Shown here: positions 1 to 64,000 of the stretch, one piece after another | Layout: each line of letters opens with the position of its first letter | Position numbering within the stretch: position 1 is the stretch's first letter | Notes under the pieces: model-generated | The model's database searches: none | Told to the model about the DNA's origin: nothing | The model's input: the letters and a program-made list of their open reading frames with translations, nothing else | Program-made: the position numbers and the translations under genes | NCBI GenBank assembly: GCA_028276365.1 | Contig: JAPYWL010000004.1 | Span: 1,793-65,792 of the forward strand | Length of the DNA stretch: 64,000 bases | DNA from: Deltaproteobacteria bacterium | Lineage (GTDB): Bacteria; DRYD01 | Direction of reading: 5' to 3'

Positions 1-564
1 TTTTTTAATACAAATTCATTAAAAATATATAAATTTGATTTTACTAAGTTTCAAAATAATATTTATTATTCTTTTTTTGAAAAAGATAAAAACAGAGATT
101 ATTATATTAATGTTATTTGGTATTTAGAAGAATTATTAGAATTCATATTAGAGTTATTTTATATTATAAATTCTGAAAGTAATTTGGAGTTATTTAGCAA
201 GAACCAGGAGTTAGTATTAAATAAATTAGAAAGATTAAAATTAGAGTTATCCGATGTTTTTGCTTGGATTTTTAGTATTTTAAATTTAAATAATATCAAG
301 ATAAATCAAGTTTTTATTATCTTGGAAAGTAGTGAATATTTTAATGAAAATAATTTAGATTTTATCTTTAGTAATTTAGTTTATTCTAATTTGTATTTTA
401 TTAAATCAATAAAAAAGCAGGATCTTAAGAATTTAAAAAATGCTGTTTATTTAATTATTTTTTACTTGATAAAAATTAGTTTTATTTTAAAAATTGATTT
501 AAATGAGGTTTTTCAGAGGTATGAAGTTTGCCCAAAATGTAATCAAAAAAAATGTATATGCTAA
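1..564 (+). CDS. Hypothetical protein, 5'-truncated by the window edge. Possibly a MazG-like NTP pyrophosphohydrolase fold with a Cys-rich C-terminus.
   Basis: Frame 1 is open from nt 1 with no stop before the listed TTG at 184, so the ORF runs off the window. The segment ELSDVFAWIFSILNLNNIKINQVF loosely resembles the MazG helix (E-x-x-D ... gene-proximal idl). The C-terminus is CPKCNQKKCIC. Confidence 0.4.
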   Translation, partial: FFNTNSLKIYKFDFTKFQNNIYYSFFEKDKNRDYYINVIWYLEELLEFILELFYIINSESNLELFSKNQELVLNKLERLKLELSDVFAWIFSILNLNNIKINQVFIILESSEYFNENNLDFIFSNLVYSNLYFIKSIKKQDLKNLKNAVYLIIFYLIKISFILKIDLNEVFQRYEVCPKCNQKKCIC

Positions 565-952
565 AAGATTTCTTATTTCATAAAAAACTATTTAGGCTAT
601 ACTGCTTAATAAGAATTATGTTAGTCTTGTAATGTATTGTTTTGAACATAAAGAGAATCTCAAAAAGAGTTAATTTTGTAAATAGTGGAGTTTATCTAAA
701 AGGGAGTCTTTACTTACAAAAATTTGAATTTAGATGGAATTTTAGATATTAACATTAATTTAAATATTATATATAAAAAATTGTTTTTTATAATTTTATT
801 GTAAATTTGATTGTTTTTTTATAAAAGGGTTATAAAATTGTTTAAAGAATATTAATAATACATTTGGAAATACCGCTAAGCAAGGATAGCGGAATAAAAA
901 TTATTCCTTGCTCCCTAAATTAAAAAAATTTAGGGAAAAAAAATAAATAAAA

Positions 953-3331
953 GTGAATAACGTTTTATTTTTAACAACTGAAACTACTATAACTTTACCT
1001 ACTTTAACTTCTAATGAATATTTTTATTTACTTATAATACTTATAGCTGCGTTAATAAGTATCGTTTTTGGATTAGGTACATTTTATAATGTAATGAAAA
1101 AAGATTCAGGAACTCCTGAAATGCAACAAGTAGCATCTGCTATCCAAGAGGGGGCTCAAGCTTATCTTAATAAACAACTTAGTACTATGTCTATTTTTGT
1201 TATTATTTTAGCTATTGCTTTATTTTTCTTATATAATTCAATTTTTAATAACTCATTTTTAGCATTAGGTGTTAGTTTTGCTTTTCTGTTAGGTGTAGGT
1301 TTTTCTTATATTGCTGGATTTTTAGGGATGTATTTAGCAGTAAGGGCTAATCAAAGAACAGCTTATGCTGCTATTAATAGTTATGTACAGGCAATGAAGA
1401 TAGCTTTTAGGGCTGGTAGTGTTGCTGGAATGGCTACTGTTGGATTGGCTCTTTTAGGTGCTGTTTTACTATTTTTTATATATAAAGAAGAGGCAGTTAA
1501 AGTTTTTATTGGTTTTGGTTTTGGGGGATCATTAGGTGCTTTATTTATGCGGGTTGGTGGAGGTATTTATACTAAAGCTGCTGATGTTGGAGCTGATATA
1601 GTCGGTAAAGTAGAAGCTGGGATTCCTGAAGATGACCCAAGAAATCCTGCAGTTATTGCTGATAATGTTGGTGATAATGTAGGAGATTGTGCAGGTATGG
1701 TAGCTGACGTTTTTGAGAGCTATGCAGTTACTTTAGTCGCTTCCATTGTATTAGGTGTTGTTGTATTTATAGATCAAAATTTTAAAAATATTTTATTACA
1801 AAATAATCAAAATGTAGATAAATGGATACTTTTATTAGTATTTTATCCGTTATTGGTAAGGGCTTTAGGTGCTATTACTGCTATTATTGGAGTTTTAGCT
1901 CTTAATCCTAAGGAAGATGATACTAATCCGATGAGACCTATAAATTTTGGGTTCTGGGTTTCTTTAATTGCTACATTAATTGGAGCTTTCTTTATTAATT
2001 TCTTAATCCCTACTTTGCCTACTACTCCTGAGTGGGCTAACTGGTTTGGACATGATTTTAGATTCTTCTTAGCTATTTCCTTAGGAGTTGTTTTAGCTGC
2101 TATTACTTTATATATAACTGATTATTATACTCATATTGATAAATTACCTGTAACTGAAACTTCTTATTCTTCTAAAACAGGTACTGCTACTTTAATATTA
2201 AGTGGTATGGCACATGGTTATCAAAGTAGTGCTTGGGCTATATTAGCTATTATATTCGTTATTGCTTTATCTTATCTACTTTTCTTACCTGATAATAATT
2301 TATATTTACAAATGTATGCTATTTCTTTAGCAGGAGTAGGATTACTTACTACTACTGGTTATATATTAGCAATGGATACATATGGTCCTATTAGTGATAA
2401 TGCTAATGGAGTATTTGAAATGTCTGGAATTGCTAATAAACTTGATACTAAAAGACCTCAAGAAATAATAGCTAAATTAGATGCAGTCGGGAATACTACT
2501 AAGGCATTAACAAAAGGTTTAGCAATAGCTACTGCAGTATTTGCTGCTGTTTCTCTATTTGTATCTTATGTTAGTTCAGCTAACTTAACTGCTGGTATAA
2601 GGATTGATCAGCCATTAGTATTTTTAGGATTACTTTTTGGTGGTGCTATACCATTTTTCTTTGCTAGTTTTACTATAAATGCTGTTGGTAGAAGTGCTTT
2701 TAAGATAGTTGAAGAAGTTAGAAGACAATTTAGAGAAATTTCTGGATTAAAAGAAGGACAGGCTAAACCTGAATATGGGAAATGTGTTAGTATAGCTACT
2801 GCTGCTGCTCAAAAAGAACTAATTGGTCCTGGAATTTTAGGAGTATTTTCTCCTATTTTAGTAGGTTTCTTATTCAATGCAGAAGCTTTAGGTGCATTTT
2901 TAGGTGGAGTTATATTAGTAGGCCAGTTATTAGCTGTTTATATGGCTAATGCTGGAGGATTATGGGATAATGCTAAAAAGAAAATAGAAGAAGGATTCTT
3001 AGGGGGTAAAGGTACTGAATATCATAAGGCTGCAGTAGTTGGAGATACTGTTGGAGATCCTTTAAAGGATACTACTGGACCCGCTATTAACCCATTAATT
3101 AAAGTAATAAACTTAGTAGCTCTATTAATTGCTCCTTTAATAGCTGTTGGTAATGAAGTATCTTTAGAATTTAAAATTTCTGCTATTTTAGTAAGTTTGG
3201 TATTATTAATTATTGCAGTATATGTATCTAATAAAGGATCATTACTTGATAGTGAGGAAGCTAAAAATGAACTACAAAAATTAGCTTCTAAGCATTCCCA
3301 ATCTAAATTAACCGATGAAGCTAAGGTGTAA
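953..3331 (+). CDS. hppA: Membrane-bound proton-translocating pyrophosphatase (H+-PPase), K+-independent type
   Basis: 792 aa and polytopic. Signature motifs GDNVGDCAGMVADVFESY, DNAKKKIEEG and GDTVGDPLKDT are present. The motif GNTTKALTKG carries Lys and Thr at the positions that distinguish K+-independent enzymes (A->K, G/A->T). GTG start. Confidence 0.95.
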   Translation: MNNVLFLTTETTITLPTLTSNEYFYLLIILIAALISIVFGLGTFYNVMKKDSGTPEMQQVASAIQEGAQAYLNKQLSTMSIFVIILAIALFFLYNSIFNNSFLALGVSFAFLLGVGFSYIAGFLGMYLAVRANQRTAYAAINSYVQAMKIAFRAGSVAGMATVGLALLGAVLLFFIYKEEAVKVFIGFGFGGSLGALFMRVGGGIYTKAADVGADIVGKVEAGIPEDDPRNPAVIADNVGDNVGDCAGMVADVFESYAVTLVASIVLGVVVFIDQNFKNILLQNNQNVDKWILLLVFYPLLVRALGAITAIIGVLALNPKEDDTNPMRPINFGFWVSLIATLIGAFFINFLIPTLPTTPEWANWFGHDFRFFLAISLGVVLAAITLYITDYYTHIDKLPVTETSYSSKTGTATLILSGMAHGYQSSAWAILAIIFVIALSYLLFLPDNNLYLQMYAISLAGVGLLTTTGYILAMDTYGPISDNANGVFEMSGIANKLDTKRPQEIIAKLDAVGNTTKALTKGLAIATAVFAAVSLFVSYVSSANLTAGIRIDQPLVFLGLLFGGAIPFFFASFTINAVGRSAFKIVEEVRRQFREISGLKEGQAKPEYGKCVSIATAAAQKELIGPGILGVFSPILVGFLFNAEALGAFLGGVILVGQLLAVYMANAGGLWDNAKKKIEEGFLGGKGTEYHKAAVVGDTVGDPLKDTTGPAINPLIKVINLVALLIAPLIAVGNEVSLEFKISAILVSLVLLIIAVYVSNKGSLLDSEEAKNELQKLASKHSQSKLTDEAKV

Positions 3332-3388
3332 ATTAAAGAATAAAGCGTAAATTATTAATATTAATTTAAAAAGAAGCATTATTATTTA

Positions 3389-4108
3389 ATGAGTAATAAT
3401 ATTTTAAATAAAAACAGTATTTTAAATAAAGAAGATATAGAATTTATTTATAACAACTATTCAGAGTATGTTTTAAAGGTAATTAGAGAATTGGGAGATA
3501 ATTATTTTCCTAATACCTCAGGAAATGTTAGCACTTTAATAGAATATAAAGGTAATAAGTATATACTATCTACTCCAAGTTCTATAAATTCTTTAAAACC
3601 TAAGGATAAATTAAAACCATTTGAATTAAGTCTAATTGATCTAAATAATAATTTAATTTACGGATTAAAACAAACATCTGAAATAAATTTGCATTTAGAA
3701 ATATATAAAAACTTGGATAATGTAAATTATGTAATTCATACACATCCTTTTTATTGTACTGTTTTTGCTGTTTTGAATAAGAAAATAGAAACAAAGATAA
3801 TGGCTGAATCTTATTTAAAGGTTCCCAAGATTTTATATGTGCCTTATGAAACTCCTTCTACTTTAAATTTGGCTACTAAAGTTATTCAAAAAATAAAAAA
3901 AGAAGGGTATTTCCCTGTTATTTTATTTAATCATGGATTAGTTGTTTTTGGTAATGACTTAGATAAATTAATTGATATTACAAAAACTATTGAACACACT
4001 GCTAAAACTTATTTCTACTCTTTAATAATATCTATTCCTAAAAAAATAAAATATCATAAAATAAAAGAACTAGAAAAATTGTTTTTTAATTATGATGAAA
4101 GAAATTAA
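3389..4108 (+). CDS. Class II aldolase/adducin family protein (fuculose-phosphate aldolase / MtnB-like)
   Basis: Zn-ligand pattern HTHP (VIHTHPFYCTVFA) plus a downstream NHGLVVFG. Size is about 240 aa. Confidence 0.7.
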   Translation: MSNNILNKNSILNKEDIEFIYNNYSEYVLKVIRELGDNYFPNTSGNVSTLIEYKGNKYILSTPSSINSLKPKDKLKPFELSLIDLNNNLIYGLKQTSEINLHLEIYKNLDNVNYVIHTHPFYCTVFAVLNKKIETKIMAESYLKVPKILYVPYETPSTLNLATKVIQKIKKEGYFPVILFNHGLVVFGNDLDKLIDITKTIEHTAKTYFYSLIISIPKKIKYHKIKELEKLFFNYDERN

Positions 4109-4895
4109 AAAATTAGAAGAGTTAATTAATTATTTATGGGAAGAAAAAGAAAATAATAAAGATATTTTATTTAAGCATAAAAAAGAAATAAAAAGAGTGG
4201 TAGATTTGCTTGATAAAGGGAAAATAAGGGTTGTAGAAAATGTTGATAATCAATGGATAGTTAATGAATATGTAAAGAAAGCAATATTGTTATATTTTAT
4301 GGTATTTAAAATTAGGAATATAGATTTTAGGGGTATAAAATATAGGGATAAGATTCCATTAAAAAGGACTTATAAAGACGTAAGAGTAGTACCAGGGGCT
4401 ATTGTAAGATATGGTAGCTATTTAGAACCAAATGTAGTAGTTATGCCTAGTTTTATTAATATAGGAGCTTATGTAGGTGCTAATACTATGGTTGATACTT
4501 GGGTAACTGTGGGTTCTTGTGCTTACGTAGGAAGAAATGTTCATTTAGCAGGAGGAGTAGGGATAGGTGGCGTATTGGAACCTCCTTCTGCTTTACCTGT
4601 TATTATTGAAGATAATTGCTTTATAGGATCAAGATCTATAATAGTAGAAGGAGCGGTTATTAAAAGAGGTGCTGTTTTAGCAGCTAATGTGGTTATTACC
4701 TCTTCTACTAAAATTATTGATATAAATACTGGAGAAATTTATTATTCTTATGTTCCTGAGGATAGTGTTGTTATTCCTGGAACATATTATAAAGAAATAA
4801 ATTCTAGTAAATATGGCATAAATTGTGCCTTGATAATTGGTAAGAGAAAAGAATCCACTAACCTAAAAACTATGCTTAATCAATTTCTTAGATAA
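4092..4895 (+). CDS. dapD: 2,3,4,5-tetrahydropyridine-2,6-dicarboxylate N-succinyltransferase
   Basis: Left-handed beta-helix hexapeptide repeats: PSFINIGAYVGANTMVDTWVTVGSCAYVGRNVHLAGGVGIGGVLEP...IIEDNCFIGSRS. The DapD-type N-terminal helical domain is present. The gene overlaps the upstream gene by 17 nt. Confidence 0.85.
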   Translation: MMKEIKKLEELINYLWEEKENNKDILFKHKKEIKRVVDLLDKGKIRVVENVDNQWIVNEYVKKAILLYFMVFKIRNIDFRGIKYRDKIPLKRTYKDVRVVPGAIVRYGSYLEPNVVVMPSFINIGAYVGANTMVDTWVTVGSCAYVGRNVHLAGGVGIGGVLEPPSALPVIIEDNCFIGSRSIIVEGAVIKRGAVLAANVVITSSTKIIDINTGEIYYSYVPEDSVVIPGTYYKEINSSKYGINCALIIGKRKESTNLKTMLNQFLR

Positions 4896-5005
4896 ATATT
4901 TTATAGTTAATTTTCTTTTTTACTTGTATTTTTGGGAAATTGTATTAATAAGTTAGCTAACTTAGAGAATTGGAATAATTTGAATAATTAGAATATCCTA
5001 AATTT

Positions 5006-6139
5006 ATGGAATACATTTTAATAGGTTTATTTTTTATACTTTTGTTTATTTTTTCTTACTACTTTAGAGTATCTTATGTATTTTTTTCTATATTTTTGGC
5101 TATTATTCTTGGTATTGCTTTTATTTATCTATTTAAAGAGAATTCTAATATTGTTTTTTTTAATAACATAAAAAGTAATTTATCGTTTTTTTATGATAAT
5201 GCCTTTATTTTTCTTTTCTTTTATTTAGGTTTAGGATATAGTTTTAATAAGATTTATAAGATTTTAATGAAATCTTTAATTCCTTCTTTATTGGATTTAG
5301 TTAATTTGGTTGTTTCATTTGTATTATTTTTTTTAATTTTAAAGGATTTTTTTATCAGTTTGGTTTTAAGTTTAGTTATTTATCCTTCTAGTACAGCTAT
5401 TATTGTAAAGAAATTAGAAAATTATAAATTATTATACAGTAAGCAAGCTGATTTTTTATTAGGGGTTTTATTGTTTGAGGATTTTGTTCTTATAGTAATA
5501 CTTAGTTTTATAAGTATTAAAAATTTTAATCTGTATTTATTTTTAGTTGGCGCTATTTTATTTTTAATTATTATTATCTTTTTGCTAAATATATTTGAAA
5601 AGTATAAAAAAAATATAGAATTAATACTAAATAGTGATTTGGGGATATTTTTGGTTATTGGTATAGTTTTATTTTTTACTTGGTTATTTTACAAGGTTTT
5701 CTATTTACCTTATTTTATTTCTTCTTTTGTTTTAGGAATATCAATTAATCAATATTTAGCAGATAAAGTAAGGAGCAAGATAGATGGATTTAAGGATTTA
5801 GCTTTGTTTTCTTTTATGTTTTTATTCTTTTTAGATTCTATTATGAAAGAGAAAACTTTGATTTTTTATGATTATCATATTTTGTTTATTTTAATTTTTT
5901 TATTATTTTTAAAGTTATTAACTACTTATATTGGGGCAAAGAATTTTGGAATAAGTTCAAAAAATTTGAATTTTGTATCTATCTTATCTTTAATAAGAGG
6001 AGAATTTAGTATTATTGCTATTTCTTTTATCCCTAAATATTTTACACTAGCTTTAATTGTTGTTATTTTAACTAACTTATTAGCTACTTTTAGTTTAAAT
6101 TTATTTATTTTTAGAGATAGAAAAATTGTTAAAAAATGA
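5006..6139 (+). CDS. Polytopic membrane protein, cation:proton antiporter (CPA/Kef-like) family
   Basis: 377 aa with about 10-12 hydrophobic helices. Na+/H+ exchanger-like layout (STAIIVKKL, LFEDFVLIV). No soluble domain. Confidence 0.5.
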   Translation: MEYILIGLFFILLFIFSYYFRVSYVFFSIFLAIILGIAFIYLFKENSNIVFFNNIKSNLSFFYDNAFIFLFFYLGLGYSFNKIYKILMKSLIPSLLDLVNLVVSFVLFFLILKDFFISLVLSLVIYPSSTAIIVKKLENYKLLYSKQADFLLGVLLFEDFVLIVILSFISIKNFNLYLFLVGAILFLIIIIFLLNIFEKYKKNIELILNSDLGIFLVIGIVLFFTWLFYKVFYLPYFISSFVLGISINQYLADKVRSKIDGFKDLALFSFMFLFFLDSIMKEKTLIFYDYHILFILIFLLFLKLLTTYIGAKNFGISSKNLNFVSILSLIRGEFSIIAISFIPKYFTLALIVVILTNLLATFSLNLFIFRDRKIVKK

Positions 6140-6162
6140 TAAATTATTAAAGTTTGTAAATT

Positions 6163-7173
6163 TTAAGCTATGTATCTCATTTCTGACTTATATTGTTGAT
6201 AATAAACCATAATTCTTCTTACATAATTTTGAGTTTCAGCAAATGGAGGAATTCCACCATATTTTTTAACATTACCGGGACCTGCATTATATGCAGCTAA
6301 TGCTAATTCTACTCTACCTCCAAACATATCTAACATTTGTCTTAAATATTTGGCTCCACCCATTACGTTTTGTACAGGATCAAAAGGATTTGATACTCCT
6401 AAAGATCTTGCAGTTTCTGGCATTAATTGCATTAATCCCATTGCTCCTACATGGGATCTAGCATTGGGATTAAAACCACTTTCTTGTTTTATTACTGCTT
6501 TTAATAAAGCTGGATCTAAATTGTATCTTTGAGCTGCTTGTAAAATTATTCTATCTAATTGATTTTGAGGAATGAAATTTCTAAAACCTATATTACCTGA
6601 ATTAGGGGTAAGAGGGAATTCACCCATACCAGGGAATCCACCTATACCAGGAAATCCACTCATACCAGGAAATCCACCCATACCAGGGAATCCACCTATA
6701 CCAGGAAATCCACTCATACCAGGAAATCCACTCATACCAGGAAATCCACCCATACCAGGAAATCCACCCATACCAGGGAATCCATTCATACCAGAAAATC
6801 CGCTCATGTTGTTATTATTAACAAGTGTTAGTAATAATAATAGTAAGCTTAATAGTAGCATTGGATTTATAGGGTTTTGAATCATATTATTATTAAATGG
6901 AGCATTATTATTAAATGGAAAACTAAAGGGACTATTTAATGGATTTGAAAAGTTATTCATTAAAGGAATAGCTGTTCCTAATAAAGCACCTATTAATCCT
7001 CCTGTTAATCCTCCTATTAATCCACTAATAAATGGGTTATTTAATGAGTTATTTGAAATATTATAATTATCAAAAAGATAATTAAATGTTATATTTGATG
7101 TAGTTATAGAACTAAAGGAGAAAGTTGAAAATCCAGAGGTTATAGAAAAATTTGAATAATTAAAATTAATCAT
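6163..7173 (-). CDS. Lytic transglycosylase (SLT domain) with an N-terminal Asn/Ser-rich region and a (GFPGMG)n repeat linker
   Basis: C-terminal SLT motifs are [30 protein letters not shown] and [10 protein letters not shown]. The central region is [30 protein letters not shown]... Confidence 0.85.
6611..6807. repeat. About 11 tandem copies of an 18-nt unit (ccaggRaatccacYYata on the + strand), encoding GFPG(M/I)(G/S) in the minus-strand SLT gene
   Basis: The 18-nt periodicity can be read directly from the sequence. It also creates the spurious + strand ORF 6572..6880 ([12 protein letters not shown]...). Confidence 0.9.
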
Positions 7174-7406
7174 TTTTTTTACACCTCCTTCTTTATTAGG
7201 ATTTTAATCCTTATTATATTTATAAAAATTTTTTTTAGCTATTTTTAATAAGATTGTTAAAAAAGTTAAAAAAAATAGAAAAATGTTAAAAAATATTATT
7301 TTTATTATATTATGTAATAATTTTTTTTTATATCTTTGTAAAGGTAATTATTTGAGGATTGTTTAAATATATATAAGGGTAAATATAAATAGGGGAGATT
7401 TTTAAT

Positions 7407-8501
7407 ATGGATTATTATCTAAAAAATTATACTTATAGTCAATTAAAAGATTTGTTAAAGAATATATTAGCTAAAGATAAGAGTAATCTAAAGGAAGATT
7501 TTTTTAATTATAGAGTTGATCAGATTTTTAATTGGATTTATAAGAAATATGAGGATAAAATAGATAATTTTTCTGATTTATCCAAAAATTTTAGAGAATT
7601 CTTAAAAAATAATTTTGAAATAAATTCACTAAAGATATATGATACAAAATTATCTAAATACAATGATTCAATTAAGTTTTTATTTAAGACATCTGATAAT
7701 GAGTATATAGAAAGTGTTTTAATGAAACATCCCCAAAGATACACTGTTTGTTTATCTACTCAGGTAGGTTGTAATGTTAGGTGTATATTTTGTGCTTCAG
7801 GTATTAATGGGCTTAAAAGAAATTTGAATTTAGCTGAAATAATTGATCAGTTATTTTTAATTCAGAAGTATATATATATGAGAGAAAAAATGAGAATTAC
7901 GAATATAGTTTATATGGGTATGGGAGAACCTTTATTTAATTATGAAAACCTTATTAAATCTTTGGATATTTTTACCCATGATAAAGCTTTTAATATAAGT
8001 AATAGAAATATAACTGTTTCTACTTCGGGAGTAGTTGATAAGATTTATGAATTAGCAGAAGAAAAATTTAGAGTAAAACTTGCTATTTCATTACACTCTC
8101 CCTTTGAAAATAAAAGACAAAAATTAATCCCCTTAGCTAAAAAATATAAAATACCTCAAATATTAAAAGCTGCTGAATATTATTTTTTGAAAACTAAGCG
8201 AAGGATAACTATTGAATATATTTTACTTAAAAACATAACAGACACCTTAGAAGATGCTAAAGAATTGGTAAATATTCTAAAAAATTATAATTTTAAAGTA
8301 TTTATTAATTTGATTCCTTATAATTCAATAGGTAATATTTATTTAGATAATGTTTTATTAGAACAATCAGATAATGAATCTATAATTCAATTTTATAATT
8401 ATATAAAGAAATATTTTGAGGTAAATGTTAGATGGAGCTTAGGAAGAGATATTAACGCTGCTTGTGGGCAACTTAGAAGACAGTTAATCAATTCAATCTA
8501 A
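7407..8501 (+). CDS. rlmN: 23S rRNA/tRNA (adenine-C2)-methyltransferase, radical SAM
   Basis: CxxxCxxC radical-SAM motif within STQVGCNVRCIFCASG. Also GMGEPLFNY and the C-terminal catalytic Cys in INAACGQL. Confidence 0.9.
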   Translation: MDYYLKNYTYSQLKDLLKNILAKDKSNLKEDFFNYRVDQIFNWIYKKYEDKIDNFSDLSKNFREFLKNNFEINSLKIYDTKLSKYNDSIKFLFKTSDNEYIESVLMKHPQRYTVCLSTQVGCNVRCIFCASGINGLKRNLNLAEIIDQLFLIQKYIYMREKMRITNIVYMGMGEPLFNYENLIKSLDIFTHDKAFNISNRNITVSTSGVVDKIYELAEEKFRVKLAISLHSPFENKRQKLIPLAKKYKIPQILKAAEYYFLKTKRRITIEYILLKNITDTLEDAKELVNILKNYNFKVFINLIPYNSIGNIYLDNVLLEQSDNESIIQFYNYIKKYFEVNVRWSLGRDINAACGQLRRQLINSI

Positions 8502-8516
8502 TTTTTATATTTTTTA

Positions 8517-10238
8517 ATGAGGTACCTCTTTATTATATTTATTTTAGGGTATCTTTGGGTATTTTATAATTTATTAAAAATACATTTTCTAAAACACGAT
8601 TTATTTAAACAAAAATTATACCAATTTACCACTATAACTATCTATACTTCACCTAATAGATCTTTAATTTTAGATAGAAATTTAAAGGAAATAGTTCAAA
8701 ATAAATCAGAATTTTATATAACTTTACAAAAATCTAAACTACAATTGCTAAACAGAAATACTAGAATGAATATCATAGATAATCTAAGTAAATACTTTAA
8801 TAAAGATATTCAGCAAGAAATTGCTAAATCATATTTGGATAAAGTTATTTTAAAAAAAAATCCAAATATTAATGATATTTCATTTATAACTGAGAATTTA
8901 TATTATTTATATGGTGTTAATGTTGAGATTTTTTATAATAGATATTATCCTTATAAATCTGCTGCTGCTTTTATAACGGGATTTGTTAATATGCCTTCTT
9001 ATGAAGAAATTAAAAATAATCCAGAGTTAATTTACTATGATTATACTGGAAAGGATGGCTTAGAAAAGCAGTATGATAATTTATTAAGAGGAAAATTAGG
9101 GGTTATTAAATATCAAATAAAGCCTGATGGCACTCCTTATAAAGTTTTGGATAAATCAGAACCTGTTAATAATTTTTACCTTAAAACCACTATTGATATT
9201 GATATTCAATTATATATTTATAATGAATTAAAAAAATTATGTGATAATTTAAGTATAAAAAATAATCAGCCAGTAGGAGGTTCTGTTGTTTTAATGAAAA
9301 CTAATGGTGAGATTTTATCTTTAGTTAGTTATCCATCTTATGATCCAAATACTTTAAAGCCTGATTATAATTATATACTAAAGAAATACCCAGGTTTTTC
9401 TTATTTTTTAAATAGAGCTATTTCAGGGGAATATCCTCCAGCTTCTACTTTTAAAATTATAACTTCTTTAGCTGCTTTAAGTGAAAATATTATTAACGAT
9501 AAAACAAAGATATATTGCCCAGGGGTTTTTTATGTAGGTAGTCATCCTTTTTATTGTTTTAATCAATCAGGACATGGGTATTTAGATATTTATTCTGCTT
9601 TAGCATATTCCTGTGATGTTTTCTATTATAAACTTGGTTATTTACTAGGAATTGATAAATTATCAAAATATTGTTTCATGTTGGGATTAAATAATTTAAC
9701 AGGTATTGATTTACCTTATGAAGCAAAAGGTTTTATACCTACTAAAGAGTTTAAAATGAAATATTTAAAAGAAGAATGGACTAAAGGGGATGATGTTAAT
9801 AGTTCTATTGGTCAAGGAATGGTTTTGGTTACCCCTATTCAGATGGCTGTTGTTGTTAATTCTATTGCTACAGGGTATAAAGTAACCCCTTTTATTAATT
9901 TGGATTATAAACCTAAAGTTATAAAACTTAATATAAATGAAAAAAAATTAAAAATAATAAGACAATCAATGAGGAATGCAATTGATTTTGGTACTGCTAG
10001 TATTGTTAAATATAAAGTGAAAAAATATGTAGTAGCTGGTAAAACTGGCACTGCTGAAGTACCTACTAATTCTAATAACCCTAAAGGATTAAATAATACA
10101 TGGTTTGTTTCCTATTTTGATTATAATAAACCTGAGTATGTTTTAGTTGTTTCCTTAGAAGGTAGTGGAGGATATGGAGGAGAATATGCTGCTAACTTAG
10201 CAGCTGATATTATTAACTTTTTAGCTACTAAAAAGTAA
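8517..10238 (+). CDS. mrdA: Penicillin-binding protein 2 (class B transpeptidase)
   Basis: N-terminal TM helix. SxxK motif (PPASTFKI), S-x-D/N motif (YSCDVF) and KTG motif (GKTGTAE). Confidence 0.9.
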   Translation: MRYLFIIFILGYLWVFYNLLKIHFLKHDLFKQKLYQFTTITIYTSPNRSLILDRNLKEIVQNKSEFYITLQKSKLQLLNRNTRMNIIDNLSKYFNKDIQQEIAKSYLDKVILKKNPNINDISFITENLYYLYGVNVEIFYNRYYPYKSAAAFITGFVNMPSYEEIKNNPELIYYDYTGKDGLEKQYDNLLRGKLGVIKYQIKPDGTPYKVLDKSEPVNNFYLKTTIDIDIQLYIYNELKKLCDNLSIKNNQPVGGSVVLMKTNGEILSLVSYPSYDPNTLKPDYNYILKKYPGFSYFLNRAISGEYPPASTFKIITSLAALSENIINDKTKIYCPGVFYVGSHPFYCFNQSGHGYLDIYSALAYSCDVFYYKLGYLLGIDKLSKYCFMLGLNNLTGIDLPYEAKGFIPTKEFKMKYLKEEWTKGDDVNSSIGQGMVLVTPIQMAVVVNSIATGYKVTPFINLDYKPKVIKLNINEKKLKIIRQSMRNAIDFGTASIVKYKVKKYVVAGKTGTAEVPTNSNNPKGLNNTWFVSYFDYNKPEYVLVVSLEGSGGYGGEYAANLAADIINFLATKK

Positions 10239-10381
10239 GTTTTTTTAAATATTATATTTAGCTTTTATTCTTTTATATTGCTTCTTTTAATTTTGAAAAG
10301 GATTTTAGATTTATAAATAGAATATAAAAGTGTCCATTAAATAATATAATATATATAGTAAAAAATTAGGGGGTGAAAAAA

Positions 10382-10450
10382 ATGGGTTGGTGGTGGTTAG
10401 TTATGTTAGCTATTATTTTAGTAGGTTTATCCTATCCTGATACATTCTAA
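10382..10450 (+). CDS. Candidate 22-aa hydrophobic micropeptide MGWWWLVMLAIILVGLSYPDTF
   Basis: Not in the ORF track because it is under 60 aa. A strong SD (AGGGGGTG) lies about 7 nt upstream of the ATG, in an otherwise SD-free AT-rich spacer. It has three consecutive TGG codons followed by a TM-like stretch. Confidence 0.35.
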   Translation: MGWWWLVMLAIILVGLSYPDTF

Positions 10451-10714
10451 TTTTAAATTAATTGATCTTATAAAATTATAAAAATTATAAAAGAGATAAT
10501 AAAGAGATAATAAATGATAAAATAAGAATTTAAAATTAATAAAAATTAGTATTTTTTTTATAAAAATAAACAAGCAACTTATATAGCTTAGAATTATCTA
10601 CAAATACCTATTTTATAATAAAAAAACTTTATTAATGTGCTAAAGCGCTAAATGAGTATTGTTTAATAAAGGAGTATAGTTTGATTATATTTTAGTTAAA
10701 GAGGTGATTTATAA

Positions 10715-11305
10715 ATGTTTTGTCCTAGATGTTTAATTAATTCTAAAGAAGTTTTGCTCCAAAATATGGTATTAGAGGGTATAGAATTGGATGTATGTAA
10801 TTCTTGTGGAGGGATATGGTTTGATAAACAGGAATTGGCTGCTGCTGTATCCTTAGATAAACAAACTGTAGATAGTTTTTATAATAAATTAAATGCTTTA
10901 AAAGTGCAAAATGAAACGAGTGAAACAGTTTCAAATGACCAGAATTTTGCTAAAGATCTTATTCTTAAATGTCCTAAGTGTAACATTGAGATGAGTAAAT
11001 ATAGATATATGTATACTTCTAATATCTATATAGACTCGTGTGATAGGTGTGAGGGTATTTGGTTAGATAATAATGAATTGTTAAATATAATAAATTATTT
11101 AGAAGAAGCAAGTAAAGTGGATCCTGAAAAGGAAGCTGCTGTTTTAGCTAAAGTACAACAAATAAAAAGAGAATATGAATTAAGAGAAAAGGAATTTGTA
11201 GATAGCTTAGTTAAACTTGATGATAAAGCAAGAAACCCTATCACTAAAGGTTTAGGTGAAGTTTTACAAGCTATTTACTCTTTTCTATATAAAAGAGGAT
11301 TATAA
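10715..11305 (+). CDS. Tandem TFIIB-type zinc-ribbon protein (zf-TFIIB / PF13453-like) with a C-terminal helical tail
   Basis: Two copies of the pattern CPxC...CxxCxGIWxDxxEL: CPRC..CNSCGGIWFDKQEL and CPKC..CDRCEGIWLDNNEL. Confidence 0.7.
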   Translation: MFCPRCLINSKEVLLQNMVLEGIELDVCNSCGGIWFDKQELAAAVSLDKQTVDSFYNKLNALKVQNETSETVSNDQNFAKDLILKCPKCNIEMSKYRYMYTSNIYIDSCDRCEGIWLDNNELLNIINYLEEASKVDPEKEAAVLAKVQQIKREYELREKEFVDSLVKLDDKARNPITKGLGEVLQAIYSFLYKRGL

Positions 11306-11414
11306 TTAAATTATTAAGTAGAAGTTAATTTATTAGCTTACTAAAAAGAAATAAGTAATCTTAAATAGGAAAAAACTTTTGGAAATTAAGATAAGTAATA
11401 TTAGGGAGTGTGTT

Positions 11415-12314
11415 ATGGAAATTATATTAGCTGAAAAAATGGGATTTTGTTTTGGAGTTAAAAGAACAGTTAATGAAACTCAAAAATTAGTTGATCAAAA
11501 TTTAATTGATGCTATTACTTTTGGCCCTATTATCCATAATAACGATGTTATAACCTATTTTAACCAAAAAGGTATAACTTATGTTAATAACCTTGAAGAA
11601 TTAAAACAAAAATTAAAAGAAAAAAAAATAAATACTGTTGTTATTAGAACCCATGGAGTAAGAAAAGATATTTTAGAGGAAATTAAAAAACTTAATTTAA
11701 AAGTGATAAATGGGACATGCCCTTATGTTACTAAGGTTCATAAGATAGTAGAAAAAATGTCAAGGGAAGGATATCCGATTTTAATTATAGGGAAAGCTGA
11801 TCATCCTGAGATAATTGGGGTTACTGGTTATATTGATAATAACGTACCTTATTTTATTATAAAAAATGAAGAAGAATTAAATCAAATTGATTTTTCTAAG
11901 ATAAAAAAGATAGCTGTTGTTTCTCAAACTACTGAGAAAATAGAAAAAGTTCAAAAAATAGTTTCTAAGTTAATTAGCTTTATTCCTGAAGTTAGATATT
12001 TTAAAACTATATGTTATGCTACTGATGAAAATCAGGAGGCTGTACATAAATTAGCTCCTAATGTTGATATAATGATTGTTATTGGAGGAAAAAGTAGTTC
12101 TAATACTAAAAAACTATTTGAAATAGCTAAACAGTATTGTGATAGGACTTATCATATAGAAAATGAGAAAGATTTAGATATAAATTGGTTTAATTATGAT
12201 GATAAAGTAGGTATAACTGCTGGAGCATCTACTCCTGATTGGGTTATTCATAATGTTATTAATAAAATTAAAGAATTTTCTGATATTTTAAAAAATAATA
12301 CTGTTAAGGTGTAA
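11415..12314 (+). CDS. ispH: 4-hydroxy-3-methylbut-2-enyl diphosphate reductase
   Basis: Motifs GFCFGVKR, GPIIHN, CPYVTKVH, SQTT and SSNT. I prefer the ATG at 11415 (SD AGGGAG 6 nt upstream) over the TTG at 11379 in the ORF track. Confidence 0.92.
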   Translation: MEIILAEKMGFCFGVKRTVNETQKLVDQNLIDAITFGPIIHNNDVITYFNQKGITYVNNLEELKQKLKEKKINTVVIRTHGVRKDILEEIKKLNLKVINGTCPYVTKVHKIVEKMSREGYPILIIGKADHPEIIGVTGYIDNNVPYFIIKNEEELNQIDFSKIKKIAVVSQTTEKIEKVQKIVSKLISFIPEVRYFKTICYATDENQEAVHKLAPNVDIMIVIGGKSSSNTKKLFEIAKQYCDRTYHIENEKDLDINWFNYDDKVGITAGASTPDWVIHNVINKIKEFSDILKNNTVKV

Positions 12315-12367
12315 GTAATTAAAAATAAAAGTAAGAAAAAGTAAGATAGGAAATAGAGGGGAAATAT

Positions 12368-13837
12368 ATGTTAAAAAAACTAAGAAATATTATATTCTAT
12401 TTAAGTATTATTTTGCTAATTTTTGGGATTTTATTTGTATTTAATTTAATGAAGATAAAAAGTGAAGGTAATTTAGAGAGTAATAATGAAAAAACAATTA
12501 ACCAGGAAGTAGATATAGGTAGAGCTGATTTTGAACTTTTTAGGCAAGTTATTGCTTATTCTTATAAATATTTTCCTGAAGATTTTAGTATTAAAGATAA
12601 ATTAAATAAAACATTAATTAAAGTTAAAAATAATTTAAATTATTTAGGATATAATGTTAATGTTTCTTTATTAAATTCTGATAATTTAAAGGATTATCTT
12701 AGTGAATTTGAAACTAAGGTTAATGAGATTTATAATCAAATTAAAGATCAAAACATAGATATTTCTAAGAGTTTAGGTAAAAGTAATTTAAAACAAAATC
12801 AGATTGAAATTTATAGTACTTTAAATAAGTATTTAAGAACTTATCCGGGATATTTTAAATTTGTTTTAAATACTTATTGTTCTACGTTAGATCCTTATAC
12901 TAATTATATGGGGCCTAAAGAGTATAAGGTTTTTAATGAAGGAATTAGTGGTGGTAATTTTAGTGGGATTGGAGTTGCTATGTCTGCTGTTAAAGATAAA
13001 GATGGGGAAATTACTATTATAGATGTTTTTGAAGATACGCCAGCTTATAGAGCTGGATTAAAACCTGGAGATAAGATTGTTGAAGTTGATGATAAAAATG
13101 TTAAGGATTATTCAGTTGATACTGTTCAATCTATGATAAGAGGTCCTAAAGGAACGCCTGTTAATTTAACTATAAGAAGAGGAAAAGATTTAATTAATTT
13201 TAAAATAATTAGAGATATTATTCATATAAAAAGCACAAAAGAAAAATTAATAACTAAGAATGGAATGGAAATAGGATATATAAGAATAAGTAGTTTTAAT
13301 AAAGATACTTCTAAGGAATTCTTACAATCTTATAATAAATTAAATAGACCTAAGAAAATTATAATTGATTTAAGAAATAATGGTGGGGGCTTATTAGATG
13401 AAGCAGTCAATATAGCATCTTATTTTGTAGAGAACGGAAAATTAGCTGTTTATCTTAAGTCTAAAGATAGGATAGAAAAAGAATATTATACTAATTCTAA
13501 GGAAAAAATAGATGCTGATGTTGTTATTTTAGTTAATAATTATACTGCAAGTGCTGCTGAAATTTTAGCTCAATCTCTAAAGGATTTAAAAAAGGAGGTA
13601 AAAATAGTTGGACTACCTTCATATGGTAAAAATAGTGTTCAAACTTTATTTAATCTTATGGATGGCGGAGTTTTAAAATTAACCATTGCTAAATATTATA
13701 CTTTATCAAATAGAGATATTTCTAAAGATAAAGTTAGTTTAGATTATAAAGTTGAATTTAATGATTCTAATCCCCTTGATTTTGGATCTGATAAGGATAC
13801 TCAATTAAATAATGCAATAGAATTATTAGCTAAATAG
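12368..13837 (+). CDS. Carboxy-terminal processing protease (peptidase S41) with a PDZ domain
   Basis: N-terminal TM anchor. PDZ segment (GLKPGDKIVEVD). S41 motifs are LRNNGGGLL, the catalytic Ser region TASAAEILA, and Lys in YGKNSVQT. Confidence 0.9.
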   Translation: MLKKLRNIIFYLSIILLIFGILFVFNLMKIKSEGNLESNNEKTINQEVDIGRADFELFRQVIAYSYKYFPEDFSIKDKLNKTLIKVKNNLNYLGYNVNVSLLNSDNLKDYLSEFETKVNEIYNQIKDQNIDISKSLGKSNLKQNQIEIYSTLNKYLRTYPGYFKFVLNTYCSTLDPYTNYMGPKEYKVFNEGISGGNFSGIGVAMSAVKDKDGEITIIDVFEDTPAYRAGLKPGDKIVEVDDKNVKDYSVDTVQSMIRGPKGTPVNLTIRRGKDLINFKIIRDIIHIKSTKEKLITKNGMEIGYIRISSFNKDTSKEFLQSYNKLNRPKKIIIDLRNNGGGLLDEAVNIASYFVENGKLAVYLKSKDRIEKEYYTNSKEKIDADVVILVNNYTASAAEILAQSLKDLKKEVKIVGLPSYGKNSVQTLFNLMDGGVLKLTIAKYYTLSNRDISKDKVSLDYKVEFNDSNPLDFGSDKDTQLNNAIELLAK

Positions 13838-13873
13838 AATAATAAAAATAAAAAAAGAAGGGGGAAGTAAGTT

Positions 13874-14011
13874 ATGACTAAAAGGACTTATCAACCTAAT
13901 AATAGAAAGATGAAGAAAAAACATGGGTTTTTGTCAAGGATGGCTACTAAAAGTGGAAGAAAAATAATTAAAAGAAGAATACAAAAAGGTAGATGGAGAT
14001 TAACTGTATAA
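13874..14011 (+). CDS. rpmH: 50S ribosomal protein L34
   Basis: Translated by hand: [45 protein letters not shown], 45 aa. This matches the L34 consensus (KRT(Y/F)QP...HGF..RM.T..GR.vl..RR.KGR..L). An SD (GGGGAAG) lies upstream. It is absent from the ORF track because it is under 60 aa. Confidence 0.93.
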
Positions 14012-14050
14012 TATTTAAATTATTTTTCATTTATAGAGGTGTCTTATAAA

Positions 14051-14701
14051 ATGAAAGATTCTTTTAATAATGATTTTGCTATTTTAACTCCTGCTGATAT
14101 AGCTCGTATTAAATTTAGTACTTCTTTTAAGGGATATAATAAAGATGAAGTAGATGAATTTTTAGAACAACTTAATATCTATTATACTAAAATATGGAAA
14201 GAAAATATAGAGCTAAAAAATAAAGTAGAATACTTAACTAAAGAATTAGAACATTATAAAAAACTTGAGAATACTATTCAAGAGTCATTAATTACTTCCA
14301 AGAAAATGGCAAATGAAATAATACAATCGGCTAAACTGGAATCAGAGAATATAATCAAAAAAGCTCAATTAACTCAATTAACTATTGAAAATGAGATTAA
14401 AAAAATCTTAGATAAAATTCAAAATGATATAACTCACATAAAAAATTTAAGAAATGATTTAGTAAAGGAAACAAAGTATTATTTAACAATTCTATTAGAA
14501 AAATTAAGTGAAATAGAAAGTAGTTTTAATGTAGAAGAAGATTATTATCAAGTATTTTTTAAAAAATATACATTGTTTTTAAAGGAGAATATGGATGGGT
14601 GTTTAAATAAATTAGTAGCTCTTAAAGATGAGAGTTTAGATTTATTAAATGAAAACCTAAAAAATAAAATAAGTAATGGAAATAGAGAAGTAATAAGTTA
14701 A
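14051..14701 (+). CDS. divIVA: DivIVA domain-containing cell-division protein
   Basis: N-terminal DivIVA motif LTPADIARIKFSTSFKGYNKDEVDEFLEQL followed by coiled coil. The ATG at 14051 (SD AGAGGTG 9 nt upstream) is preferred over the GTG at 14039. Confidence 0.85.
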   Translation: MKDSFNNDFAILTPADIARIKFSTSFKGYNKDEVDEFLEQLNIYYTKIWKENIELKNKVEYLTKELEHYKKLENTIQESLITSKKMANEIIQSAKLESENIIKKAQLTQLTIENEIKKILDKIQNDITHIKNLRNDLVKETKYYLTILLEKLSEIESSFNVEEDYYQVFFKKYTLFLKENMDGCLNKLVALKDESLDLLNENLKNKISNGNREVIS

Positions 14702-14720
14702 TTGATAAAGGGGGTAAATT

Positions 14721-15239
14721 ATGAAAAAACCAGTATTACAATTTTCTATTCCATGCTTGGAAATAGAAACTGAAGATAAACCACCAGTATTTTCTTACGT
14801 ATTTTATGAATTACCTTTTCCTAACGCACCAGTTTCATTTTATATTGCTAATGGATGGTCTAATGGAGAAGGTAGTTTTACTCAAGAAATTAAGTTAATT
14901 AAGCCATCTGGAAATTTATTAGTATCTACAGGAAAACAGGATTTTGAATTAAAGAGTTATAATATTCCTCAGTTAATGGTAAATTTATTTAGAGATATGA
15001 TGTTTGATGAATTTGGAGATTATAAAGTTGAAGTTTATCTTAATGATGAAAAAGTAATAGAATATCCTTTAACTGTTAGACAATTAACTCCTGAGGAAAT
15101 AAGAAGAGTTCAAGAGATACAAAATAGGTTAGAGAATCAAGGAGGTACTAAAGAAAAGCAGGTTCAACAACAGACTTCAGAATCTAAGAAAGAAACAAAG
15201 AGAATATCCTCTGATGATGAATTTCTTATTTCTGGATAA
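14721..15239 (+). CDS. Hypothetical protein: predicted beta-rich domain plus an acidic/polar tail
   Basis: Good SD (AAGGGGG) before the ATG and tightly packed between divIVA and coaD. I recognise no motif. Confidence 0.5.
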   Translation: MKKPVLQFSIPCLEIETEDKPPVFSYVFYELPFPNAPVSFYIANGWSNGEGSFTQEIKLIKPSGNLLVSTGKQDFELKSYNIPQLMVNLFRDMMFDEFGDYKVEVYLNDEKVIEYPLTVRQLTPEEIRRVQEIQNRLENQGGTKEKQVQQQTSESKKETKRISSDDEFLISG

Positions 15240-15252
15240 TAAATAATAGCTA

Positions 15253-15762
15253 ATGAAAAAAATAGCGGTTTATCCTGGTAGTTTTGATCCTATAACCTTA
15301 GGGCATATTGATATAATTAAAAGAGGTATTAATTTATTTGATAAGCTTATTATTTTAGTTATGATTAATCCTAAAAAGCAAGGATTATTTAATATATTTG
15401 AAAGAAAAATTTTAATAGAAAAATCTTTAAAAGAATTTAATTTATTAAACTGTGAAGTAGATGTATATGAAGGATTATTGGTAGATTATTTAAGAAAAAA
15501 TAATTTAAAGTATATAATAAAAGGAATAAGGGCTATTTCAGATTTTGAATATGAATTCCAGCAATATATAGTTAATAGTAGCTTTGATAATGAAATTGAA
15601 ACTATATTTTTTATGACTAATTATGCTTATATGTATCTAAGTTCTTCACTTGTTAAAGAAATAGCTTATTTTAAAGGAGATATCTCTAAATTTGTACCTA
15701 ATTCCATTATTGAGGATATAAATAATAAAATTAATAGTTTAAGGGAGTTGAAAGTGATATGA
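15253..15762 (+). CDS. coaD: Phosphopantetheine adenylyltransferase
   Basis: AVYPGSFDPITLGHIDII (nucleotidyltransferase T/HxGH motif) and the ISSS-like motif SSSLVKEI. Confidence 0.93.
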   Translation: MKKIAVYPGSFDPITLGHIDIIKRGINLFDKLIILVMINPKKQGLFNIFERKILIEKSLKEFNLLNCEVDVYEGLLVDYLRKNNLKYIIKGIRAISDFEYEFQQYIVNSSFDNEIETIFFMTNYAYMYLSSSLVKEIAYFKGDISKFVPNSIIEDINNKINSLRELKVI

Positions 15763-17804
15763 ATCAAATTAATTCTCAAATTAATTTTGAAAATACTAAA
15801 TATTTAAAATATGCTAATTATAAGAATTTGAATGATTTTAATTATAATCAGTTAGAGATATTAGCAAAGGAAATAAGAGATTTTATAACTGAAGTGGTTT
15901 ATCATAATGGAGGACATTATGGAAGTAATTTAGGAATAGTTGAGTTAAGTATTTCTTTATTAAGGAATTTTAATCCTGAATTAGATAAAATAGTATTTGA
16001 TACTTCTCATCAAAGTTATGTTTATAAGATATTAACTGATAGAAAAGAAAGATTTCATACTTTAAGGACTTTTAAGGGGATATCAGGATTTTCTAAGATA
16101 GAAGAAAGTAAATTTGATCATTATGGGGCTGGACATGCGGGTACAGGATTAAGTGCTGCTTTGGGATACGCTAAAGCTAGAGATATTCTAAAACAAGATT
16201 ATAATGTAGTTTCTGTTATAGGTGATGCTGCTTTAACCTGTGGAGTTACTTTTGAAGCTATTAATAATATAGCACAATACCCTTCTAAGTTAATAATAGT
16301 TCTTAATGATAATGAGTTTTCTATTGCTCCCAATGTAGGTGCTTTTTCCATTTATTTAAAAAAACTTAGGAATAATCCTTTTTTAATTAAAGTTGAAAAA
16401 AAATTAGATGAAATTATAAATATATTACTTGTTAATAGTTTAATAAAAAATTTTTTAATTGATACAAAAAGTTGGATAGAAGAAGGTTTTACTAAGATTA
16501 TTTCTCCTTCAATTGTTGGAGTTATTTTTGAGGAATTTGGAATACAGTATATTGGGCCTGTTGATGGACATAATATTAGGTTATTAGATGAAGTATTTTC
16601 TTTTGCTAAAAAATTAGAAAAACCAGTTATTATTCATGTACTAACTGAGAAAGGGAAAGGTTCAAAAGAGGCACAAGAACATCAAGAGAAATTGCATGGA
16701 GTAGCTAAAGGAAAGTTAAAAATCTCTAATTTTATATATTTTTCTACTGATGAGGGATTGAAAGTAGAAAAATCTACAAATTCAGAAGATAAAAAAATAA
16801 AAACGTATACTGAGGTTTTTGGGGAAGCTATTGTAGAATTAGCTAAGGAAGATGAAAAGATAGTTGCTATTACTGCTGCTATGCCTTCTGGAACGGGATT
16901 AATTAATTTTTCAAAATCTTTTCCTGATAGGTTTTTTGATGTAGGGATAGCAGAAGAACATGCTGTTATCTTTGCTAGTACATTAGCTTTAAAAGGATTA
17001 AAACCTGTTGTATGTATTTATTCTACTTTCTTACAAAGAGCTTTTGATATGTTAATTCATGATGTGGCTTTACAAAATATTCCAGTTTTATTTGTATTGG
17101 ATAGAGGAGGGATTGTAGGAGAAGATGGACCTACTCATCATGGAGTATTTGATTTATCTTATTTAAGAATGATACCTAATTTCCAAATCTTTGTTCCTTC
17201 TAATGAGTTAGAATTAAGAAATATTATTTATACAGTATTGCAAAAATTGGATAAACCTACTGCTATAAGATATCCCAGAGATAATGTTGAAGGTATTTAT
17301 CCATTAGATAAGTTTTCTACTATTGATCTATATAAGTGGGTTTTAAATTATGAAACAAAGGAACATAAAAAAGATTCTAAAAAAGTAGCTATTTTAGCTA
17401 CTGGAAGATTAAATAGATTTATTCCTAAACTTATAAAATTGTTAGAAGAAAATGATATTTATTGTAAATGGTATAATTGTATAAGTATTAAACCTTTAGA
17501 TAGTAATGTTTTAAATGATTTAATAGATTATGATTTGGTATTAACTTTAGAAGATAATGTATTAGCGGGTGGTTTTGGAAGTGCTGTTTTAGAATATTAT
17601 AATGATAATTTTTATGATAAAAAAATGAATGTTTTAAGAATTGGATGGGGGGATTATTTTGTTGAGCATGGTTCTATTAAAGAATTATACGATTTTTATG
17701 GAATTAATGAAGTTGAAATTTTTAATAAAGTAATTCAGAAATTAAAAATAGATACTGTAAAGGTAGGTGTAAATAATAATGAATCCATTCAATCAAATAT
17801 TTAG
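15759..17804 (+). CDS. dxs: 1-deoxy-D-xylulose-5-phosphate synthase
   Basis: Motifs GGHYGSNLG, DTSHQSY, GHAGTGLSAALG, GDAALTCG, IAEEHAV and DGPTHHG. Its 4-nt start overlap with coaD suggests translational coupling. Confidence 0.95.
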   Translation: MNQINSQINFENTKYLKYANYKNLNDFNYNQLEILAKEIRDFITEVVYHNGGHYGSNLGIVELSISLLRNFNPELDKIVFDTSHQSYVYKILTDRKERFHTLRTFKGISGFSKIEESKFDHYGAGHAGTGLSAALGYAKARDILKQDYNVVSVIGDAALTCGVTFEAINNIAQYPSKLIIVLNDNEFSIAPNVGAFSIYLKKLRNNPFLIKVEKKLDEIINILLVNSLIKNFLIDTKSWIEEGFTKIISPSIVGVIFEEFGIQYIGPVDGHNIRLLDEVFSFAKKLEKPVIIHVLTEKGKGSKEAQEHQEKLHGVAKGKLKISNFIYFSTDEGLKVEKSTNSEDKKIKTYTEVFGEAIVELAKEDEKIVAITAAMPSGTGLINFSKSFPDRFFDVGIAEEHAVIFASTLALKGLKPVVCIYSTFLQRAFDMLIHDVALQNIPVLFVLDRGGIVGEDGPTHHGVFDLSYLRMIPNFQIFVPSNELELRNIIYTVLQKLDKPTAIRYPRDNVEGIYPLDKFSTIDLYKWVLNYETKEHKKDSKKVAILATGRLNRFIPKLIKLLEENDIYCKWYNCISIKPLDSNVLNDLIDYDLVLTLEDNVLAGGFGSAVLEYYNDNFYDKKMNVLRIGWGDYFVEHGSIKELYDFYGINEVEIFNKVIQKLKIDTVKVGVNNNESIQSNI

Positions 17805-19164
17805 TTTTCTTAGGTTTACTTTATTTTTTATTGTTTTTTATTTTGTTGTAGCTGTTTTTTTATTAATTATAGCATTTATTTTAGTTTTTATTTTAGATAA
17901 ATTGGGTGTTATTTCTTTACTAAAAACGTTTTTAATTATTCCTGCTAACTTTAATTGGTTTGGTTATGTTGTGTATTCTATTGTTGGGATTTTGTTTATA
18001 TTAACGGTTTTAATGGGTAGTGTTATTGTTCAGATTTGGTGGGAGAGGAAGTTTTCAGCTAAGATTCAGGGTAGGATGGGGCCTACTGTTGTTAATTTAC
18101 CTTTTTTACTTGATATAGGGAGTAAAAATATATTTTTAGGAGGGATTTTACAGCCTATTGCTGATGTTATTAAATTAATCCAAAAAGAGATAATGATACC
18201 AGAAACTTCTTATCCTTATTTATTTTTATTATCTCCTATTTTAGCTTTTTCTACGGTTATGATTGTATTCGGAGTAGTACCTTTTAGTAGGGATTTTATT
18301 ATGCTTAAAGATTTAAATATAGGTTTATTATTTATATTTGCTATATCAAGTTATATGGTGATTTCGTTAATATTAGCTGCGTGGGCTTCTAATAATAAAT
18401 ATTCTTTGTTAGGTGGTTTAAGAACAGTTGCTCAAATGCTTAGCTATGAAATTCCTTTGTTGTTATCTTTTTTATCAGTTATTATATTTGTAGGTAGTTT
18501 TGAAGTTGTTAAAATAATAGAAGTTCAAGATAAGATAGGGTGGTTAATATTTTATCAGCCTTTAATGTTTATTATTTTCTTATGGTCTATGGTAGCGGAA
18601 AATAATAGAGCACCATTTGATTTACCAGAAGCGGAAAGCGAATTAGTTGCTGGTTTTGTTACTGAGTATTCTTCTATGGCTTTTTCTTTATTTTATTTAG
18701 CTGAATATGGTTACTTATTCTTTAATAGTATTATAATTTCTATTTTATTTTTAGGTGGAGATTCTTTAATTCCTGTTGCTTTTTTAAATATTCTATCTAA
18801 TTATTTACCAAACAATATTTTTCAATTAATAATACTAGCTAATAGTAATGTTATATGGCTATTTTTGAAAGCTTTTATTGTTTTGACTTTAATAATGCTA
18901 TTTAGATGGACTTATCCAAGGATAAGGATGGATCATTTAATGAATTTAGCTTGGAAAGCTTTTATTCCTATTACACTAATTAATATTATGTTTTCTTCTT
19001 TTGATTTGGTTTTGTCTTTAAATTTATTTAACAATAATTTTATTTTACCTTTATTTAATTGGATTTTCTTTTTAGTTATTATTTATTTAACTGCTATTAA
19101 AAAAATTAGTTTATCTAGTAAATATAAAAATGTACCTATTTTTTATAAGAAATATAGTACTTAA
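17779..19164 (+). CDS. nuoH: NADH-quinone oxidoreductase subunit H (NuoH/ND1/NdhA-like) with N- and C-terminal extensions
   Basis: Motifs WWERKFSAKIQGRMGP, LQPIADVIKL and NRAPFDLPEAESELVAGFVTEYS. By hand count the ERK motif sits at about residue 89, versus about residue 36 in E. coli NuoH as I recall it. That implies an extra N-terminal helix. There is also an extra hydrophobic tail. Confidence 0.9.
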   Translation: MNPFNQIFSFLRFTLFFIVFYFVVAVFLLIIAFILVFILDKLGVISLLKTFLIIPANFNWFGYVVYSIVGILFILTVLMGSVIVQIWWERKFSAKIQGRMGPTVVNLPFLLDIGSKNIFLGGILQPIADVIKLIQKEIMIPETSYPYLFLLSPILAFSTVMIVFGVVPFSRDFIMLKDLNIGLLFIFAISSYMVISLILAAWASNNKYSLLGGLRTVAQMLSYEIPLLLSFLSVIIFVGSFEVVKIIEVQDKIGWLIFYQPLMFIIFLWSMVAENNRAPFDLPEAESELVAGFVTEYSSMAFSLFYLAEYGYLFFNSIIISILFLGGDSLIPVAFLNILSNYLPNNIFQLIILANSNVIWLFLKAFIVLTLIMLFRWTYPRIRMDHLMNLAWKAFIPITLINIMFSSFDLVLSLNLFNNNFILPLFNWIFFLVIIYLTAIKKISLSSKYKNVPIFYKKYST

Positions 19165-19270
19165 AGAAGTATAGTACTTAATAAAGAGGTTTTTAGAAAT
19201 TACTTTTAGAATAATTAAATAAGAAACTGGAATAATTAAATAGGGAGTTAGGAATTGAGGTGATTTATTA

Positions 19271-20941
19271 ATGTTGAGTTCTTTAAATTATTTAGCTGAT
19301 TCTTTAAGGAGATTGATAGATGGGCTTAAAATTACTTCTAGATATTTTTTTAAAGAGCCAATTTATACTTATAATTATCCTATAAAAGTTAAAGAGGTTT
19401 TTTCCAGGTGGCGTGGAAAAGTAAGAGTTAGAGCTTTTAATACTTTAGAAACTATTTATAACAGAAGTGAAAATATGTATAGATCTTTTAATTTACCGCC
19501 GTGTGTTAGGGGGTGTCCTGCTAATGTTGATGCTAGGGGATATGTAGTCTTAGCTGGTGAAGGAAAGTTTTTAGAAGCTTTAAATATAGAAAGAGCACAG
19601 AATCCTACTGCTATGTGTTTTGGGAATCTTTGTACTGCTCCGTGTGAAACTACTTGTAGTAGGAGTGTTCAAGATCATAAGCCTATTGCTATTAGATTAA
19701 TTAAAAAAGCTATCAGTGAATATAATCTAAAAGTTAACTTAGAAAATAAGGGAAGATATAATTTTACTATAGTAGGTAAAGAAAGTAATAAAAGGGTAGC
19801 AGTTATTGGTGGAGGACCTGCGGGTATAGCTTGTGCTCATAGATTACTTAGATATGGGCATAAAGTTGATTTATTTGAAAAATATAATTTTTGTGGTGGA
19901 TATCTCTATTCTGGTGTAGCTTTTTTTAGATTAGATAAGGATATTATGAACAAAGAATATGAGAATTTAGTTACTTTTACGAAGAATGGTAGAATTTTTT
20001 ATAATGCTACTATTATTTCCGAAGAACAAAAAGAAAAATTTAAATTAGTATCTTATAATGATATAAAGGACTTAAATGAGTCTATAAATTATTTAGAAAA
20101 AGGTAGTGGGATATTATTTAGTGAATTAGAGGATAATTATGATGCAGTAGTTATTGCAGCAGGTGCTACTAAACCTAGAAAACTTAATTTAAAAAATGCT
20201 GATAAAGTTGAATTAATTCAAGCTGAATGGTTTTTAGAAGATTGGAATTTAGGTATAAGGAGTTATAAAATCGGTAAAAAGGTAGTAGTTATTGGTGGTG
20301 GGGGAACAGGTATTGATGCTGCTAGAACTTGTAAAAAAGTTTTTTCTGATGAAGTATTTATTGTAGATTTATTGCCTTATGAGGATTTACCTGTAGCTGA
20401 AGAAGAAAAAGTAGAAGCAGAAGAAGATGATAATATAACTTTTATTTGTTCAGTTATGCCTACTGAAGTAGTTATTGATGAGAATAATAATATAAAAGGA
20501 TTGAAAGTAGCTAAGTGTCTATGGGGACCTGTGCTTAGTAATGGTAGGAAAAAATTAATTAAAACTAATGAAGAGTTTGTTATAGAATGTGATACTATTA
20601 TTTTAGCTGTTTCAAGGGATATAGAAATTCCATTTGCTCCTAAGGATATTGTAGGTTTAAGGGGAGAAATAGTAGTAGATGGGTTTGATGTTATGGCAAA
20701 TGGATTTGTATATAAATTTGGACAAAGCCCAAGACCTAAAGTATTTGCTGCGGGTGAAGCTTGTTATGGACCTCAACCTGCTATAGTGGCTTTAGCAAGT
20801 GGTAATAGAACTGCTGAAAAAATTCATATGTATTTAACTAATGAATTACCTCCAGTTTTAGATTTTGAAGTACAAAAAGTTTTAGGGCCTTTAAATGTTC
20901 ACAAGGTTCTAAGGAAATCTGAGGTCTTAAAGGTTAGTTAA
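19271..20941 (+). CDS. Fusion protein: NuoI N-terminal segment plus a GltD/NfnB/SudA-type Fe-S NAD(P)H:FAD oxidoreductase
   Basis: Residues about 15-55 (LIDGLKITSRYFFKEPIYTYNYPIKVKEVFSRWRGKVRV) follow the NuoI N-terminal consensus. The rest is GltD-like: CVRGCP...MCFGNLCTAPCETTC, two Rossmann motifs (VAVIGGGPAGIACA and VVVIGGGGTGIDAA), and VFAAGEACYG. Confidence 0.8.
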   Translation: MLSSLNYLADSLRRLIDGLKITSRYFFKEPIYTYNYPIKVKEVFSRWRGKVRVRAFNTLETIYNRSENMYRSFNLPPCVRGCPANVDARGYVVLAGEGKFLEALNIERAQNPTAMCFGNLCTAPCETTCSRSVQDHKPIAIRLIKKAISEYNLKVNLENKGRYNFTIVGKESNKRVAVIGGGPAGIACAHRLLRYGHKVDLFEKYNFCGGYLYSGVAFFRLDKDIMNKEYENLVTFTKNGRIFYNATIISEEQKEKFKLVSYNDIKDLNESINYLEKGSGILFSELEDNYDAVVIAAGATKPRKLNLKNADKVELIQAEWFLEDWNLGIRSYKIGKKVVVIGGGGTGIDAARTCKKVFSDEVFIVDLLPYEDLPVAEEEKVEAEEDDNITFICSVMPTEVVIDENNNIKGLKVAKCLWGPVLSNGRKKLIKTNEEFVIECDTIILAVSRDIEIPFAPKDIVGLRGEIVVDGFDVMANGFVYKFGQSPRPKVFAAGEACYGPQPAIVALASGNRTAEKIHMYLTNELPPVLDFEVQKVLGPLNVHKVLRKSEVLKVS

Positions 20942-20971
20942 TTTTTATTTTTATAAAAAAGGGGGAGTTTT

Positions 20972-21355
20972 ATGGCTAGATTACCTGAATATGTAAAAAA
21001 TAGTGTAATTTTGGACGATTATGCTTTGGAAGATGGGATTAGATGTTTAAGCTGTGAGAGTGGAGTTTGTATTGCGTGTGGCTACTGCTCTATGGTTTGT
21101 CCTGTTAAAGCTATAAGAATGGAAGTAATTCAAGATGAATTAGGGAGAACTATTGTTGATAAATTTGAGATAAATGTTAGTGCTTGTATATTTTGTGGAT
21201 TATGTGAGCAGGTTTGTCCTACTAAAGTTATTGAAATGGAAAATACTTATGAATTTGCTTTATATAATAATGTTGATGTAGTTAGAATGGATGAATATTT
21301 TGAATATGATGAAAAAAAATCTTTTGATCAAAAATTAATTATTAATAAAGGATAA
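20972..21355 (+). CDS. nuoI: NuoI-type 2x[4Fe-4S] ferredoxin core (NADH-quinone oxidoreductase subunit I, lacking its usual N-terminal segment)
   Basis: Motifs CIACGYCSMVCPVKAI and FEINVSACIFCGLCEQVCPTKVIEMENTYEFALY. The CIFCGLCEE/QxCP motif with y-e-I-N before it and y-E-f after it is the NuoI hallmark. It has its own strong SD (GGGGGAG). Confidence 0.8.
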   Translation: MARLPEYVKNSVILDDYALEDGIRCLSCESGVCIACGYCSMVCPVKAIRMEVIQDELGRTIVDKFEINVSACIFCGLCEQVCPTKVIEMENTYEFALYNNVDVVRMDEYFEYDEKKSFDQKLIINKG

Positions 21356-21363
21356 AAATATAT

Positions 21364-22242
21364 ATGAATAAAAAATCCAAAAAAAACGAAAAAACTACTA
21401 TAGAAAAAAAGAATAAAATTAAAATAGAAAGTAATTATACTGATAAGTTAAAAATAAAAGCAATCGAAAATAAAACTAATATTGAAAATGAAATTAATAG
21501 TGTTGATAAACAAATAGAGGAATCTAATAATAATGCTTATTTAACAAATGATTTAGAAGATAAGTTACTAAATCAGATAAAACAGGATTTTTTTGAAGAA
21601 AATAAGCTAAAAGATCTAAAAGATGAGGAGTTAGTAGAGTTGTATAAAAAAGGATTTAAAGAAGCTTTGGATATTTTAATTAAAAGATATAAAAATGTTA
21701 TATTATCTAAGAGTTTATTATTCTATATATCTAATCCTCAAGAAAGGGATGATATTTTACAAGAAGCCTATTTAGGTTTTTTGAGTGCTATAACAGATTT
21801 TGATAAAAATAAAGGTAGTTTTTATTCTTTTGCTAGTGTTTGTATTCAAAGACATATTTATACTTATATTAAAGCTTTAAATAGGAACAAGCATAAGATT
21901 TTAAAGGGAGCTTTTTCTTTGGAATCTACTTTAAATAAGGATCAGGAGTTTGCTGAAAGAAGATTGGAAGAATATTTAGAGCACTCTAAAATATCTTCTA
22001 ATATACCTTCTATATCTAGTTATTTATCTTCTGATGAAATAGCTTCTGTTAATTTTGATTATAAAGATAAACGAGAAAAAATATTAAAAAAATTAACTCC
22101 TATTGAAAAGGAAATTTTAAAATACAGGAGCTTAGGATACAGTTATAAAGAAATTGCAGATAAAATAGGTAAAAGCATTAAATCAGTAGATAATGCTATT
22201 CAACGTATTAAAAGAAAAGTTAAACTTATATTACAAGATTAA
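21364..22242 (+). CDS. Sigma-70 family RNA polymerase sigma factor, SigH-like, with a Lys/Asn-rich N-terminal extension of about 95 aa
   Basis: Region 2 (DDILQEAYLGFLSAITDFDKNKGSFYSFASVCIQRHIYTYIKALNRNKHKIL) and region 4 (LTPIEKEILKYRSLGYSYKEIADKIGKSIKSVDNAIQRIKRKV) parallel Bacillus SigH as I recall it. Confidence 0.8.
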   Translation: MNKKSKKNEKTTIEKKNKIKIESNYTDKLKIKAIENKTNIENEINSVDKQIEESNNNAYLTNDLEDKLLNQIKQDFFEENKLKDLKDEELVELYKKGFKEALDILIKRYKNVILSKSLLFYISNPQERDDILQEAYLGFLSAITDFDKNKGSFYSFASVCIQRHIYTYIKALNRNKHKILKGAFSLESTLNKDQEFAERRLEEYLEHSKISSNIPSISSYLSSDEIASVNFDYKDKREKILKKLTPIEKEILKYRSLGYSYKEIADKIGKSIKSVDNAIQRIKRKVKLILQD

Positions 22243-22254
22243 AAATTATTTATT

Positions 22255-23487
22255 ATGTATATAAGGATTTTGATTTTTTTTATTGTTAATTTTATAGTTT
22301 TTTACTTTTATTTAGTAATTTCTTCATATGGTTATAATGTTTATAGATCGAATTTCATGTCATTGTTAAATCAAGAAAGCTATGATGTTATTAGAGTATT
22401 AATAGATAGTGGGTATATTAAAGATAGGATTGATTTAAAGGGGAGTAATATAAGTTTAAGATATTCTTTAAAGAAATATCCTTCTATTTATCAAGGCTCT
22501 AATAATTTGTTTAATTTTTTATCAATAGTTTATAATTATCCTTATTTAGATTATTATTATTCTGAGAATAAGTATTATATTAATTTTGAGGATATAAGTG
22601 ATGTTTTAGTTTTATCGAATGATTTTATTGAGTATAAAAATAGGAAATATAGAGGAATAATGAGAATAATTTTTAAAGATCATAAATATTATTTAATTAA
22701 TTATGTTAGTTTAGAGGATTATTTAAAAGCGGTTGTACCATCAGAGATGCCATATACCTGGAGTATAGAGGCTTTAAAAGCACAAGCTATTGCTGCAAGA
22801 ACTTATGCTATTAAAATGATGTTAACTAGGAGATCTAAAAATGAGATTTTTGATGTTTATTCTACTGTTTTGGATCAAGCTTATTATGGGATTGATTATG
22901 AAAAAGATACTACTAATTTAGCAGTGGATTCTACTAAAGGTATGATCTTAGTTTTTAATAACGAACCTATTTGGGCTTTATATCATTCTAATTGTGGAGG
23001 ATTTACTATTGATGGATATTTACCCTTTGCTAAAACAGTATCTAAAGAAGATTATTATTTATCTTCTGTTAAATGTTATTATCCTGGAAATACTTGGGTT
23101 TCTAAAATTAGTTTATATGAAATAAAGGATTTGTTAAAAAAATATACTAAAAGAGAAGTTTATTCAATTAATTCTATTTCTGTTAATTCATTTAAAACTA
23201 CTTTTATTTACCAAACTGTGAATAATACTTTTGTTAATTATAGTATATATAATTGGGAGTTAAGGAAGTTATTGAATTATAGAATAAAAAGTCCGTTTAT
23301 AGATAAAGTAAGTATTGAGAAGGATTGGGTAATTTTTGAGGGTAAAGGTAATGGGCATGGAGTAGGTATGTGTCAATATGGAGCAAATTATATGGCTAAA
23401 GCTGGATATAGTTATGTTCAAATACTAAATCATTATTATCCTAATTCTGTTTTAATTAACTTAACTGATTATTTTTCTAAAAAATGA
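22255..23487 (+). CDS. SpoIID/LytB domain-containing protein (peptidoglycan lytic transglycosylase family)
   Basis: N-terminal TM helix. Motifs VVPSEMPYTWSIEALKAQAIAARTYA, YHSNCGG and GNGHGVGMCQYGA. Confidence 0.88.
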   Translation: MYIRILIFFIVNFIVFYFYLVISSYGYNVYRSNFMSLLNQESYDVIRVLIDSGYIKDRIDLKGSNISLRYSLKKYPSIYQGSNNLFNFLSIVYNYPYLDYYYSENKYYINFEDISDVLVLSNDFIEYKNRKYRGIMRIIFKDHKYYLINYVSLEDYLKAVVPSEMPYTWSIEALKAQAIAARTYAIKMMLTRRSKNEIFDVYSTVLDQAYYGIDYEKDTTNLAVDSTKGMILVFNNEPIWALYHSNCGGFTIDGYLPFAKTVSKEDYYLSSVKCYYPGNTWVSKISLYEIKDLLKKYTKREVYSINSISVNSFKTTFIYQTVNNTFVNYSIYNWELRKLLNYRIKSPFIDKVSIEKDWVIFEGKGNGHGVGMCQYGANYMAKAGYSYVQILNHYYPNSVLINLTDYFSKK

Positions 23488-23537
23488 AAAATAAATAGTA
23501 ATCATAGTTTAAATATTGATTAAATAATTTATAATTT

Positions 23538-24065
23538 ATGAGTTTTAAATTATTAAAATTAATTTCAGAAGAGGAAATTCAGAAAGGAGTATCTTATATT
23601 GCTAATAAGTTGAATAGTTTTTTAGATGAGAATTATGAAGATGAGTGGTATTTTATAACGGTGATGAAGGAGGGTATACCTTTTAGTGTTGATTTATCTA
23701 AGCAAATTAGGCATAATTTGATATTTGATTATATATTTTTAGAAAAGATATTTGAATATGATAATATTAAGGAGTTAGCTATAAAAAAAGATATATTTTT
23801 ACCTGTTAATAATAAAAATGTGATAGTATGTGCTACTGTTATTCATACGGGATATGAGGTTAATTTTATAAAAGAAGCTCTAAGGATTAGGGGAGCTAAG
23901 TCTATATTTATTGTTAGTTTAGTATTAAAACAGTATCCTAATAGTATAGTTAAGCCAGATTTTTATTATTTTGATATTGAGGGGACCGAATTTTTAGTTG
24001 GTTATGGGTTAGGTTATAATGAAAAGTATAGGAATCTTAATTCTATTTATAAGTTGGCTCTTTAA
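23538..24065 (+). CDS. Hypoxanthine phosphoribosyltransferase-like protein, probably catalytically degenerate
   Basis: Collinear with HPRT, including the C-terminal FLVGYGLGYNEKYRNLNSIY. The PRPP loop reads VIVCATVIHTGYEV where HPRT has VLIVEDIIDSGxTL. Confidence 0.7.
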   Translation: MSFKLLKLISEEEIQKGVSYIANKLNSFLDENYEDEWYFITVMKEGIPFSVDLSKQIRHNLIFDYIFLEKIFEYDNIKELAIKKDIFLPVNNKNVIVCATVIHTGYEVNFIKEALRIRGAKSIFIVSLVLKQYPNSIVKPDFYYFDIEGTEFLVGYGLGYNEKYRNLNSIYKLAL

Positions 24066-24139
24066 TATATATTTTAATATTTGCTTTTAAAAGGATTATT
24101 TAATTAATTAATGAATAAATAAAAAAGCGGGAATCGAGT

Positions 24140-24538
24140 ATGTTAATAGAGTTAAAAATAAGTACTAAATTAAGAGAAGATTTAATAGATATAACTGATT
24201 TAGTATTAGAGAAGATAGAACAGAGTGGAATTAAAAATGGGATAGCTGTTATTTTTGTGCCTCATACTACTGCAGCTATACTTATAAATGAGAATTCAGA
24301 TCCTATGGTTAAGAAGGATATTTTGGAATATTATAAAAGAAATGTACCTCTAGATTATGATTATTATCACGTTGAGGGTAATTCAGATGCTCATATAAAA
24401 TCTACTTTAATTGGTAATAGTTTAACACTAATTGTAGAGAATTCTAAGGTTATATTAGGTTCATGGCAGGGGATATTTTTTTGTGAATTTGATGGTCCTA
24501 GAATTAGGAAAGTTTATATAAAAATAATTCCTGGCTAA
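24140..24538 (+). CDS. yjbQ: YjbQ/UPF0047 family protein (secondary thiamine-phosphate synthase enzyme)
   Basis: Motifs FVPHTTAAILINENSDP and EGNSDAHIKSTLIG. Size is about 130 aa. Confidence 0.88.
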   Translation: MLIELKISTKLREDLIDITDLVLEKIEQSGIKNGIAVIFVPHTTAAILINENSDPMVKKDILEYYKRNVPLDYDYYHVEGNSDAHIKSTLIGNSLTLIVENSKVILGSWQGIFFCEFDGPRIRKVYIKIIPG

Positions 24539-24555
24539 GCGTTTATTATTGGTAG

Positions 24556-24981
24556 GTGATTTTAGTGAAAGAAAAAAAATTTAATAGTAAATCTAAAGAA
24601 GCATATTTAGCGTGGTATGAACAAGGGTTAAGAGATTTGGAGGTAGCTGATTTTTGTTATAATAATAATTATTATGAATGGGCGTGTTTTTGTTATCAAG
24701 AAGCTACTGTTAAAGTTTTGAAAGCTTTACTAAAAAAAAATAATCTTGAATCTTTTAGGCATTCTGCTTTTTCCTTATTAGAAGAATTATCAAAAAAAAT
24801 AACAGTTAATAAAGAGCTATTTAACCTAAGTATGGAATTAGATAAACATTATATTACTTCTAGATATCCTGGAGCTAATATGTTACAGCCGCCTTTTAAA
24901 GTATATAAAAAAGAAATTGCTGAGAATGCTAAAAATATTGCTAATAAAATAATAGAATTTGTTAAACAATACTTAGAATAA
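24556..24981 (+). CDS. HEPN domain-containing protein (PF05168-like)
   Basis: LDKHYITSRYPGAN matches the L-D-x-x-Y-I-P-T-R-Y-P motif of MNT-associated HEPN proteins. All-helical, 141 aa, GTG start. Confidence 0.8.
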   Translation: MILVKEKKFNSKSKEAYLAWYEQGLRDLEVADFCYNNNYYEWACFCYQEATVKVLKALLKKNNLESFRHSAFSLLEELSKKITVNKELFNLSMELDKHYITSRYPGANMLQPPFKVYKKEIAENAKNIANKIIEFVKQYLE

Positions 24982-25099
24982 ATAGAATTTTTTATTTTTT
25001 TTCAATTTTTAGAAAGATATTCTTTGTATAATTTTCTTTAGGGGAAGGAGAATATAAACAATTTTTAGGATTACCTTAAATAACTATTTTTTATTTAGT

Positions 25100-26749
25100 T
25101 TGGTTTTTTGGAGTATAATTTTTTTGTTTTTATTAAAGGGAATTAATTTGTTATATTTTACTTATCCAGATGAAAGTAGAAATGCTTTTGCTACTTATTA
25201 TATGTATTTTAAAAATAATTTATATAATTGGATTGTTCCTTATTATAATGGAGATATAAGATATGATAAACCTGCTTTGCTTTATTATATTGCGAATATA
25301 TTTTATATGTTATTGGGTAAATTGAATTTGGATATTGAAGTTATTTATAGATTGGTTTCTGTTTTTTCTTTATTTTTATCTAGTATCATTGTTTTTAAGT
25401 TTGCTAATATTTTATTTGAAAATATTTTTTATAGGTATTTTAGTGTAGTTGTGTTTGTATCATTTGTAAATATTTTTGTTGAAGCTAAAGCATTTGTAAC
25501 TGAACCCTTATTTACTTTTTTTATTTTAATTTCTTATTACACATTTCATAGATTTTATCAAACTAGTAATTATTTTTATTTAAATTTATTTTTAATTTTT
25601 TTAGGTTTAGCTAATTTTAGTAAAGGGATTGTATCTTATATTGTTATTCTTGGACCAATCTTGATTTTCTTATTATATAATAAATATAATTTAAAACAGA
25701 TTTTTCATGTATTTTTTAATAGAAAAGTAATATTAGGTTGGATAGGGCATATTATTTTAGGTTATACTTGGTTTATACTTGTTTATTTATTTACTAATGG
25801 AAAATTTATTAAAAATTTTTTATTTTTACATAATTTTGGTAGATTTACTGGTGCTTCAAATATGCATCTAAATCCAATTTATTTTTATTTTATTGTTATT
25901 ATTGTTAATATAATTCCTATTTGGGAATTGATTTCTTTGATTTTGGTCAATTTAAATAAGATAAGTTTGAAAAAATATAATGAACATTACCTTTATTTAA
26001 TTTTTATTTTTGTTTTTATTTTTGTTTTTTATAGTTTATCTAAAGGGAAAGTTTATCATTATATTATGCCAATATTTTTACCTCTTTCTTTATTAATTAT
26101 TGCTTTCATTAAGGAAATTATAGAAAATAATTATCAATTCAATTCTAAATTGAATTTAGGAGTTTTTTTTATACTTTCTATTTCGTTTTCTATTATTTTA
26201 TTAGTTTTGGATTTTAAGTTAAATGATTTGATTTTTCTTAATAAGGATAAAATTATTTTTAATCTTATTTATTTAAATTTGTTTTTTACAATTTTGATTG
26301 CTTTTATTTTATATTTTAATTATTTAAAATCTTATGCTTCTTTTTTACTATTTGTTTTTACATTTATTAAAGTTATTTTATTTTATCATTCTATTTTAGA
26401 TGATATTAATTTTAAAGTTTTAAGTAAAGATTTCATAGAGATTATTAAGAATTCAAGGAATAAAGAAATAATTACAGTAGGTGATATTGCTGGTGTTAGT
26501 TTTTATAATTTATATTTTAATAAAAAAGAAAGAACTATAAGTATAGATATAAATTATTTACAAGATTTTCCAAATATCTTAGGGGATATAAAAGAAAATA
26601 CTTATTTAGTTTTTACTAAAAAGAAATATTTTTTACAACTTAAAAATACTATTGATTATTCAAAAAATTATATAGTAAAGGAAGTAAGAAATATATTTGT
26701 TATTTTTCAAGATATGTTAGTTATTGATATAAAAAAAGTAGAGAAATAA
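25100..26749 (+). CDS. Polytopic glycosyltransferase, GT39/GT83 (ArnT/PMT_2-like)
   Basis: N-terminal YPDESRNAFATYYM ... YDKPALLYYI matches the D-E-x-R-Y ... KPPL pattern of lipid-linked-sugar transferases. It has more than 10 TM helices plus a C-terminal soluble domain. TTG start. Confidence 0.65.
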   Translation: MVFWSIIFLFLLKGINLLYFTYPDESRNAFATYYMYFKNNLYNWIVPYYNGDIRYDKPALLYYIANIFYMLLGKLNLDIEVIYRLVSVFSLFLSSIIVFKFANILFENIFYRYFSVVVFVSFVNIFVEAKAFVTEPLFTFFILISYYTFHRFYQTSNYFYLNLFLIFLGLANFSKGIVSYIVILGPILIFLLYNKYNLKQIFHVFFNRKVILGWIGHIILGYTWFILVYLFTNGKFIKNFLFLHNFGRFTGASNMHLNPIYFYFIVIIVNIIPIWELISLILVNLNKISLKKYNEHYLYLIFIFVFIFVFYSLSKGKVYHYIMPIFLPLSLLIIAFIKEIIENNYQFNSKLNLGVFFILSISFSIILLVLDFKLNDLIFLNKDKIIFNLIYLNLFFTILIAFILYFNYLKSYASFLLFVFTFIKVILFYHSILDDINFKVLSKDFIEIIKNSRNKEIITVGDIAGVSFYNLYFNKKERTISIDINYLQDFPNILGDIKENTYLVFTKKKYFLQLKNTIDYSKNYIVKEVRNIFVIFQDMLVIDIKKVEK

Positions 26750-26761
26750 AGAAAAATAGTT

Positions 26762-27565
26762 ATGAGATTATTTGTTATTATATTTAGCGCAGGTTATTCA
26801 AGTAGGTTTAGGAATTCGTATGAATTATATAAAGAACTACCTAAACCATTAATTCCTATTTATAATAAGAAACTAATAGATTTACACTTACATAATTTAC
26901 TGAGCTTAAGGAATATAAATATAAAGTCTTTAAAAATTTATGTTAATTTACATTATAAAGCTTTTGAGATATTTAGTTATATAAGTTCTTTTTATGAAGA
27001 ATATATAAAAAAGGGAATAATTAATTTTTTATTTGAACCTAACTTATTAGGACATATTAAAACTATTGATAAGTTAAAATCTTATATACTTAATAGTGAC
27101 TTATTTTTTATATTAAACTGTGATTCTTTTATTGGTAAATTTTATAATTACTTAGATATTGTTTTAGAGGTTTTAGTTAATAATAAAGTGAATAATCTCA
27201 TATTTGTTTCTGATAAAAGAATTTCACAGGATAAAAAAACATATACTCATTTTGAATTTAAAGATTGTTTTACCTTTAAGTATAAAAATAAGTTAATTAA
27301 AATTTCTAAAGTAAATGATATATATAAAAATGAGGTAAGTTTTAGGGAATATATTACTTTGTATATAGGTTTTAGTTTTTTTAGAATTAATAGAGAGTTT
27401 AATAATATTTTATTATCTCGTGATTTTAAAGAATTAAATTTTATAGATTTTTTGAAGAAACTTGATTTATATTCTCTTAAAATTCCCTATTTTTTTGAGA
27501 TAACTGAAGTTAAAGATTATTTAGATTTCTTAAATTATTATTTGTTCTATTATAAGTATTATTAA
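26762..27565 (+). CDS. Divergent nucleotidyltransferase-like protein (sugar-phosphate NTP-transferase fold?)
   Basis: The N-terminus FVIIFSAGYSSRF...LPKPLIPI resembles the G-x-G-t-R-l...PKpLlpi motif of NTP_transferase proteins. The rest is unrecognisable. Confidence 0.4.
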   Translation: MRLFVIIFSAGYSSRFRNSYELYKELPKPLIPIYNKKLIDLHLHNLLSLRNINIKSLKIYVNLHYKAFEIFSYISSFYEEYIKKGIINFLFEPNLLGHIKTIDKLKSYILNSDLFFILNCDSFIGKFYNYLDIVLEVLVNNKVNNLIFVSDKRISQDKKTYTHFEFKDCFTFKYKNKLIKISKVNDIYKNEVSFREYITLYIGFSFFRINREFNNILLSRDFKELNFIDFLKKLDLYSLKIPYFFEITEVKDYLDFLNYYLFYYKYY

Positions 27566-27572
27566 TTAAATT

Positions 27573-29657
27573 TTATGTTATAGTTGTTTTGGTGGTGGAA
27601 TATTTAAGAAATTGTGGTTTTAGATCGTTAATGATTTCGCTTATATTTTGGTATCTTTTTTTGGGGTTTTTTTCTAACATTTTTCTTATTATTTTTTCAA
27701 TATCTTTGGGTATATAGGTTGTATTTCCTTCTAATATATGACTATCTACGGGGTTATCTAACATATGAGCTTTAAATACTGCGTATATGTTATCACTTTC
27801 TCCAAATGGTAGTTTTCCTGTTAATAATTGGAAAATTATTATTCCTAAGGAGTATATATCGCTTCTTTGATCTACTTTTTGCCCTTTAATTTGTTCAGGT
27901 GACATATACCAAGGAGTACCTACGAAATCCTGGGTTATGTTTAAAGTTTTGTTAATTATTTTTGAGATTCCAAAATCTGTGATTTTAACGGTTGTTGTTT
28001 CTAAATTATCGTTTGTTAATTTTAATAATATATTTTCTGGTTTTAGATCTCTGTGAACGATTCCTTTTTGGTGGGCATAATCTAAGGCTTCTAATAATTG
28101 CATCCATATATTCATAGTTTCATATATGTTTAGTTTCTTCTTTTCTTTTAAGATTTTATCTAAGCTTTTGCCTTCTACATATTCAAAAGCTATATATGGG
28201 AGATTATCGTCTAAATTATAATCTATTAATTTAACGATGTTTGGATGTGAAAGTAATTTATTTATCTCTATTTCATTTTCTACTCTTTCTTTTATAATAT
28301 CTTCATTTAGAATGTGTTTATGGATAAGTTTTAGAGCTACTAAGTTTTTTGTTTTTGTGTTAATTGCTTTATATACTACTGCTGTTGCCCCTACTCCTAA
28401 TTTTTCTAATAAAACATAATCAGAAACTTTAGGATTATCTTCATTTAATAAATTATTTAAATTGCTAACATTGCTTGATGTATTATTTAGTTGTTCAATT
28501 TTTATTATTGTATCTTTTAATCTTCTTACTTTTTCTGATTTATTTTTATTTTTATTTAGTATTTCATTTATTGATTCTCTTATTTTATTTCTGTTATAAT
28601 ATGCTAATATTGCTAATGCTATACTTGGAAATATTAGTAATGCTAAATATATATAAGGTATGATATGCTCTATATAGAATTTTTTTTCGAGTATAAATGT
28701 TTTAGAATAAGTTGGAAAGGTTAAAGCGTGTGGATTTATTTTAAACGATATTGTTTCATCTTTATATCCCTTTGAGGATATTGACAAATTAAAGCTTTTG
28801 GGAATTAAAAAATTATTATCGTTTTTATATTCCGATAAATCATTTAATTTTAAGTTTTTGCTAGGAGGATTTTCTATTAAAGTTAGAGTTAATTTATTGT
28901 CTTCTTTTTTTGTTAATTTGGTAAAATCAATAGAATTGACAGTAATATTGTAATCAAAATTCTTTATTTTATTTGGATATATATCTGTTATATTGAATAT
29001 AATATCGAATTTTTTGGGGGTTAAGGTTATTGTTAAGTTAGTATCTTGAGTTAAGTAGCCTTCTATTTGTAGTTCTTGGTAGTTGTTATTAATTGGAGAA
29101 ATAAATATTTTTAAATAATCTTCTTCAAGTAAGCTTTGAGCATAATATGAAGATAGGTAATTTTTATTATTATTTTCTTTTAAACCTATTATTTTTATAT
29201 TAGATGGTATATTTTCATTATTTAAATTTTTTATATTTAGCTTTAGGTTATGATACTTTTTATTTGTTATTATTGTATTGTTATAATTATTATATGGGTA
29301 GTTTATGGTATTAGTTTTATTATTATTTAGATAATTTTTTGAAGTATTTTTATATGAATTTAATAAATAATTTTGAGAAGAATTTTTTAGAGAATTATTA
29401 TTTTCTGTGGAATTTTTTTTAATATTATTTTTAATAAAATTTTTTGATTTATTTTTTAAATTTTTAGGAGGGGGTATATTGTCTGTGTTATTAGGATAGT
29501 TGTTTTGTTGGTATTCTTCAGGGATATAGGTTATTGACGCTGAATAAGCAATATTTAAATTTAATAAAATGAATAAGCTAAAGGTTAATATACTAATTAT
29601 GAAAGTAAAAATAGAAAAATATAGATAGTATTTTGTTTTGTAATTTTTAGTGTTCAT
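27573..29657 (-). CDS. Hanks-type Ser/Thr protein kinase with an N-terminal extracytoplasmic Asn-rich domain and a C-terminal kinase domain
   Basis: Kinase motifs are GVGATAVVYKA, VALK, HRDLKPENILL, DFGISK and GTPWYMSPE. Hydrophobic segments lie at about aa 11-38 and about aa 330-352. Confidence 0.9.
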   Translation of the reverse strand: MNTKNYKTKYYLYFSIFTFIISILTFSLFILLNLNIAYSASITYIPEEYQQNNYPNNTDNIPPPKNLKNKSKNFIKNNIKKNSTENNNSLKNSSQNYLLNSYKNTSKNYLNNNKTNTINYPYNNYNNTIITNKKYHNLKLNIKNLNNENIPSNIKIIGLKENNNKNYLSSYYAQSLLEEDYLKIFISPINNNYQELQIEGYLTQDTNLTITLTPKKFDIIFNITDIYPNKIKNFDYNITVNSIDFTKLTKKEDNKLTLTLIENPPSKNLKLNDLSEYKNDNNFLIPKSFNLSISSKGYKDETISFKINPHALTFPTYSKTFILEKKFYIEHIIPYIYLALLIFPSIALAILAYYNRNKIRESINEILNKNKNKSEKVRRLKDTIIKIEQLNNTSSNVSNLNNLLNEDNPKVSDYVLLEKLGVGATAVVYKAINTKTKNLVALKLIHKHILNEDIIKERVENEIEINKLLSHPNIVKLIDYNLDDNLPYIAFEYVEGKSLDKILKEKKKLNIYETMNIWMQLLEALDYAHQKGIVHRDLKPENILLKLTNDNLETTTVKITDFGISKIINKTLNITQDFVGTPWYMSPEQIKGQKVDQRSDIYSLGIIIFQLLTGKLPFGESDNIYAVFKAHMLDNPVDSHILEGNTTYIPKDIEKIIRKMLEKNPKKRYQNISEIINDLKPQFLKYSTTKTTIT

Positions 29658-29689
29658 GTTTCCTCCTGTATATATTTTTTTAATATTTT

Positions 29690-30610
29690 TTATTTAGCTG
29701 TATATAGTTCAGCTAATAGAGAAAATAGGTCAGCTATTTTTTCAATAATTTTATTAGTAGTTTGCTCATCAGCTCCATTTTTAATAGCGTCATATAGTTC
29801 TTTTTCTGCTTCTTTTAATAATTTCCTTGCTCTGCTTATGTTTTCATAGTATGGTTGTTCGTTAAGATCTGATATACCTCTTGCTTTTAATTCTTTTTTA
29901 ATATCTTCTCTTATATCTGTATAATCTTTTTTCTTCTTTTTTTTGAGTTTATTAAAGGCTACTGACATCATTCCTGCTGCAATTGATGAGAATTGGTTTT
30001 CTTCTGCTTCTCCTTTAGGTACATTTTTTAGTTTATTATCGTTAAAATCTTCTACCATTTTTTTGGCATCTTTTACTAATTTAACTAATTGTAATTTTAC
30101 AAAGATTTCAGCATTTTGAGGATTCATTATCAATTGGGTATTTAGGATTTTTTCTAAGTTTTCTATTGCTTTGTTATCTGCATTTAACCAGGTCATAACA
30201 AATCGTTGGGTAGTATTTTCATCGGCTTTTACTTTATTCATTAAAGCGAAGTTGGAGTTAGGATTTAGCATTGAAGATAACCAGTCTTTTAAAACTCCTT
30301 TTAAGGATTGTAGTTCTTGTTTATAAAGAGGAATAGAATCTTTTTGTTGAGTTTGGTTTTTATTTTTTAATAGGTTAATATTGGATAATTGAGATTTTCT
30401 TATTTGATCTTGTTTTAATTGTTCTTGTTTTAGTTGTTCTTGTTGTTGAGTTTGAGTTAATTCTTTTTGTAGTTGTTCTTTTTTTTCTGCTTGTTGGGAT
30501 ATAGTGTCTTTAATAGTATTTTGGGATTCATTTTTTTTAGCTATGTCTTGAGTTTTTCCGGTAAATGAGGCTTGCGTTGTTTTCATTCTATTTATATTTG
30601 TACTATCCAT
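29690..30610 (-). CDS. Hypothetical Gln/Lys-rich coiled-coil protein, immediately upstream of the kinase on the same strand
   Basis: QQQEQLKQEQLKQDQ repeat and a KKKKKK tract. No TM segment and no motif I recognise. A 32-nt gap separates it from the kinase gene. Confidence 0.5.
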   Translation of the reverse strand: MDSTNINRMKTTQASFTGKTQDIAKKNESQNTIKDTISQQAEKKEQLQKELTQTQQQEQLKQEQLKQDQIRKSQLSNINLLKNKNQTQQKDSIPLYKQELQSLKGVLKDWLSSMLNPNSNFALMNKVKADENTTQRFVMTWLNADNKAIENLEKILNTQLIMNPQNAEIFVKLQLVKLVKDAKKMVEDFNDNKLKNVPKGEAEENQFSSIAAGMMSVAFNKLKKKKKKDYTDIREDIKKELKARGISDLNEQPYYENISRARKLLKEAEKELYDAIKNGADEQTTNKIIEKIADLFSLLAELYTAK

Positions 30611-30849
30611 AAGAAAATTACACCTCTATATAAATTCGGCTCTTACTATCATTTTATTTTAGAATTAAATTATTAATAAAATGTTAAATTTTATTTAAAA
30701 AAATGTAAATTTTTTTTAAGAGTAGTTAATTAATATATAGAAGTTTTTAAAATACTTTTAAGTTGATTTTTAAAAGGACTGTTTGGAAATAGAAAGAATA
30801 TTTTAAAAAAATAATTTAAAAAAATACATATAAAAGTGGAGTGTAAATT

Positions 30850-32370
30850 ATGAGTAATAGTTTTTATTCTATAGGCGTGTTAATTTTGATTTTAGCTCAT
30901 TTAGTTTTACCATTATTATTATTTTTTATAAAAGAAAAGTATGTTAGATGTTATTCTATAATAATAGGTAGTTTAATAGGGGCTTTTTCTATATTTTTAG
31001 CACTTTCTTTTTATTATAACCCTGACATTACTTTATTTACTTTTAATTTAAATTTATTTGGGTTAGATTATAGGTTTAGAATAGATAATTTTAACTATAG
31101 TTTAATATTATTAAATGGTTTAATAACTTTTGCTTTTCCTTTGGCTACTCATATTAAAGAAAGGGAAAAAGATTTTTATGTTTTAGCGTTTTTGGTTATG
31201 TTGGGGACTGCTGGTTTATTTTTAACTCAAAATATGATACTTTTTGTATTGTTTTACGAGTTAGCAAGTGTTCCTATGTATTTTTTAATTGCCAATTGGG
31301 GTAGTTTAGGATTAACTCCTTTTAGAAAAGTTGAGCCTAAATATGCTGCTATGAAATTATTTATTTATCTTCAGTTAGGTGGAATATTAGTAATGTTGGG
31401 ATTTTTTATATTACATTCTTTAGTATTTCCTAATGATTTATTTAATAATTGGAATTTTAGTGATTATGAAAATATAATTAAGGTGAAGGGATATTTAGTA
31501 GATACTGATTTAGCTAAGATTTTATTTATTTTATTTTTTGTAGCTTTTGGGATAGAGGCTGCATTAGTACCATTTCATACTTGGTTACCTGATGGGCACT
31601 CTGCTGCTCCTAGTTCTATTAGTATGATTTTAGCAGGTATATTACTTAAGATGGGAACCTATGGGATTCTTAGAATCCCTTTTGTATTTTTTAATGAAGC
31701 TTTAAATAGTTTATCTTTAGTAATTATATTTTGGGGATTAATAAATATGTTTTGGGGAGCTTTTAATGCTTATAGACAAATAGATTTTAAATATTTAATA
31801 GCTTATTCTAGTATAAGTCATATGGGAGTAATTTTTATGGGGCTTGGTGCTAATAATGATTTAGGAGTAAGTGCAGCTATATTTCAGATGGTTTCTCACG
31901 GTTTAATTTCTGCGGTTATGTTTTCAGTTGCTGGGTCTTTTCAATATAGAACTAATACGAGGATATTAGATAATTATGGAGGGCTTTTAAGAGTGATGCC
32001 ATTTATTGGATCTATACTAATTTTTGCTTCTATGGCTAATTTAGGGTTACCTGGATTAAGTGGATTTGTTTCTGAGCTAATTGGTATATCTGCTTCTTTA
32101 AAAGCTATTTATTCTAATAATCTCAAAATTATCTTTCTTTTAGTTTCATTAGGTGCTATTTTTATTACTACTGTTTATGTTATTAATTTACTTGAAAAAG
32201 TTTTATATAAAAGAATAAATCCTAATTACTATGAATTAAAGGATGCTCATTGGGATGAAAAATTACATTTAACTATTTTAGCTTTATTTATATTAGTATT
32301 AGGTATTTATCCCAGATTAATAATGGATTTATCTAATTTAATTAAAATAAAGCAAATTATAGGGTTATAG
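30850..32370 (+). CDS. nuoM: NADH-quinone oxidoreductase subunit M (NuoM/ND4/NdhD-like)
   Basis: PFHTWLPDGHSAAPSSISMILAGILLKMGTYGILR and AYSSISHMG. 506 aa, polytopic. Confidence 0.9.
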   Translation: MSNSFYSIGVLILILAHLVLPLLLFFIKEKYVRCYSIIIGSLIGAFSIFLALSFYYNPDITLFTFNLNLFGLDYRFRIDNFNYSLILLNGLITFAFPLATHIKEREKDFYVLAFLVMLGTAGLFLTQNMILFVLFYELASVPMYFLIANWGSLGLTPFRKVEPKYAAMKLFIYLQLGGILVMLGFFILHSLVFPNDLFNNWNFSDYENIIKVKGYLVDTDLAKILFILFFVAFGIEAALVPFHTWLPDGHSAAPSSISMILAGILLKMGTYGILRIPFVFFNEALNSLSLVIIFWGLINMFWGAFNAYRQIDFKYLIAYSSISHMGVIFMGLGANNDLGVSAAIFQMVSHGLISAVMFSVAGSFQYRTNTRILDNYGGLLRVMPFIGSILIFASMANLGLPGLSGFVSELIGISASLKAIYSNNLKIIFLLVSLGAIFITTVYVINLLEKVLYKRINPNYYELKDAHWDEKLHLTILALFILVLGIYPRLIMDLSNLIKIKQIIGL

Positions 32371-32398
32371 AAAGATAATAGAAGGAGTTGAATTATTT

Positions 32399-33898
32399 AT
32401 GGATATATTATTTAAGTTATTTCCAGAGGCTATTTTAACTATTTCTATTATTTTTAATATTTTAATAATTTCAATTGCTAAAAATATTAAGGAATTAAGG
32501 AATGCTTTTCTGTTGGTTTTTATATTTTCTATATTTTTTACAATTGCTTCCTTGATTTTTCAATTATATTTTATAGTAAGTGGAAGTGAGCTTATTGATT
32601 TATCTTTAATTTTAAATAATATTATGGTTTATGGGGTAAGTTCTTTTGAGATAGTTAGTAAAATATTGTTATCTATTGTAGCTATTATTTTAGCTTTTAT
32701 TGTTTCTATATATTTTTATACAGATAAATATGAGCATAGATATTTCAAATTAGAATATTTACCTTTATTTTTAACTGTTTTATTGGGTTCATTTGTTTTA
32801 GTTAGTGCTAAAGACTTATTAACTTTTTTAATAGGCTTTGAGTTGGTTGCTATTCCTTCTTATTTTGTTATAGCACTTGATAATAAGAATAAAATATCTT
32901 TAGAAGGTAGTATTAAGTATTTTTTAATTGGCTCTATTTCCACTATTAGCATTATTTTAGGTATTTTGATATTTTATATATTTAACGGGAGCTTTTTATA
33001 TTCTGCTAATTTAAATAATTTTAATTTAATTTCTTTAAAGTTAGGGTTTTTATTTATTTTAATTGGTATTATTTTAAAATTAGCTGTATTTCCATTTTCT
33101 TTTTGGATTCAAGACGCTTATTATGCTAGTAGAATTCCTTATTTATTACTTATTTCTACATTTCCTAAGTATTCTGTGGTTTTAGCTTTAATAAATATGT
33201 TAAGTTATATTCAGGATGGATATTTTAAGATTTTATTGAGTGTATTGGCGGTTTTATCTATGGTTATGGGGGTATTTTGGGCTTTAAATGAAAATGATAT
33301 AAAAAAAATTATAGCTTATTCTACTGTTTTTAATATGGGTTTTATTTTAATTCCATTTACTGGATTCTCTTTTAATATTGAACAAAAAATTTATGTTTTG
33401 TCTTTAGTTAATTTTTATATTTTTCAGTATATTTTATCTACTATTTTAATTTTGGGAGTTTTATTATATTTAGAAGAAAAATATGATACTACTGATATGT
33501 TAAAACTAAAAGGAGTTTTAGCTAATAATAAAGCTTTATCGTTTTTGTTAATTGTGGGATTACTTTCTACTGCCGGGTTACCTCCTACTGTTGGTTTTAT
33601 TGCTAAGTTTTTTGTCTTAGCTTTTTCTTATAAATTTAACCCTATTTTAGTTATAATTGCAATTATATTTTCAGTTGCTTCACTATATTATTATTATAGA
33701 ATAGCTAAAGAATTATACGTTGAAAAAGAATTTAGTTTAGCTAATAACTTATCTTCTTTAGATTTTTCTTTAAAAAATTCTTTTTTGTATTATGTTTCTC
33801 TTTTTGGTGTTTCTATTTTGTTAATAATTTTAGGATTATTACCTTATTTTATTACTAATACGTTCTATTTTATTACTTATACTACTATTAAGTTTTAA
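32399..33898 (+). CDS. nuoN: NADH-quinone oxidoreductase subunit N (NuoN/ND2/NdhB-like)
   Basis: GFELVAIPSY, FPFSFWIQDAYYASRIP, IAYSTVFNMG and GLPPTVGFIAKF. Confidence 0.85.
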   Translation: MDILFKLFPEAILTISIIFNILIISIAKNIKELRNAFLLVFIFSIFFTIASLIFQLYFIVSGSELIDLSLILNNIMVYGVSSFEIVSKILLSIVAIILAFIVSIYFYTDKYEHRYFKLEYLPLFLTVLLGSFVLVSAKDLLTFLIGFELVAIPSYFVIALDNKNKISLEGSIKYFLIGSISTISIILGILIFYIFNGSFLYSANLNNFNLISLKLGFLFILIGIILKLAVFPFSFWIQDAYYASRIPYLLLISTFPKYSVVLALINMLSYIQDGYFKILLSVLAVLSMVMGVFWALNENDIKKIIAYSTVFNMGFILIPFTGFSFNIEQKIYVLSLVNFYIFQYILSTILILGVLLYLEEKYDTTDMLKLKGVLANNKALSFLLIVGLLSTAGLPPTVGFIAKFFVLAFSYKFNPILVIIAIIFSVASLYYYYRIAKELYVEKEFSLANNLSSLDFSLKNSFLYYVSLFGVSILLIILGLLPYFITNTFYFITYTTIKF

Positions 33899-34281
33899 GT
33901 TTAGGTTGCCTGAGGATTTGGTAAGTATTTAAGTTATTTCATATTTTTTATATTTTGAACCGATAAAATATCAGAAATCTGGGGGTTCCTGAAAAAATAC
34001 TTTGGTTAAAAAACTTGATAAGAAAAAAGAGGAAATAGAATTTTTACTTGAAAATTTGGAAAAAATAAAAGATAGTATTGATATTATTGAAAAAAGATTA
34101 GTAAAGAAAAAATTAGCAAGAAAAACTTAGAAAGAAAAGGATAAATTTTTTAGATTTTTTTATATATTTTGAATATATTTTGGATATAAAAAGGTTTTTA
34201 TTGGTTTTAATAAAATATTATTAATGTAAGGATTATTTTTAGGGGTAAATTTAATTTTAACATATTTAAGGAGGAGGTTTT

Positions 34282-34692
34282 ATGACTAGGATAGGGAAAG
34301 GTGAAAAAATATTAATAATTGATGATGAGGAGAATTTAGTAGATCTTATTTCTAATATTTTAAAACATGAAGGTTTTGTAACGGTTAGTGCATATAATGG
34401 GAAAGATGGTTTAGAGAAAGCTAAACAAGAAAAACCAAATATAATAATACTTGATATAATGATGCCCCAGATGGATGGTTTTGAAGTTCTTAAGAAATTA
34501 AAGGAAGATGAGGAAACTAAGGATATTCCAGTTATAATGTTAACTGCAAAAACCGAAGATAGTGCTGTTATAGAAAGTTGGAGGAAGGGAGCTGAATTTT
34601 ATATTCCTAAGCCCTTTGAGATTGAAGAAGTACTTCATGTAATAGAATTAATACTTAAAAATAAATACGCTAATTCTAATCAACAAAATTAG
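34282..34692 (+). CDS. Single-domain response regulator (CheY-like receiver)
   Basis: ILIIDDEENL, phospho-acceptor context IILDIMMPQMDG, MLTAK and IPKPF. No output domain and no adjacent histidine kinase. Confidence 0.9.
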   Translation: MTRIGKGEKILIIDDEENLVDLISNILKHEGFVTVSAYNGKDGLEKAKQEKPNIIILDIMMPQMDGFEVLKKLKEDEETKDIPVIMLTAKTEDSAVIESWRKGAEFYIPKPFEIEEVLHVIELILKNKYANSNQQN

Positions 34693-34737
34693 TTTATTTT
34701 ATTTACTATTTATTTTTTCTTTCAATGGATTTTTTAA

Positions 34738-35676
34738 ATGAATACGAAAGTAAATATCATTGAGGATTTTAAATATTATTTAGTTTCAAAAGGTTTAGGT
34801 AGTAGAACTATTAAAGAGTATATACTTGATGTTCTAAAATTCCAAGAATTTGTAGAAAATGAGGTTATAAATTTGATTAATTTACTGGATTTATCTGAAG
34901 ATAGGATATTAAAGATAATTCAAAAATATGTATCTATATTAAAATTGGAGAAAAATCAGAGTAATAGAGGAATAAATAGGAAGTTATCTGCTATAAAAAA
35001 ATTTTTTTTATTTGCTTTTAAAAATGGATTAACTAATAAAAACATAAGCAATTTAATAGAAATGTTAAAAACTCCAAAAACTTTACCCAAAGCTATTAGT
35101 ATTAGTGATTTAAAACAATTCATATTAAATATTGATTTGTTTATAGATAGTAATAAAAAATTAAGTACTTTTAAAAAGAATTTTTTAAAAGTAAGGAATA
35201 GATTAATTATATATTTTTTATTTTTTACAGGGGTTAGAGTATCTGAATTGGTTAATATAAAAATTAATGAAATAGATTTTGAAAGTAATACTATTAAAGT
35301 TTTAGGAAAAGGTAATAAAGAAAGGATTGTTATATTTTCTGATGAATTAAAGGATCTAATAAATGAATATTTAACTATAAGGAAGGATTTTATTAAGGAT
35401 AACGAGTATTTGTTTATTAGCTTAAGAAAAAAAAGAATAACACCAAGAATGATTCAGATTTTATTTAAGAAATTATCTAAATTAGTAATGAAGAGTTTTA
35501 ATATAACACCTCATGTTTTAAGGCATACTTTTGCTACTGTTATGCTTAGTAATGGTGCTGATATAGTTAGTATTAAGGAATTATTAGGTCATTCAAGTTT
35601 AAGCACTACTCAGATTTATACAAAGGTATCAATACAACATTTAAAAGATAATTATAAATTAAATAAAGTGTTATAA
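34738..35676 (+). CDS. Tyrosine site-specific recombinase, XerC/XerD family
   Basis: Motifs GVRVSEL, LRHTFATVML and LLGHSSLSTTQIYTKV. An N-terminal SAM-like core-binding domain is present. Confidence 0.88.
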   Translation: MNTKVNIIEDFKYYLVSKGLGSRTIKEYILDVLKFQEFVENEVINLINLLDLSEDRILKIIQKYVSILKLEKNQSNRGINRKLSAIKKFFLFAFKNGLTNKNISNLIEMLKTPKTLPKAISISDLKQFILNIDLFIDSNKKLSTFKKNFLKVRNRLIIYFLFFTGVRVSELVNIKINEIDFESNTIKVLGKGNKERIVIFSDELKDLINEYLTIRKDFIKDNEYLFISLRKKRITPRMIQILFKKLSKLVMKSFNITPHVLRHTFATVMLSNGADIVSIKELLGHSSLSTTQIYTKVSIQHLKDNYKLNKVL

Positions 35677-35705
35677 AATAGAGTATTATAGATGTATTTT
35701 AGGTT

Positions 35706-37307
35706 ATGTTAGTTAATTATATTAGTTTATATAGAAAGTATAGGCCATCTAAGTTTGGAGAAGTTATTGGTCAAGATGTTAGTATTAAAATATTAACTAA
35801 TTCTATATTAAAGAAAGAGGTATTTCATGCTTATATATTTAATGGTACAAGGGGTACAGGAAAAACAACAGTAGCTAGGATTTTAGCAAAGGCTTTAAAT
35901 TGTTTAAATTTAAATGGTTTTGAGCCTTGTGATGAATGTTATAATTGTAAAGCAATAATGAATTTTTCTTTTCCTGATGTTATTGAAATAGATGCTGCTT
36001 CCAATAGAGGGATAAATGAAATAAGAGAAATAAGAGATAATGCTAAATTATCTCCTTTAAAAGGTAGGTATAAAGTTTATATTATAGATGAGGTACATAT
36101 GTTGACCATAGAAGCTTTTAATGCTTTATTAAAGACTTTAGAAGAACCACCTAAAAACGTAGTTTTTATCTTAGCTACTACTGATATACATAAAGTACCA
36201 ATTACTATTCTATCAAGGTGTCAGCAAGTAGAATTCAAAAGAGTTGATTATCATTTAATATTTAATCATTTAAAAAATATTTGTCAAAAAGAGGGGATTA
36301 ATATAGATGATCAAGCTTTAATGTATATTTCTAAAGTATCTAAAGGATCAGTTAGAGATTCTATTAGTATATTAGAACAAGTTAAAAATATATCTGATAA
36401 AATCACTTTAGAAGATATTTTTAAAATATTTTCTATCTATTCTTTTGAATTGATTAAAAATTATATTTATTATATTTTAGACGGTAATTTTAAGGAAGTT
36501 GTTAGTATTATTAATATAATAAGAACTAACGCTGTTAATATTTATAACTTTTTATATAATTTAAATACTGAGTTAAAAGAAATTATCTATTATTATTTTA
36601 ATTCTGAAGTTATTGAAAAAGATTTAACTAAAGATCAAATTAAATTTTATAAATTTATAATAAATAAATTTGATATAAGATTAATTTACGAATTATTAAG
36701 GAATCTTAATTCTGTTTTAAATTTTTATAAAAATGATAATGATTATTATCTTTTTGAGGTTCAGACATTATCATTTATTTTTAACCTTAGTAAATACTTA
36801 AAAAATAAGAGTAGCGAAGAAAGTAGTAGAGATTCTGAGTTTAAATCTTTGGATACTGATTATCAAAATAAAGAAAAAATTATTACAAATTTAGAAGATA
36901 CTAAAAGTAATAATATTTTAATAAGTAATAATATTTTAATTAATCAAGTGAATACACAAGAAAGTAAAGAAATAATTTTTAATGAAAATATAGGAAAAGA
37001 ATATACAAAAGAATATACAAATGAGGATACAAAGGAAGAAGTTAAAAATTTAGAAGTTGATATAAAAAATAATATTTTAAATTTGATTTTGGATAAAAAC
37101 TTACAGAGTGCTATTAAAGCTGCTGATAAAGTTATTTTTATTAATAATTCTTTGGTATTTTATTTTGATAGTTCTAAAAAAATTAATCAAACTTATAAAA
37201 ATCTTATAAAGATCTCTAAAGAAAAAATTAAAAATTATCTTTTGAATAAATATAATATTAATGAAATTGTTTTAGTAGATGATTCTAAAAAAAAAATGAC
37301 AATTTAG
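35706..37307 (+). CDS. dnaX: DNA polymerase III subunit gamma/tau
   Basis: YRPSKFGEVIGQD, Walker A GTRGTGKTT, a Zn module (CLNLNGFEPCDECYNC), IIDEVHML and SRCQ. The 0-frame ends 3 codons after an A10 tract (see findings). Confidence 0.93.
   Translation: MLVNYISLYRKYRPSKFGEVIGQDVSIKILTNSILKKEVFHAYIFNGTRGTGKTTVARILAKALNCLNLNGFEPCDECYNCKAIMNFSFPDVIEIDAASNRGINEIREIRDNAKLSPLKGRYKVYIIDEVHMLTIEAFNALLKTLEEPPKNVVFILATTDIHKVPITILSRCQQVEFKRVDYHLIFNHLKNICQKEGINIDDQALMYISKVSKGSVRDSISILEQVKNISDKITLEDIFKIFSIYSFELIKNYIYYILDGNFKEVVSIINIIRTNAVNIYNFLYNLNTELKEIIYYYFNSEVIEKDLTKDQIKFYKFIINKFDIRLIYELLRNLNSVLNFYKNDNDYYLFEVQTLSFIFNLSKYLKNKSSEESSRDSEFKSLDTDYQNKEKIITNLEDTKSNNILISNNILINQVNTQESKEIIFNENIGKEYTKEYTNEDTKEEVKNLEVDIKNNILNLILDKNLQSAIKAADKVIFINNSLVFYFDSSKKINQTYKNLIKISKEKIKNYLLNKYNINEIVLVDDSKKKMTI
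37287..37296 (+). other. A10 homopolymer near the dnaX 3' end. Candidate slippage/recoding site, or a homopolymer base-calling error.
   Basis: Ten consecutive A, counted by hand. The -1 frame stays open from 37295 to the TGA at 37415..37417. Confidence 0.6.
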
Positions 37308-37413
37308 ATAGTAGTAATAAAGAAATGGAAGCTAATCAAATAGTTAATAAAGAGAGTATATTTATAAGGGATTTTGAAGGGTTTATAGAATTCATAAAGA
37401 GGGAATTAGAGTT

Positions 37414-39852
37414 ATGAAGGGTATTAAAAAAAAATTAAATATATTTAAATTGTTGATAATATTATTTTTAGTAAATTTTGTTTTGAATTTTTTGAGTTTT
37501 AGAGTTTATGCAATAGATATAAAAGAAATGGAAAATAAAAGTGATTATGAGCTTTATAATATAGCAGCTGAGTATTTTAATAAAGGAAATGATCAGGAAG
37601 CTTTTAAAGTAGTAAAATATTTGTTAGAGAATAAGAATCCAAAAAATAGGGAAGCTTTATATCTTTTGATAGAGATTTTAATAAGGAATATAAATAATTT
37701 TCCTGAAGATAAGAGAAAAGATATATTTTATCAGATAATAGAAAAAGCTAATTGGATAAATGATAATATAGATTATTATGATTATAAAGCGTATTATTAT
37801 AAAGGATGGGCTTTTTATAATTTAGGGGACTTAGCTACTGCTGAAAGAAATTTTAAAGAATCTTTAAAATATTATGCCAATTATTTACCTTCTTTATATT
37901 ATTTATCTAAGATTTATTTAGATAAGAATGACTTAGAAAATGCTAGTAAAATTATTGAAAGGATATTAAATATACAGTCTAATAATATTAATTTTAAAAA
38001 ATTATATTTTGAGTTGTTAATAAAACAAAATAAATTTGATGAAGCTATAGATTATTTTTATTCTGAGCTTAGTAATTTAAATGATGAAAATATATATTAT
38101 CTATTAGCGTTATCTTATTATAATAAAAATGAATTTCCACAAGCTTTAAATTATATCGATAAATCATTAAATATAAAACCTAATGATAATGATTATCTTA
38201 AACTAAAGGTAAAAATATTATTTAAATTAAGAAATTATAAAAATGCAGAAGAAATAATTAATAATTATTTTAAAGATACCATGGATGAAGAAATAAAAAA
38301 TATATATAGCAATATTCAGGTAATAAAGAAACAAAAGGTATATATTTTAATTGCTGTTTTGTTAGGTTTATTAGTTGTGATAATAGGTGTATATTTTTAT
38401 TCTAAAAGTTATAAAGAAAGTAGGTATAAGAGATATTTACGGGAGCAAAAAGCTAGTTATATAGAAAAGGTATCTAAAAAAGCGGAGAATTTGGAATTAT
38501 TAACAGGTTATGCGTATGATTTTTTAGCTAAGTTTTTAGAAGTTCCTAAAATTGGAATCTATATTGTTGATAGTAAGAAAGATAATACACTATATAGTTA
38601 TGTAAATAATATTTCAGAGGATTTACCTGTTGCATTCTATGTTTTTACTAAATATTCTACGTGGTTAAATGAAGGTGCTAATAAACCATTTAGTATTTAT
38701 CAAATTCAAGAAGATCCTACTATGAGCGAATATTTTGGGGGTAAAAATTTAATTAATTTTAAAAAATTAGGAGTAAAAGTAATTATACCTGCTGTTTCTA
38801 GAGGAGCTTTACAAGCGTTAATTTTATTAGCTGATGGTAAAGAAGAAAGTGCGTTTTTTGAAAATATAAAACAGAAAAAGGATTTATTGAGTGATATAGT
38901 TGAAGAATTTGCTAATGATATTATGTCTACCAGGTTTAAGGAGGCAGCTATATTAGATGAACTAACTCGTCTTTATAATAGACGTTATATGCTACAAAAA
39001 TTAGAAGAAGAAATTTCTAAAGCTAATCAAACTAAATCCAAGTTATCTTTTATTTTATGTGATATAGATAATTTTAAGAAATTTAATGATACTTATGGGC
39101 ATCAAGTAGGTGATGAGGTTTTAAGAGTTGTTGCTAAGGTTTTTAAAGAGTCCTCTAGAGCAGATTTTGATATACCTTTTAGGTATGGTGGGGAAGAAAT
39201 TGGATTAATTTTACCAAATACTGATTCAGAAAAAGCTTTTCAAATTGCTGAGAGAATACGAATGAATGTTTCTTCTAAAAAATTCGAAGGGGTTCCTACT
39301 ATTATTACTATTTCTATTGGATTAGCTACTTATCCTGATCATGCATTAGATGTAGAATCTCTAATAAAAGAAGCGGATGAAGCTTTATATTATTCTAAAA
39401 AAACTGGAAAAAATAAAACTACTATTGCTGGGGTTAAAGTTTTATTAAATGAATCTAATTTAAGTAATCAGCAATTACAGGATTTATCTAAAATTGGCAA
39501 TGATAAATTTAGTGATAAACCTAGTGATAAATCTTTTACAGATGCTAATTTGAAAAAGGAATTTAAATTACCTGCATTTTGTTATTCTTATGAAGATTTT
39601 ATAGATTATTATAATAATCTAAAATCGAATATTTCTAATATTAAATTAGTTTCTATAATATCTGACTTAGATAATTATGAGAAAATTTTATATGATGTAC
39701 ATTTTAATTTATTATTAACTGAGAGTGTTTCTGCTAAACTTATTGGCAATAATGAAGTTGAAATAAAAATTTTATTAGTAGAAAGATCAGAAAAAGAAAT
39801 TCAAGATTTGATTAATTCTGTTCAAAGTAAATTTAATGTTAAAATTAGCTGA
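37414..39852 (+). CDS. TPR-repeat / TM / sensor-like / GGDEF-domain protein (diguanylate cyclase family)
   Basis: Signal-like N-terminus, TPR-like repeats over aa 40-290, and a TM helix (VYILIAVLLGLLVVIIGVYFY). GGDEF domain motifs are LTRLYNRRY, DIDNFKKFNDTYGHQVGD and RYGGEEIGLIL. A tail of about 170 aa follows. Confidence 0.88.
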   Translation: MKGIKKKLNIFKLLIILFLVNFVLNFLSFRVYAIDIKEMENKSDYELYNIAAEYFNKGNDQEAFKVVKYLLENKNPKNREALYLLIEILIRNINNFPEDKRKDIFYQIIEKANWINDNIDYYDYKAYYYKGWAFYNLGDLATAERNFKESLKYYANYLPSLYYLSKIYLDKNDLENASKIIERILNIQSNNINFKKLYFELLIKQNKFDEAIDYFYSELSNLNDENIYYLLALSYYNKNEFPQALNYIDKSLNIKPNDNDYLKLKVKILFKLRNYKNAEEIINNYFKDTMDEEIKNIYSNIQVIKKQKVYILIAVLLGLLVVIIGVYFYSKSYKESRYKRYLREQKASYIEKVSKKAENLELLTGYAYDFLAKFLEVPKIGIYIVDSKKDNTLYSYVNNISEDLPVAFYVFTKYSTWLNEGANKPFSIYQIQEDPTMSEYFGGKNLINFKKLGVKVIIPAVSRGALQALILLADGKEESAFFENIKQKKDLLSDIVEEFANDIMSTRFKEAAILDELTRLYNRRYMLQKLEEEISKANQTKSKLSFILCDIDNFKKFNDTYGHQVGDEVLRVVAKVFKESSRADFDIPFRYGGEEIGLILPNTDSEKAFQIAERIRMNVSSKKFEGVPTIITISIGLATYPDHALDVESLIKEADEALYYSKKTGKNKTTIAGVKVLLNESNLSNQQLQDLSKIGNDKFSDKPSDKSFTDANLKKEFKLPAFCYSYEDFIDYYNNLKSNISNIKLVSIISDLDNYEKILYDVHFNLLLTESVSAKLIGNNEVEIKILLVERSEKEIQDLINSVQSKFNVKIS

Positions 39853-39915
39853 ATTCTATTAATCTGCTTTGTTAATTTAGTAAAAGAAATAAAATAAATT
39901 CTAAAAAAGTAAAAA

Positions 39916-40290
39916 ATGAGTGAATTAATTAATTTTTCTAGAAAATATCAAAGGGAATTAGCTATTATAAATTTATTTCAGATTATTTTTTATAAAAGTG
40001 ATTTTGTTTTTGAATTTTTAGATAATTACTTTAAGAATTTACTAAATAGATATATGATTAATAAAGTGGATATTGATTTAAAGATTTGGAACATGGTAAG
40101 ATATACTGATTTTAGTATTTTAAATGAATTAGAGAAAGCTTTGTTGATTTTATTTTTTTTGGAAACTTTATATTCTGATTTGGATGATAAAATTATTTTA
40201 TCTATTTATGTTAATTTATCTATAAAATATTGTAGGAGAAATTTTAATAAGCTTATACCAGTTTTTTTAGATAAAATAAAAAATGGGTAA
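39916..40290 (+). CDS. Possible divergent NusB-like antitermination factor
   Basis: The N-terminus RKYQRELAIINLFQ resembles RRkARElAlQaLYq. The C-terminus ELEKALLILFFLETLY...KIILSIYVNLSIKYCRRNFNKLIPVFLDKI resembles veRaILRlavyEL...vaINEAVeLAK..FVNGVLdki. This is pattern-level similarity only. Confidence 0.4.
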   Translation: MSELINFSRKYQRELAIINLFQIIFYKSDFVFEFLDNYFKNLLNRYMINKVDIDLKIWNMVRYTDFSILNELEKALLILFFLETLYSDLDDKIILSIYVNLSIKYCRRNFNKLIPVFLDKIKNG

Positions 40291-42349
40291 ATTTTTAGTT
40301 TTTATTTATAATATTTTTGTAAATTTTGTTAAGTTTTTAATTTTATTGGTTTTATTAATTTTATTGTTTGGGATTTCATTTCTAGTAGGTATTATAATGG
40401 AAGCAAAGAAAGAGTTGCCTGATGTTAGTTCTATAAGAAATAGGGTACCTGTTATGACTTCTGAAATTTTTGCTTCAGATGGTACTAAAGTAGCAAAATT
40501 ATTTATAGAGAATAGATATTGGGTTAGTATTAAGGATATTCCTATTACTGTTAAGAATTGTTTGGTGGCAGCTGAAGATGAGAGATTTTATTATCATAAA
40601 GGTGTAGATATTATTGCTGTAATTAGGGGGATTATTAGTATATTAATGAATAAGGAAATAACTCAAGGGTCTAGTACTATTACTCAACAGTTGGCTAGGA
40701 TTTTGTTTTTAAGTCCAGAGATTAGTATCAAAAGGAAAATAAAAGAAGCATTAATAGCTAATGAATTAGAGAAATATTTCTCTAAGGATGAGATAATGGA
40801 ATTATATTTAAATTTGGTTTATTTTGGGGAAGGGGCTTATGGGATTGAAGCTGCTTCTAGAGTTTATTTTGCTAAAAGTTCTAAAGATTTGAATTATCCT
40901 GAAGCGGCATTAATTATTGGGCTTCTTCCTGCTCCCTCTTCTTATAATCCTTATATTAATTTTAAAGTAGCTAAGGAAAGACAATTATATGTTTTAAGAA
41001 AATTACTTGAGTTAAATTACATTTCTAAGCAGCAGTACGATGAATATATTAATTACCCTATTAATCTAAAGAAGGAAAAATTGGAAGAACAAAATATTCT
41101 TTATCCTTATTATACTAATTTTGTTATTCAAAATTTTCAAAAACTAACTAATAATAAAATAAATTATGAAGATCTTAAAACTCAAGGATTAAAAGTATAT
41201 ATAGCTTTAGATCCTAAGCTACAGGAAGCTGTTGAAAAGATGGTGAAAAAAGAAATAGATAAAAATCGAGATTTGTATAATGTTCATCAGGCAGCAGTTG
41301 TATTGATAGAGAATTACACGGGTAGAGTTATCTCTGTCATTGGTGGTTATGAATATAGAATTAATGATCAATTTAATAGGTTTTATCAGGCTTTTAGGCA
41401 GCCAGGATCTACTTTTAAGATATTTGTTTATACTGCTGCTTTAATGAATGGCTTTGATATTAACTCTATTGTTGATGATAAAGTTTATACATATATTGGT
41501 TCTGATGGTAAGCCGTATTCTCCTGTTAATTGGGATGGTAAATATTGGGGAACACTTACTTTAGCTGATGCTTTTGCATTTTCTAGGAATACTGTAGCAG
41601 TTTATTTAGCTAATTCAGTAGGAATTAATAAGGTTATAGAGATAGCTTATAAGATGGGGATAAAATCTAAGTTAGAACCTTATTTATCTACTGCTTTGGG
41701 GTCTTCAGTTGTGTCTCCTTTAGAAATGGCTGTTGCTGTTTCTACTATTGCTAATAATGGTCAATATATTGAGCCTGTTTTTATTGAAAAAGTTTTAGAT
41801 AAATATGGAGGAATTATTTTTATAAATTCTAATAATTCTAAATTAGAGAATCAGGTTATTCCTTATGATATTGCTCAAAAGATGAAGTATTTAATGAAGC
41901 AAGTTGTTGATAGAGGTACAGGTACTAATGCCAAAATATCAGGAATTGATGTTTATGGTAAAACTGGTACTACAAGTGATCATAGGGATGCTTGGTTTGT
42001 TGGATTTACTGATGATTTTACTTGTGTTGTTTGGGTTGGTAATGATGATTATTCTAAATTAAATCAGGTTTATGGAGCTACTTTACCTGCTTTATTATTT
42101 AAATATACTATTGAATTAGCTTATAAATATCATAAACCATCTGATAAAATTAAGAATATTAAATCTAAGATACTTAAAAAAACTGCTACTACTTTAGATA
42201 CCAATAGAAATGTAAATAATAATGAAATTACTTATGATAGTAAAACACATGAAAATGAACAGACTTTAAATTCAAAAACTACGGAAAAAACTATAAATAC
42301 TACAACTGTTGATTATAATACTTTTCCCTGGGAAAATACTACTAATTAA
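40283..42349 (+). CDS. mrcA: Penicillin-binding protein 1A (bifunctional GT51 glycosyltransferase / transpeptidase)
   Basis: GT51 motifs are AAEDERFYYHKGVD, GSSTITQQLAR and RKIKEALIANELE. Transpeptidase motifs are GSTFK, SRN and KTGTT. Confidence 0.92.
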   Translation: MGKFLVFIYNIFVNFVKFLILLVLLILLFGISFLVGIIMEAKKELPDVSSIRNRVPVMTSEIFASDGTKVAKLFIENRYWVSIKDIPITVKNCLVAAEDERFYYHKGVDIIAVIRGIISILMNKEITQGSSTITQQLARILFLSPEISIKRKIKEALIANELEKYFSKDEIMELYLNLVYFGEGAYGIEAASRVYFAKSSKDLNYPEAALIIGLLPAPSSYNPYINFKVAKERQLYVLRKLLELNYISKQQYDEYINYPINLKKEKLEEQNILYPYYTNFVIQNFQKLTNNKINYEDLKTQGLKVYIALDPKLQEAVEKMVKKEIDKNRDLYNVHQAAVVLIENYTGRVISVIGGYEYRINDQFNRFYQAFRQPGSTFKIFVYTAALMNGFDINSIVDDKVYTYIGSDGKPYSPVNWDGKYWGTLTLADAFAFSRNTVAVYLANSVGINKVIEIAYKMGIKSKLEPYLSTALGSSVVSPLEMAVAVSTIANNGQYIEPVFIEKVLDKYGGIIFINSNNSKLENQVIPYDIAQKMKYLMKQVVDRGTGTNAKISGIDVYGKTGTTSDHRDAWFVGFTDDFTCVVWVGNDDYSKLNQVYGATLPALLFKYTIELAYKYHKPSDKIKNIKSKILKKTATTLDTNRNVNNNEITYDSKTHENEQTLNSKTTEKTINTTTVDYNTFPWENTTN

Positions 42350-42449
42350 TAAGAAATTTTAAGTATTTTTATAGAAGGTTTTAATTTTTTTTGTGTAGAA
42401 TTCTTTTAATAGCAATTAAAATCTATTTTATTTAGGAAGGAGTGAAGAA

Positions 42450-43346
42450 ATGGGTATATTAGTTAATAAGGATACAAGAATAATAGTTCAAGGGATAACA
42501 GGGAAGGAAGGTAGTTTTCATACTAAGCAAATGTTAGATTATAAAGCTAATATAGTAGCGGGTGTTACTCCTTATAAGGGGGGCCAGGAGTTTTTAGGAA
42601 TTCCTGTTTATAATACGGTTTCTGAAGCTGTAAGAGAAAAGGGGAAGATAGATGCAACTGTTATTTTTGTGCCTCCTAAATTAGCTCCTAATAGTATAAT
42701 AGAAGCTATATTAAATGGTATAAAAATAATTGTGGTAATAACAGAAGGTATTAAGCAGCATGATATGTTAAAAGTTCATTATTATTTAAAGAGATCTGAT
42801 TCAATAATGATAGGTCCAAATTGTCCAGGTATTGCTACTGCTGGACAAACTAAATTAGGGATTATTCCTAATAATGTATTAGAGCCTGGGATAGTTGGTT
42901 TAGTTTCAAGGAGTGGTACTATTTCTTATGAGATTTTAAAATTATTAAAAGATCATAAATTAGGGCAAACTACAGCAATAGGTTTAGGGGGGGATCCATT
43001 AATTGGTTTAAGATTTAAGGAAGCTTTGGAGATGTTTTTAAATGATTCTGAAACAAAAGCTGTTGTTATGGTTGGAGAAATTGGGGGGACTGATGAAGAA
43101 GAAGCTGCACCAATTGTTAAAAAGTTAGTGGAGAATAATAAACCTGTAGTTTGTTTTATTGCGGGTAAGAATTCGCCTGAAGGTAAGAGGATGGGGCATG
43201 CTGGGGCTATTATTATGGGGAAATCTGGGAAACCTGAATATAAAATAAGTGCATTAAAGCAAGCGGGAGCTATTATTAGTGATACTATTCAAGAAATACC
43301 TATTATCTTAAAAAAAGAGTTATCTAAAGTTAAATTAGAAAACTAA
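42450..43346 (+). CDS. sucD: Succinate--CoA ligase (ADP/GDP-forming) subunit alpha
   Basis: Motifs VQGITGKEGSFHTKQMLDY, GPNCPGI, SRSGT and phosphohistidine loop MGHAGAII. Confidence 0.92.
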   Translation: MGILVNKDTRIIVQGITGKEGSFHTKQMLDYKANIVAGVTPYKGGQEFLGIPVYNTVSEAVREKGKIDATVIFVPPKLAPNSIIEAILNGIKIIVVITEGIKQHDMLKVHYYLKRSDSIMIGPNCPGIATAGQTKLGIIPNNVLEPGIVGLVSRSGTISYEILKLLKDHKLGQTTAIGLGGDPLIGLRFKEALEMFLNDSETKAVVMVGEIGGTDEEEAAPIVKKLVENNKPVVCFIAGKNSPEGKRMGHAGAIIMGKSGKPEYKISALKQAGAIISDTIQEIPIILKKELSKVKLEN

Positions 43347-43352
43347 TTTTTA

Positions 43353-45092
43353 ATGAAAGTTTTTAATTTTTTTAGATTTAATTTTTTTAGATTTGGTAAG
43401 AAAATAGTTAATAAGGTTGTATTTTTTTTATTATTATTTTGTTTTAGTTTTGGAATTTCTTATTCTTATGAGGTTAAAGTTGTTTATTTTTATGAGGAGG
43501 GTAATTATTTTGTTTTTTATTATCCTAATTCTTTGAAGTTATTTGTGGATATTAATAGTGGATATGTTATAAAACCTGAGGATCAAGAGGTAAAAATAAA
43601 TTTTGTTTCATATATTCTAAATACAAAGACTTTTATAAGTAGGGATGAGGATACTTTTACTAAGCTTTACTTAATAAAAAAAGCTATCGGATTTAATTTT
43701 GATGATATCCAACCTAACAATGTAGATTATTATTCTTGGTCTAATCTAACTTATAAGTATTTAATAATTTTTTTGAAAAATGTTGAAAATTCTATTACTA
43801 TAAGTATTCCTTCTTGGGAAAATTTAAATGAAAATGATAAAAGAGATATAATAGAGAAATATAGATTAGTTTTTGGGACTTCTTTTAATGAACCAAGATA
43901 TCTACCTTATGAGGTTATTTTTAAAAAAGATATTAAATATTATCAGTCTAAAAATCTGGTAAATGATAGTATTTATAGTACTGATACCTTGTATAATACT
44001 GAGAATACTTTATATAATACTGAAAAAAATTTATCTACTGATATATATAACAAAAGTGATAATACTAGTGATAATACTACTAATTTGCCTACATTTAATA
44101 CCTTTAGTAATGTTAAAAATAATAACTTAAATCGGAATTCTAATAATAATTTGATTTCTTTTATTTACGAGAATAAATTTATTATCATTTTTATTTTTCT
44201 TTTATTTTTCCTTTTAATTACGTTGTTTGCGGGATACTTTGTTGTTAAGAAATATTTATTTGCTTCTAGTAAAATTAATAAAGGAATTGATTTAGATAAT
44301 GATAGTTATAAAAAGGATTTAAATGAAGTAAAGGATTTGGATAAAGTTAATGAAGGAGGAAGTAATCTTGATAAAATTTTAGAAAAGAAGATAGAAGAGA
44401 TAATTGATCAAAAGTTATCTAATTTTGAACAAAAAGTAATGGAAAAATTAAATTCATATGTTTCAGAATTAAATAAAAAGGTGGATAGTATTGAAAGTAG
44501 TTATTTAAATTTGCCAATTAATAAAGGGGAAAAGGATAGTGAATTTGATTTGAGGGCTAATAATAATACTATAGATCAAGGTTTTGATAATGATTTAGGT
44601 AAGTCAAAGAAATTGGATCCTGAAAATCTTGAGATTTTTATGTTTAAAGTAGATAATATTATTTCTAAACTAAAGTTTTTAGAAAATTATAAGGATTATA
44701 ATATTAATGATAAAGCTACTAAAATAATTTTTAAATTACAAGAATTGAAGTCAAAGATTAGAGCTTCTAAATCAATTAATATGGCTTTTTGGGAAGATAT
44801 TGCTAAGAATGATATAATTGATCTCATTTCTCTTTTAGATAGATATTTAGCTTCAATTGATTATAATCCTAATATATCAAAGATTAGGGGAGAATTACTT
44901 AATGCTTTTGACTTAGAAGAGATAGAAGTTATTGTAGGTAGTACTAAGGTTAATATAATTGAGCACAAAGTTGAGGCATATTCTAGAAATCCAAGTGTTC
45001 CTAATGGAATTATAACAGATTTAAAGGAAAAGGGGTATAAATATAGAGGAATAGTTTTAAAAAGAGCAAAAGTTATAGAAAATAGGGTATAG
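43353..45092 (+). CDS. Bitopic membrane protein with a cytoplasmic coiled coil and a GrpE-like C-terminal beta-domain
   Basis: Signal/anchor segment VVFFLLLFCFSFGISYS and a second TM helix FIIIFIFLLFFLLITLFAGYFVV. The C-terminus FDLEEIEVIVGSTKVNIIEHKVEAYSRNPSVPNGIITDLKEKGYKYRGIVLKRAKVIEN parallels the GrpE C-terminus (FG.e.I...g..FDP..HeA.......g.v..v.qKGY.l.gRvlRpA.V.V). Confidence 0.55.
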   Translation: MKVFNFFRFNFFRFGKKIVNKVVFFLLLFCFSFGISYSYEVKVVYFYEEGNYFVFYYPNSLKLFVDINSGYVIKPEDQEVKINFVSYILNTKTFISRDEDTFTKLYLIKKAIGFNFDDIQPNNVDYYSWSNLTYKYLIIFLKNVENSITISIPSWENLNENDKRDIIEKYRLVFGTSFNEPRYLPYEVIFKKDIKYYQSKNLVNDSIYSTDTLYNTENTLYNTEKNLSTDIYNKSDNTSDNTTNLPTFNTFSNVKNNNLNRNSNNNLISFIYENKFIIIFIFLLFFLLITLFAGYFVVKKYLFASSKINKGIDLDNDSYKKDLNEVKDLDKVNEGGSNLDKILEKKIEEIIDQKLSNFEQKVMEKLNSYVSELNKKVDSIESSYLNLPINKGEKDSEFDLRANNNTIDQGFDNDLGKSKKLDPENLEIFMFKVDNIISKLKFLENYKDYNINDKATKIIFKLQELKSKIRASKSINMAFWEDIAKNDIIDLISLLDRYLASIDYNPNISKIRGELLNAFDLEEIEVIVGSTKVNIIEHKVEAYSRNPSVPNGIITDLKEKGYKYRGIVLKRAKVIENRV

Positions 45093-45136
45093 ATATGGAT
45101 AAGTACCGCCTGCTGAGGGGTATCCATATCTGTTTT
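45091..45136 (+). terminator. Candidate intrinsic terminator of the 43353..45092 gene
   Basis: Perfect 11-bp stem: AGATATGGATA (45091-45101) pairs with TATCCATATCT (45121-45131). The loop is 19 nt and is followed by GTTTT. The loop is large and the T-run short, so confidence is moderate only. Confidence 0.45.
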
Positions 45137-45197
45137 AAGGCGGTTAATAAATACCTCAGCCTAAAGTGTTTATATACACTTTAGAGATAAAAAAGTT

Positions 45198-45494
45198 ATG
45201 CAGTTTAATAAGAATTTATTAAATCAGGTACAGAATATGGCTAATAAATTACAGCAGGAAATGGCTAATGAAAAATATGAAGGACAAGCTGGTAATGGAA
45301 AAGTTAAAGTAGTTGTTAGTGGATTACAAGAGGTTATTTCTATCAGTATTGATGATGAGTTGTTAAAAGATGATAAGACATTATTAGAGGATTTGTTAGT
45401 TGTTGCTTTAAATGATGCTCTAAATAAATCTAAGGAAGCTGGTAATAACGCTATAGCTAAATTACTTGGTAATATGAATTTAAATTTATTTTAA
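45198..45494 (+). CDS. ybaB: YbaB/EbfC family nucleoid-associated protein
   Basis: 98 aa. GQAGNGKVKVVVSGLQEVISISIDDELLKDDKTLLEDLLVVALNDAL matches the YbaB consensus. No recR follows it. Confidence 0.9.
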   Translation: MQFNKNLLNQVQNMANKLQQEMANEKYEGQAGNGKVKVVVSGLQEVISISIDDELLKDDKTLLEDLLVVALNDALNKSKEAGNNAIAKLLGNMNLNLF

Positions 45495-45650
45495 ATTTAT
45501 TTTAATTTTATTTATTTTGATCTTAAGGAAAGTTGCTATCTTTAAGGATATATTTTTTAGAAATTAATATAATGTAGAGTCAATTAATGGTATTTCAAAG
45601 TATTTTTTTGGGTATTAAAAAGTATTTGTTGGGTAAGTGAGTGATTATAA

Positions 45651-46520
45651 TTGTTTAGATTATCTTTAAAAGAAGTTTCAGATGATGATTTTCTTATTGT
45701 TAAAAAAAAATATCAGCTTACTTTGAAAACTAAAGTTATTTTATTAGGTAAGGGGATTCATACAGGTATAAAATCTAAAATTATTCTACATCCTTATAAT
45801 AAAGGTATTGTTTTTAAGAAAGGAAAAGAATATTTAAAATTAAATCCTTTTAAAGTGATTAATACTCTGGCTAGCACAGATTTAAGTTTGGTTAAAACAG
45901 TAGAGCATCTTTTAGCTTCATTGTTTTTAAATAAAATAGATAATGTATTAATAGAGGTTTTAGGTTTAGAAGTTCCTATTTTAGATGGCAGTATTTTCTA
46001 TTTTAATAAAGTTTTAGAAAATAATTTTTTTATTTTAGATAAAAAGGCTAAAACTTTAAAATTAAAAAATATTACTTTAGATAATATTAATTTGAATTTA
46101 AATTATAAGATATTTGAAAGTGATATTTTAAAAATTTATTGTATTCAAAGAGATTTAAAAAGGAACAGGTATTTTTTAGCTTATTATGATGAGGGTATGA
46201 GTATTTATCCGGCTAAGACTTTTGGGTATATTAATGATTATGAATTTTTGAAAAATAATAACTTAGCAAATGGTGCTGATTTTAAGAATACTTTAATTCT
46301 AAGTATTAATAAAAGTAGTGATTTTTTTTATTTTAATAATGAAATAGCTTATCATAAGATAATAGATTTTATGGGTGATATTTTTACTATGCAAATAAAA
46401 AATATTAAAGCTACTTTTGTTTTAATTAATCCTAATCATAATCTTAATAATAAATTAGCAAGAGTTATTTTTAAAAATATTTTAAGAATAAAAAAGAATT
46501 TAGGATTAAAAAATTTTTAA
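45651..46520 (+). CDS. lpxC: UDP-3-O-acyl-N-acetylglucosamine deacetylase
   Basis: GKGIHTGIKSKIILHP, TVEHLLASL (E78/H79 equivalents), HKIIDFMGD (H238/D242/D246 equivalents) and PNHNLNNKLAR (H265 equivalent). TTG start, so the N-terminus is uncertain. Confidence 0.8.
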   Translation: MFRLSLKEVSDDDFLIVKKKYQLTLKTKVILLGKGIHTGIKSKIILHPYNKGIVFKKGKEYLKLNPFKVINTLASTDLSLVKTVEHLLASLFLNKIDNVLIEVLGLEVPILDGSIFYFNKVLENNFFILDKKAKTLKLKNITLDNINLNLNYKIFESDILKIYCIQRDLKRNRYFLAYYDEGMSIYPAKTFGYINDYEFLKNNNLANGADFKNTLILSINKSSDFFYFNNEIAYHKIIDFMGDIFTMQIKNIKATFVLINPNHNLNNKLARVIFKNILRIKKNLGLKNF

Positions 46521-46529
46521 TTAAATATT

Positions 46530-48800
46530 ATGTTTAAGCAAAACTTAGAATATTTTAGTTTGATAAATTTGATAAATATAGAGATAAATTATAAAATTGC
46601 TCCGATTGAAGTAAGAGAGAAATTGCTTTTTGATAAAAATAATTTAATATCTTTAAAAAATTCTATTATTCAGGATGATTTTCTTAAAACAATAATTAAT
46701 GGTATATTTATTTTATCTACTTGTAATAGAACGAGTTTATTTCTTGATTTAAATGTAAATCAAGTGTATAAAGAAAATTTAGAAGTTTTTGAAAATATTG
46801 ATAAATTCAGTTTTAATAATTTTTTATTGAGTTTAGATATTGATAATTTATTAAAGAAGCTTAATTTAGATGGTTTAAAAAATTACTTAGTAATAAGAAG
46901 AGGTTTGGAAGCTGTGGAAAATTTATTAAGGATATCTTGTGGTTTAGAATCTCAAATTTTTGGTGAAACTGATATTATTAGACAAATTAAGCAATATTAT
47001 AGTTACTGTAGGGAACTTAATTTATTAAGTAGTTTTTTAGAAATTTTGATTAATAAAATTTTAAACTATTCTAAAGAGTTTGATGTTAATATAAGATCTA
47101 AGTTTAATAATCTTAGAAATAGTTTTGCTAATTTTATTATAAATTTTATTAGAAAATGTAATTATAGTAAAGTAAATTTATTGTTTATTGGTTTAGGTAG
47201 TGTTTCTAAACAGATAATAAAACTTATAGTAAGTGATGAGTTTATTTTTAATAAAATTCAGGAAATTGTTATTGTTTCTGATTATTATGAAAATCTTAAA
47301 CAAAGTTTAAAAGAATATTCTATTTTTAGTTTTTATAAAAAAAATGAAATTAAATTAGTCTTTGAAAAGATGAAAAACAAAATCGACTTTATTATAGTTA
47401 ATTCTAAAAATTTCTTCTTAGAATACGAATATTTAAGGGATATAACTAAAGATGTTATTATCTTTGATTTAGGTGTTCCCAGAAGTGTTGATCCTTCTAT
47501 TTGTACATTATCAAATTTTAAGTTATTTGATTTAGATAAATTAAAGGAACTTGATTTTACTAATGATTCCTTAAATGTTTCAAATAATTTAAATGAAATT
47601 ATTGAGTTTTTTATTAAAGAAAGGCTTAAGCAATTTTATAACTACATTATTTCCAGAACCTTAGATAAAAAGTTATTAACTTTTTATGAACAAATGCAAG
47701 ATATAAAACAAGAAATATTAATTGAGAATAATAACAAGAAAATAAGTAGTATAGATCTTATAGATAGGTATATAAAGAAATTGATTTATAAAATTTCGAA
47801 GGTACATAAAGATTATATGCTATTAACTAATAATACAGGGATATTTAAGAGGCAAATAATATTAGGTAGTAGAGGATCAAAATTGGCATTAATTCAAACT
47901 TATAAAGTGCTTGATTTATTAAAGTTATTTTTTCCAGATTTTGATTTTTATGTTAAAATTATAAAAACCAGTGGGGATAAAAAGATTTATACTAATAATT
48001 CATTTGTAAAGGAATTAGAGGAGGCATTGGTTAATGAAGAAATTGATATAGCTGTTAATAGCTTAAAGGATATGCCTTATAATATTAATGAATATACAAA
48101 TATAGCTGCTGTATTAAAAAGAGAAGAAGTAAATGATATTTTAATTTCTAAAGATAACAAATCTTTTTGGGATTTAGAACCTTATAAAGTTATTGGTACT
48201 TCATCTTTAAGAAGAAAGGAACAATTGAAATTACTTAGACCTGATTTAATATTTAAAGATATAACTGGAAATGTTGATACCAGGATAAAAAAGTTAAATA
48301 ATTTAGGAGATTATGATGCTATAGTTTTAGCAAAAGCTTCTATTAAGCGTTTAAATCTTGAATATTTTATATCTTATGAGTTTTCAATTGAAGAAGTTGT
48401 ACCTGCTGTTGGGCAGGGAGTTATTGCTTTACAAACTCGTAAAAACTCATTTTTAAACCAAATTTTATTTAGGATTAATGATATTAAAACTTTTTTAGAA
48501 ATAGCTATTGAAAGAGAAATTATGGGAATTCTTAAATTAGGTTGTAGAAATCCTTTAGGATTATATGTATCTATTGAAAACAATTTTATTAATATCTATT
48601 ACTTTTTTATCTATAATGGCAATATATTTAAAGGTAGGAAACAAATTAATTTAATAAACAATAAAAATTTTCAATTAATTATAAGTTTAATTAAAAATCC
48701 TGAACAGTATCATAATTTTAAAAATGAAGTGTATTATATTATTAATGATTTAGCAAATGATTTTATAAAGCAAATAGCAGGATTAAGTATAAATTTTTAG
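46530..48800 (+). CDS. hemA-hemC: Fusion of glutamyl-tRNA reductase (N-terminal about 430 aa) and hydroxymethylbilane synthase / porphobilinogen deaminase (C-terminal about 315 aa)
   Basis: HemA motifs: LSTCNRTSLF (catalytic Cys) and GLESQIFGETDIIRQIK. HemC motifs: ILGSRGSKLALIQT, IKTSGDK, AVNSLKDMP, GTSSLRRKEQL, GNVDTRIKKL, VPAVGQGVIAL and the cofactor Cys in LGCRNPLG. It is a single uninterrupted ORF. Confidence 0.85.
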   Translation: MFKQNLEYFSLINLINIEINYKIAPIEVREKLLFDKNNLISLKNSIIQDDFLKTIINGIFILSTCNRTSLFLDLNVNQVYKENLEVFENIDKFSFNNFLLSLDIDNLLKKLNLDGLKNYLVIRRGLEAVENLLRISCGLESQIFGETDIIRQIKQYYSYCRELNLLSSFLEILINKILNYSKEFDVNIRSKFNNLRNSFANFIINFIRKCNYSKVNLLFIGLGSVSKQIIKLIVSDEFIFNKIQEIVIVSDYYENLKQSLKEYSIFSFYKKNEIKLVFEKMKNKIDFIIVNSKNFFLEYEYLRDITKDVIIFDLGVPRSVDPSICTLSNFKLFDLDKLKELDFTNDSLNVSNNLNEIIEFFIKERLKQFYNYIISRTLDKKLLTFYEQMQDIKQEILIENNNKKISSIDLIDRYIKKLIYKISKVHKDYMLLTNNTGIFKRQIILGSRGSKLALIQTYKVLDLLKLFFPDFDFYVKIIKTSGDKKIYTNNSFVKELEEALVNEEIDIAVNSLKDMPYNINEYTNIAAVLKREEVNDILISKDNKSFWDLEPYKVIGTSSLRRKEQLKLLRPDLIFKDITGNVDTRIKKLNNLGDYDAIVLAKASIKRLNLEYFISYEFSIEEVVPAVGQGVIALQTRKNSFLNQILFRINDIKTFLEIAIEREIMGILKLGCRNPLGLYVSIENNFINIYYFFIYNGNIFKGRKQINLINNKNFQLIISLIKNPEQYHNFKNEVYYIINDLANDFIKQIAGLSINF

Positions 48801-48828
48801 AAGCTTTATAAAAGATATAAAAAATTTT

Positions 48829-50373
48829 ATGCTTAAAAAGATATTAAAAAAACAGGAGCAAAAAGAAAATAAATTAGAAATACAATTACAATCTCTAAAC
48901 TATAGGGTCTTAAAACAAATATTTAATAACTATTTTCAATTTTATAAAATTCCGAAGTTAAAAATAAAAATCTCAAGTAAAGAAAAACAAAATATAATTA
49001 ATTCTTATAATAAAGTTCAAAAGGTATTAAATGAAGATAAAAAAGTATATGGCATTAATACGGGGTTTGGTAAGCTTTATGATAAGATAATAGATAAACA
49101 GGATTTAAAAGAACTACAAAATAATTTAATATATTCTCATTTTTCTGGCTATGGAGTAGAAATTGATGATATTTTTTCTAGTACTACTGTTTTAATAAGG
49201 TTAAAGCAGTTAGCATTGGGTTATAGTGGAGTTAGTTTAGAACTTATAGAATATATAAAAGAATTTATAGAGAAGGGATATATTTCGTTTATTCCTGCTT
49301 ATGGGTCAGTAGGTGGTAGTGGGGATTTAATCCCATTAGCTTCTATTGCTGCTTCTTTTATTAAAGCTAATAAAATAAAAAATCTAAAAAATTATAAAGA
49401 TTTTAAAGTTTATGAATTTAAACCTAAAGAGGCTCTTGCGTTTATAAATGGTGTAGCTTTCTCTTTATCTTTGTTCTCTTTTGGAGTATTTTTATTAGAA
49501 AAATTAATTAACTATTCTAATTTAGTTTTTACAATATCTTTAATTGCTAATAATGTTAATTATGATCATTTTAATTTGAATATATCTAAAACTAGAAAAA
49601 ATAGTTTTTTTTTATGTGTTTTAAAAGATATTAATAAGTTATTAAAAGATTTTTTAAGTGAATTATATAAAGATTATTACTTACAGGCTCCATATAGTTA
49701 TAGATGTTATCCTCAAATTTTGGAATCTTTTTTACTCGTTTTAGATATTTCTAAAAAAATAATAGATAATGAACTTAATACTGTTAGTGATAATCCTTTA
49801 GTAATAGGAGATAATTTTTACTCCGCGGGTAATTTTCATGGAAATACTATTTCTACTTTCAGTGATCATTTAAAATTACATATATTTCAATTATCTAACA
49901 TCTCTTATGAAAGACAGAATCATTTACTAAATCCTGATTTTTTAACTACCAAATCTGGTTTAAGTTCTGGCTTTATGATCTCTCATTATTTAACTTCTCA
50001 TCTTTTAGCAGAACTAAAAACATATACTAATTATGTAAGTGTTAATAATTATCCTGTTAGTTTGAATCAGGAAGATTTTATAACTCACTCTGAATTATCT
50101 ACTAAAAATTTATTAAAAGCTATTAAATTAGCTTTTAAAATATTAACTGTAGAGCTAATAATGGCTATTCAAAAGGTAAAATTAAAAAATATTAATATAA
50201 ACGAAAATAATTTAAAAAACGAGTTATTAAAGTATTTTGAAGCTAAAGTTTTAAATGAGCTAAATAATTTCCCAATAAAAGATGATTTAGATCTTCATAG
50301 AAAATACACTAATCTATATAATCTTCAATCTGTGTTTATTGATAATCTTAAATTTATAAAATTCAAAATATAA
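48829..50373 (+). CDS. Aromatic amino acid / histidine ammonia-lyase family protein (HAL/PAL/aminomutase fold)
   Basis: Motifs YGINTGFGKL, YGSVGGSGDLIPLA, FINGVAF, PYSYRCYPQI, VSDNPLV, AGNFHGN and LNQEDF. Confidence 0.85.
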   Translation: MLKKILKKQEQKENKLEIQLQSLNYRVLKQIFNNYFQFYKIPKLKIKISSKEKQNIINSYNKVQKVLNEDKKVYGINTGFGKLYDKIIDKQDLKELQNNLIYSHFSGYGVEIDDIFSSTTVLIRLKQLALGYSGVSLELIEYIKEFIEKGYISFIPAYGSVGGSGDLIPLASIAASFIKANKIKNLKNYKDFKVYEFKPKEALAFINGVAFSLSLFSFGVFLLEKLINYSNLVFTISLIANNVNYDHFNLNISKTRKNSFFLCVLKDINKLLKDFLSELYKDYYLQAPYSYRCYPQILESFLLVLDISKKIIDNELNTVSDNPLVIGDNFYSAGNFHGNTISTFSDHLKLHIFQLSNISYERQNHLLNPDFLTTKSGLSSGFMISHYLTSHLLAELKTYTNYVSVNNYPVSLNQEDFITHSELSTKNLLKAIKLAFKILTVELIMAIQKVKLKNININENNLKNELLKYFEAKVLNELNNFPIKDDLDLHRKYTNLYNLQSVFIDNLKFIKFKI

Positions 50374-50610
50374 ATAAATATGATTTTTGGGAGTAATGGA
50401 AAGACTTAAATTGGGATTAATCTTGGCTTTAATTTATTTGAAAGTTAATCTCAAGTAAAAAGTTAATCTAAATAATAAAAAGTAAGGTATTATTTTTTAT
50501 AATGAAAAATTCTATTTAATTTCTAAATTTTGGTAATTTTTTTATTTTGCTAATTTCTATTGATTTGTTATGTTTTGAAGTTTTATTTTATATTGATATA
50601 ATTTATAAAT

Positions 50611-51699
50611 TTATTTAGGGTAATTACTAATGAGTTCAATAGAATTTTCTTTAATTAGGATTAAGTCTTCAATTCTAATGCCACCTATATTTTCTATATA
50701 AATCCCAGGTTCAATTGTTATTACATTTGATATATTTAAATAATCATTAGAAACGGAAGATAAAGAAGGTAATTCATGGATTTCTAAACCTACTCCATGG
50801 CCTAACCCATGAGTAAAATAATTCTCTAAATTATATTTCTTAAATATTTCTACTGCTTTAAAAAATACTTCTTTAGCAGGTACTCCAGCTTTTAAAAAAT
50901 CTATAGAATTTAGTTGAGCCTCTAAAACTATATTATATAATTCTTTAAATTTAGGGTTATTTCCAAAACAAAAAGACCTAGTTATATCACTATGATACCC
51001 TAAATAAGTAGCACCCATATCTATTATAATAAAATCGTTTTCTTGTAAAATAGTATCTTTAGGGGTATAATGAGGATAAGCACTATTATTTCCAAAAGCT
51101 ACAATAGGCTCAAAAGCTAAACCTCCACCTAATTCAGTTATTCTCTTTTTTATATAGAAAGCTACTTCGGATTCCTTAATTTTTGATATATTGTTTTTTA
51201 ATAATTCTTCAACTTCTTTTAATACCACTTGAGTTATTTCCATAGCTCTTTTAATTAATGAGATTTCGTGTTCTTCTTTAATAGCTCTTATATTTTCAAC
51301 GAGAAAGTAAGTAGGAATTATTTTAAAATGTTCTTGATAAACTAAGTAACTACTAAGTGTTAAATTATTGGCTTCTACTGCTAATTTTGATACTTTTAAT
51401 TCTTTTAATAGGTTTATTACTGTATTAGTAAGTCTATTTTTGTCATTAGCTTCTATTATAGTAGTATTTACTGCTTCATTTTTAGCTCTTAAAGTATATC
51501 TACCATCTACTATTAAATAATTTTCATTAGGGGTAATTACTAATATACCTGTGCTTCCGCTAAAATTAGATAAATAATAGAAATTATTTCTATTGTTTGT
51601 TATAAAAGCATCTGAACCTATGATATTCAATTGGTTTTTAACTTTTTGGGTCCTTTTGTTATATATTTCATTTATTTTATTTTCAGTAAAACTAAGCAT
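50611..51699 (-). CDS. M24 family Xaa-Pro aminopeptidase / dipeptidase
   Basis: Creatinase-like N-domain. Metal-ligand motifs are IIDMGATYLGYHSDITR, HGLGHGVGLEIHE and IEPGIY...GGIRIED. An SD (GAGGAG) precedes the ATG. Confidence 0.9.
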   Translation of the reverse strand: MLSFTENKINEIYNKRTQKVKNQLNIIGSDAFITNNRNNFYYLSNFSGSTGILVITPNENYLIVDGRYTLRAKNEAVNTTIIEANDKNRLTNTVINLLKELKVSKLAVEANNLTLSSYLVYQEHFKIIPTYFLVENIRAIKEEHEISLIKRAMEITQVVLKEVEELLKNNISKIKESEVAFYIKKRITELGGGLAFEPIVAFGNNSAYPHYTPKDTILQENDFIIIDMGATYLGYHSDITRSFCFGNNPKFKELYNIVLEAQLNSIDFLKAGVPAKEVFFKAVEIFKKYNLENYFTHGLGHGVGLEIHELPSLSSVSNDYLNISNVITIEPGIYIENIGGIRIEDLILIKENSIELISNYPK

Positions 51700-51736
51700 T
51701 TACATCACTCCTCTTTTTATTAGTATCTTTACTTTT

Positions 51737-51775
51737 GTATATTTAATTTATTTTACTTTTAGTAAAACTAAGCAT
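51737..51775 (-). repeat. Degenerate copy (35/39 identical, hand count) of the first 39 nt of the M24 peptidase gene. It forms a 10-codon uORF, MLSFTKSKIN.
   Basis: I aligned 51737-51775 against 51661-51699 by hand. The offset is 76 nt. Confidence 0.8.
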
Positions 51776-51815
51776 TTGAAATATAAAATGAAATATAAAA
51801 TTTTTTATGGTATTT

Positions 51816-51941
51816 TAAGTAATTAGCACCGAATTGGTACATACCTACTGTATTTCCAAAACCTCTACCTTCAAATATAAATTTACCTTTTGTTTTTATT
51901 ATTTTTTCTATAAAATTAGATGGTAATAAAGAATAATACAT
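51816..51941 (-). pseudogene. 126-nt fragment homologous to the 3' part of the SpoIID-domain gene at 55151..57247
   Basis: 51816-51941 aligns without gaps to 55223-55348 with only a handful of mismatches. It translates to MYYSLLPSNFIEKIIKTKGKFIFEGRGFGNTVGMYQFGANYL, against MYYPLLPSNFIEKIIKTKDKFIFEGRGFGHGVGMCQFGANYL in the parent. The GHGVGMC motif is corrupted. Confidence 0.75.
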
Positions 51942-51950
51942 AATTTATAT

Positions 51951-52070
51951 TATTGTTATATATTTTGTTTATTGTATTTTGAATAAAACTAAACATTTAA
52001 AATACAATTTTTTAATAATATCATTATTGTTATGTATTTTGTTTATTGTATTTTTAGTGAAACTAAGTAT
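51951..52070 (-). repeat. Two 46-nt direct repeats (51951-51996 and 52025-52070, 40/46 identical, period 74). Each is a degenerate copy of the first 46 nt of the M24 peptidase gene.
   Basis: Hand alignment. The reverse complement of 51951-51996 is ATGTTTAGTTTTATTCAAAATACAATAAACAAAATATATAACAATA. The gene start is ATGCTTAGTTTTACTGAAAATAAAATAAATGAAATATATAACAAAA (39/46 identical). Confidence 0.8.
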
Positions 52071-53075
52071 TTAAAAAACCCCGTTTTTTAGAGTATCTTT
52101 AAGTATAGGTAATAAAGTATCAATAGTTTGGAAAGGATCTTTTTTAATTCTAAATCCTGCGGCTAAGTTATGTCCTCCTCCTCCAAAATCCTCTGCTATT
52201 TTCCTTATTGGAATATTTCTTGACCTTAAACTAACTTTTGTTTTATTTTCTTGGAGTTCTATAACACTAAAATAAATTTCCACTTCACTTAAATAATCTA
52301 CATTTTCTATTATGTTATTTACATCTTCTAAATTCAAATTAAATTTTTCTAAATCAGATTTTAGTATATAAGAATATGCTATTTTTTCCTCGATTTTTAA
52401 TCTATCATAAAAAACTGATAATATTTTATATTCGTTAATAGATTTCTTATTGATTTTATAAAATATTTCACTCCAATTAACTAAATTTCTTAATTCAGAA
52501 AGGATTTTTAGAGATTTTGAGGTTAAAGAAGAATATTTTAAGCCACCTGTATCTGAGATTATACCCATTACTATATATTTTGCTATTTCTTCATCTATGT
52601 TTATTTCAGTATCAACTATGATATCATATAAGGCTTCATTAATTGAACATGCATCCGTATCTACATAATAATAACTACCAAATAGATCATTAGAAGCATG
52701 ATGATCAAAGTTTAAAATTATTTTATCTTTTAAGATTTCTTGATAATTATTATTTTCTAAATTAAGTGCTTCTAAAAACCTTTTATAATTACCAGTTTCA
52801 ATAGCTATAATACAATCAAATTTAGAAATAGTATCTTCTAATTTATTTATAAACTCATTTTCTTTAAAATTAAAAATTTCTATAAAATTTTTATTTAGTG
52901 GATCTTTTGAATAAAGAGTAACTTTTTTATAGAAGTAATCATTTAGGATTTTTTTTATAACTTTCATTGCTGATAAGCAGTCGATATCTGGAGAAGGATG
53001 AGCAACTAATAAGACATTCTTTACTTTTATAAATAGTTTCCTTAAATAATTTAAGGAGATGTTGGATTTTATCAT
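52071..53075 (-). CDS. nrnA: DHH/DHHA1 family phosphoesterase (NrnA-like oligoribonuclease / pAp phosphatase)
   Basis: Motifs HPSPDIDCLSA, NFDHHASN, ISDTGG and GGGGHNLAAGF. Confidence 0.88.
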   Translation of the reverse strand: MIKSNISLNYLRKLFIKVKNVLLVAHPSPDIDCLSAMKVIKKILNDYFYKKVTLYSKDPLNKNFIEIFNFKENEFINKLEDTISKFDCIIAIETGNYKRFLEALNLENNNYQEILKDKIILNFDHHASNDLFGSYYYVDTDACSINEALYDIIVDTEINIDEEIAKYIVMGIISDTGGLKYSSLTSKSLKILSELRNLVNWSEIFYKINKKSINEYKILSVFYDRLKIEEKIAYSYILKSDLEKFNLNLEDVNNIIENVDYLSEVEIYFSVIELQENKTKVSLRSRNIPIRKIAEDFGGGGHNLAAGFRIKKDPFQTIDTLLPILKDTLKNGVF

Positions 53076-53121
53076 CTTTAAACCTCCATTTAAAATTAGA
53101 GCTTGTTTATTAATTTATTTA

Positions 53122-53463
53122 TTAATTTAAAAGTTCATAAATTTCTTTAGCTATATAAATTTTTAAGATATTTTCTTCTTTTTTTATGTTTATTACTCTT
53201 ATTTTGTTATCGTTTAGGATTTCAGTGAATTTTTCTATTTCATTTTTTAATATTTCAATTGGTATGTCTTTTGATTTTTCTTTATCTTTATCTTTTTCTT
53301 TTTCTTTATTATAGCTAAAGTTTATTTTATCTGAAATTATTATTTTAAAATCAAAATAATTTAACTCTTCATCTTGTTTAATTGTTTCTAAAACTATTTT
53401 TAAAGGTAAAGATATTAGGTTAAGAATTTTTCTTTCTAATGAAATAATGTTATCCTTAAACAT
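53122..53463 (-). CDS. Hypothetical protein with a (KE/KD) repeat
   Basis: 113 aa with a KEKEKDKDKEKSKD tract. It sits between the carboxyltransferase and nrnA. I recognise no motif, and an RbfA-like position is not supported by the sequence. Confidence 0.4.
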   Translation of the reverse strand: MFKDNIISLERKILNLISLPLKIVLETIKQDEELNYFDFKIIISDKINFSYNKEKEKDKDKEKSKDIPIEILKNEIEKFTEILNDNKIRVINIKKEENILKIYIAKEIYELLN

Positions 53464-53518
53464 TATCTTAAAAGTTATAAAATAATTTTAAAACTTAAGT
53501 AATTAAGTTAAAAAAATA

Positions 53519-55144
53519 TTACATTCTAAATATGGCGTAATTAGTATCTTTAAATGGGCTATTAAGGGATATAGAGATTAATTTAGCTAAGATATTTCTG
53601 GTTTGAATGGGATCAATGATTCCATCATCCCAAAGTCTAGCAGTACTATAATAAGCACTTCCTTCTTGTTCATATTTTTCCATTATTTTATTTTTAAATT
53701 CTTCTTGTTCTTTTTCAGACATTTCTAAGCCTTTAGCTTTTAGTTGCTGAATTTTAACAGTTAATAGAGTTAGAGCTGCTTGTTCTCCTCCCATAACTGA
53801 TATTTTAGCAGTTGGATACATAAATAAGAATCTTGGATTATAAGCTCTACCGGACATAGCGTAATTACCTGCTCCAAATGAGTTACCTACTATTATCGTG
53901 AATTTAGGAACATTGGAATTAGCAACAGCATTAATCATTTTAGCTCCGTCTTTAGCTATTCCTCCATGTTCATATTGCTTACCTACCATAAACCCTGTTA
54001 TATTTTGTAAAAATACAATGGGGATTTTTCTACTATTACATAATTGTATGAAATGAGCTCCTTTTAAAGCAGATTGTGAAAATAAGACTCCATTATTAGC
54101 TACAATACCTACTAAGTATCCCCAAATTCTTGCAAATCCAGTAACTAAGGTAGGACCATATAGTGGTTTAAATTCATGAAAATAGCTACCATCTACTATC
54201 CTTGCTATTAATTCTCTAATATCAAATGGTTTTCTTAAATCTTTAGGAATAATTCCGTAAATTTCTTCAGGGTCATAATAAGGGTCTTCAGGTTCTTCTT
54301 GAGGATATTCATATTTCTCTATTTTACCAAGATTTCTTATAATGCTTCTGGTTATCATTATAGCGTGTTCATCATTATGAGCAAGGTAATCTGCTACTCC
54401 TGATATTTTAGTATGTACTTCTCCACCACCTAATTCTTCAGCACTAACTTCTTCACCTGTAGCAGCTTTAACTAATGGAGGACCTCCTAAAAATATAGTG
54501 CCTTGATTTCTTACTATAACTACTTCATCACTCATAGCAGGTACATAAGCTCCACCTGCTGTACAGCTACCCATAACTACTGCTATTTGAGGAATCTTAT
54601 TAGCTGACATTCTGGCTTGATTATAAAATATTCTTCCAAAATGTTCTTTATCAGGGAAAACTTGATCTTGTAGAGGTAAAAATGCTCCCCCTGAATCAAC
54701 TAAATATATACAAGGTAAGTTATTTTCTAATGCTATTTCTTGTGCTCTTATGTGTTTTTTAACTGTTAAAGGATAATAAGTTCCTCCTTTTACTGTAGCA
54801 TCATTTGCTATTATCATTACTTCTCTGTTTTCTACTACTCCTATTCCTGTAATTATTCCTGCAGCAGGCACTTCATCTTCATATACATTATAAGCTGCTA
54901 ATGGAGATAGTTCTAAAAATTTTGTACCCTTATCTATTAATAATTCTATTCTTTCTCTTACTAATAATTTATTTCGTTGTTTATGTTTTCTTTTAGCTTC
55001 CTCACTTCCTCCTGATTTGATTTTTTCTAATATTTCATAATATTCTTGTACTTTAGATTTCATATATTCAAAATTTTCTTTATATTCGAGGGAATTTTTA
55101 TTTATTTTTGATTCTATTCTGTTAAACTCTATTTCTTTTAACAT
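53519..55144 (-). CDS. Acyl-CoA carboxylase carboxyltransferase (beta) subunit, methylcrotonyl-/propionyl-CoA carboxylase or glutaconyl-/methylmalonyl-CoA decarboxylase family
   Basis: Collinear with MCC-beta-type proteins: [59 protein letters not shown] and [11 protein letters not shown]. No biotin carboxylase or BCCP gene is adjacent. Confidence 0.88.
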
Positions 55145-55150
55145 ATTTTA

Positions 55151-57247
55151 TTATTCTATCTCTTTTATTTCTACTCCTTTATAATAATGCTTTAATATAA
55201 ACGAGTAATCAAAGTGATTACCTAAGTAATTAGCACCGAATTGGCACATACCTACCCCATGTCCAAAACCTCTACCTTCAAATATAAATTTATCTTTTGT
55301 TTTTATTATTTTTTCTATAAAATTGGATGGTAATAAAGGATAATACATATCTTTTGAAAATAAATATATTGAATCATCTTTATATACGGTATATTTATAA
55401 AAATTGTTTCCTTTTTTAGAAATTATAGTTAATTTATTAATTCTTTGGCTTTGATTTTTTTCAAGTATAATATCATAAATATTTCCTTCATATTTTTGTG
55501 ATAAAAAATAGGGAATGGTTTTTGATAATATTGAATTTAGTTCATTTTTATTGAGTTCTATTTTCCATTTAAAGAGTTTAGAATCTTTACAATAAGCATT
55601 ATCTATATTATCCTGATAATCTTTAACTGATTTTAAATAAGGGATAGAATTATTAAATACATCTTGACTATTTGCTGTTAATCCTCCACAGGTAGAGTGA
55701 TATAAAGCATCTATAGGAATATCTTTATATGTTATTATCAAGTTATGTGTAAAGATAGAGGCTAAGTAGCTTTTAAATGTTTCATTATATTGTCCGTTAA
55801 ATGCTTGACAGTGAGGTTTATTACAGAGATTATAATTTTTATGTCGTTTATATTTAAGACTTTTGAAAGCATAGGTTCTTGCTGCTATTGCTTGAGCTTT
55901 TAGTGCTTCTAAACTAAAACTATCTGGCATCTCGCTTATTACTACATCCTGTATATAATTATCCATATCAATTAATAAAATCAAAATATTATCTTTTAAA
56001 TATAGTTCTTTAAAATGGGTAGAAAATATTGCTTGGATACCTTTTTGTTTATTCAGTTTTATAAATAATATAATGTTATCTTTGTTATTGCTAATTATTT
56101 TATTTCCATTTTCTAATTCATTTATTACTAGATTTGTATTTATAAAATCTTCAAAGATATTTTTAAAATTTCCTAATTGATTTGATCCGCTTAAACCTAC
56201 TAAGTTAAAATATTTCATTTTATCTAAATCTATATCTTCTATTCCTATTGTTATGTATAAGTTTTTTTTAGATTTAATCAAATTTTGAGTATTATACAAA
56301 TTTTTAATATTTAATTTTTGTTTTTCAAGATACTTGTTAAGGAAATGATTTAAATTTAAGTTTTTTCGTTTTTTTAGAGATGAATTAAATATGAAATTAT
56401 TGCTAAAAGCTAATTCATAAGGTTTTATGATTAAAAATATATTAAAACTTTCAGGATTAATTTTTTTTAAATTTAGCTTTAGAATTAAATTAAGTAAATC
56501 AATATTAAAATTATATATATAAGGATTAGAATAATTTTCAATTGTAAAGGTATTTTCTGCTAAAAAGTATATATTATCGTTAATTTTAACTAAAAATGGA
56601 GTGTTATCTTCTAAATATGCTAAAATTTCATAATTATATAATAATTGTAAATTGATTGTGTATTTTCTTGAGAGTAAAATTTCTTTGGGGTAGTCTTTAA
56701 AATAATTTGTATAGTTTTTACTTATTTTAAAATAATTGTATTCAATGTTATTAAACTCAATATTGGCTATATTAAATAAATCATATATTTTATAATGATT
56801 TTTTTGGTAGAATTTGTTATAAATTAGACTTTGGTAAGTAAATAATATTTTTCCATTGCTGTCTAAGTAATCTTTAAATTTCAAAATAACATTAATTGGT
56901 AGTATTCTACAATCATTTACTATAAGTAAATCTATATCAAAACTGTCTAATAAATTTAAACTTCTATCGGTTATAATTATATATTTTATATTGTTTAAAG
57001 CTAAAAATTTTTTTAAAAAATAGAATTCTTTTAGGTATCTTCTATTTAAATGATAAAATGTGTCATATGAAAAATAGATTCCTATTATTTTTGTATCTTT
57101 GGATTTTTGGTAATTCTTTAGATTTTTGTTATAAAAATACTCAAATGTTATATTTGAAAAGTAATCATAAAAATATATAATAAAAAAGAAAAGAAATACT
57201 AAAGTAGAAAAGAGTGATAATTTAGTAAGATGAAAAAAAATTTTCAT
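55151..57247 (-). CDS. Large SpoIID/LytB domain-containing protein: N-terminal TM helix, unknown domain of about 430 aa, then a SpoIID domain
   Basis: C-terminal half has VISEMPDSFSLEALKAQAIAARTYA, YHSTCGG and GRGFGHGVGMCQFGA. It is the second SpoIID paralog in the window. Confidence 0.82.
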   Translation of the reverse strand: MKIFFHLTKLSLFSTLVFLFFFIIYFYDYFSNITFEYFYNKNLKNYQKSKDTKIIGIYFSYDTFYHLNRRYLKEFYFLKKFLALNNIKYIIITDRSLNLLDSFDIDLLIVNDCRILPINVILKFKDYLDSNGKILFTYQSLIYNKFYQKNHYKIYDLFNIANIEFNNIEYNYFKISKNYTNYFKDYPKEILLSRKYTINLQLLYNYEILAYLEDNTPFLVKINDNIYFLAENTFTIENYSNPYIYNFNIDLLNLILKLNLKKINPESFNIFLIIKPYELAFSNNFIFNSSLKKRKNLNLNHFLNKYLEKQKLNIKNLYNTQNLIKSKKNLYITIGIEDIDLDKMKYFNLVGLSGSNQLGNFKNIFEDFINTNLVINELENGNKIISNNKDNIILFIKLNKQKGIQAIFSTHFKELYLKDNILILLIDMDNYIQDVVISEMPDSFSLEALKAQAIAARTYAFKSLKYKRHKNYNLCNKPHCQAFNGQYNETFKSYLASIFTHNLIITYKDIPIDALYHSTCGGLTANSQDVFNNSIPYLKSVKDYQDNIDNAYCKDSKLFKWKIELNKNELNSILSKTIPYFLSQKYEGNIYDIILEKNQSQRINKLTIISKKGNNFYKYTVYKDDSIYLFSKDMYYPLLPSNFIEKIIKTKDKFIFEGRGFGHGVGMCQFGANYLGNHFDYSFILKHYYKGVEIKEIE

Positions 57248-57264
57248 ATTTATTATTTTATTTA

Positions 57265-58278
57265 TTATAAGTTTCTAATTAGGAACATGATGGGAGAAAA
57301 AATGGATAAAGCAATAACGCCAGCAACTAATCCTGCTAATGCTGACATTATAGGCTCTAATAGTTTATTAATTGTATCAAAAGAAGTATTAGCTTCTAGT
57401 TCTGCTAACTCTGCTAGTTTTTTTAAAGTTTTAGGTAATTCTCCACTTTCTAACCCAGAATTTATTTGCTTAATATACATGGGTTTAAATGCATCATTAT
57501 AATTAAGTATTTCTATTAATTCCCCTTTTTTAGCTTTATCATATAATTTTGAAAAAAAAGTAGCAAATGGCTCTACTGTTTCATTTCTTAAGATTAAAAA
57601 AGTGTTTAAAAAATTAAGTCCGCTTTCTAAACTAACTGCCCATAAATTTAATACCAAACTTAAATAAGAATTATATATAGCATTCCCTATTACAGGGATT
57701 TTAAATATATAGTTATAAATTTCTTTTTTATTAAAGGTTAGCAAATTTTTTAAAATAAAGTAAGCTATTAAACTTATAATAAATAATAAAAAAAGCAACC
57801 TTATATCAAATATAGATGTTAAAATACTAAGTAATTTAAAAGCGAAAGGCTCAGAGATACCTAAATCTGCATATAAACTTCTAAACGATGGAATTATCAG
57901 ATTTTTAAAAATTAATAATATACCAGAAATTACTATTAAAAATAGAGACGGGTATATTAGGGATTTTATTAAATTATTTTTGGTTTCTATCTTTTTTTGT
58001 AATATAGATTCTATTTTTTTTATTACATAAGGTAAGTTCTCTGTTTGTTCTCCTATTTTAAAAATTGATAATTCAATTCCATCTAATATTTTTGTTTTTT
58101 GGAAAGCGGTTGATAAATTTGTTCCTGATAATACCATTTTTTTTAAATTAGTAAATTCTTTTTGATATTTTTTAAATGTTTGAATACAAATTTCTAAAGA
58201 ATAACCTAACGGAATCCCACTTTCTATTAAAGTCCTAAATATCATTAAAAAATTTAATCTCTCTTGATCGTTTAACAT
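57265..58278 (-). CDS. Type II secretion system F family platform protein (PilC/ComGB-like)
   Basis: 337 aa, which is ComGB-like in size. Two T2SSF-type repeats and 3 TM segments. The C-terminal LLEPIMSALAGLVAGVIALSIFSPIM is typical of GspF/PilC. Confidence 0.82.
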   Translation of the reverse strand: MLNDQERLNFLMIFRTLIESGIPLGYSLEICIQTFKKYQKEFTNLKKMVLSGTNLSTAFQKTKILDGIELSIFKIGEQTENLPYVIKKIESILQKKIETKNNLIKSLIYPSLFLIVISGILLIFKNLIIPSFRSLYADLGISEPFAFKLLSILTSIFDIRLLFLLFIISLIAYFILKNLLTFNKKEIYNYIFKIPVIGNAIYNSYLSLVLNLWAVSLESGLNFLNTFLILRNETVEPFATFFSKLYDKAKKGELIEILNYNDAFKPMYIKQINSGLESGELPKTLKKLAELAELEANTSFDTINKLLEPIMSALAGLVAGVIALSIFSPIMFLIRNL

Positions 58279-58381
58279 TTCATTTTTATATTTATAAAGA
58301 TACTATAAAAAACCTCCCTAAAAATCAATACCTAAAACTTTAGAATTAAACTTATTAATGATTTATTAATGATAGAAATTA

Positions 58382-59947
58382 CTAATAATTAAAATCAATA
58401 GCTATAATTCTATCTGTATGTATGTTAAGAAGATCAATAGGATCAATAAAGGATAATCTTTTATCATTAATATAATATTCGTTTAAAGTATTTGGTCCAG
58501 GTATTGATGAATGTATGCTTCCATATACATAAACATTTTTTAGATTTCTGTTACCAATTAGTGATAAAGTAGAATTATCGTTATACATTGCTACGTATTT
58601 ACCGCATAAGATTAATGAAGTATTTGATGAATTAAAATTACTACCATCTAATATAATATTTTCTGTTACTAAAGTAAATAGGTTATTGTTATTAGTTACT
58701 GGTATATTATCTTTGTTAATTTTTGTAGGATCTATATTATTACCTATATTTACTTTATTAGCTGTTTCTTCATAAAGTATATGACCTTTTATAGTAGTAA
58801 AATAGTTTTGAGGGGTTATTAAATAAATTTTTTCTTTTATTATTCCATTATCTGAAGATAAATTACTATCTGATCCTATTATGGGGTTAGCAAAAACTAA
58901 TATGTATATTAAAGAATTCCTTGTTTTATATATAATATAATTATTTCCCCTTTTTAAAACTTTATACACATATCCATTATCTGGATTAAGGGTAAAATTA
59001 ATATTTCTATCACTTCGTGGATCTCTAATCTTCTTTTCTAAGTTATTAGCAAGAACTCTATCATTTGTTATTAAAGAGCTATTATTTTTATCAAAATCAA
59101 AGGTTTGAGGTTCTCTTACTAAAATAAAACTAGAATCATAATTATTATTATAAAATATATCTATTTTTTGATTATTATTTTCAATATTAAAATTTATATT
59201 GGGATTATTATCATTTTGTTTTTTAACTATTAATACTCCTTTATTATTTAGTTCTACATTTTGAGAGGGGGGGGAATATAATTCTTGAATTACTTTTATT
59301 AAGAAGTTATCATAGTAATTTATAGGATCTAAATCTACTCTATATAGTTTTTCTGTATATTGTTTTGTTAATTCTTCATCTGTAATAGATCTGGAGCTTG
59401 TAATTGAGTTAGAATATTCATCTATTTGTACTTCATAAAGTTGAGTATTATATTTTAGGAAGAGTTCTTTAAATATTTTGTTACTATAAACTTCTATGTT
59501 GATTTCATCTGCTAAGGATGTAGCATTATTGTAATAAGAGGTAGCATTAAAATAGTAATTATTATTAGATTTAGTATATAGTTTATTAATGTTTCCTAAA
59601 TTAATTTTATACTGAACAATTGCTTTAGCTAAGAGATTATTGTTTTCTAATATTTTAACGTAAATATGAGATCCATCTATATTTTTTATTTGGTATTGAT
59701 AATTTTTTCCTTTATAGGGGATATTACCTGTGTAGTTTCTATAATCTTGTCTATAGATATTTGTAGCTATAAGTATTAAGCTTTTGATATCTGAGCTTCT
59801 TTTAGCTTTTTTTATTAACTCTTTAGTTGTTCTTATATCTGAGGAAACATAATTGAATAAAATGATACTAAAGAATGAGATAAATAAAGTAAATAAAGTT
59901 AGCCATAAGTATAAGGAGAATCCATTTTGAGCTTTATAAAATCTCAT
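58382..59947 (-). CDS. Hypothetical large secreted or anchored protein with a pseudopilin-like N-terminus lacking Glu5
   Basis: The N-terminus MRFYKAQNG|FSLYLWLTLFTLFISFF resembles a prepilin leader plus hydrophobic helix of the GspK/PilX/ComGG type without E5. It lies directly upstream of the PilC-like gene. Confidence 0.45.
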   Translation of the reverse strand: MRFYKAQNGFSLYLWLTLFTLFISFFSIILFNYVSSDIRTTKELIKKAKRSSDIKSLILIATNIYRQDYRNYTGNIPYKGKNYQYQIKNIDGSHIYVKILENNNLLAKAIVQYKINLGNINKLYTKSNNNYYFNATSYYNNATSLADEINIEVYSNKIFKELFLKYNTQLYEVQIDEYSNSITSSRSITDEELTKQYTEKLYRVDLDPINYYDNFLIKVIQELYSPPSQNVELNNKGVLIVKKQNDNNPNINFNIENNNQKIDIFYNNNYDSSFILVREPQTFDFDKNNSSLITNDRVLANNLEKKIRDPRSDRNINFTLNPDNGYVYKVLKRGNNYIIYKTRNSLIYILVFANPIIGSDSNLSSDNGIIKEKIYLITPQNYFTTIKGHILYEETANKVNIGNNIDPTKINKDNIPVTNNNNLFTLVTENIILDGSNFNSSNTSLILCGKYVAMYNDNSTLSLIGNRNLKNVYVYGSIHSSIPGPNTLNEYYINDKRLSFIDPIDLLNIHTDRIIAIDFNY

Positions 59948-60170
59948 AATACCCCTTTTTCTCTTATTTATAAATTTTTAATACATTTTTTTATAATTTT
60001 TGATAAGTTTGTTAGGTTGTTTTATTCCATTGATAAGTATAAAGATTTTCGTTAAAAAAATATTAAAAAATTTTTTCTTAATTGTTAAATTTTAATAAAA
60101 TTGCTAACTTTATGAAGATTTGTTTATTTATAGATAAGAAAAATTAATTAAAGAAGAATTTTTATAGATA

Positions 60171-61616
60171 TTACTTTCCGATACAAAATCTATTAAGCAT
60201 ATTATTTATAACAAGCTCAGTTATATCTGTTCCCAAAAGATTTAGTATTTTTTCTAATGCTAATCTTAAATTTACTAAAATTAGTTCTACGGGATTATTA
60301 TTTTGATATTCAAAAATAGCTTTATCTAAATAATTTAATACTTCTTGTAGTAGTTCTTTTTGGAATATATCAGTTATATAGAAATTATCTTCTAAATTTT
60401 CATTAGTTTCAAAGAATTCAGTAATAGCTTTGTTTATTTGATCTAAATTAATGTTTTCTTTTATTGAGGCAAAAATTATTTTATAATTTTTTATATTCAA
60501 GTTGTATAGAATTTCTTTTATTAGGGATGTATTATTTTCTATTGCTTTATTTAAATCTTTTGATTCAATTTTATCGATTTTATTAATTATTATTATCAAG
60601 TATTGATTTTCATTTAAATTAGATAGTAATTCTTTATCATTGAGGTCAATGGAATTTATTTCAGTTAGGAAGAATACGAGTTTAGCGTTTTTGATTATTT
60701 GTAATGCTTTTTGGATACCGATTTCTTCTATTTTGTCTTGGGTTTTTCTAAAGCCTGCGGTATCATATATTTTTAGTAGAAATCCATTAAAATTGATGTA
60801 TTCACTTATGATATCTCTGGTTGTACCTGGGATGTCGCTTGTTATTACACGTTCTTGACCGTATAGGTAATTGAAAAAGGTGGATTTTCCTACATTGGGT
60901 TTTCCTATTATTACTGTATCTATGCCCTCTTTATATATCTTAAGTTTTTCATAATTTTGTAGCATTCTAATTATACTTTGTTTTATGCTTATTAAATCAT
61001 TTATGAATAAGTTATAATCAATGGGTGGGATATCTTCTTCAGGAAAATCAACTAAAGCTTCTATCCATGGGATCCAATAGATTAATTTTTCTTTAATTTC
61101 ATTTATTTTATTAGATAATTTTCCGTTAAGGTTTTTAAAAGCTATTTCTAATTGTTTTTCGGTATTAGCTTCTATTATATCTTTAATAGCGAATGCTTGA
61201 GTTAGATCCATTTTTTGGTTTAGGACTGCTCTTAGGGTGAATTCTCCGCCTTTAGCTAATCTTGCTCCTTTTGATTTTATTAATTCTACTATTTTATTAA
61301 GTATAATGATGTTTCCGTGTGCGCTTATTTCTACCATATCTTCTCCTGTATAACTATATGGTTTCCTAAATATACTTACTAAAACTTCATCTATTATTTC
61401 ATTATTATCGTTTATAATGTATCCATAATAAATTCTATATCCTTTATTAAAGTTTATTTTTTTTTTGTTTTTAGGTTTAAAAATTTGGGAGATTATGTCA
61501 AATGATTTATTTCCACTTATTCTTATTATTCCGATTGGTGCGTTTTTTAAGGCTGTTGATATTGCTACTATTGTATCTTCTTTTAAAAGTAAGTCTTGAA
61601 TTATCATATGCTTCAC
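60171..61616 (-). CDS. mnmE: tRNA uridine-5-carboxymethylaminomethyl modification GTPase
   Basis: G1 motif GKPNVGKSTFFN, G3 motif DTAG, G4 motif NKID, and the C-terminal CIGK motif. Confidence 0.93.
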   Translation of the reverse strand: MKHMIIQDLLLKEDTIVAISTALKNAPIGIIRISGNKSFDIISQIFKPKNKKKINFNKGYRIYYGYIINDNNEIIDEVLVSIFRKPYSYTGEDMVEISAHGNIIILNKIVELIKSKGARLAKGGEFTLRAVLNQKMDLTQAFAIKDIIEANTEKQLEIAFKNLNGKLSNKINEIKEKLIYWIPWIEALVDFPEEDIPPIDYNLFINDLISIKQSIIRMLQNYEKLKIYKEGIDTVIIGKPNVGKSTFFNYLYGQERVITSDIPGTTRDIISEYINFNGFLLKIYDTAGFRKTQDKIEEIGIQKALQIIKNAKLVFFLTEINSIDLNDKELLSNLNENQYLIIIINKIDKIESKDLNKAIENNTSLIKEILYNLNIKNYKIIFASIKENINLDQINKAITEFFETNENLEDNFYITDIFQKELLQEVLNYLDKAIFEYQNNNPVELILVNLRLALEKILNLLGTDITELVINNMLNRFCIGK

Positions 61617-61765
61617 TTTTTAGTAATTTTTTATTTGCCTTTATTAATATTTTCTTCATATTTTTTTTTTTTCTTTTTAATTTTTTGTATTTTAATATAA
61701 GGAGGTTTTTAATGTTTTTTTGTCTAAATTTATAAATATTTAAATATGACTGAATATAATTTAAT

Positions 61766-62308
61766 ATGACTGAATTTATAAGAGCTTTTATAGCTTTAGA
61801 TTTACCTTTTGAAGTTAAAAACTATATAACTATATCCTTATTTGAGCTAAAGAAATACTTTAAGTATGAAGCTATAAAATGGGTTAATACTGAGAATTTA
61901 CATATTACTTTTGCTTTCTTTAAAAAAATAGATAAATTAATTTTAATAAATAAATTTGAGAACCTTAAGATTGATGTAACTGATATCCCTATAATTTCAA
62001 TAGATAATAAAGTTTATAATTTTAATTATAGGGTTTTGTATTTAAAACCTGATAATTATCAATTTTTCTTTTATATCTATAATCAAATTTTACAGGAATT
62101 TAGAGATTATATGGATATAAAGGAGGAATTTATTCCTCATTTAACTATTGGAAGAATAAGAAATAAATTAAAACCTAAAGAAATTGATATAATTACTAAC
62201 TTTAAGTTACCTGATATTGAGTTTAGACCTAAAGAAATAACTTTATTCCAAAGTGTATTATTACCTTCTGGACCTGTTTATTATAAATTAAAAAGTATTC
62301 ATTTTTGA
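61766..62308 (+). CDS. thpR: RNA 2',3'-cyclic phosphodiesterase (2H phosphoesterase, ThpR/LigT family)
   Basis: Two H-x-T-x motifs are present: HITFAF and HLTIGR. Size is 180 aa. Confidence 0.85.
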   Translation: MTEFIRAFIALDLPFEVKNYITISLFELKKYFKYEAIKWVNTENLHITFAFFKKIDKLILINKFENLKIDVTDIPIISIDNKVYNFNYRVLYLKPDNYQFFFYIYNQILQEFRDYMDIKEEFIPHLTIGRIRNKLKPKEIDIITNFKLPDIEFRPKEITLFQSVLLPSGPVYYKLKSIHF

Positions 62309-62470
62309 TAATTATTTATTCTTTGATTATTCCAATAGATTAATACCTGTTTTAAAAAGTATTAATTTTAACAAATATTTAAGATAAATTTAATAAATAT
62401 TTAAAAAGTTTTTTAAAATTAAATAGGTGAATGAAAAGGACTTAAGGGAGAAAAGGAGGGAGGTAAAAGT

Positions 62471-63100
62471 ATGGGAATATTGGGAAAAAAGAGAGTAAAA
62501 GAGTTACATATGATAATGGGGATAAAAAGGAAGAAGGGATTTAGTTTAGTAGAGGTAATAATAGCGACTTCGATAATAACGTTTATAATATTTGCGGTAA
62601 TGGAAGTATATTATGTAAATAAGAAGGCAGAAGAACAAAATCAGATTAGTTATATCATAGATGAAAGTATAAGTGAAATAGTACCAGTAGAGTTGTTAAG
62701 AATACCTGCTAATGTTAGTAATGAGAATAATCCCGCGCAAGTAGCTCAAGAATTAGTTACTCATTTAAATGGAATGGAAGATAGTATAAAGGGGGAAATA
62801 AATAACGATTTAAAGAACTTTGATAAACAATCGGAGATAAAAGATATAAATTTTTCATATATAACTGAAAGGAAAAATGAGAATAGTATAGTAAAAGATA
62901 GTCAAAATAAAGCGGTAAAAACATATATAAAAGTAGAGTATAGTTATAAGACAAAGTATTCAACAAGAAAAAAAATAATAAAACTGCCTGTATATAGTTA
63001 TTATTATAGACCGCTTTTTAATGGTTTACAGCCACCGTTTTTTAACACTAGACCAGTTGAACCAAGAGATAGTGTATCATTAGCAGTAGATGGGGATTAA
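62471..63100 (+). CDS. Prepilin-type N-terminal cleavage/methylation domain protein (pilin or pseudopilin)
   Basis: KRKKG|FSLVEVIIATSIITFIIFAV is a class III signal with Glu5. A strong SD (AAGGAGGGAGG) lies before the ATG at 62471. Confidence 0.8.
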   Translation: MGILGKKRVKELHMIMGIKRKKGFSLVEVIIATSIITFIIFAVMEVYYVNKKAEEQNQISYIIDESISEIVPVELLRIPANVSNENNPAQVAQELVTHLNGMEDSIKGEINNDLKNFDKQSEIKDINFSYITERKNENSIVKDSQNKAVKTYIKVEYSYKTKYSTRKKIIKLPVYSYYYRPLFNGLQPPFFNTRPVEPRDSVSLAVDGD

Positions 63101-63142
63101 AGGAAGTAGGTATAAAAAAAGACATAAGAAGAAGTAGAGGAA

Positions 63143-63688
63143 ATGGGTTTTAAGGTAATAAAGATGGATAAGGTAGCTAATAGGATTACAAGAAGAGGGA
63201 TGACGTTAGCAGAGTTGATAGTGAGTGTTGGGATATTTTCAATGTTATTAAGTGTGTTAGTAGTGATAATAATAAAAGCAAATAGGATGTATAGGGAAAG
63301 TGAGTATTTAAGGGAGTTATATGGTAAAGTAAATATAATAGGGCAAGCGATAAGTAAGACATCGGATAATGCGGAGAGCGTAGATATAGCGATAGATAAT
63401 GATAAAGTGGTGTTAAAATTTAAGGAAGAGGAAGGAAAAGAGATAAGATATTATTTGTATAAGAATGAGGTTATAAATGGAGAAGGAGGGAAGAAGTATT
63501 ATATAGTGTATGGAGATGGGAGGAAGAGGGAATTTGAGATGCCAAAGGAGATAGAACAAAGGGTGAGTTATATAGATGTGAATGATTATAGATTATACAA
63601 TGTAGAGTTGTATGTGTATAATTTGAGGTATTCAAAGACAAGGGAAAAGAAGTTGGCATATAAAGTGAGTATGATACAAAAGAAATAG
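63143..63688 (+). CDS. Prepilin-type N-terminal cleavage/methylation domain protein (pilin or pseudopilin)
   Basis: TRRG|MTLAELIVSVGIFSMLLSVLVV is a class III signal with Glu5. Confidence 0.8.
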   Translation: MGFKVIKMDKVANRITRRGMTLAELIVSVGIFSMLLSVLVVIIIKANRMYRESEYLRELYGKVNIIGQAISKTSDNAESVDIAIDNDKVVLKFKEEEGKEIRYYLYKNEVINGEGGKKYYIVYGDGRKREFEMPKEIEQRVSYIDVNDYRLYNVELYVYNLRYSKTREKKLAYKVSMIQKK

Positions 63689-63735
63689 TTAAAACTAACT
63701 GGGACTAATTGGGAGATAGAAGAGGGGGTGAGAGA

Positions 63736-64000
63736 GTGAGAGGAAAGAGATGGGAAAGAGCGGGGATAATGATAAGTTTAGCGTTATTTTTGTTAGTATT
63801 TTTTAGTTGGATAATATTATTGATGATGTATTCATATAATAGGTGGTATAAGGGTCAGGAGATGAAGATGTTAAGGACAAAGTATATATCGCCGACGTTT
63901 AGGAATATGAGATATAATGTGTGGATGATAAACGATGCCATAGAGAATAAAGGAGAGCTGATATGGGGAAATGAAAAATTCAGCCCATTCTTCCCTATTG
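63736..64000 (+). CDS. Partial ORF (3'-truncated by the window end), minor-pseudopilin-like membrane-anchored protein
   Basis: Not in the ORF track. GTG at 63736 lies 5 nt after the SD GGGGGTG. Translation: (M)RGKRWERAGIMISLALFLLVFFSWIILLMMYSYNRWYKGQEMKMLRTKY... The frame stays open to nt 64000. It has a GspK/ComGG-like N-terminus without Glu5. Confidence 0.45.
   Translation, partial: MRGKRWERAGIMISLALFLLVFFSWIILLMMYSYNRWYKGQEMKMLRTKYISPTFRNMRYNVWMINDAIENKGELIWGNEKFSPFFPI

What the first reader, a model, noticed from the sequence alone, without database searches (positions are those of the whole stretch)
19271..21355. NuoI is split, and its N-terminal segment is fused to a complete GltD/NfnB-type NAD(P)H flavoprotein: a candidate novel electron-input module for a complex I-like enzyme
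Two genes lie directly after nuoH (17779..19164).

Gene 1 (556 aa): residues about 15-55 read LIDGLKITSRYFFKEPIYTYNYPIKVKEVFSRWRGKVRV. This follows the conserved N-terminal segment of NuoI/Nqo9/NdhI. As I recall it, E. coli NuoI reads ...[30 protein letters not shown]... just before the first Fe-S motif. Here that segment runs not into the ferredoxin core but into a full GltD/NfnB/SudA-like module. That module has a Cys-rich Fe-S region (CVRGCPANVD...MCFGNLCTAPCETTC), an FAD Rossmann motif (VAVIGGGPAGIACA), an NAD(P)H Rossmann motif (VVVIGGGGTGIDAA) and the C-terminal VFAAGEACYG.

Gene 2 (127 aa, own strong SD GGGGGAG): this is the missing NuoI core, with CIACGYCSMVCP and FEINVSACIFCGLCEQVCPTKVIEMENTYEFALY.

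So the NuoI polypeptide appears interrupted by, and partly fused to, a pyridine-nucleotide-oxidising flavoprotein. No NuoE/F/G genes are present in the window. My inference is that the flavoprotein docks on the NuoH/NuoI interface through the retained NuoI N-terminal segment. It would then feed NAD(P)H electrons straight into the N6a/N6b-type clusters. I do not know of this architecture having been described.
Basis: partly seen in the sequence, partly recalled or inferred. Interest (0 to 1): 0.78.

Follow-up and report, generated by a model that had tools for sequence, protein, structure and literature searches.

The report
Complex I NuoI carrying a flavoprotein
Two adjacent genes after nuoH encode a complex I NuoI subunit that carries a built-in NAD(P)H-oxidising flavoprotein. 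The same design sits at the nuoI position of NuoEFG-less complex I operons in several phyla, which points to one concrete electron donor for these enzymes.

Summary
Gene 1 (19271-20941, 556 aa) starts with a true NuoI N-terminal segment. The first 77 residues alone hit only NuoI models, in register. Twelve of 14 equivalent segments from diverged relatives do the same, with a best E-value of 2.5e-10. A GltD/NfnB-type FAD and NAD(P)H module follows. Gene 2 (20972-21355, 127 aa) is the NuoI 2x[4Fe-4S] core.

- The GltD module is not quite complete. Its first Fe-S segment (RCLSC) sits at the N-terminus of gene 2, so the two proteins probably share a cluster.
- The design is not unique. One-piece proteins of 620-700 aa (NuoI N-segment, GltD, NuoI core) and other split pairs occupy the nuoI slot in nuoABCDH-[x]-JKLMN operons without nuoEFG. 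These come from Chloroflexota and Planctomycetota-cluster MAGs and from unassigned metagenome contigs; further one-piece members (context not examined) are labelled Actinomycetota and Firmicutes.
- The pair is conserved in all Calescibacterium-like relatives found.

The most likely function is a built-in NAD(P)H (here probably NADH) input module feeding N6a/N6b. This is inferred, not shown. I found no published description. The nearest is an mbx-like operon with a gltD-type subunit (Degli Esposti 2015). Whether this genome also has nuoEFG is unresolved.

The parts
17779..19164 (+). nuoH-like gene (461 aa), overlapping the end of dxs by 26 nt
   Evidence: PF00146 at 1e-101. Best NCBIfam hits are NuoH equivalogs (301.9 bits, cutoff 305). 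40% identical to the NuoH of the L006 operon.
19271..20941 (+). Gene 1 (556 aa): NuoI N-terminal segment fused to a GltD/NfnB-type flavoprotein
   Evidence: Twelve orthologue clusters at 74-92% identity, 551-561 aa. AF2 model: pLDDT 78, pTM 0.78.
19304..19441 (+). NuoI N-terminal segment (about residues 12-57: LRRLIDGLKITSRYFFKEPIYTYNYPIKVKEVFSRWRGKVRVRAF)
   Evidence: Scanned alone it hits only NuoI models, in register. Nearly invariant in the Calescibacterium-like group. Predicted helix 2-26, then a low-confidence stretch 26-74, as expected for a partner-dependent segment.
19496..19732 (+). GltD-type Fe-S domain, incomplete (residues 76-154). Ligand candidates: Cys78, Cys82, Cys121, Cys125, Glu126, Cys129
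   Evidence: Fer4_20 at 44.2 bits, model positions 30-110 of 113 only. These residues are invariant across the family.
19793..20803 (+). FAD and NAD(P)H dinucleotide-binding domains (residues 175-511). FAD motif VAVIGGGPAG at 176-185. Second Rossmann motif VVVIGGGGTGID at 338-349, followed by IVDLL (Asp366)
   Evidence: Pyr_redox_2 at 3.2e-25. Closest solved sequences are StnC 8oh5_C, NfnABC 9bov_A and 9n5u_A, NfnI-L 5jca_L and NfnB 4ylf_B. Asp366 replaces the YRR seen in most relatives.
20972..21355 (+). Gene 2 (127 aa): NuoI 2x[4Fe-4S] core preceded by the missing first segment of the GltD Fe-S domain. Own SD GGGGGAG at 20961-20967
   Evidence: TIGR01971 NuoI at 3.7e-22. Best single-stretch PDB match is E. 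coli NuoI 7p62_I, 63 bits, residues 32-106. Orthologues at 80-98% identity. Sequence.
21017..21061 (+). Gene 2 residues 16-30 (DYALEDGIRCLSCES): the permuted first segment of the GltD Fe-S domain, with Cys25 and Cys28
   Evidence: Placing gene 2 residues 1-30 in front of gene 1 residue 75 raises Fer4_20 from 47.2 bits (model 30-110) to 60.0 bits (model 15-110). The two Cys are invariant in the 9 one-piece proteins of A2 and the 42 of A6, and present in all three other split cores read.
21056..21289 (+). NuoI ferredoxin core: CIACGYCSMVCP (Cys33, 36, 39, 43) and CIFCGLCEQVCP (Cys72, 75, 78, 82), the N6a/N6b-type sites
30850..32370 (+). NuoM-like antiporter subunit (506 aa), about 10 kb downstream
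   Evidence: PF00361 at 5.9e-59. Best match to the fourth antiporter-like gene of the L006 operon, 210 bits.
32399..33898 (+). NuoN-like antiporter subunit (499 aa)
   Evidence: PF00361 at 3.4e-47. Best match to the last antiporter-like gene of L006.

Best explanation
The two genes together encode a NuoI (TYKY/Nqo9) subunit of a respiratory complex I with a GltD/NfnB-type flavoprotein built into it. In relatives this is one polypeptide: NuoI N-segment, then a GltD module lacking its first Fe-S segment, then that missing segment, then the NuoI 2x[4Fe-4S] core. Here, and independently elsewhere, it is cut into two genes in the variable linker.

Shown:
- the domain order;
- the homology of each part;
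- conservation of the pair;
- occupation of the nuoI slot in NuoEFG-less nuo operons.

Inferred:
- Gene 1 and gene 2 form an obligate pair. One GltD-type [4Fe-4S] cluster would be ligated by Cys78 and Cys129 of gene 1 and Cys25 and Cys28 of gene 2.
- The pair sits where NuoI sits, with the N-terminal segment lying against NuoH at the membrane surface.
- Electrons run NAD(P)H, FAD, two GltD-type [4Fe-4S] clusters, N6a, N6b, N2, quinone. The module would replace NuoEFG as the dehydrogenase module.
- Asp366 in place of the usual YRR suggests NADH rather than NADPH in this lineage.
For: - Domains and register.
- The concatenated genes are colinear end to end with nine one-piece proteins of 621-696 aa. 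The start of gene 2 falls on a Met that is conserved inside the one-piece proteins (R..MP.L).
- Operon position. L006: nuoA-B-C-D-H-[653 aa]-J-K followed by antiporter-like genes. L007 and L003. L021, Chloroflexota. Split pairs in full operons L090, L091 and L092. None of these operons has nuoE, F or G.
- NuoD in L006, L090 and L092 is quinone-type, not a hydrogenase.
- Permuted Fe-S domain: +12.8 bits when gene 2 residues 1-30 are placed in front of the gene 1 domain. The count of 7 Cys plus Glu for two clusters is reached only with gene 2.
- AF2 model of the one-piece P0129: pLDDT 86 and pTM 0.84, so the GltD module and NuoI core are packed confidently. Only the N-segment (residues 1-50) has low confidence. 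Foldseek: NfnI-L and NfnB at TM 0.82, rmsd 2.0-2.5 angstroms; StnC and NfnABC aligned over about 600 columns.
- Pair conserved with nuoH in two other Calescibacterium-like genomes whose flanks differ.
- No terminator-like site on the + strand between nuoH, gene 1 and gene 2.
- Calescamantes are described as aerobic heterotrophs with heme-copper oxidase and nuo genes (PMC4791363).
Against: - No biochemical or expression data exist.
- The window holds only nuoH, the pair, and nuoM/N-like genes. NuoA, B, C, D, J, K and L were not seen. Complex membership in this organism therefore rests on homology and on relatives.
- A published gene table for a related assembly lists genes annotated nuoE, nuoG and nuoI, with nuoF absent. 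A conventional N-module or a second nuoI cannot be excluded.
- The closest non-Calescibacterium relatives (the Vulcanimicrobiota-like group) carry the one-piece gene alone, with no nuo gene within 10 kb.
- Conserved GltD motifs have diverged here: GVAFFRLD for GIPxYRLP.
- The contact of the NuoI N-segment with NuoH is recalled from published complex I structures and was not tested here. The NuoI score stays below the curated cutoff (94 against 113 bits).
Confidence: 0.62

Rival explanations
1. The same physical complex works mainly in the opposite direction, or reversibly. The GltD module would be the site where NAD(P)+ is reduced, with electrons coming from quinol (driven by proton-motive force) or from ferredoxin. 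This was proposed for the gltD-type subunit of mbx-like operons.
For: - Degli Esposti 2015 interprets the gltD-related subunit of mbx-like operons as the NAD(P)+ reduction site.
- GltD-type modules are reversible in Nfn enzymes (PMC8097209).
- Many relatives carry YRR (NADPH-type) motifs and come from anoxic sediments or anaerobe-rich phyla.
Against: - Calescamantes are described as aerobic heterotrophs with heme-copper oxidases, where NADH oxidation is the expected direction.
- This lineage has Asp rather than YRR at the 2'-phosphate position.
- The operons contain NuoA, H, J, K, L, M, N and a quinone-type NuoD, not an Mrp/Mbx layout.
Confidence: 0.15
2. The complex still takes its electrons from ferredoxin or another soluble carrier, as assumed for other 11-subunit enzymes. 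The GltD module would be an accessory: an alternative or overflow route, a redox sensor, or an assembly or stability element. It would not be the main input.
For: - The donor of 11-subunit complex I is generally thought to be ferredoxin, or several different partners (PMC3144371 and PMC11238625).
- Conserved GltD motifs have diverged in the Calescibacterium proteins.
- nuoE- and nuoG-annotated genes are listed in a related assembly.
Against: - All cofactor motifs (two GxGxxG motifs, 7 Cys plus Glu) are kept and are invariant over 74-92% identical orthologues and in distant relatives.
- A 450-residue insert placed on the electron-entry side of NuoI would be expected to cover the usual donor site. 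This is inference.
Confidence: 0.12
3. The pair is a soluble Nfn-, sulfide-dehydrogenase- or PRK12771-like flavoprotein plus ferredoxin that only happens to lie next to nuoH. It is not part of complex I.
For: - The best whole-protein NCBIfam hit of gene 1 is PRK12771 'NAD(P)-binding protein', whose model ends in a ferredoxin domain.
- PRK12771-like P0027 and P0033 have the same permuted Fe-S layout.
- One-piece relatives stand alone in the Vulcanimicrobiota-like group.
Against: - The N-terminal segment matches only NuoI models.
- The core is NuoI-type, not generic ferredoxin.
- The pair or the fusion replaces nuoI in seven operon-type loci read here (L003, L006, L007, L021, L090, L091, L092), which have no other nuoI between nuoH and nuoJ.
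- There is no NfnA/PyrK-like partner gene nearby.
Confidence: 0.05
4. The split is a sequencing or assembly error, or a recent pseudogenisation of a one-piece gene.
For: One-piece versions exist.
Against: - All 12 Calescibacterium-like relatives of gene 1 end at the same length (551-561 aa); gene 2 has its own SD.
- Two unrelated lineages (L090, L092) are split at the equivalent site.
Confidence: 0.01

Closest known systems
NuoI / Nqo9 / NDUFS8 (TYKY), the 2x[4Fe-4S] subunit of complex I (TIGR01971)
   Same: N-terminal segment (GL.IT..YFF..P.T..YP....R.RG) and both CxxCxxCxxxCP motifs, with the NuoI-typical C.FCG.CE..CPT. Gene position directly after nuoH, and before nuoJ in relatives.
   Different: About 470 residues of flavoprotein plus linker lie between the N-segment and the core. 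The product is two polypeptides here. Two extra invariant Cys precede the first motif. Scores stay below the curated cutoff (78 and 94 bits against 113).
GltD-like NAD(P)H flavoproteins: NfnB/NfnI-L (4ylf_B, 5jca_L), glutamate synthase beta subunit (2vdc_G), and the GltD domains of StnC/NfnABC (8oh5_C, 9bov_A, 9n5u_A)
   Same: Fer4_20 Fe-S domain, FAD and NAD(P)H Rossmann domains. Foldseek TM 0.80-0.82 and rmsd 2.0-2.6 angstroms for the one-piece relative.
   Different: No NfnA/PyrK-like or GltB partner gene. The Fe-S domain is permuted, with its first segment moved behind the flavoprotein and onto gene 2. It is fused to NuoI parts. All equivalog cutoffs are missed by a wide margin.
[quoted passage not shown]
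   Same: A GltD-type NAD(P)(H) module genetically attached to a complex I-related membrane enzyme.
   Different: That case is an Mrp/Mbx-type complex with a vestigial-hydrogenase NuoD, read as NAD(P)+-reducing. Here NuoI is kept (N-segment plus core) and the context is nuoABCDH..JKLMN with a quinone-type NuoD. The GltD genes I saw between nuoB- and nuoD-like genes (L044, L047, L069, L075 and others) lack both NuoI parts. I could not inspect the Thermotoga protein itself.
FpoF/FqoF, the F420H2-oxidising input subunit of archaeal Fpo/Fqo complexes
   Same: An alternative flavoprotein input module on an 11-subunit complex I core (context from PMC3144371).
   Different: Unrelated fold and substrate. 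It is a separate subunit, not inserted in the NuoI homologue. Not compared by sequence here.
Dihydropyrimidine dehydrogenase (1h7w and others)
   Same: A GltD-like domain and an 8Fe ferredoxin-like domain in one chain, passing electrons through four [4Fe-4S] clusters (PMC8097209; Foldseek hits).
   Different: Soluble, with an FMN/pyrimidine domain and no NuoI features.

Membership tests
NuoI (TIGR01971 / PRK05888) | N-terminal segment that precedes the ferredoxin core | tested here: met
   Gene 1 residues 1-77 hit only NuoI models, in register. Twelve of 14 family N-segments do so, best E 2.5e-10.
NuoI (TIGR01971 / PRK05888) | Two CxxCxxCxxxCP motifs with NuoI-type spacing and flanks | tested here: met
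   Gene 2 Cys33/36/39/43 and Cys72/75/78/82. TIGR01971 at 3.7e-22. Best single-stretch PDB match is E. coli NuoI.
NuoI (TIGR01971 / PRK05888) | Score at or above the curated cutoff, as one polypeptide | tested here: not met
   78.2 bits for gene 2 alone and 94.3 bits for the artificial N-segment plus gene 2, against a cutoff of 113.05. Two genes with a flavoprotein in between.
NuoI (TIGR01971 / PRK05888) | Gene between nuoH and nuoJ in a nuo operon | tested here: inconclusive
   In the window it follows nuoH but is followed by a sigma factor gene. In relatives L006, L007, L021, L090 and L092 it lies between nuoH and nuoJ.
GltD-like flavoprotein (Fer4_20 + Pyr_redox_2) | FAD and NAD(P)H GxGxxG motifs and Pyr_redox_2 above the cutoff | tested here: met
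   89.6 bits against 26.1. VAVIGGGPAG and VVVIGGGGTG.
GltD-like flavoprotein (Fer4_20 + Pyr_redox_2) | Complete N-terminal Fe-S domain (7 Cys plus Glu for two [4Fe-4S]) on the same chain | tested here: not met
   Gene 1 covers Fer4_20 positions 30-110 only, with 5 Cys plus Glu. Positions 15-29 with 2 Cys are on gene 2.
Glutamate synthase small subunit / NfnB (equivalog level) | Curated equivalog score, and a partner gene (gltB or nfnA) adjacent | tested here: not met
   TIGR01316 at 183 against 472. TIGR01317 at 129 against 448. PRK12771 at 264 against 516. Neighbours are nuoH, the NuoI core and a sigma factor.
11-subunit (NuoEFG-less) complex I | nuoA, B, C, D, H, I, J, K, L, M, N present and nuoE, F, G absent in the genome | not testable with these tools
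   The window has only H, the pair, and M/N-like genes, and no E/F-like sequence. A related assembly is reported with nuoA, C/D, H, I, J, K, L and with nuoE- and nuoG-annotated genes, nuoF absent. Relatives with the same gene type have full 11-gene operons without E, F or G.
11-subunit (NuoEFG-less) complex I | Quinone-type NuoD (no NiFe cysteines; His loop and Tyr motif) | tested here: met
   Met for relatives only. L006, L090 and L092 NuoD have GPQHP..HG and GYLHR with no CxxC. NuoD of the window organism was not seen.
mbx-like complex with gltD-type subunit (Degli Esposti 2015) | Mrp/Mbx-type operon in which the flavoprotein replaces the NuoI homologue | tested here: not met
   NuoI parts are retained, and the relatives' operons are the nuoABCDH..JKLMN type.

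The most novel reading that the evidence does not exclude
A previously unrecognised class of respiratory complex I, found in several phyla, in which the NAD(P)H-oxidising module is a GltD-type FAD flavoprotein inserted into NuoI instead of NuoEFG. Its Fe-S domain is permuted, so that in split forms such as this one a [4Fe-4S] cluster is shared between two polypeptides. This would be a third solution for electron input, besides the FMN N-module and FpoF or ferredoxin docking. A parallel Chloroflexia variant inserts NuoE-, NuoF- and NuoG-N/GltD-like parts into NuoI.
Probability: 0.55. Interest if true: 0.85.

Novelty: new variant of a known kind. Interest (0 to 1): 0.76.

Why it matters
What donates electrons to the widespread 11-subunit complex I that lacks NuoEFG has been an open question. 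A search for a common partner protein failed, and a 'docking platform for various donors' was proposed (PMC3144371 and PMC11238625).

Here the donor module is written into the nuoI gene itself. For these lineages the question becomes directly testable by co-expression of two genes, NAD(P)H:quinone assays, EPR and cryo-EM. If confirmed, the case would show three things:
- Complex I can run on an FAD/GltD-type dehydrogenase.
- NuoI is the evolutionary insertion point for new input modules.
- Genome-based metabolic reconstructions that score such organisms as 'ferredoxin-dependent' or 'incomplete complex I' would need revising.

Current annotations call these proteins only 'FAD-dependent oxidoreductase' or 'glutamate synthase beta subunit-like'.

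Tried and rejected
- **Promoter and terminator scan, 15000-24000.** Promoter-like hits were no more frequent than in shuffles (55 against 61). This is uninformative in 24% GC DNA. It only shows that there is no terminator-like site between the three genes.
- **First genome scan with the broad N-terminal alignment A3.** The scan with A4 used one pattern ([LF]G[RN][VLI]CxAPCE), so it sampled only the subfamily with APCE. The HPCE subfamily was not scanned.
- **Word-index homologue search with gene 2.** It returned only two orthologue clusters. It gave no information on a second nuoI in Calescibacterium.
- **Extending the contig.** The region upstream of the window holds no nuo genes. The downstream look-up found no record.
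- **Rough neighbour-joining tree of 150 GltD cores.** It did not place the N-segment-bearing proteins in one clade. It has no support values, and my regular expression missed four members. Single or multiple origin is therefore left open.
- **Electron bifurcation at the FAD, as in NfnB.** Rejected as the main reading, because no NfnA-like second acceptor branch is encoded nearby.
- **Ten literature searches.** None found a description of a GltD-inserted NuoI. The library covers only open-access papers and bioRxiv, so absence is not proof.
- **A citable statement that the NuoI N-terminus contacts NuoH.** Not found. That point rests on my recollection of published structures such as 4HEA.


Full report
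**Setting**

The window is very AT-rich, at 19-29% GC. Its closest relatives are metagenome-assembled genomes labelled Candidatus Calescibacterium sp.. That genus belongs to the candidate phylum Calescibacteriota, also called Calescamantes or EM19. Published work describes this group as hot-spring aerobic heterotrophs with heme-copper oxidases and 'nearly complete' nuo genes (PMC4791363).

The genes around the finding all lie on the + strand and are tightly packed:
- dxs, 15759-17804
- nuoH-like, 17779-19164
- gene 1, 19271-20941
- gene 2, 20972-21355
- an ECF-type sigma factor, 21364-22242
- a SpoIID-family gene

**Checking the observation**

The profile searches gave these results.
- nuoH matches PF00146 at 1e-101 and NuoH equivalogs.
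- Gene 1 matches Fer4_20 over residues 76-154 and Pyr_redox_2 over residues 175-511. Its best whole-protein NCBIfam hits are GltD-like models, all far below their cutoffs: PRK12771 at 264 against 516 and gltA at 183 against 472. It is therefore GltD-like, but not a glutamate synthase subunit or a named equivalog.
- Gene 2 matches NuoI TIGR01971 at 3.7e-22, over model positions 40-115 of 121. Its best single-stretch match among solved structures is E. coli NuoI.

The critical claim is that residues 15-55 of gene 1 are the NuoI N-terminal segment. It holds.
- The first 77 residues alone hit five models out of 18,950. All five are NuoI, and all are in the correct N-terminal register.
- Adding this segment to gene 2 extends the TIGR01971 match to positions 1-115 and raises it by 16 bits.
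- Across 14 diverged family members, 12 N-terminal segments hit NuoI, NdhI or FpoI models and nothing else, with a best E of 2.5e-10.

The split is real. All 12 Calescibacterium-like relatives of gene 1 end at the same length. Gene 2 has its own GGGGGAG ribosome-binding site. Orthologues of gene 2 exist at 80-98% identity.

**A correction: the GltD module is permuted**

Gene 1 covers only positions 30-110 of the Fer4_20 model. The missing start, with the usual RC..C cysteine pair, is at the N-terminus of gene 2 (DYALEDGIRCLSC).

I placed gene 2 residues 1-30 in front of the gene 1 domain. This raised the Fer4_20 score from 47.2 to 60.0 bits and extended the match to model positions 15-110. The two cysteines are invariant in the nine one-piece relatives aligned in A2 and the 42 in A6. 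They are also present in the three other split cores read. Canonical NuoI, as far as I recall it, lacks them.

The 7 Cys plus Glu needed for the two GltD-type clusters are reached only by counting gene 2. The ligand number comes from established knowledge of NfnB and GltD (PMC8097209). I therefore infer that one cluster is shared between the two polypeptides, which would make them an obligate pair.

**The wider family**

An exhaustive search of 1.84 billion representatives found distant relatives at 31-38% identity that align from the N-terminal segment onward. Nine of them are single proteins of 621-696 aa with the full order: NuoI N-segment, GltD, RCL.C segment, NuoI core. Concatenated gene 1 plus gene 2 is colinear with them. 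Gene 2 starts at a Met that is conserved inside the one-piece proteins. A profile search found about 40 further clusters of this type. NCBI and JGI name the listed members only 'FAD-dependent oxidoreductase' or 'glutamate synthase beta subunit-like', in a few cases with NuoI added; some representatives carry no name.

The genomic context is decisive.
- L006: the one-piece gene lies between nuoA-B-C-D-H and nuoJ-K plus antiporter-like genes.
- L007 and L003: the same, in partial view.
- L021, a Chloroflexota MAG: the same.
- L090, L091 and L092 (the last in a cluster with a Planctomycetota-labelled member): the split form, 492-494 aa plus 145-172 aa, occupies the same slot in complete 11-gene operons.

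None of these operons contains nuoE, F or G. Their NuoD proteins have the quinone-type motifs and no hydrogenase cysteines.

In the two other Calescibacterium-like genomes examined, nuoH, the pair and the sigma factor stay together while the flanks differ.

One group does not fit so neatly. The closest non-Calescibacterium relatives, from a Vulcanimicrobiota MAG, MAGs labelled Burkholderiales, Selenomonadaceae or Bacillota, and unlabelled MAGs, carry the one-piece gene with no nuo gene within 10 kb.

**Structure predictions**

The one-piece relative P0129 folds with pLDDT 86 and pTM 0.84. Only residues 1-50 have low confidence. Its flavoprotein part superposes on NfnI-L and NfnB at TM 0.82 and rmsd 2.0-2.5 angstroms. 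About 600 columns align with StnC and NfnABC subunits.

Window gene 1 folds with pLDDT 78 and pTM 0.78. It shows an N-terminal helix (residues 2-26), then an unconfident stretch (residues 26-74), and a weaker Fe-S domain. That pattern is what one expects if the N-segment and the Fe-S domain need partners. It is not proof.

**Mechanism**

*Shown:* domain identities and order, conservation, and replacement of nuoI in NuoEFG-less operons.

*Inferred:*
- The pair sits at the NuoI position.
- The N-segment lies on NuoH. This rests on my recollection of structures such as 4HEA. I found no citable passage.
- Electrons flow NAD(P)H, FAD, two GltD clusters, N6a, N6b, N2, quinone.
- In the second Rossmann domain most relatives have YRR after strand beta-2, the usual NADPH signature in GltD, NfnB and DPD. 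The Calescibacterium proteins have IVDLL with an invariant Asp, and another subgroup has CLE. From general Rossmann-fold rules this suggests NADH here.

The rivals are reverse operation, an accessory role, a soluble enzyme, and an artefact. They are weighed in their own section of this report.

**What remains open**

The window lacks nuoA, B, C, D, J, K and L. It contains nuoM- and nuoN-like genes 10 kb away, so nuo genes are scattered in this genome.

A published table for a related, incomplete Calescamantes assembly lists nuoA, C/D, H, I, J, K and L. It also lists genes annotated nuoE and nuoG, with nuoF absent. I could not inspect those genes. A conventional N-module or a second nuoI in this organism is therefore not excluded. 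Whether the family arose once or several times is also unresolved.

**Comparison with what is known, and novelty**

Alternative input modules are known for complex I relatives. Examples are FpoF, the cyanobacterial ferredoxin-binding subunits, and the Campylobacter variants. Degli Esposti (2015) noted a gltD-related flavoprotein 'substituting' NuoI in mbx-like operons, read as an NAD(P)+-reducing site.

The present architecture differs from that case in three ways. It retains both NuoI parts. It sits in true nuoABCDH..JKLMN operons with a quinone-type NuoD. It has a permuted, sometimes split, Fe-S domain.

Ten full-text searches found no description of it. I rate it a new variant of a known kind. 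It is of high interest because it gives a concrete, testable answer to the donor question for part of the 11-subunit complex I family.

Noticed in passing
L079 7457-12226 (also L061, L063, L066, L068, L073, L076, L078, L080, L086, L088, L030): In Chloroflexia and Limnocylindrales MAGs, three genes lie between nuoABCDH and nuoJKLMN. The first joins a NuoI N-segment and first ferredoxin motif to a NuoE-like domain. The second is NuoF-like. The third is NuoG-N (2Fe-2S) plus GltD plus a NuoI-like ferredoxin end. An Stn/NfnABC-like module appears to be inserted into NuoI at a different point.
   Followed up: partly
L044, L047, L050, L069, L075, L081, L083; protein P0035: GltD-like genes without NuoI parts sit between nuoB-like and nuoD-like genes, in Bathyarchaeota, Dehalococcoidia, Bacteroidales and Nitrososphaerales MAGs. 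P0035 is a NuoC (30 kDa) plus GltD fusion. This is possibly the mbx-like/gltD type of Degli Esposti 2015.
   Followed up: partly
L004, L010-L020: The closest non-Calescibacterium relatives (from a Vulcanimicrobiota MAG, MAGs labelled Burkholderiales, Selenomonadaceae or Bacillota, and unlabelled MAGs) carry the one-piece NuoI-GltD gene alone. In six loci a metallo-beta-lactamase-fold gene and a MerR-type gene are conserved neighbours. There are no nuo genes within 10 kb.
   Followed up: partly
window 30850-33898: NuoM- and NuoN-like genes lie as a pair 10 kb downstream of nuoH, separated from it by unrelated genes. The nuo genes are scattered in this genome.
   Followed up: partly
window 46530-48800: One 756-aa ORF combines glutamyl-tRNA reductase (GlutR_N, Shikimate_DH) with porphobilinogen deaminase. 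This is a HemA-HemC fusion.
   Followed up: no
window 21364-22242 and L001 12071-12769: An ECF-type sigma-70 gene follows the NuoI core gene by a few bases in both Calescibacterium-like genomes, although the other flanks differ.
   Followed up: no
window 17779-17804: The nuoH start overlaps the end of dxs by 26 nt. NuoH is long (461 aa), with N- and C-terminal extensions beyond the PF00146 match (residues 71-405).
   Followed up: no
window 20003-20100 (gene 1 residues about 245-277): A Calescibacterium-specific insert of about 30 residues (IISEEQKEKFKLVSYNDIKDLNESINYLEKGSG) lies in the FAD domain. The conserved GIPxYRLP motif has diverged to GVAFFRLD. Both features are invariant within the group.
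   Followed up: no
window 27573-29657 (- strand): A 694-aa Ser/Thr protein kinase whose N-terminal half is a long Asn/Lys/Tyr-rich, low-complexity region with a transmembrane segment.
   Followed up: no
proteins P0027, P0033: PRK12771-like soluble flavoproteins show the same permuted layout. A C...CP start is followed by the GltD module, then EA.RC..C plus a ferredoxin domain at the C-terminus. The permutation therefore predates or is independent of the link to NuoI.
   Followed up: no
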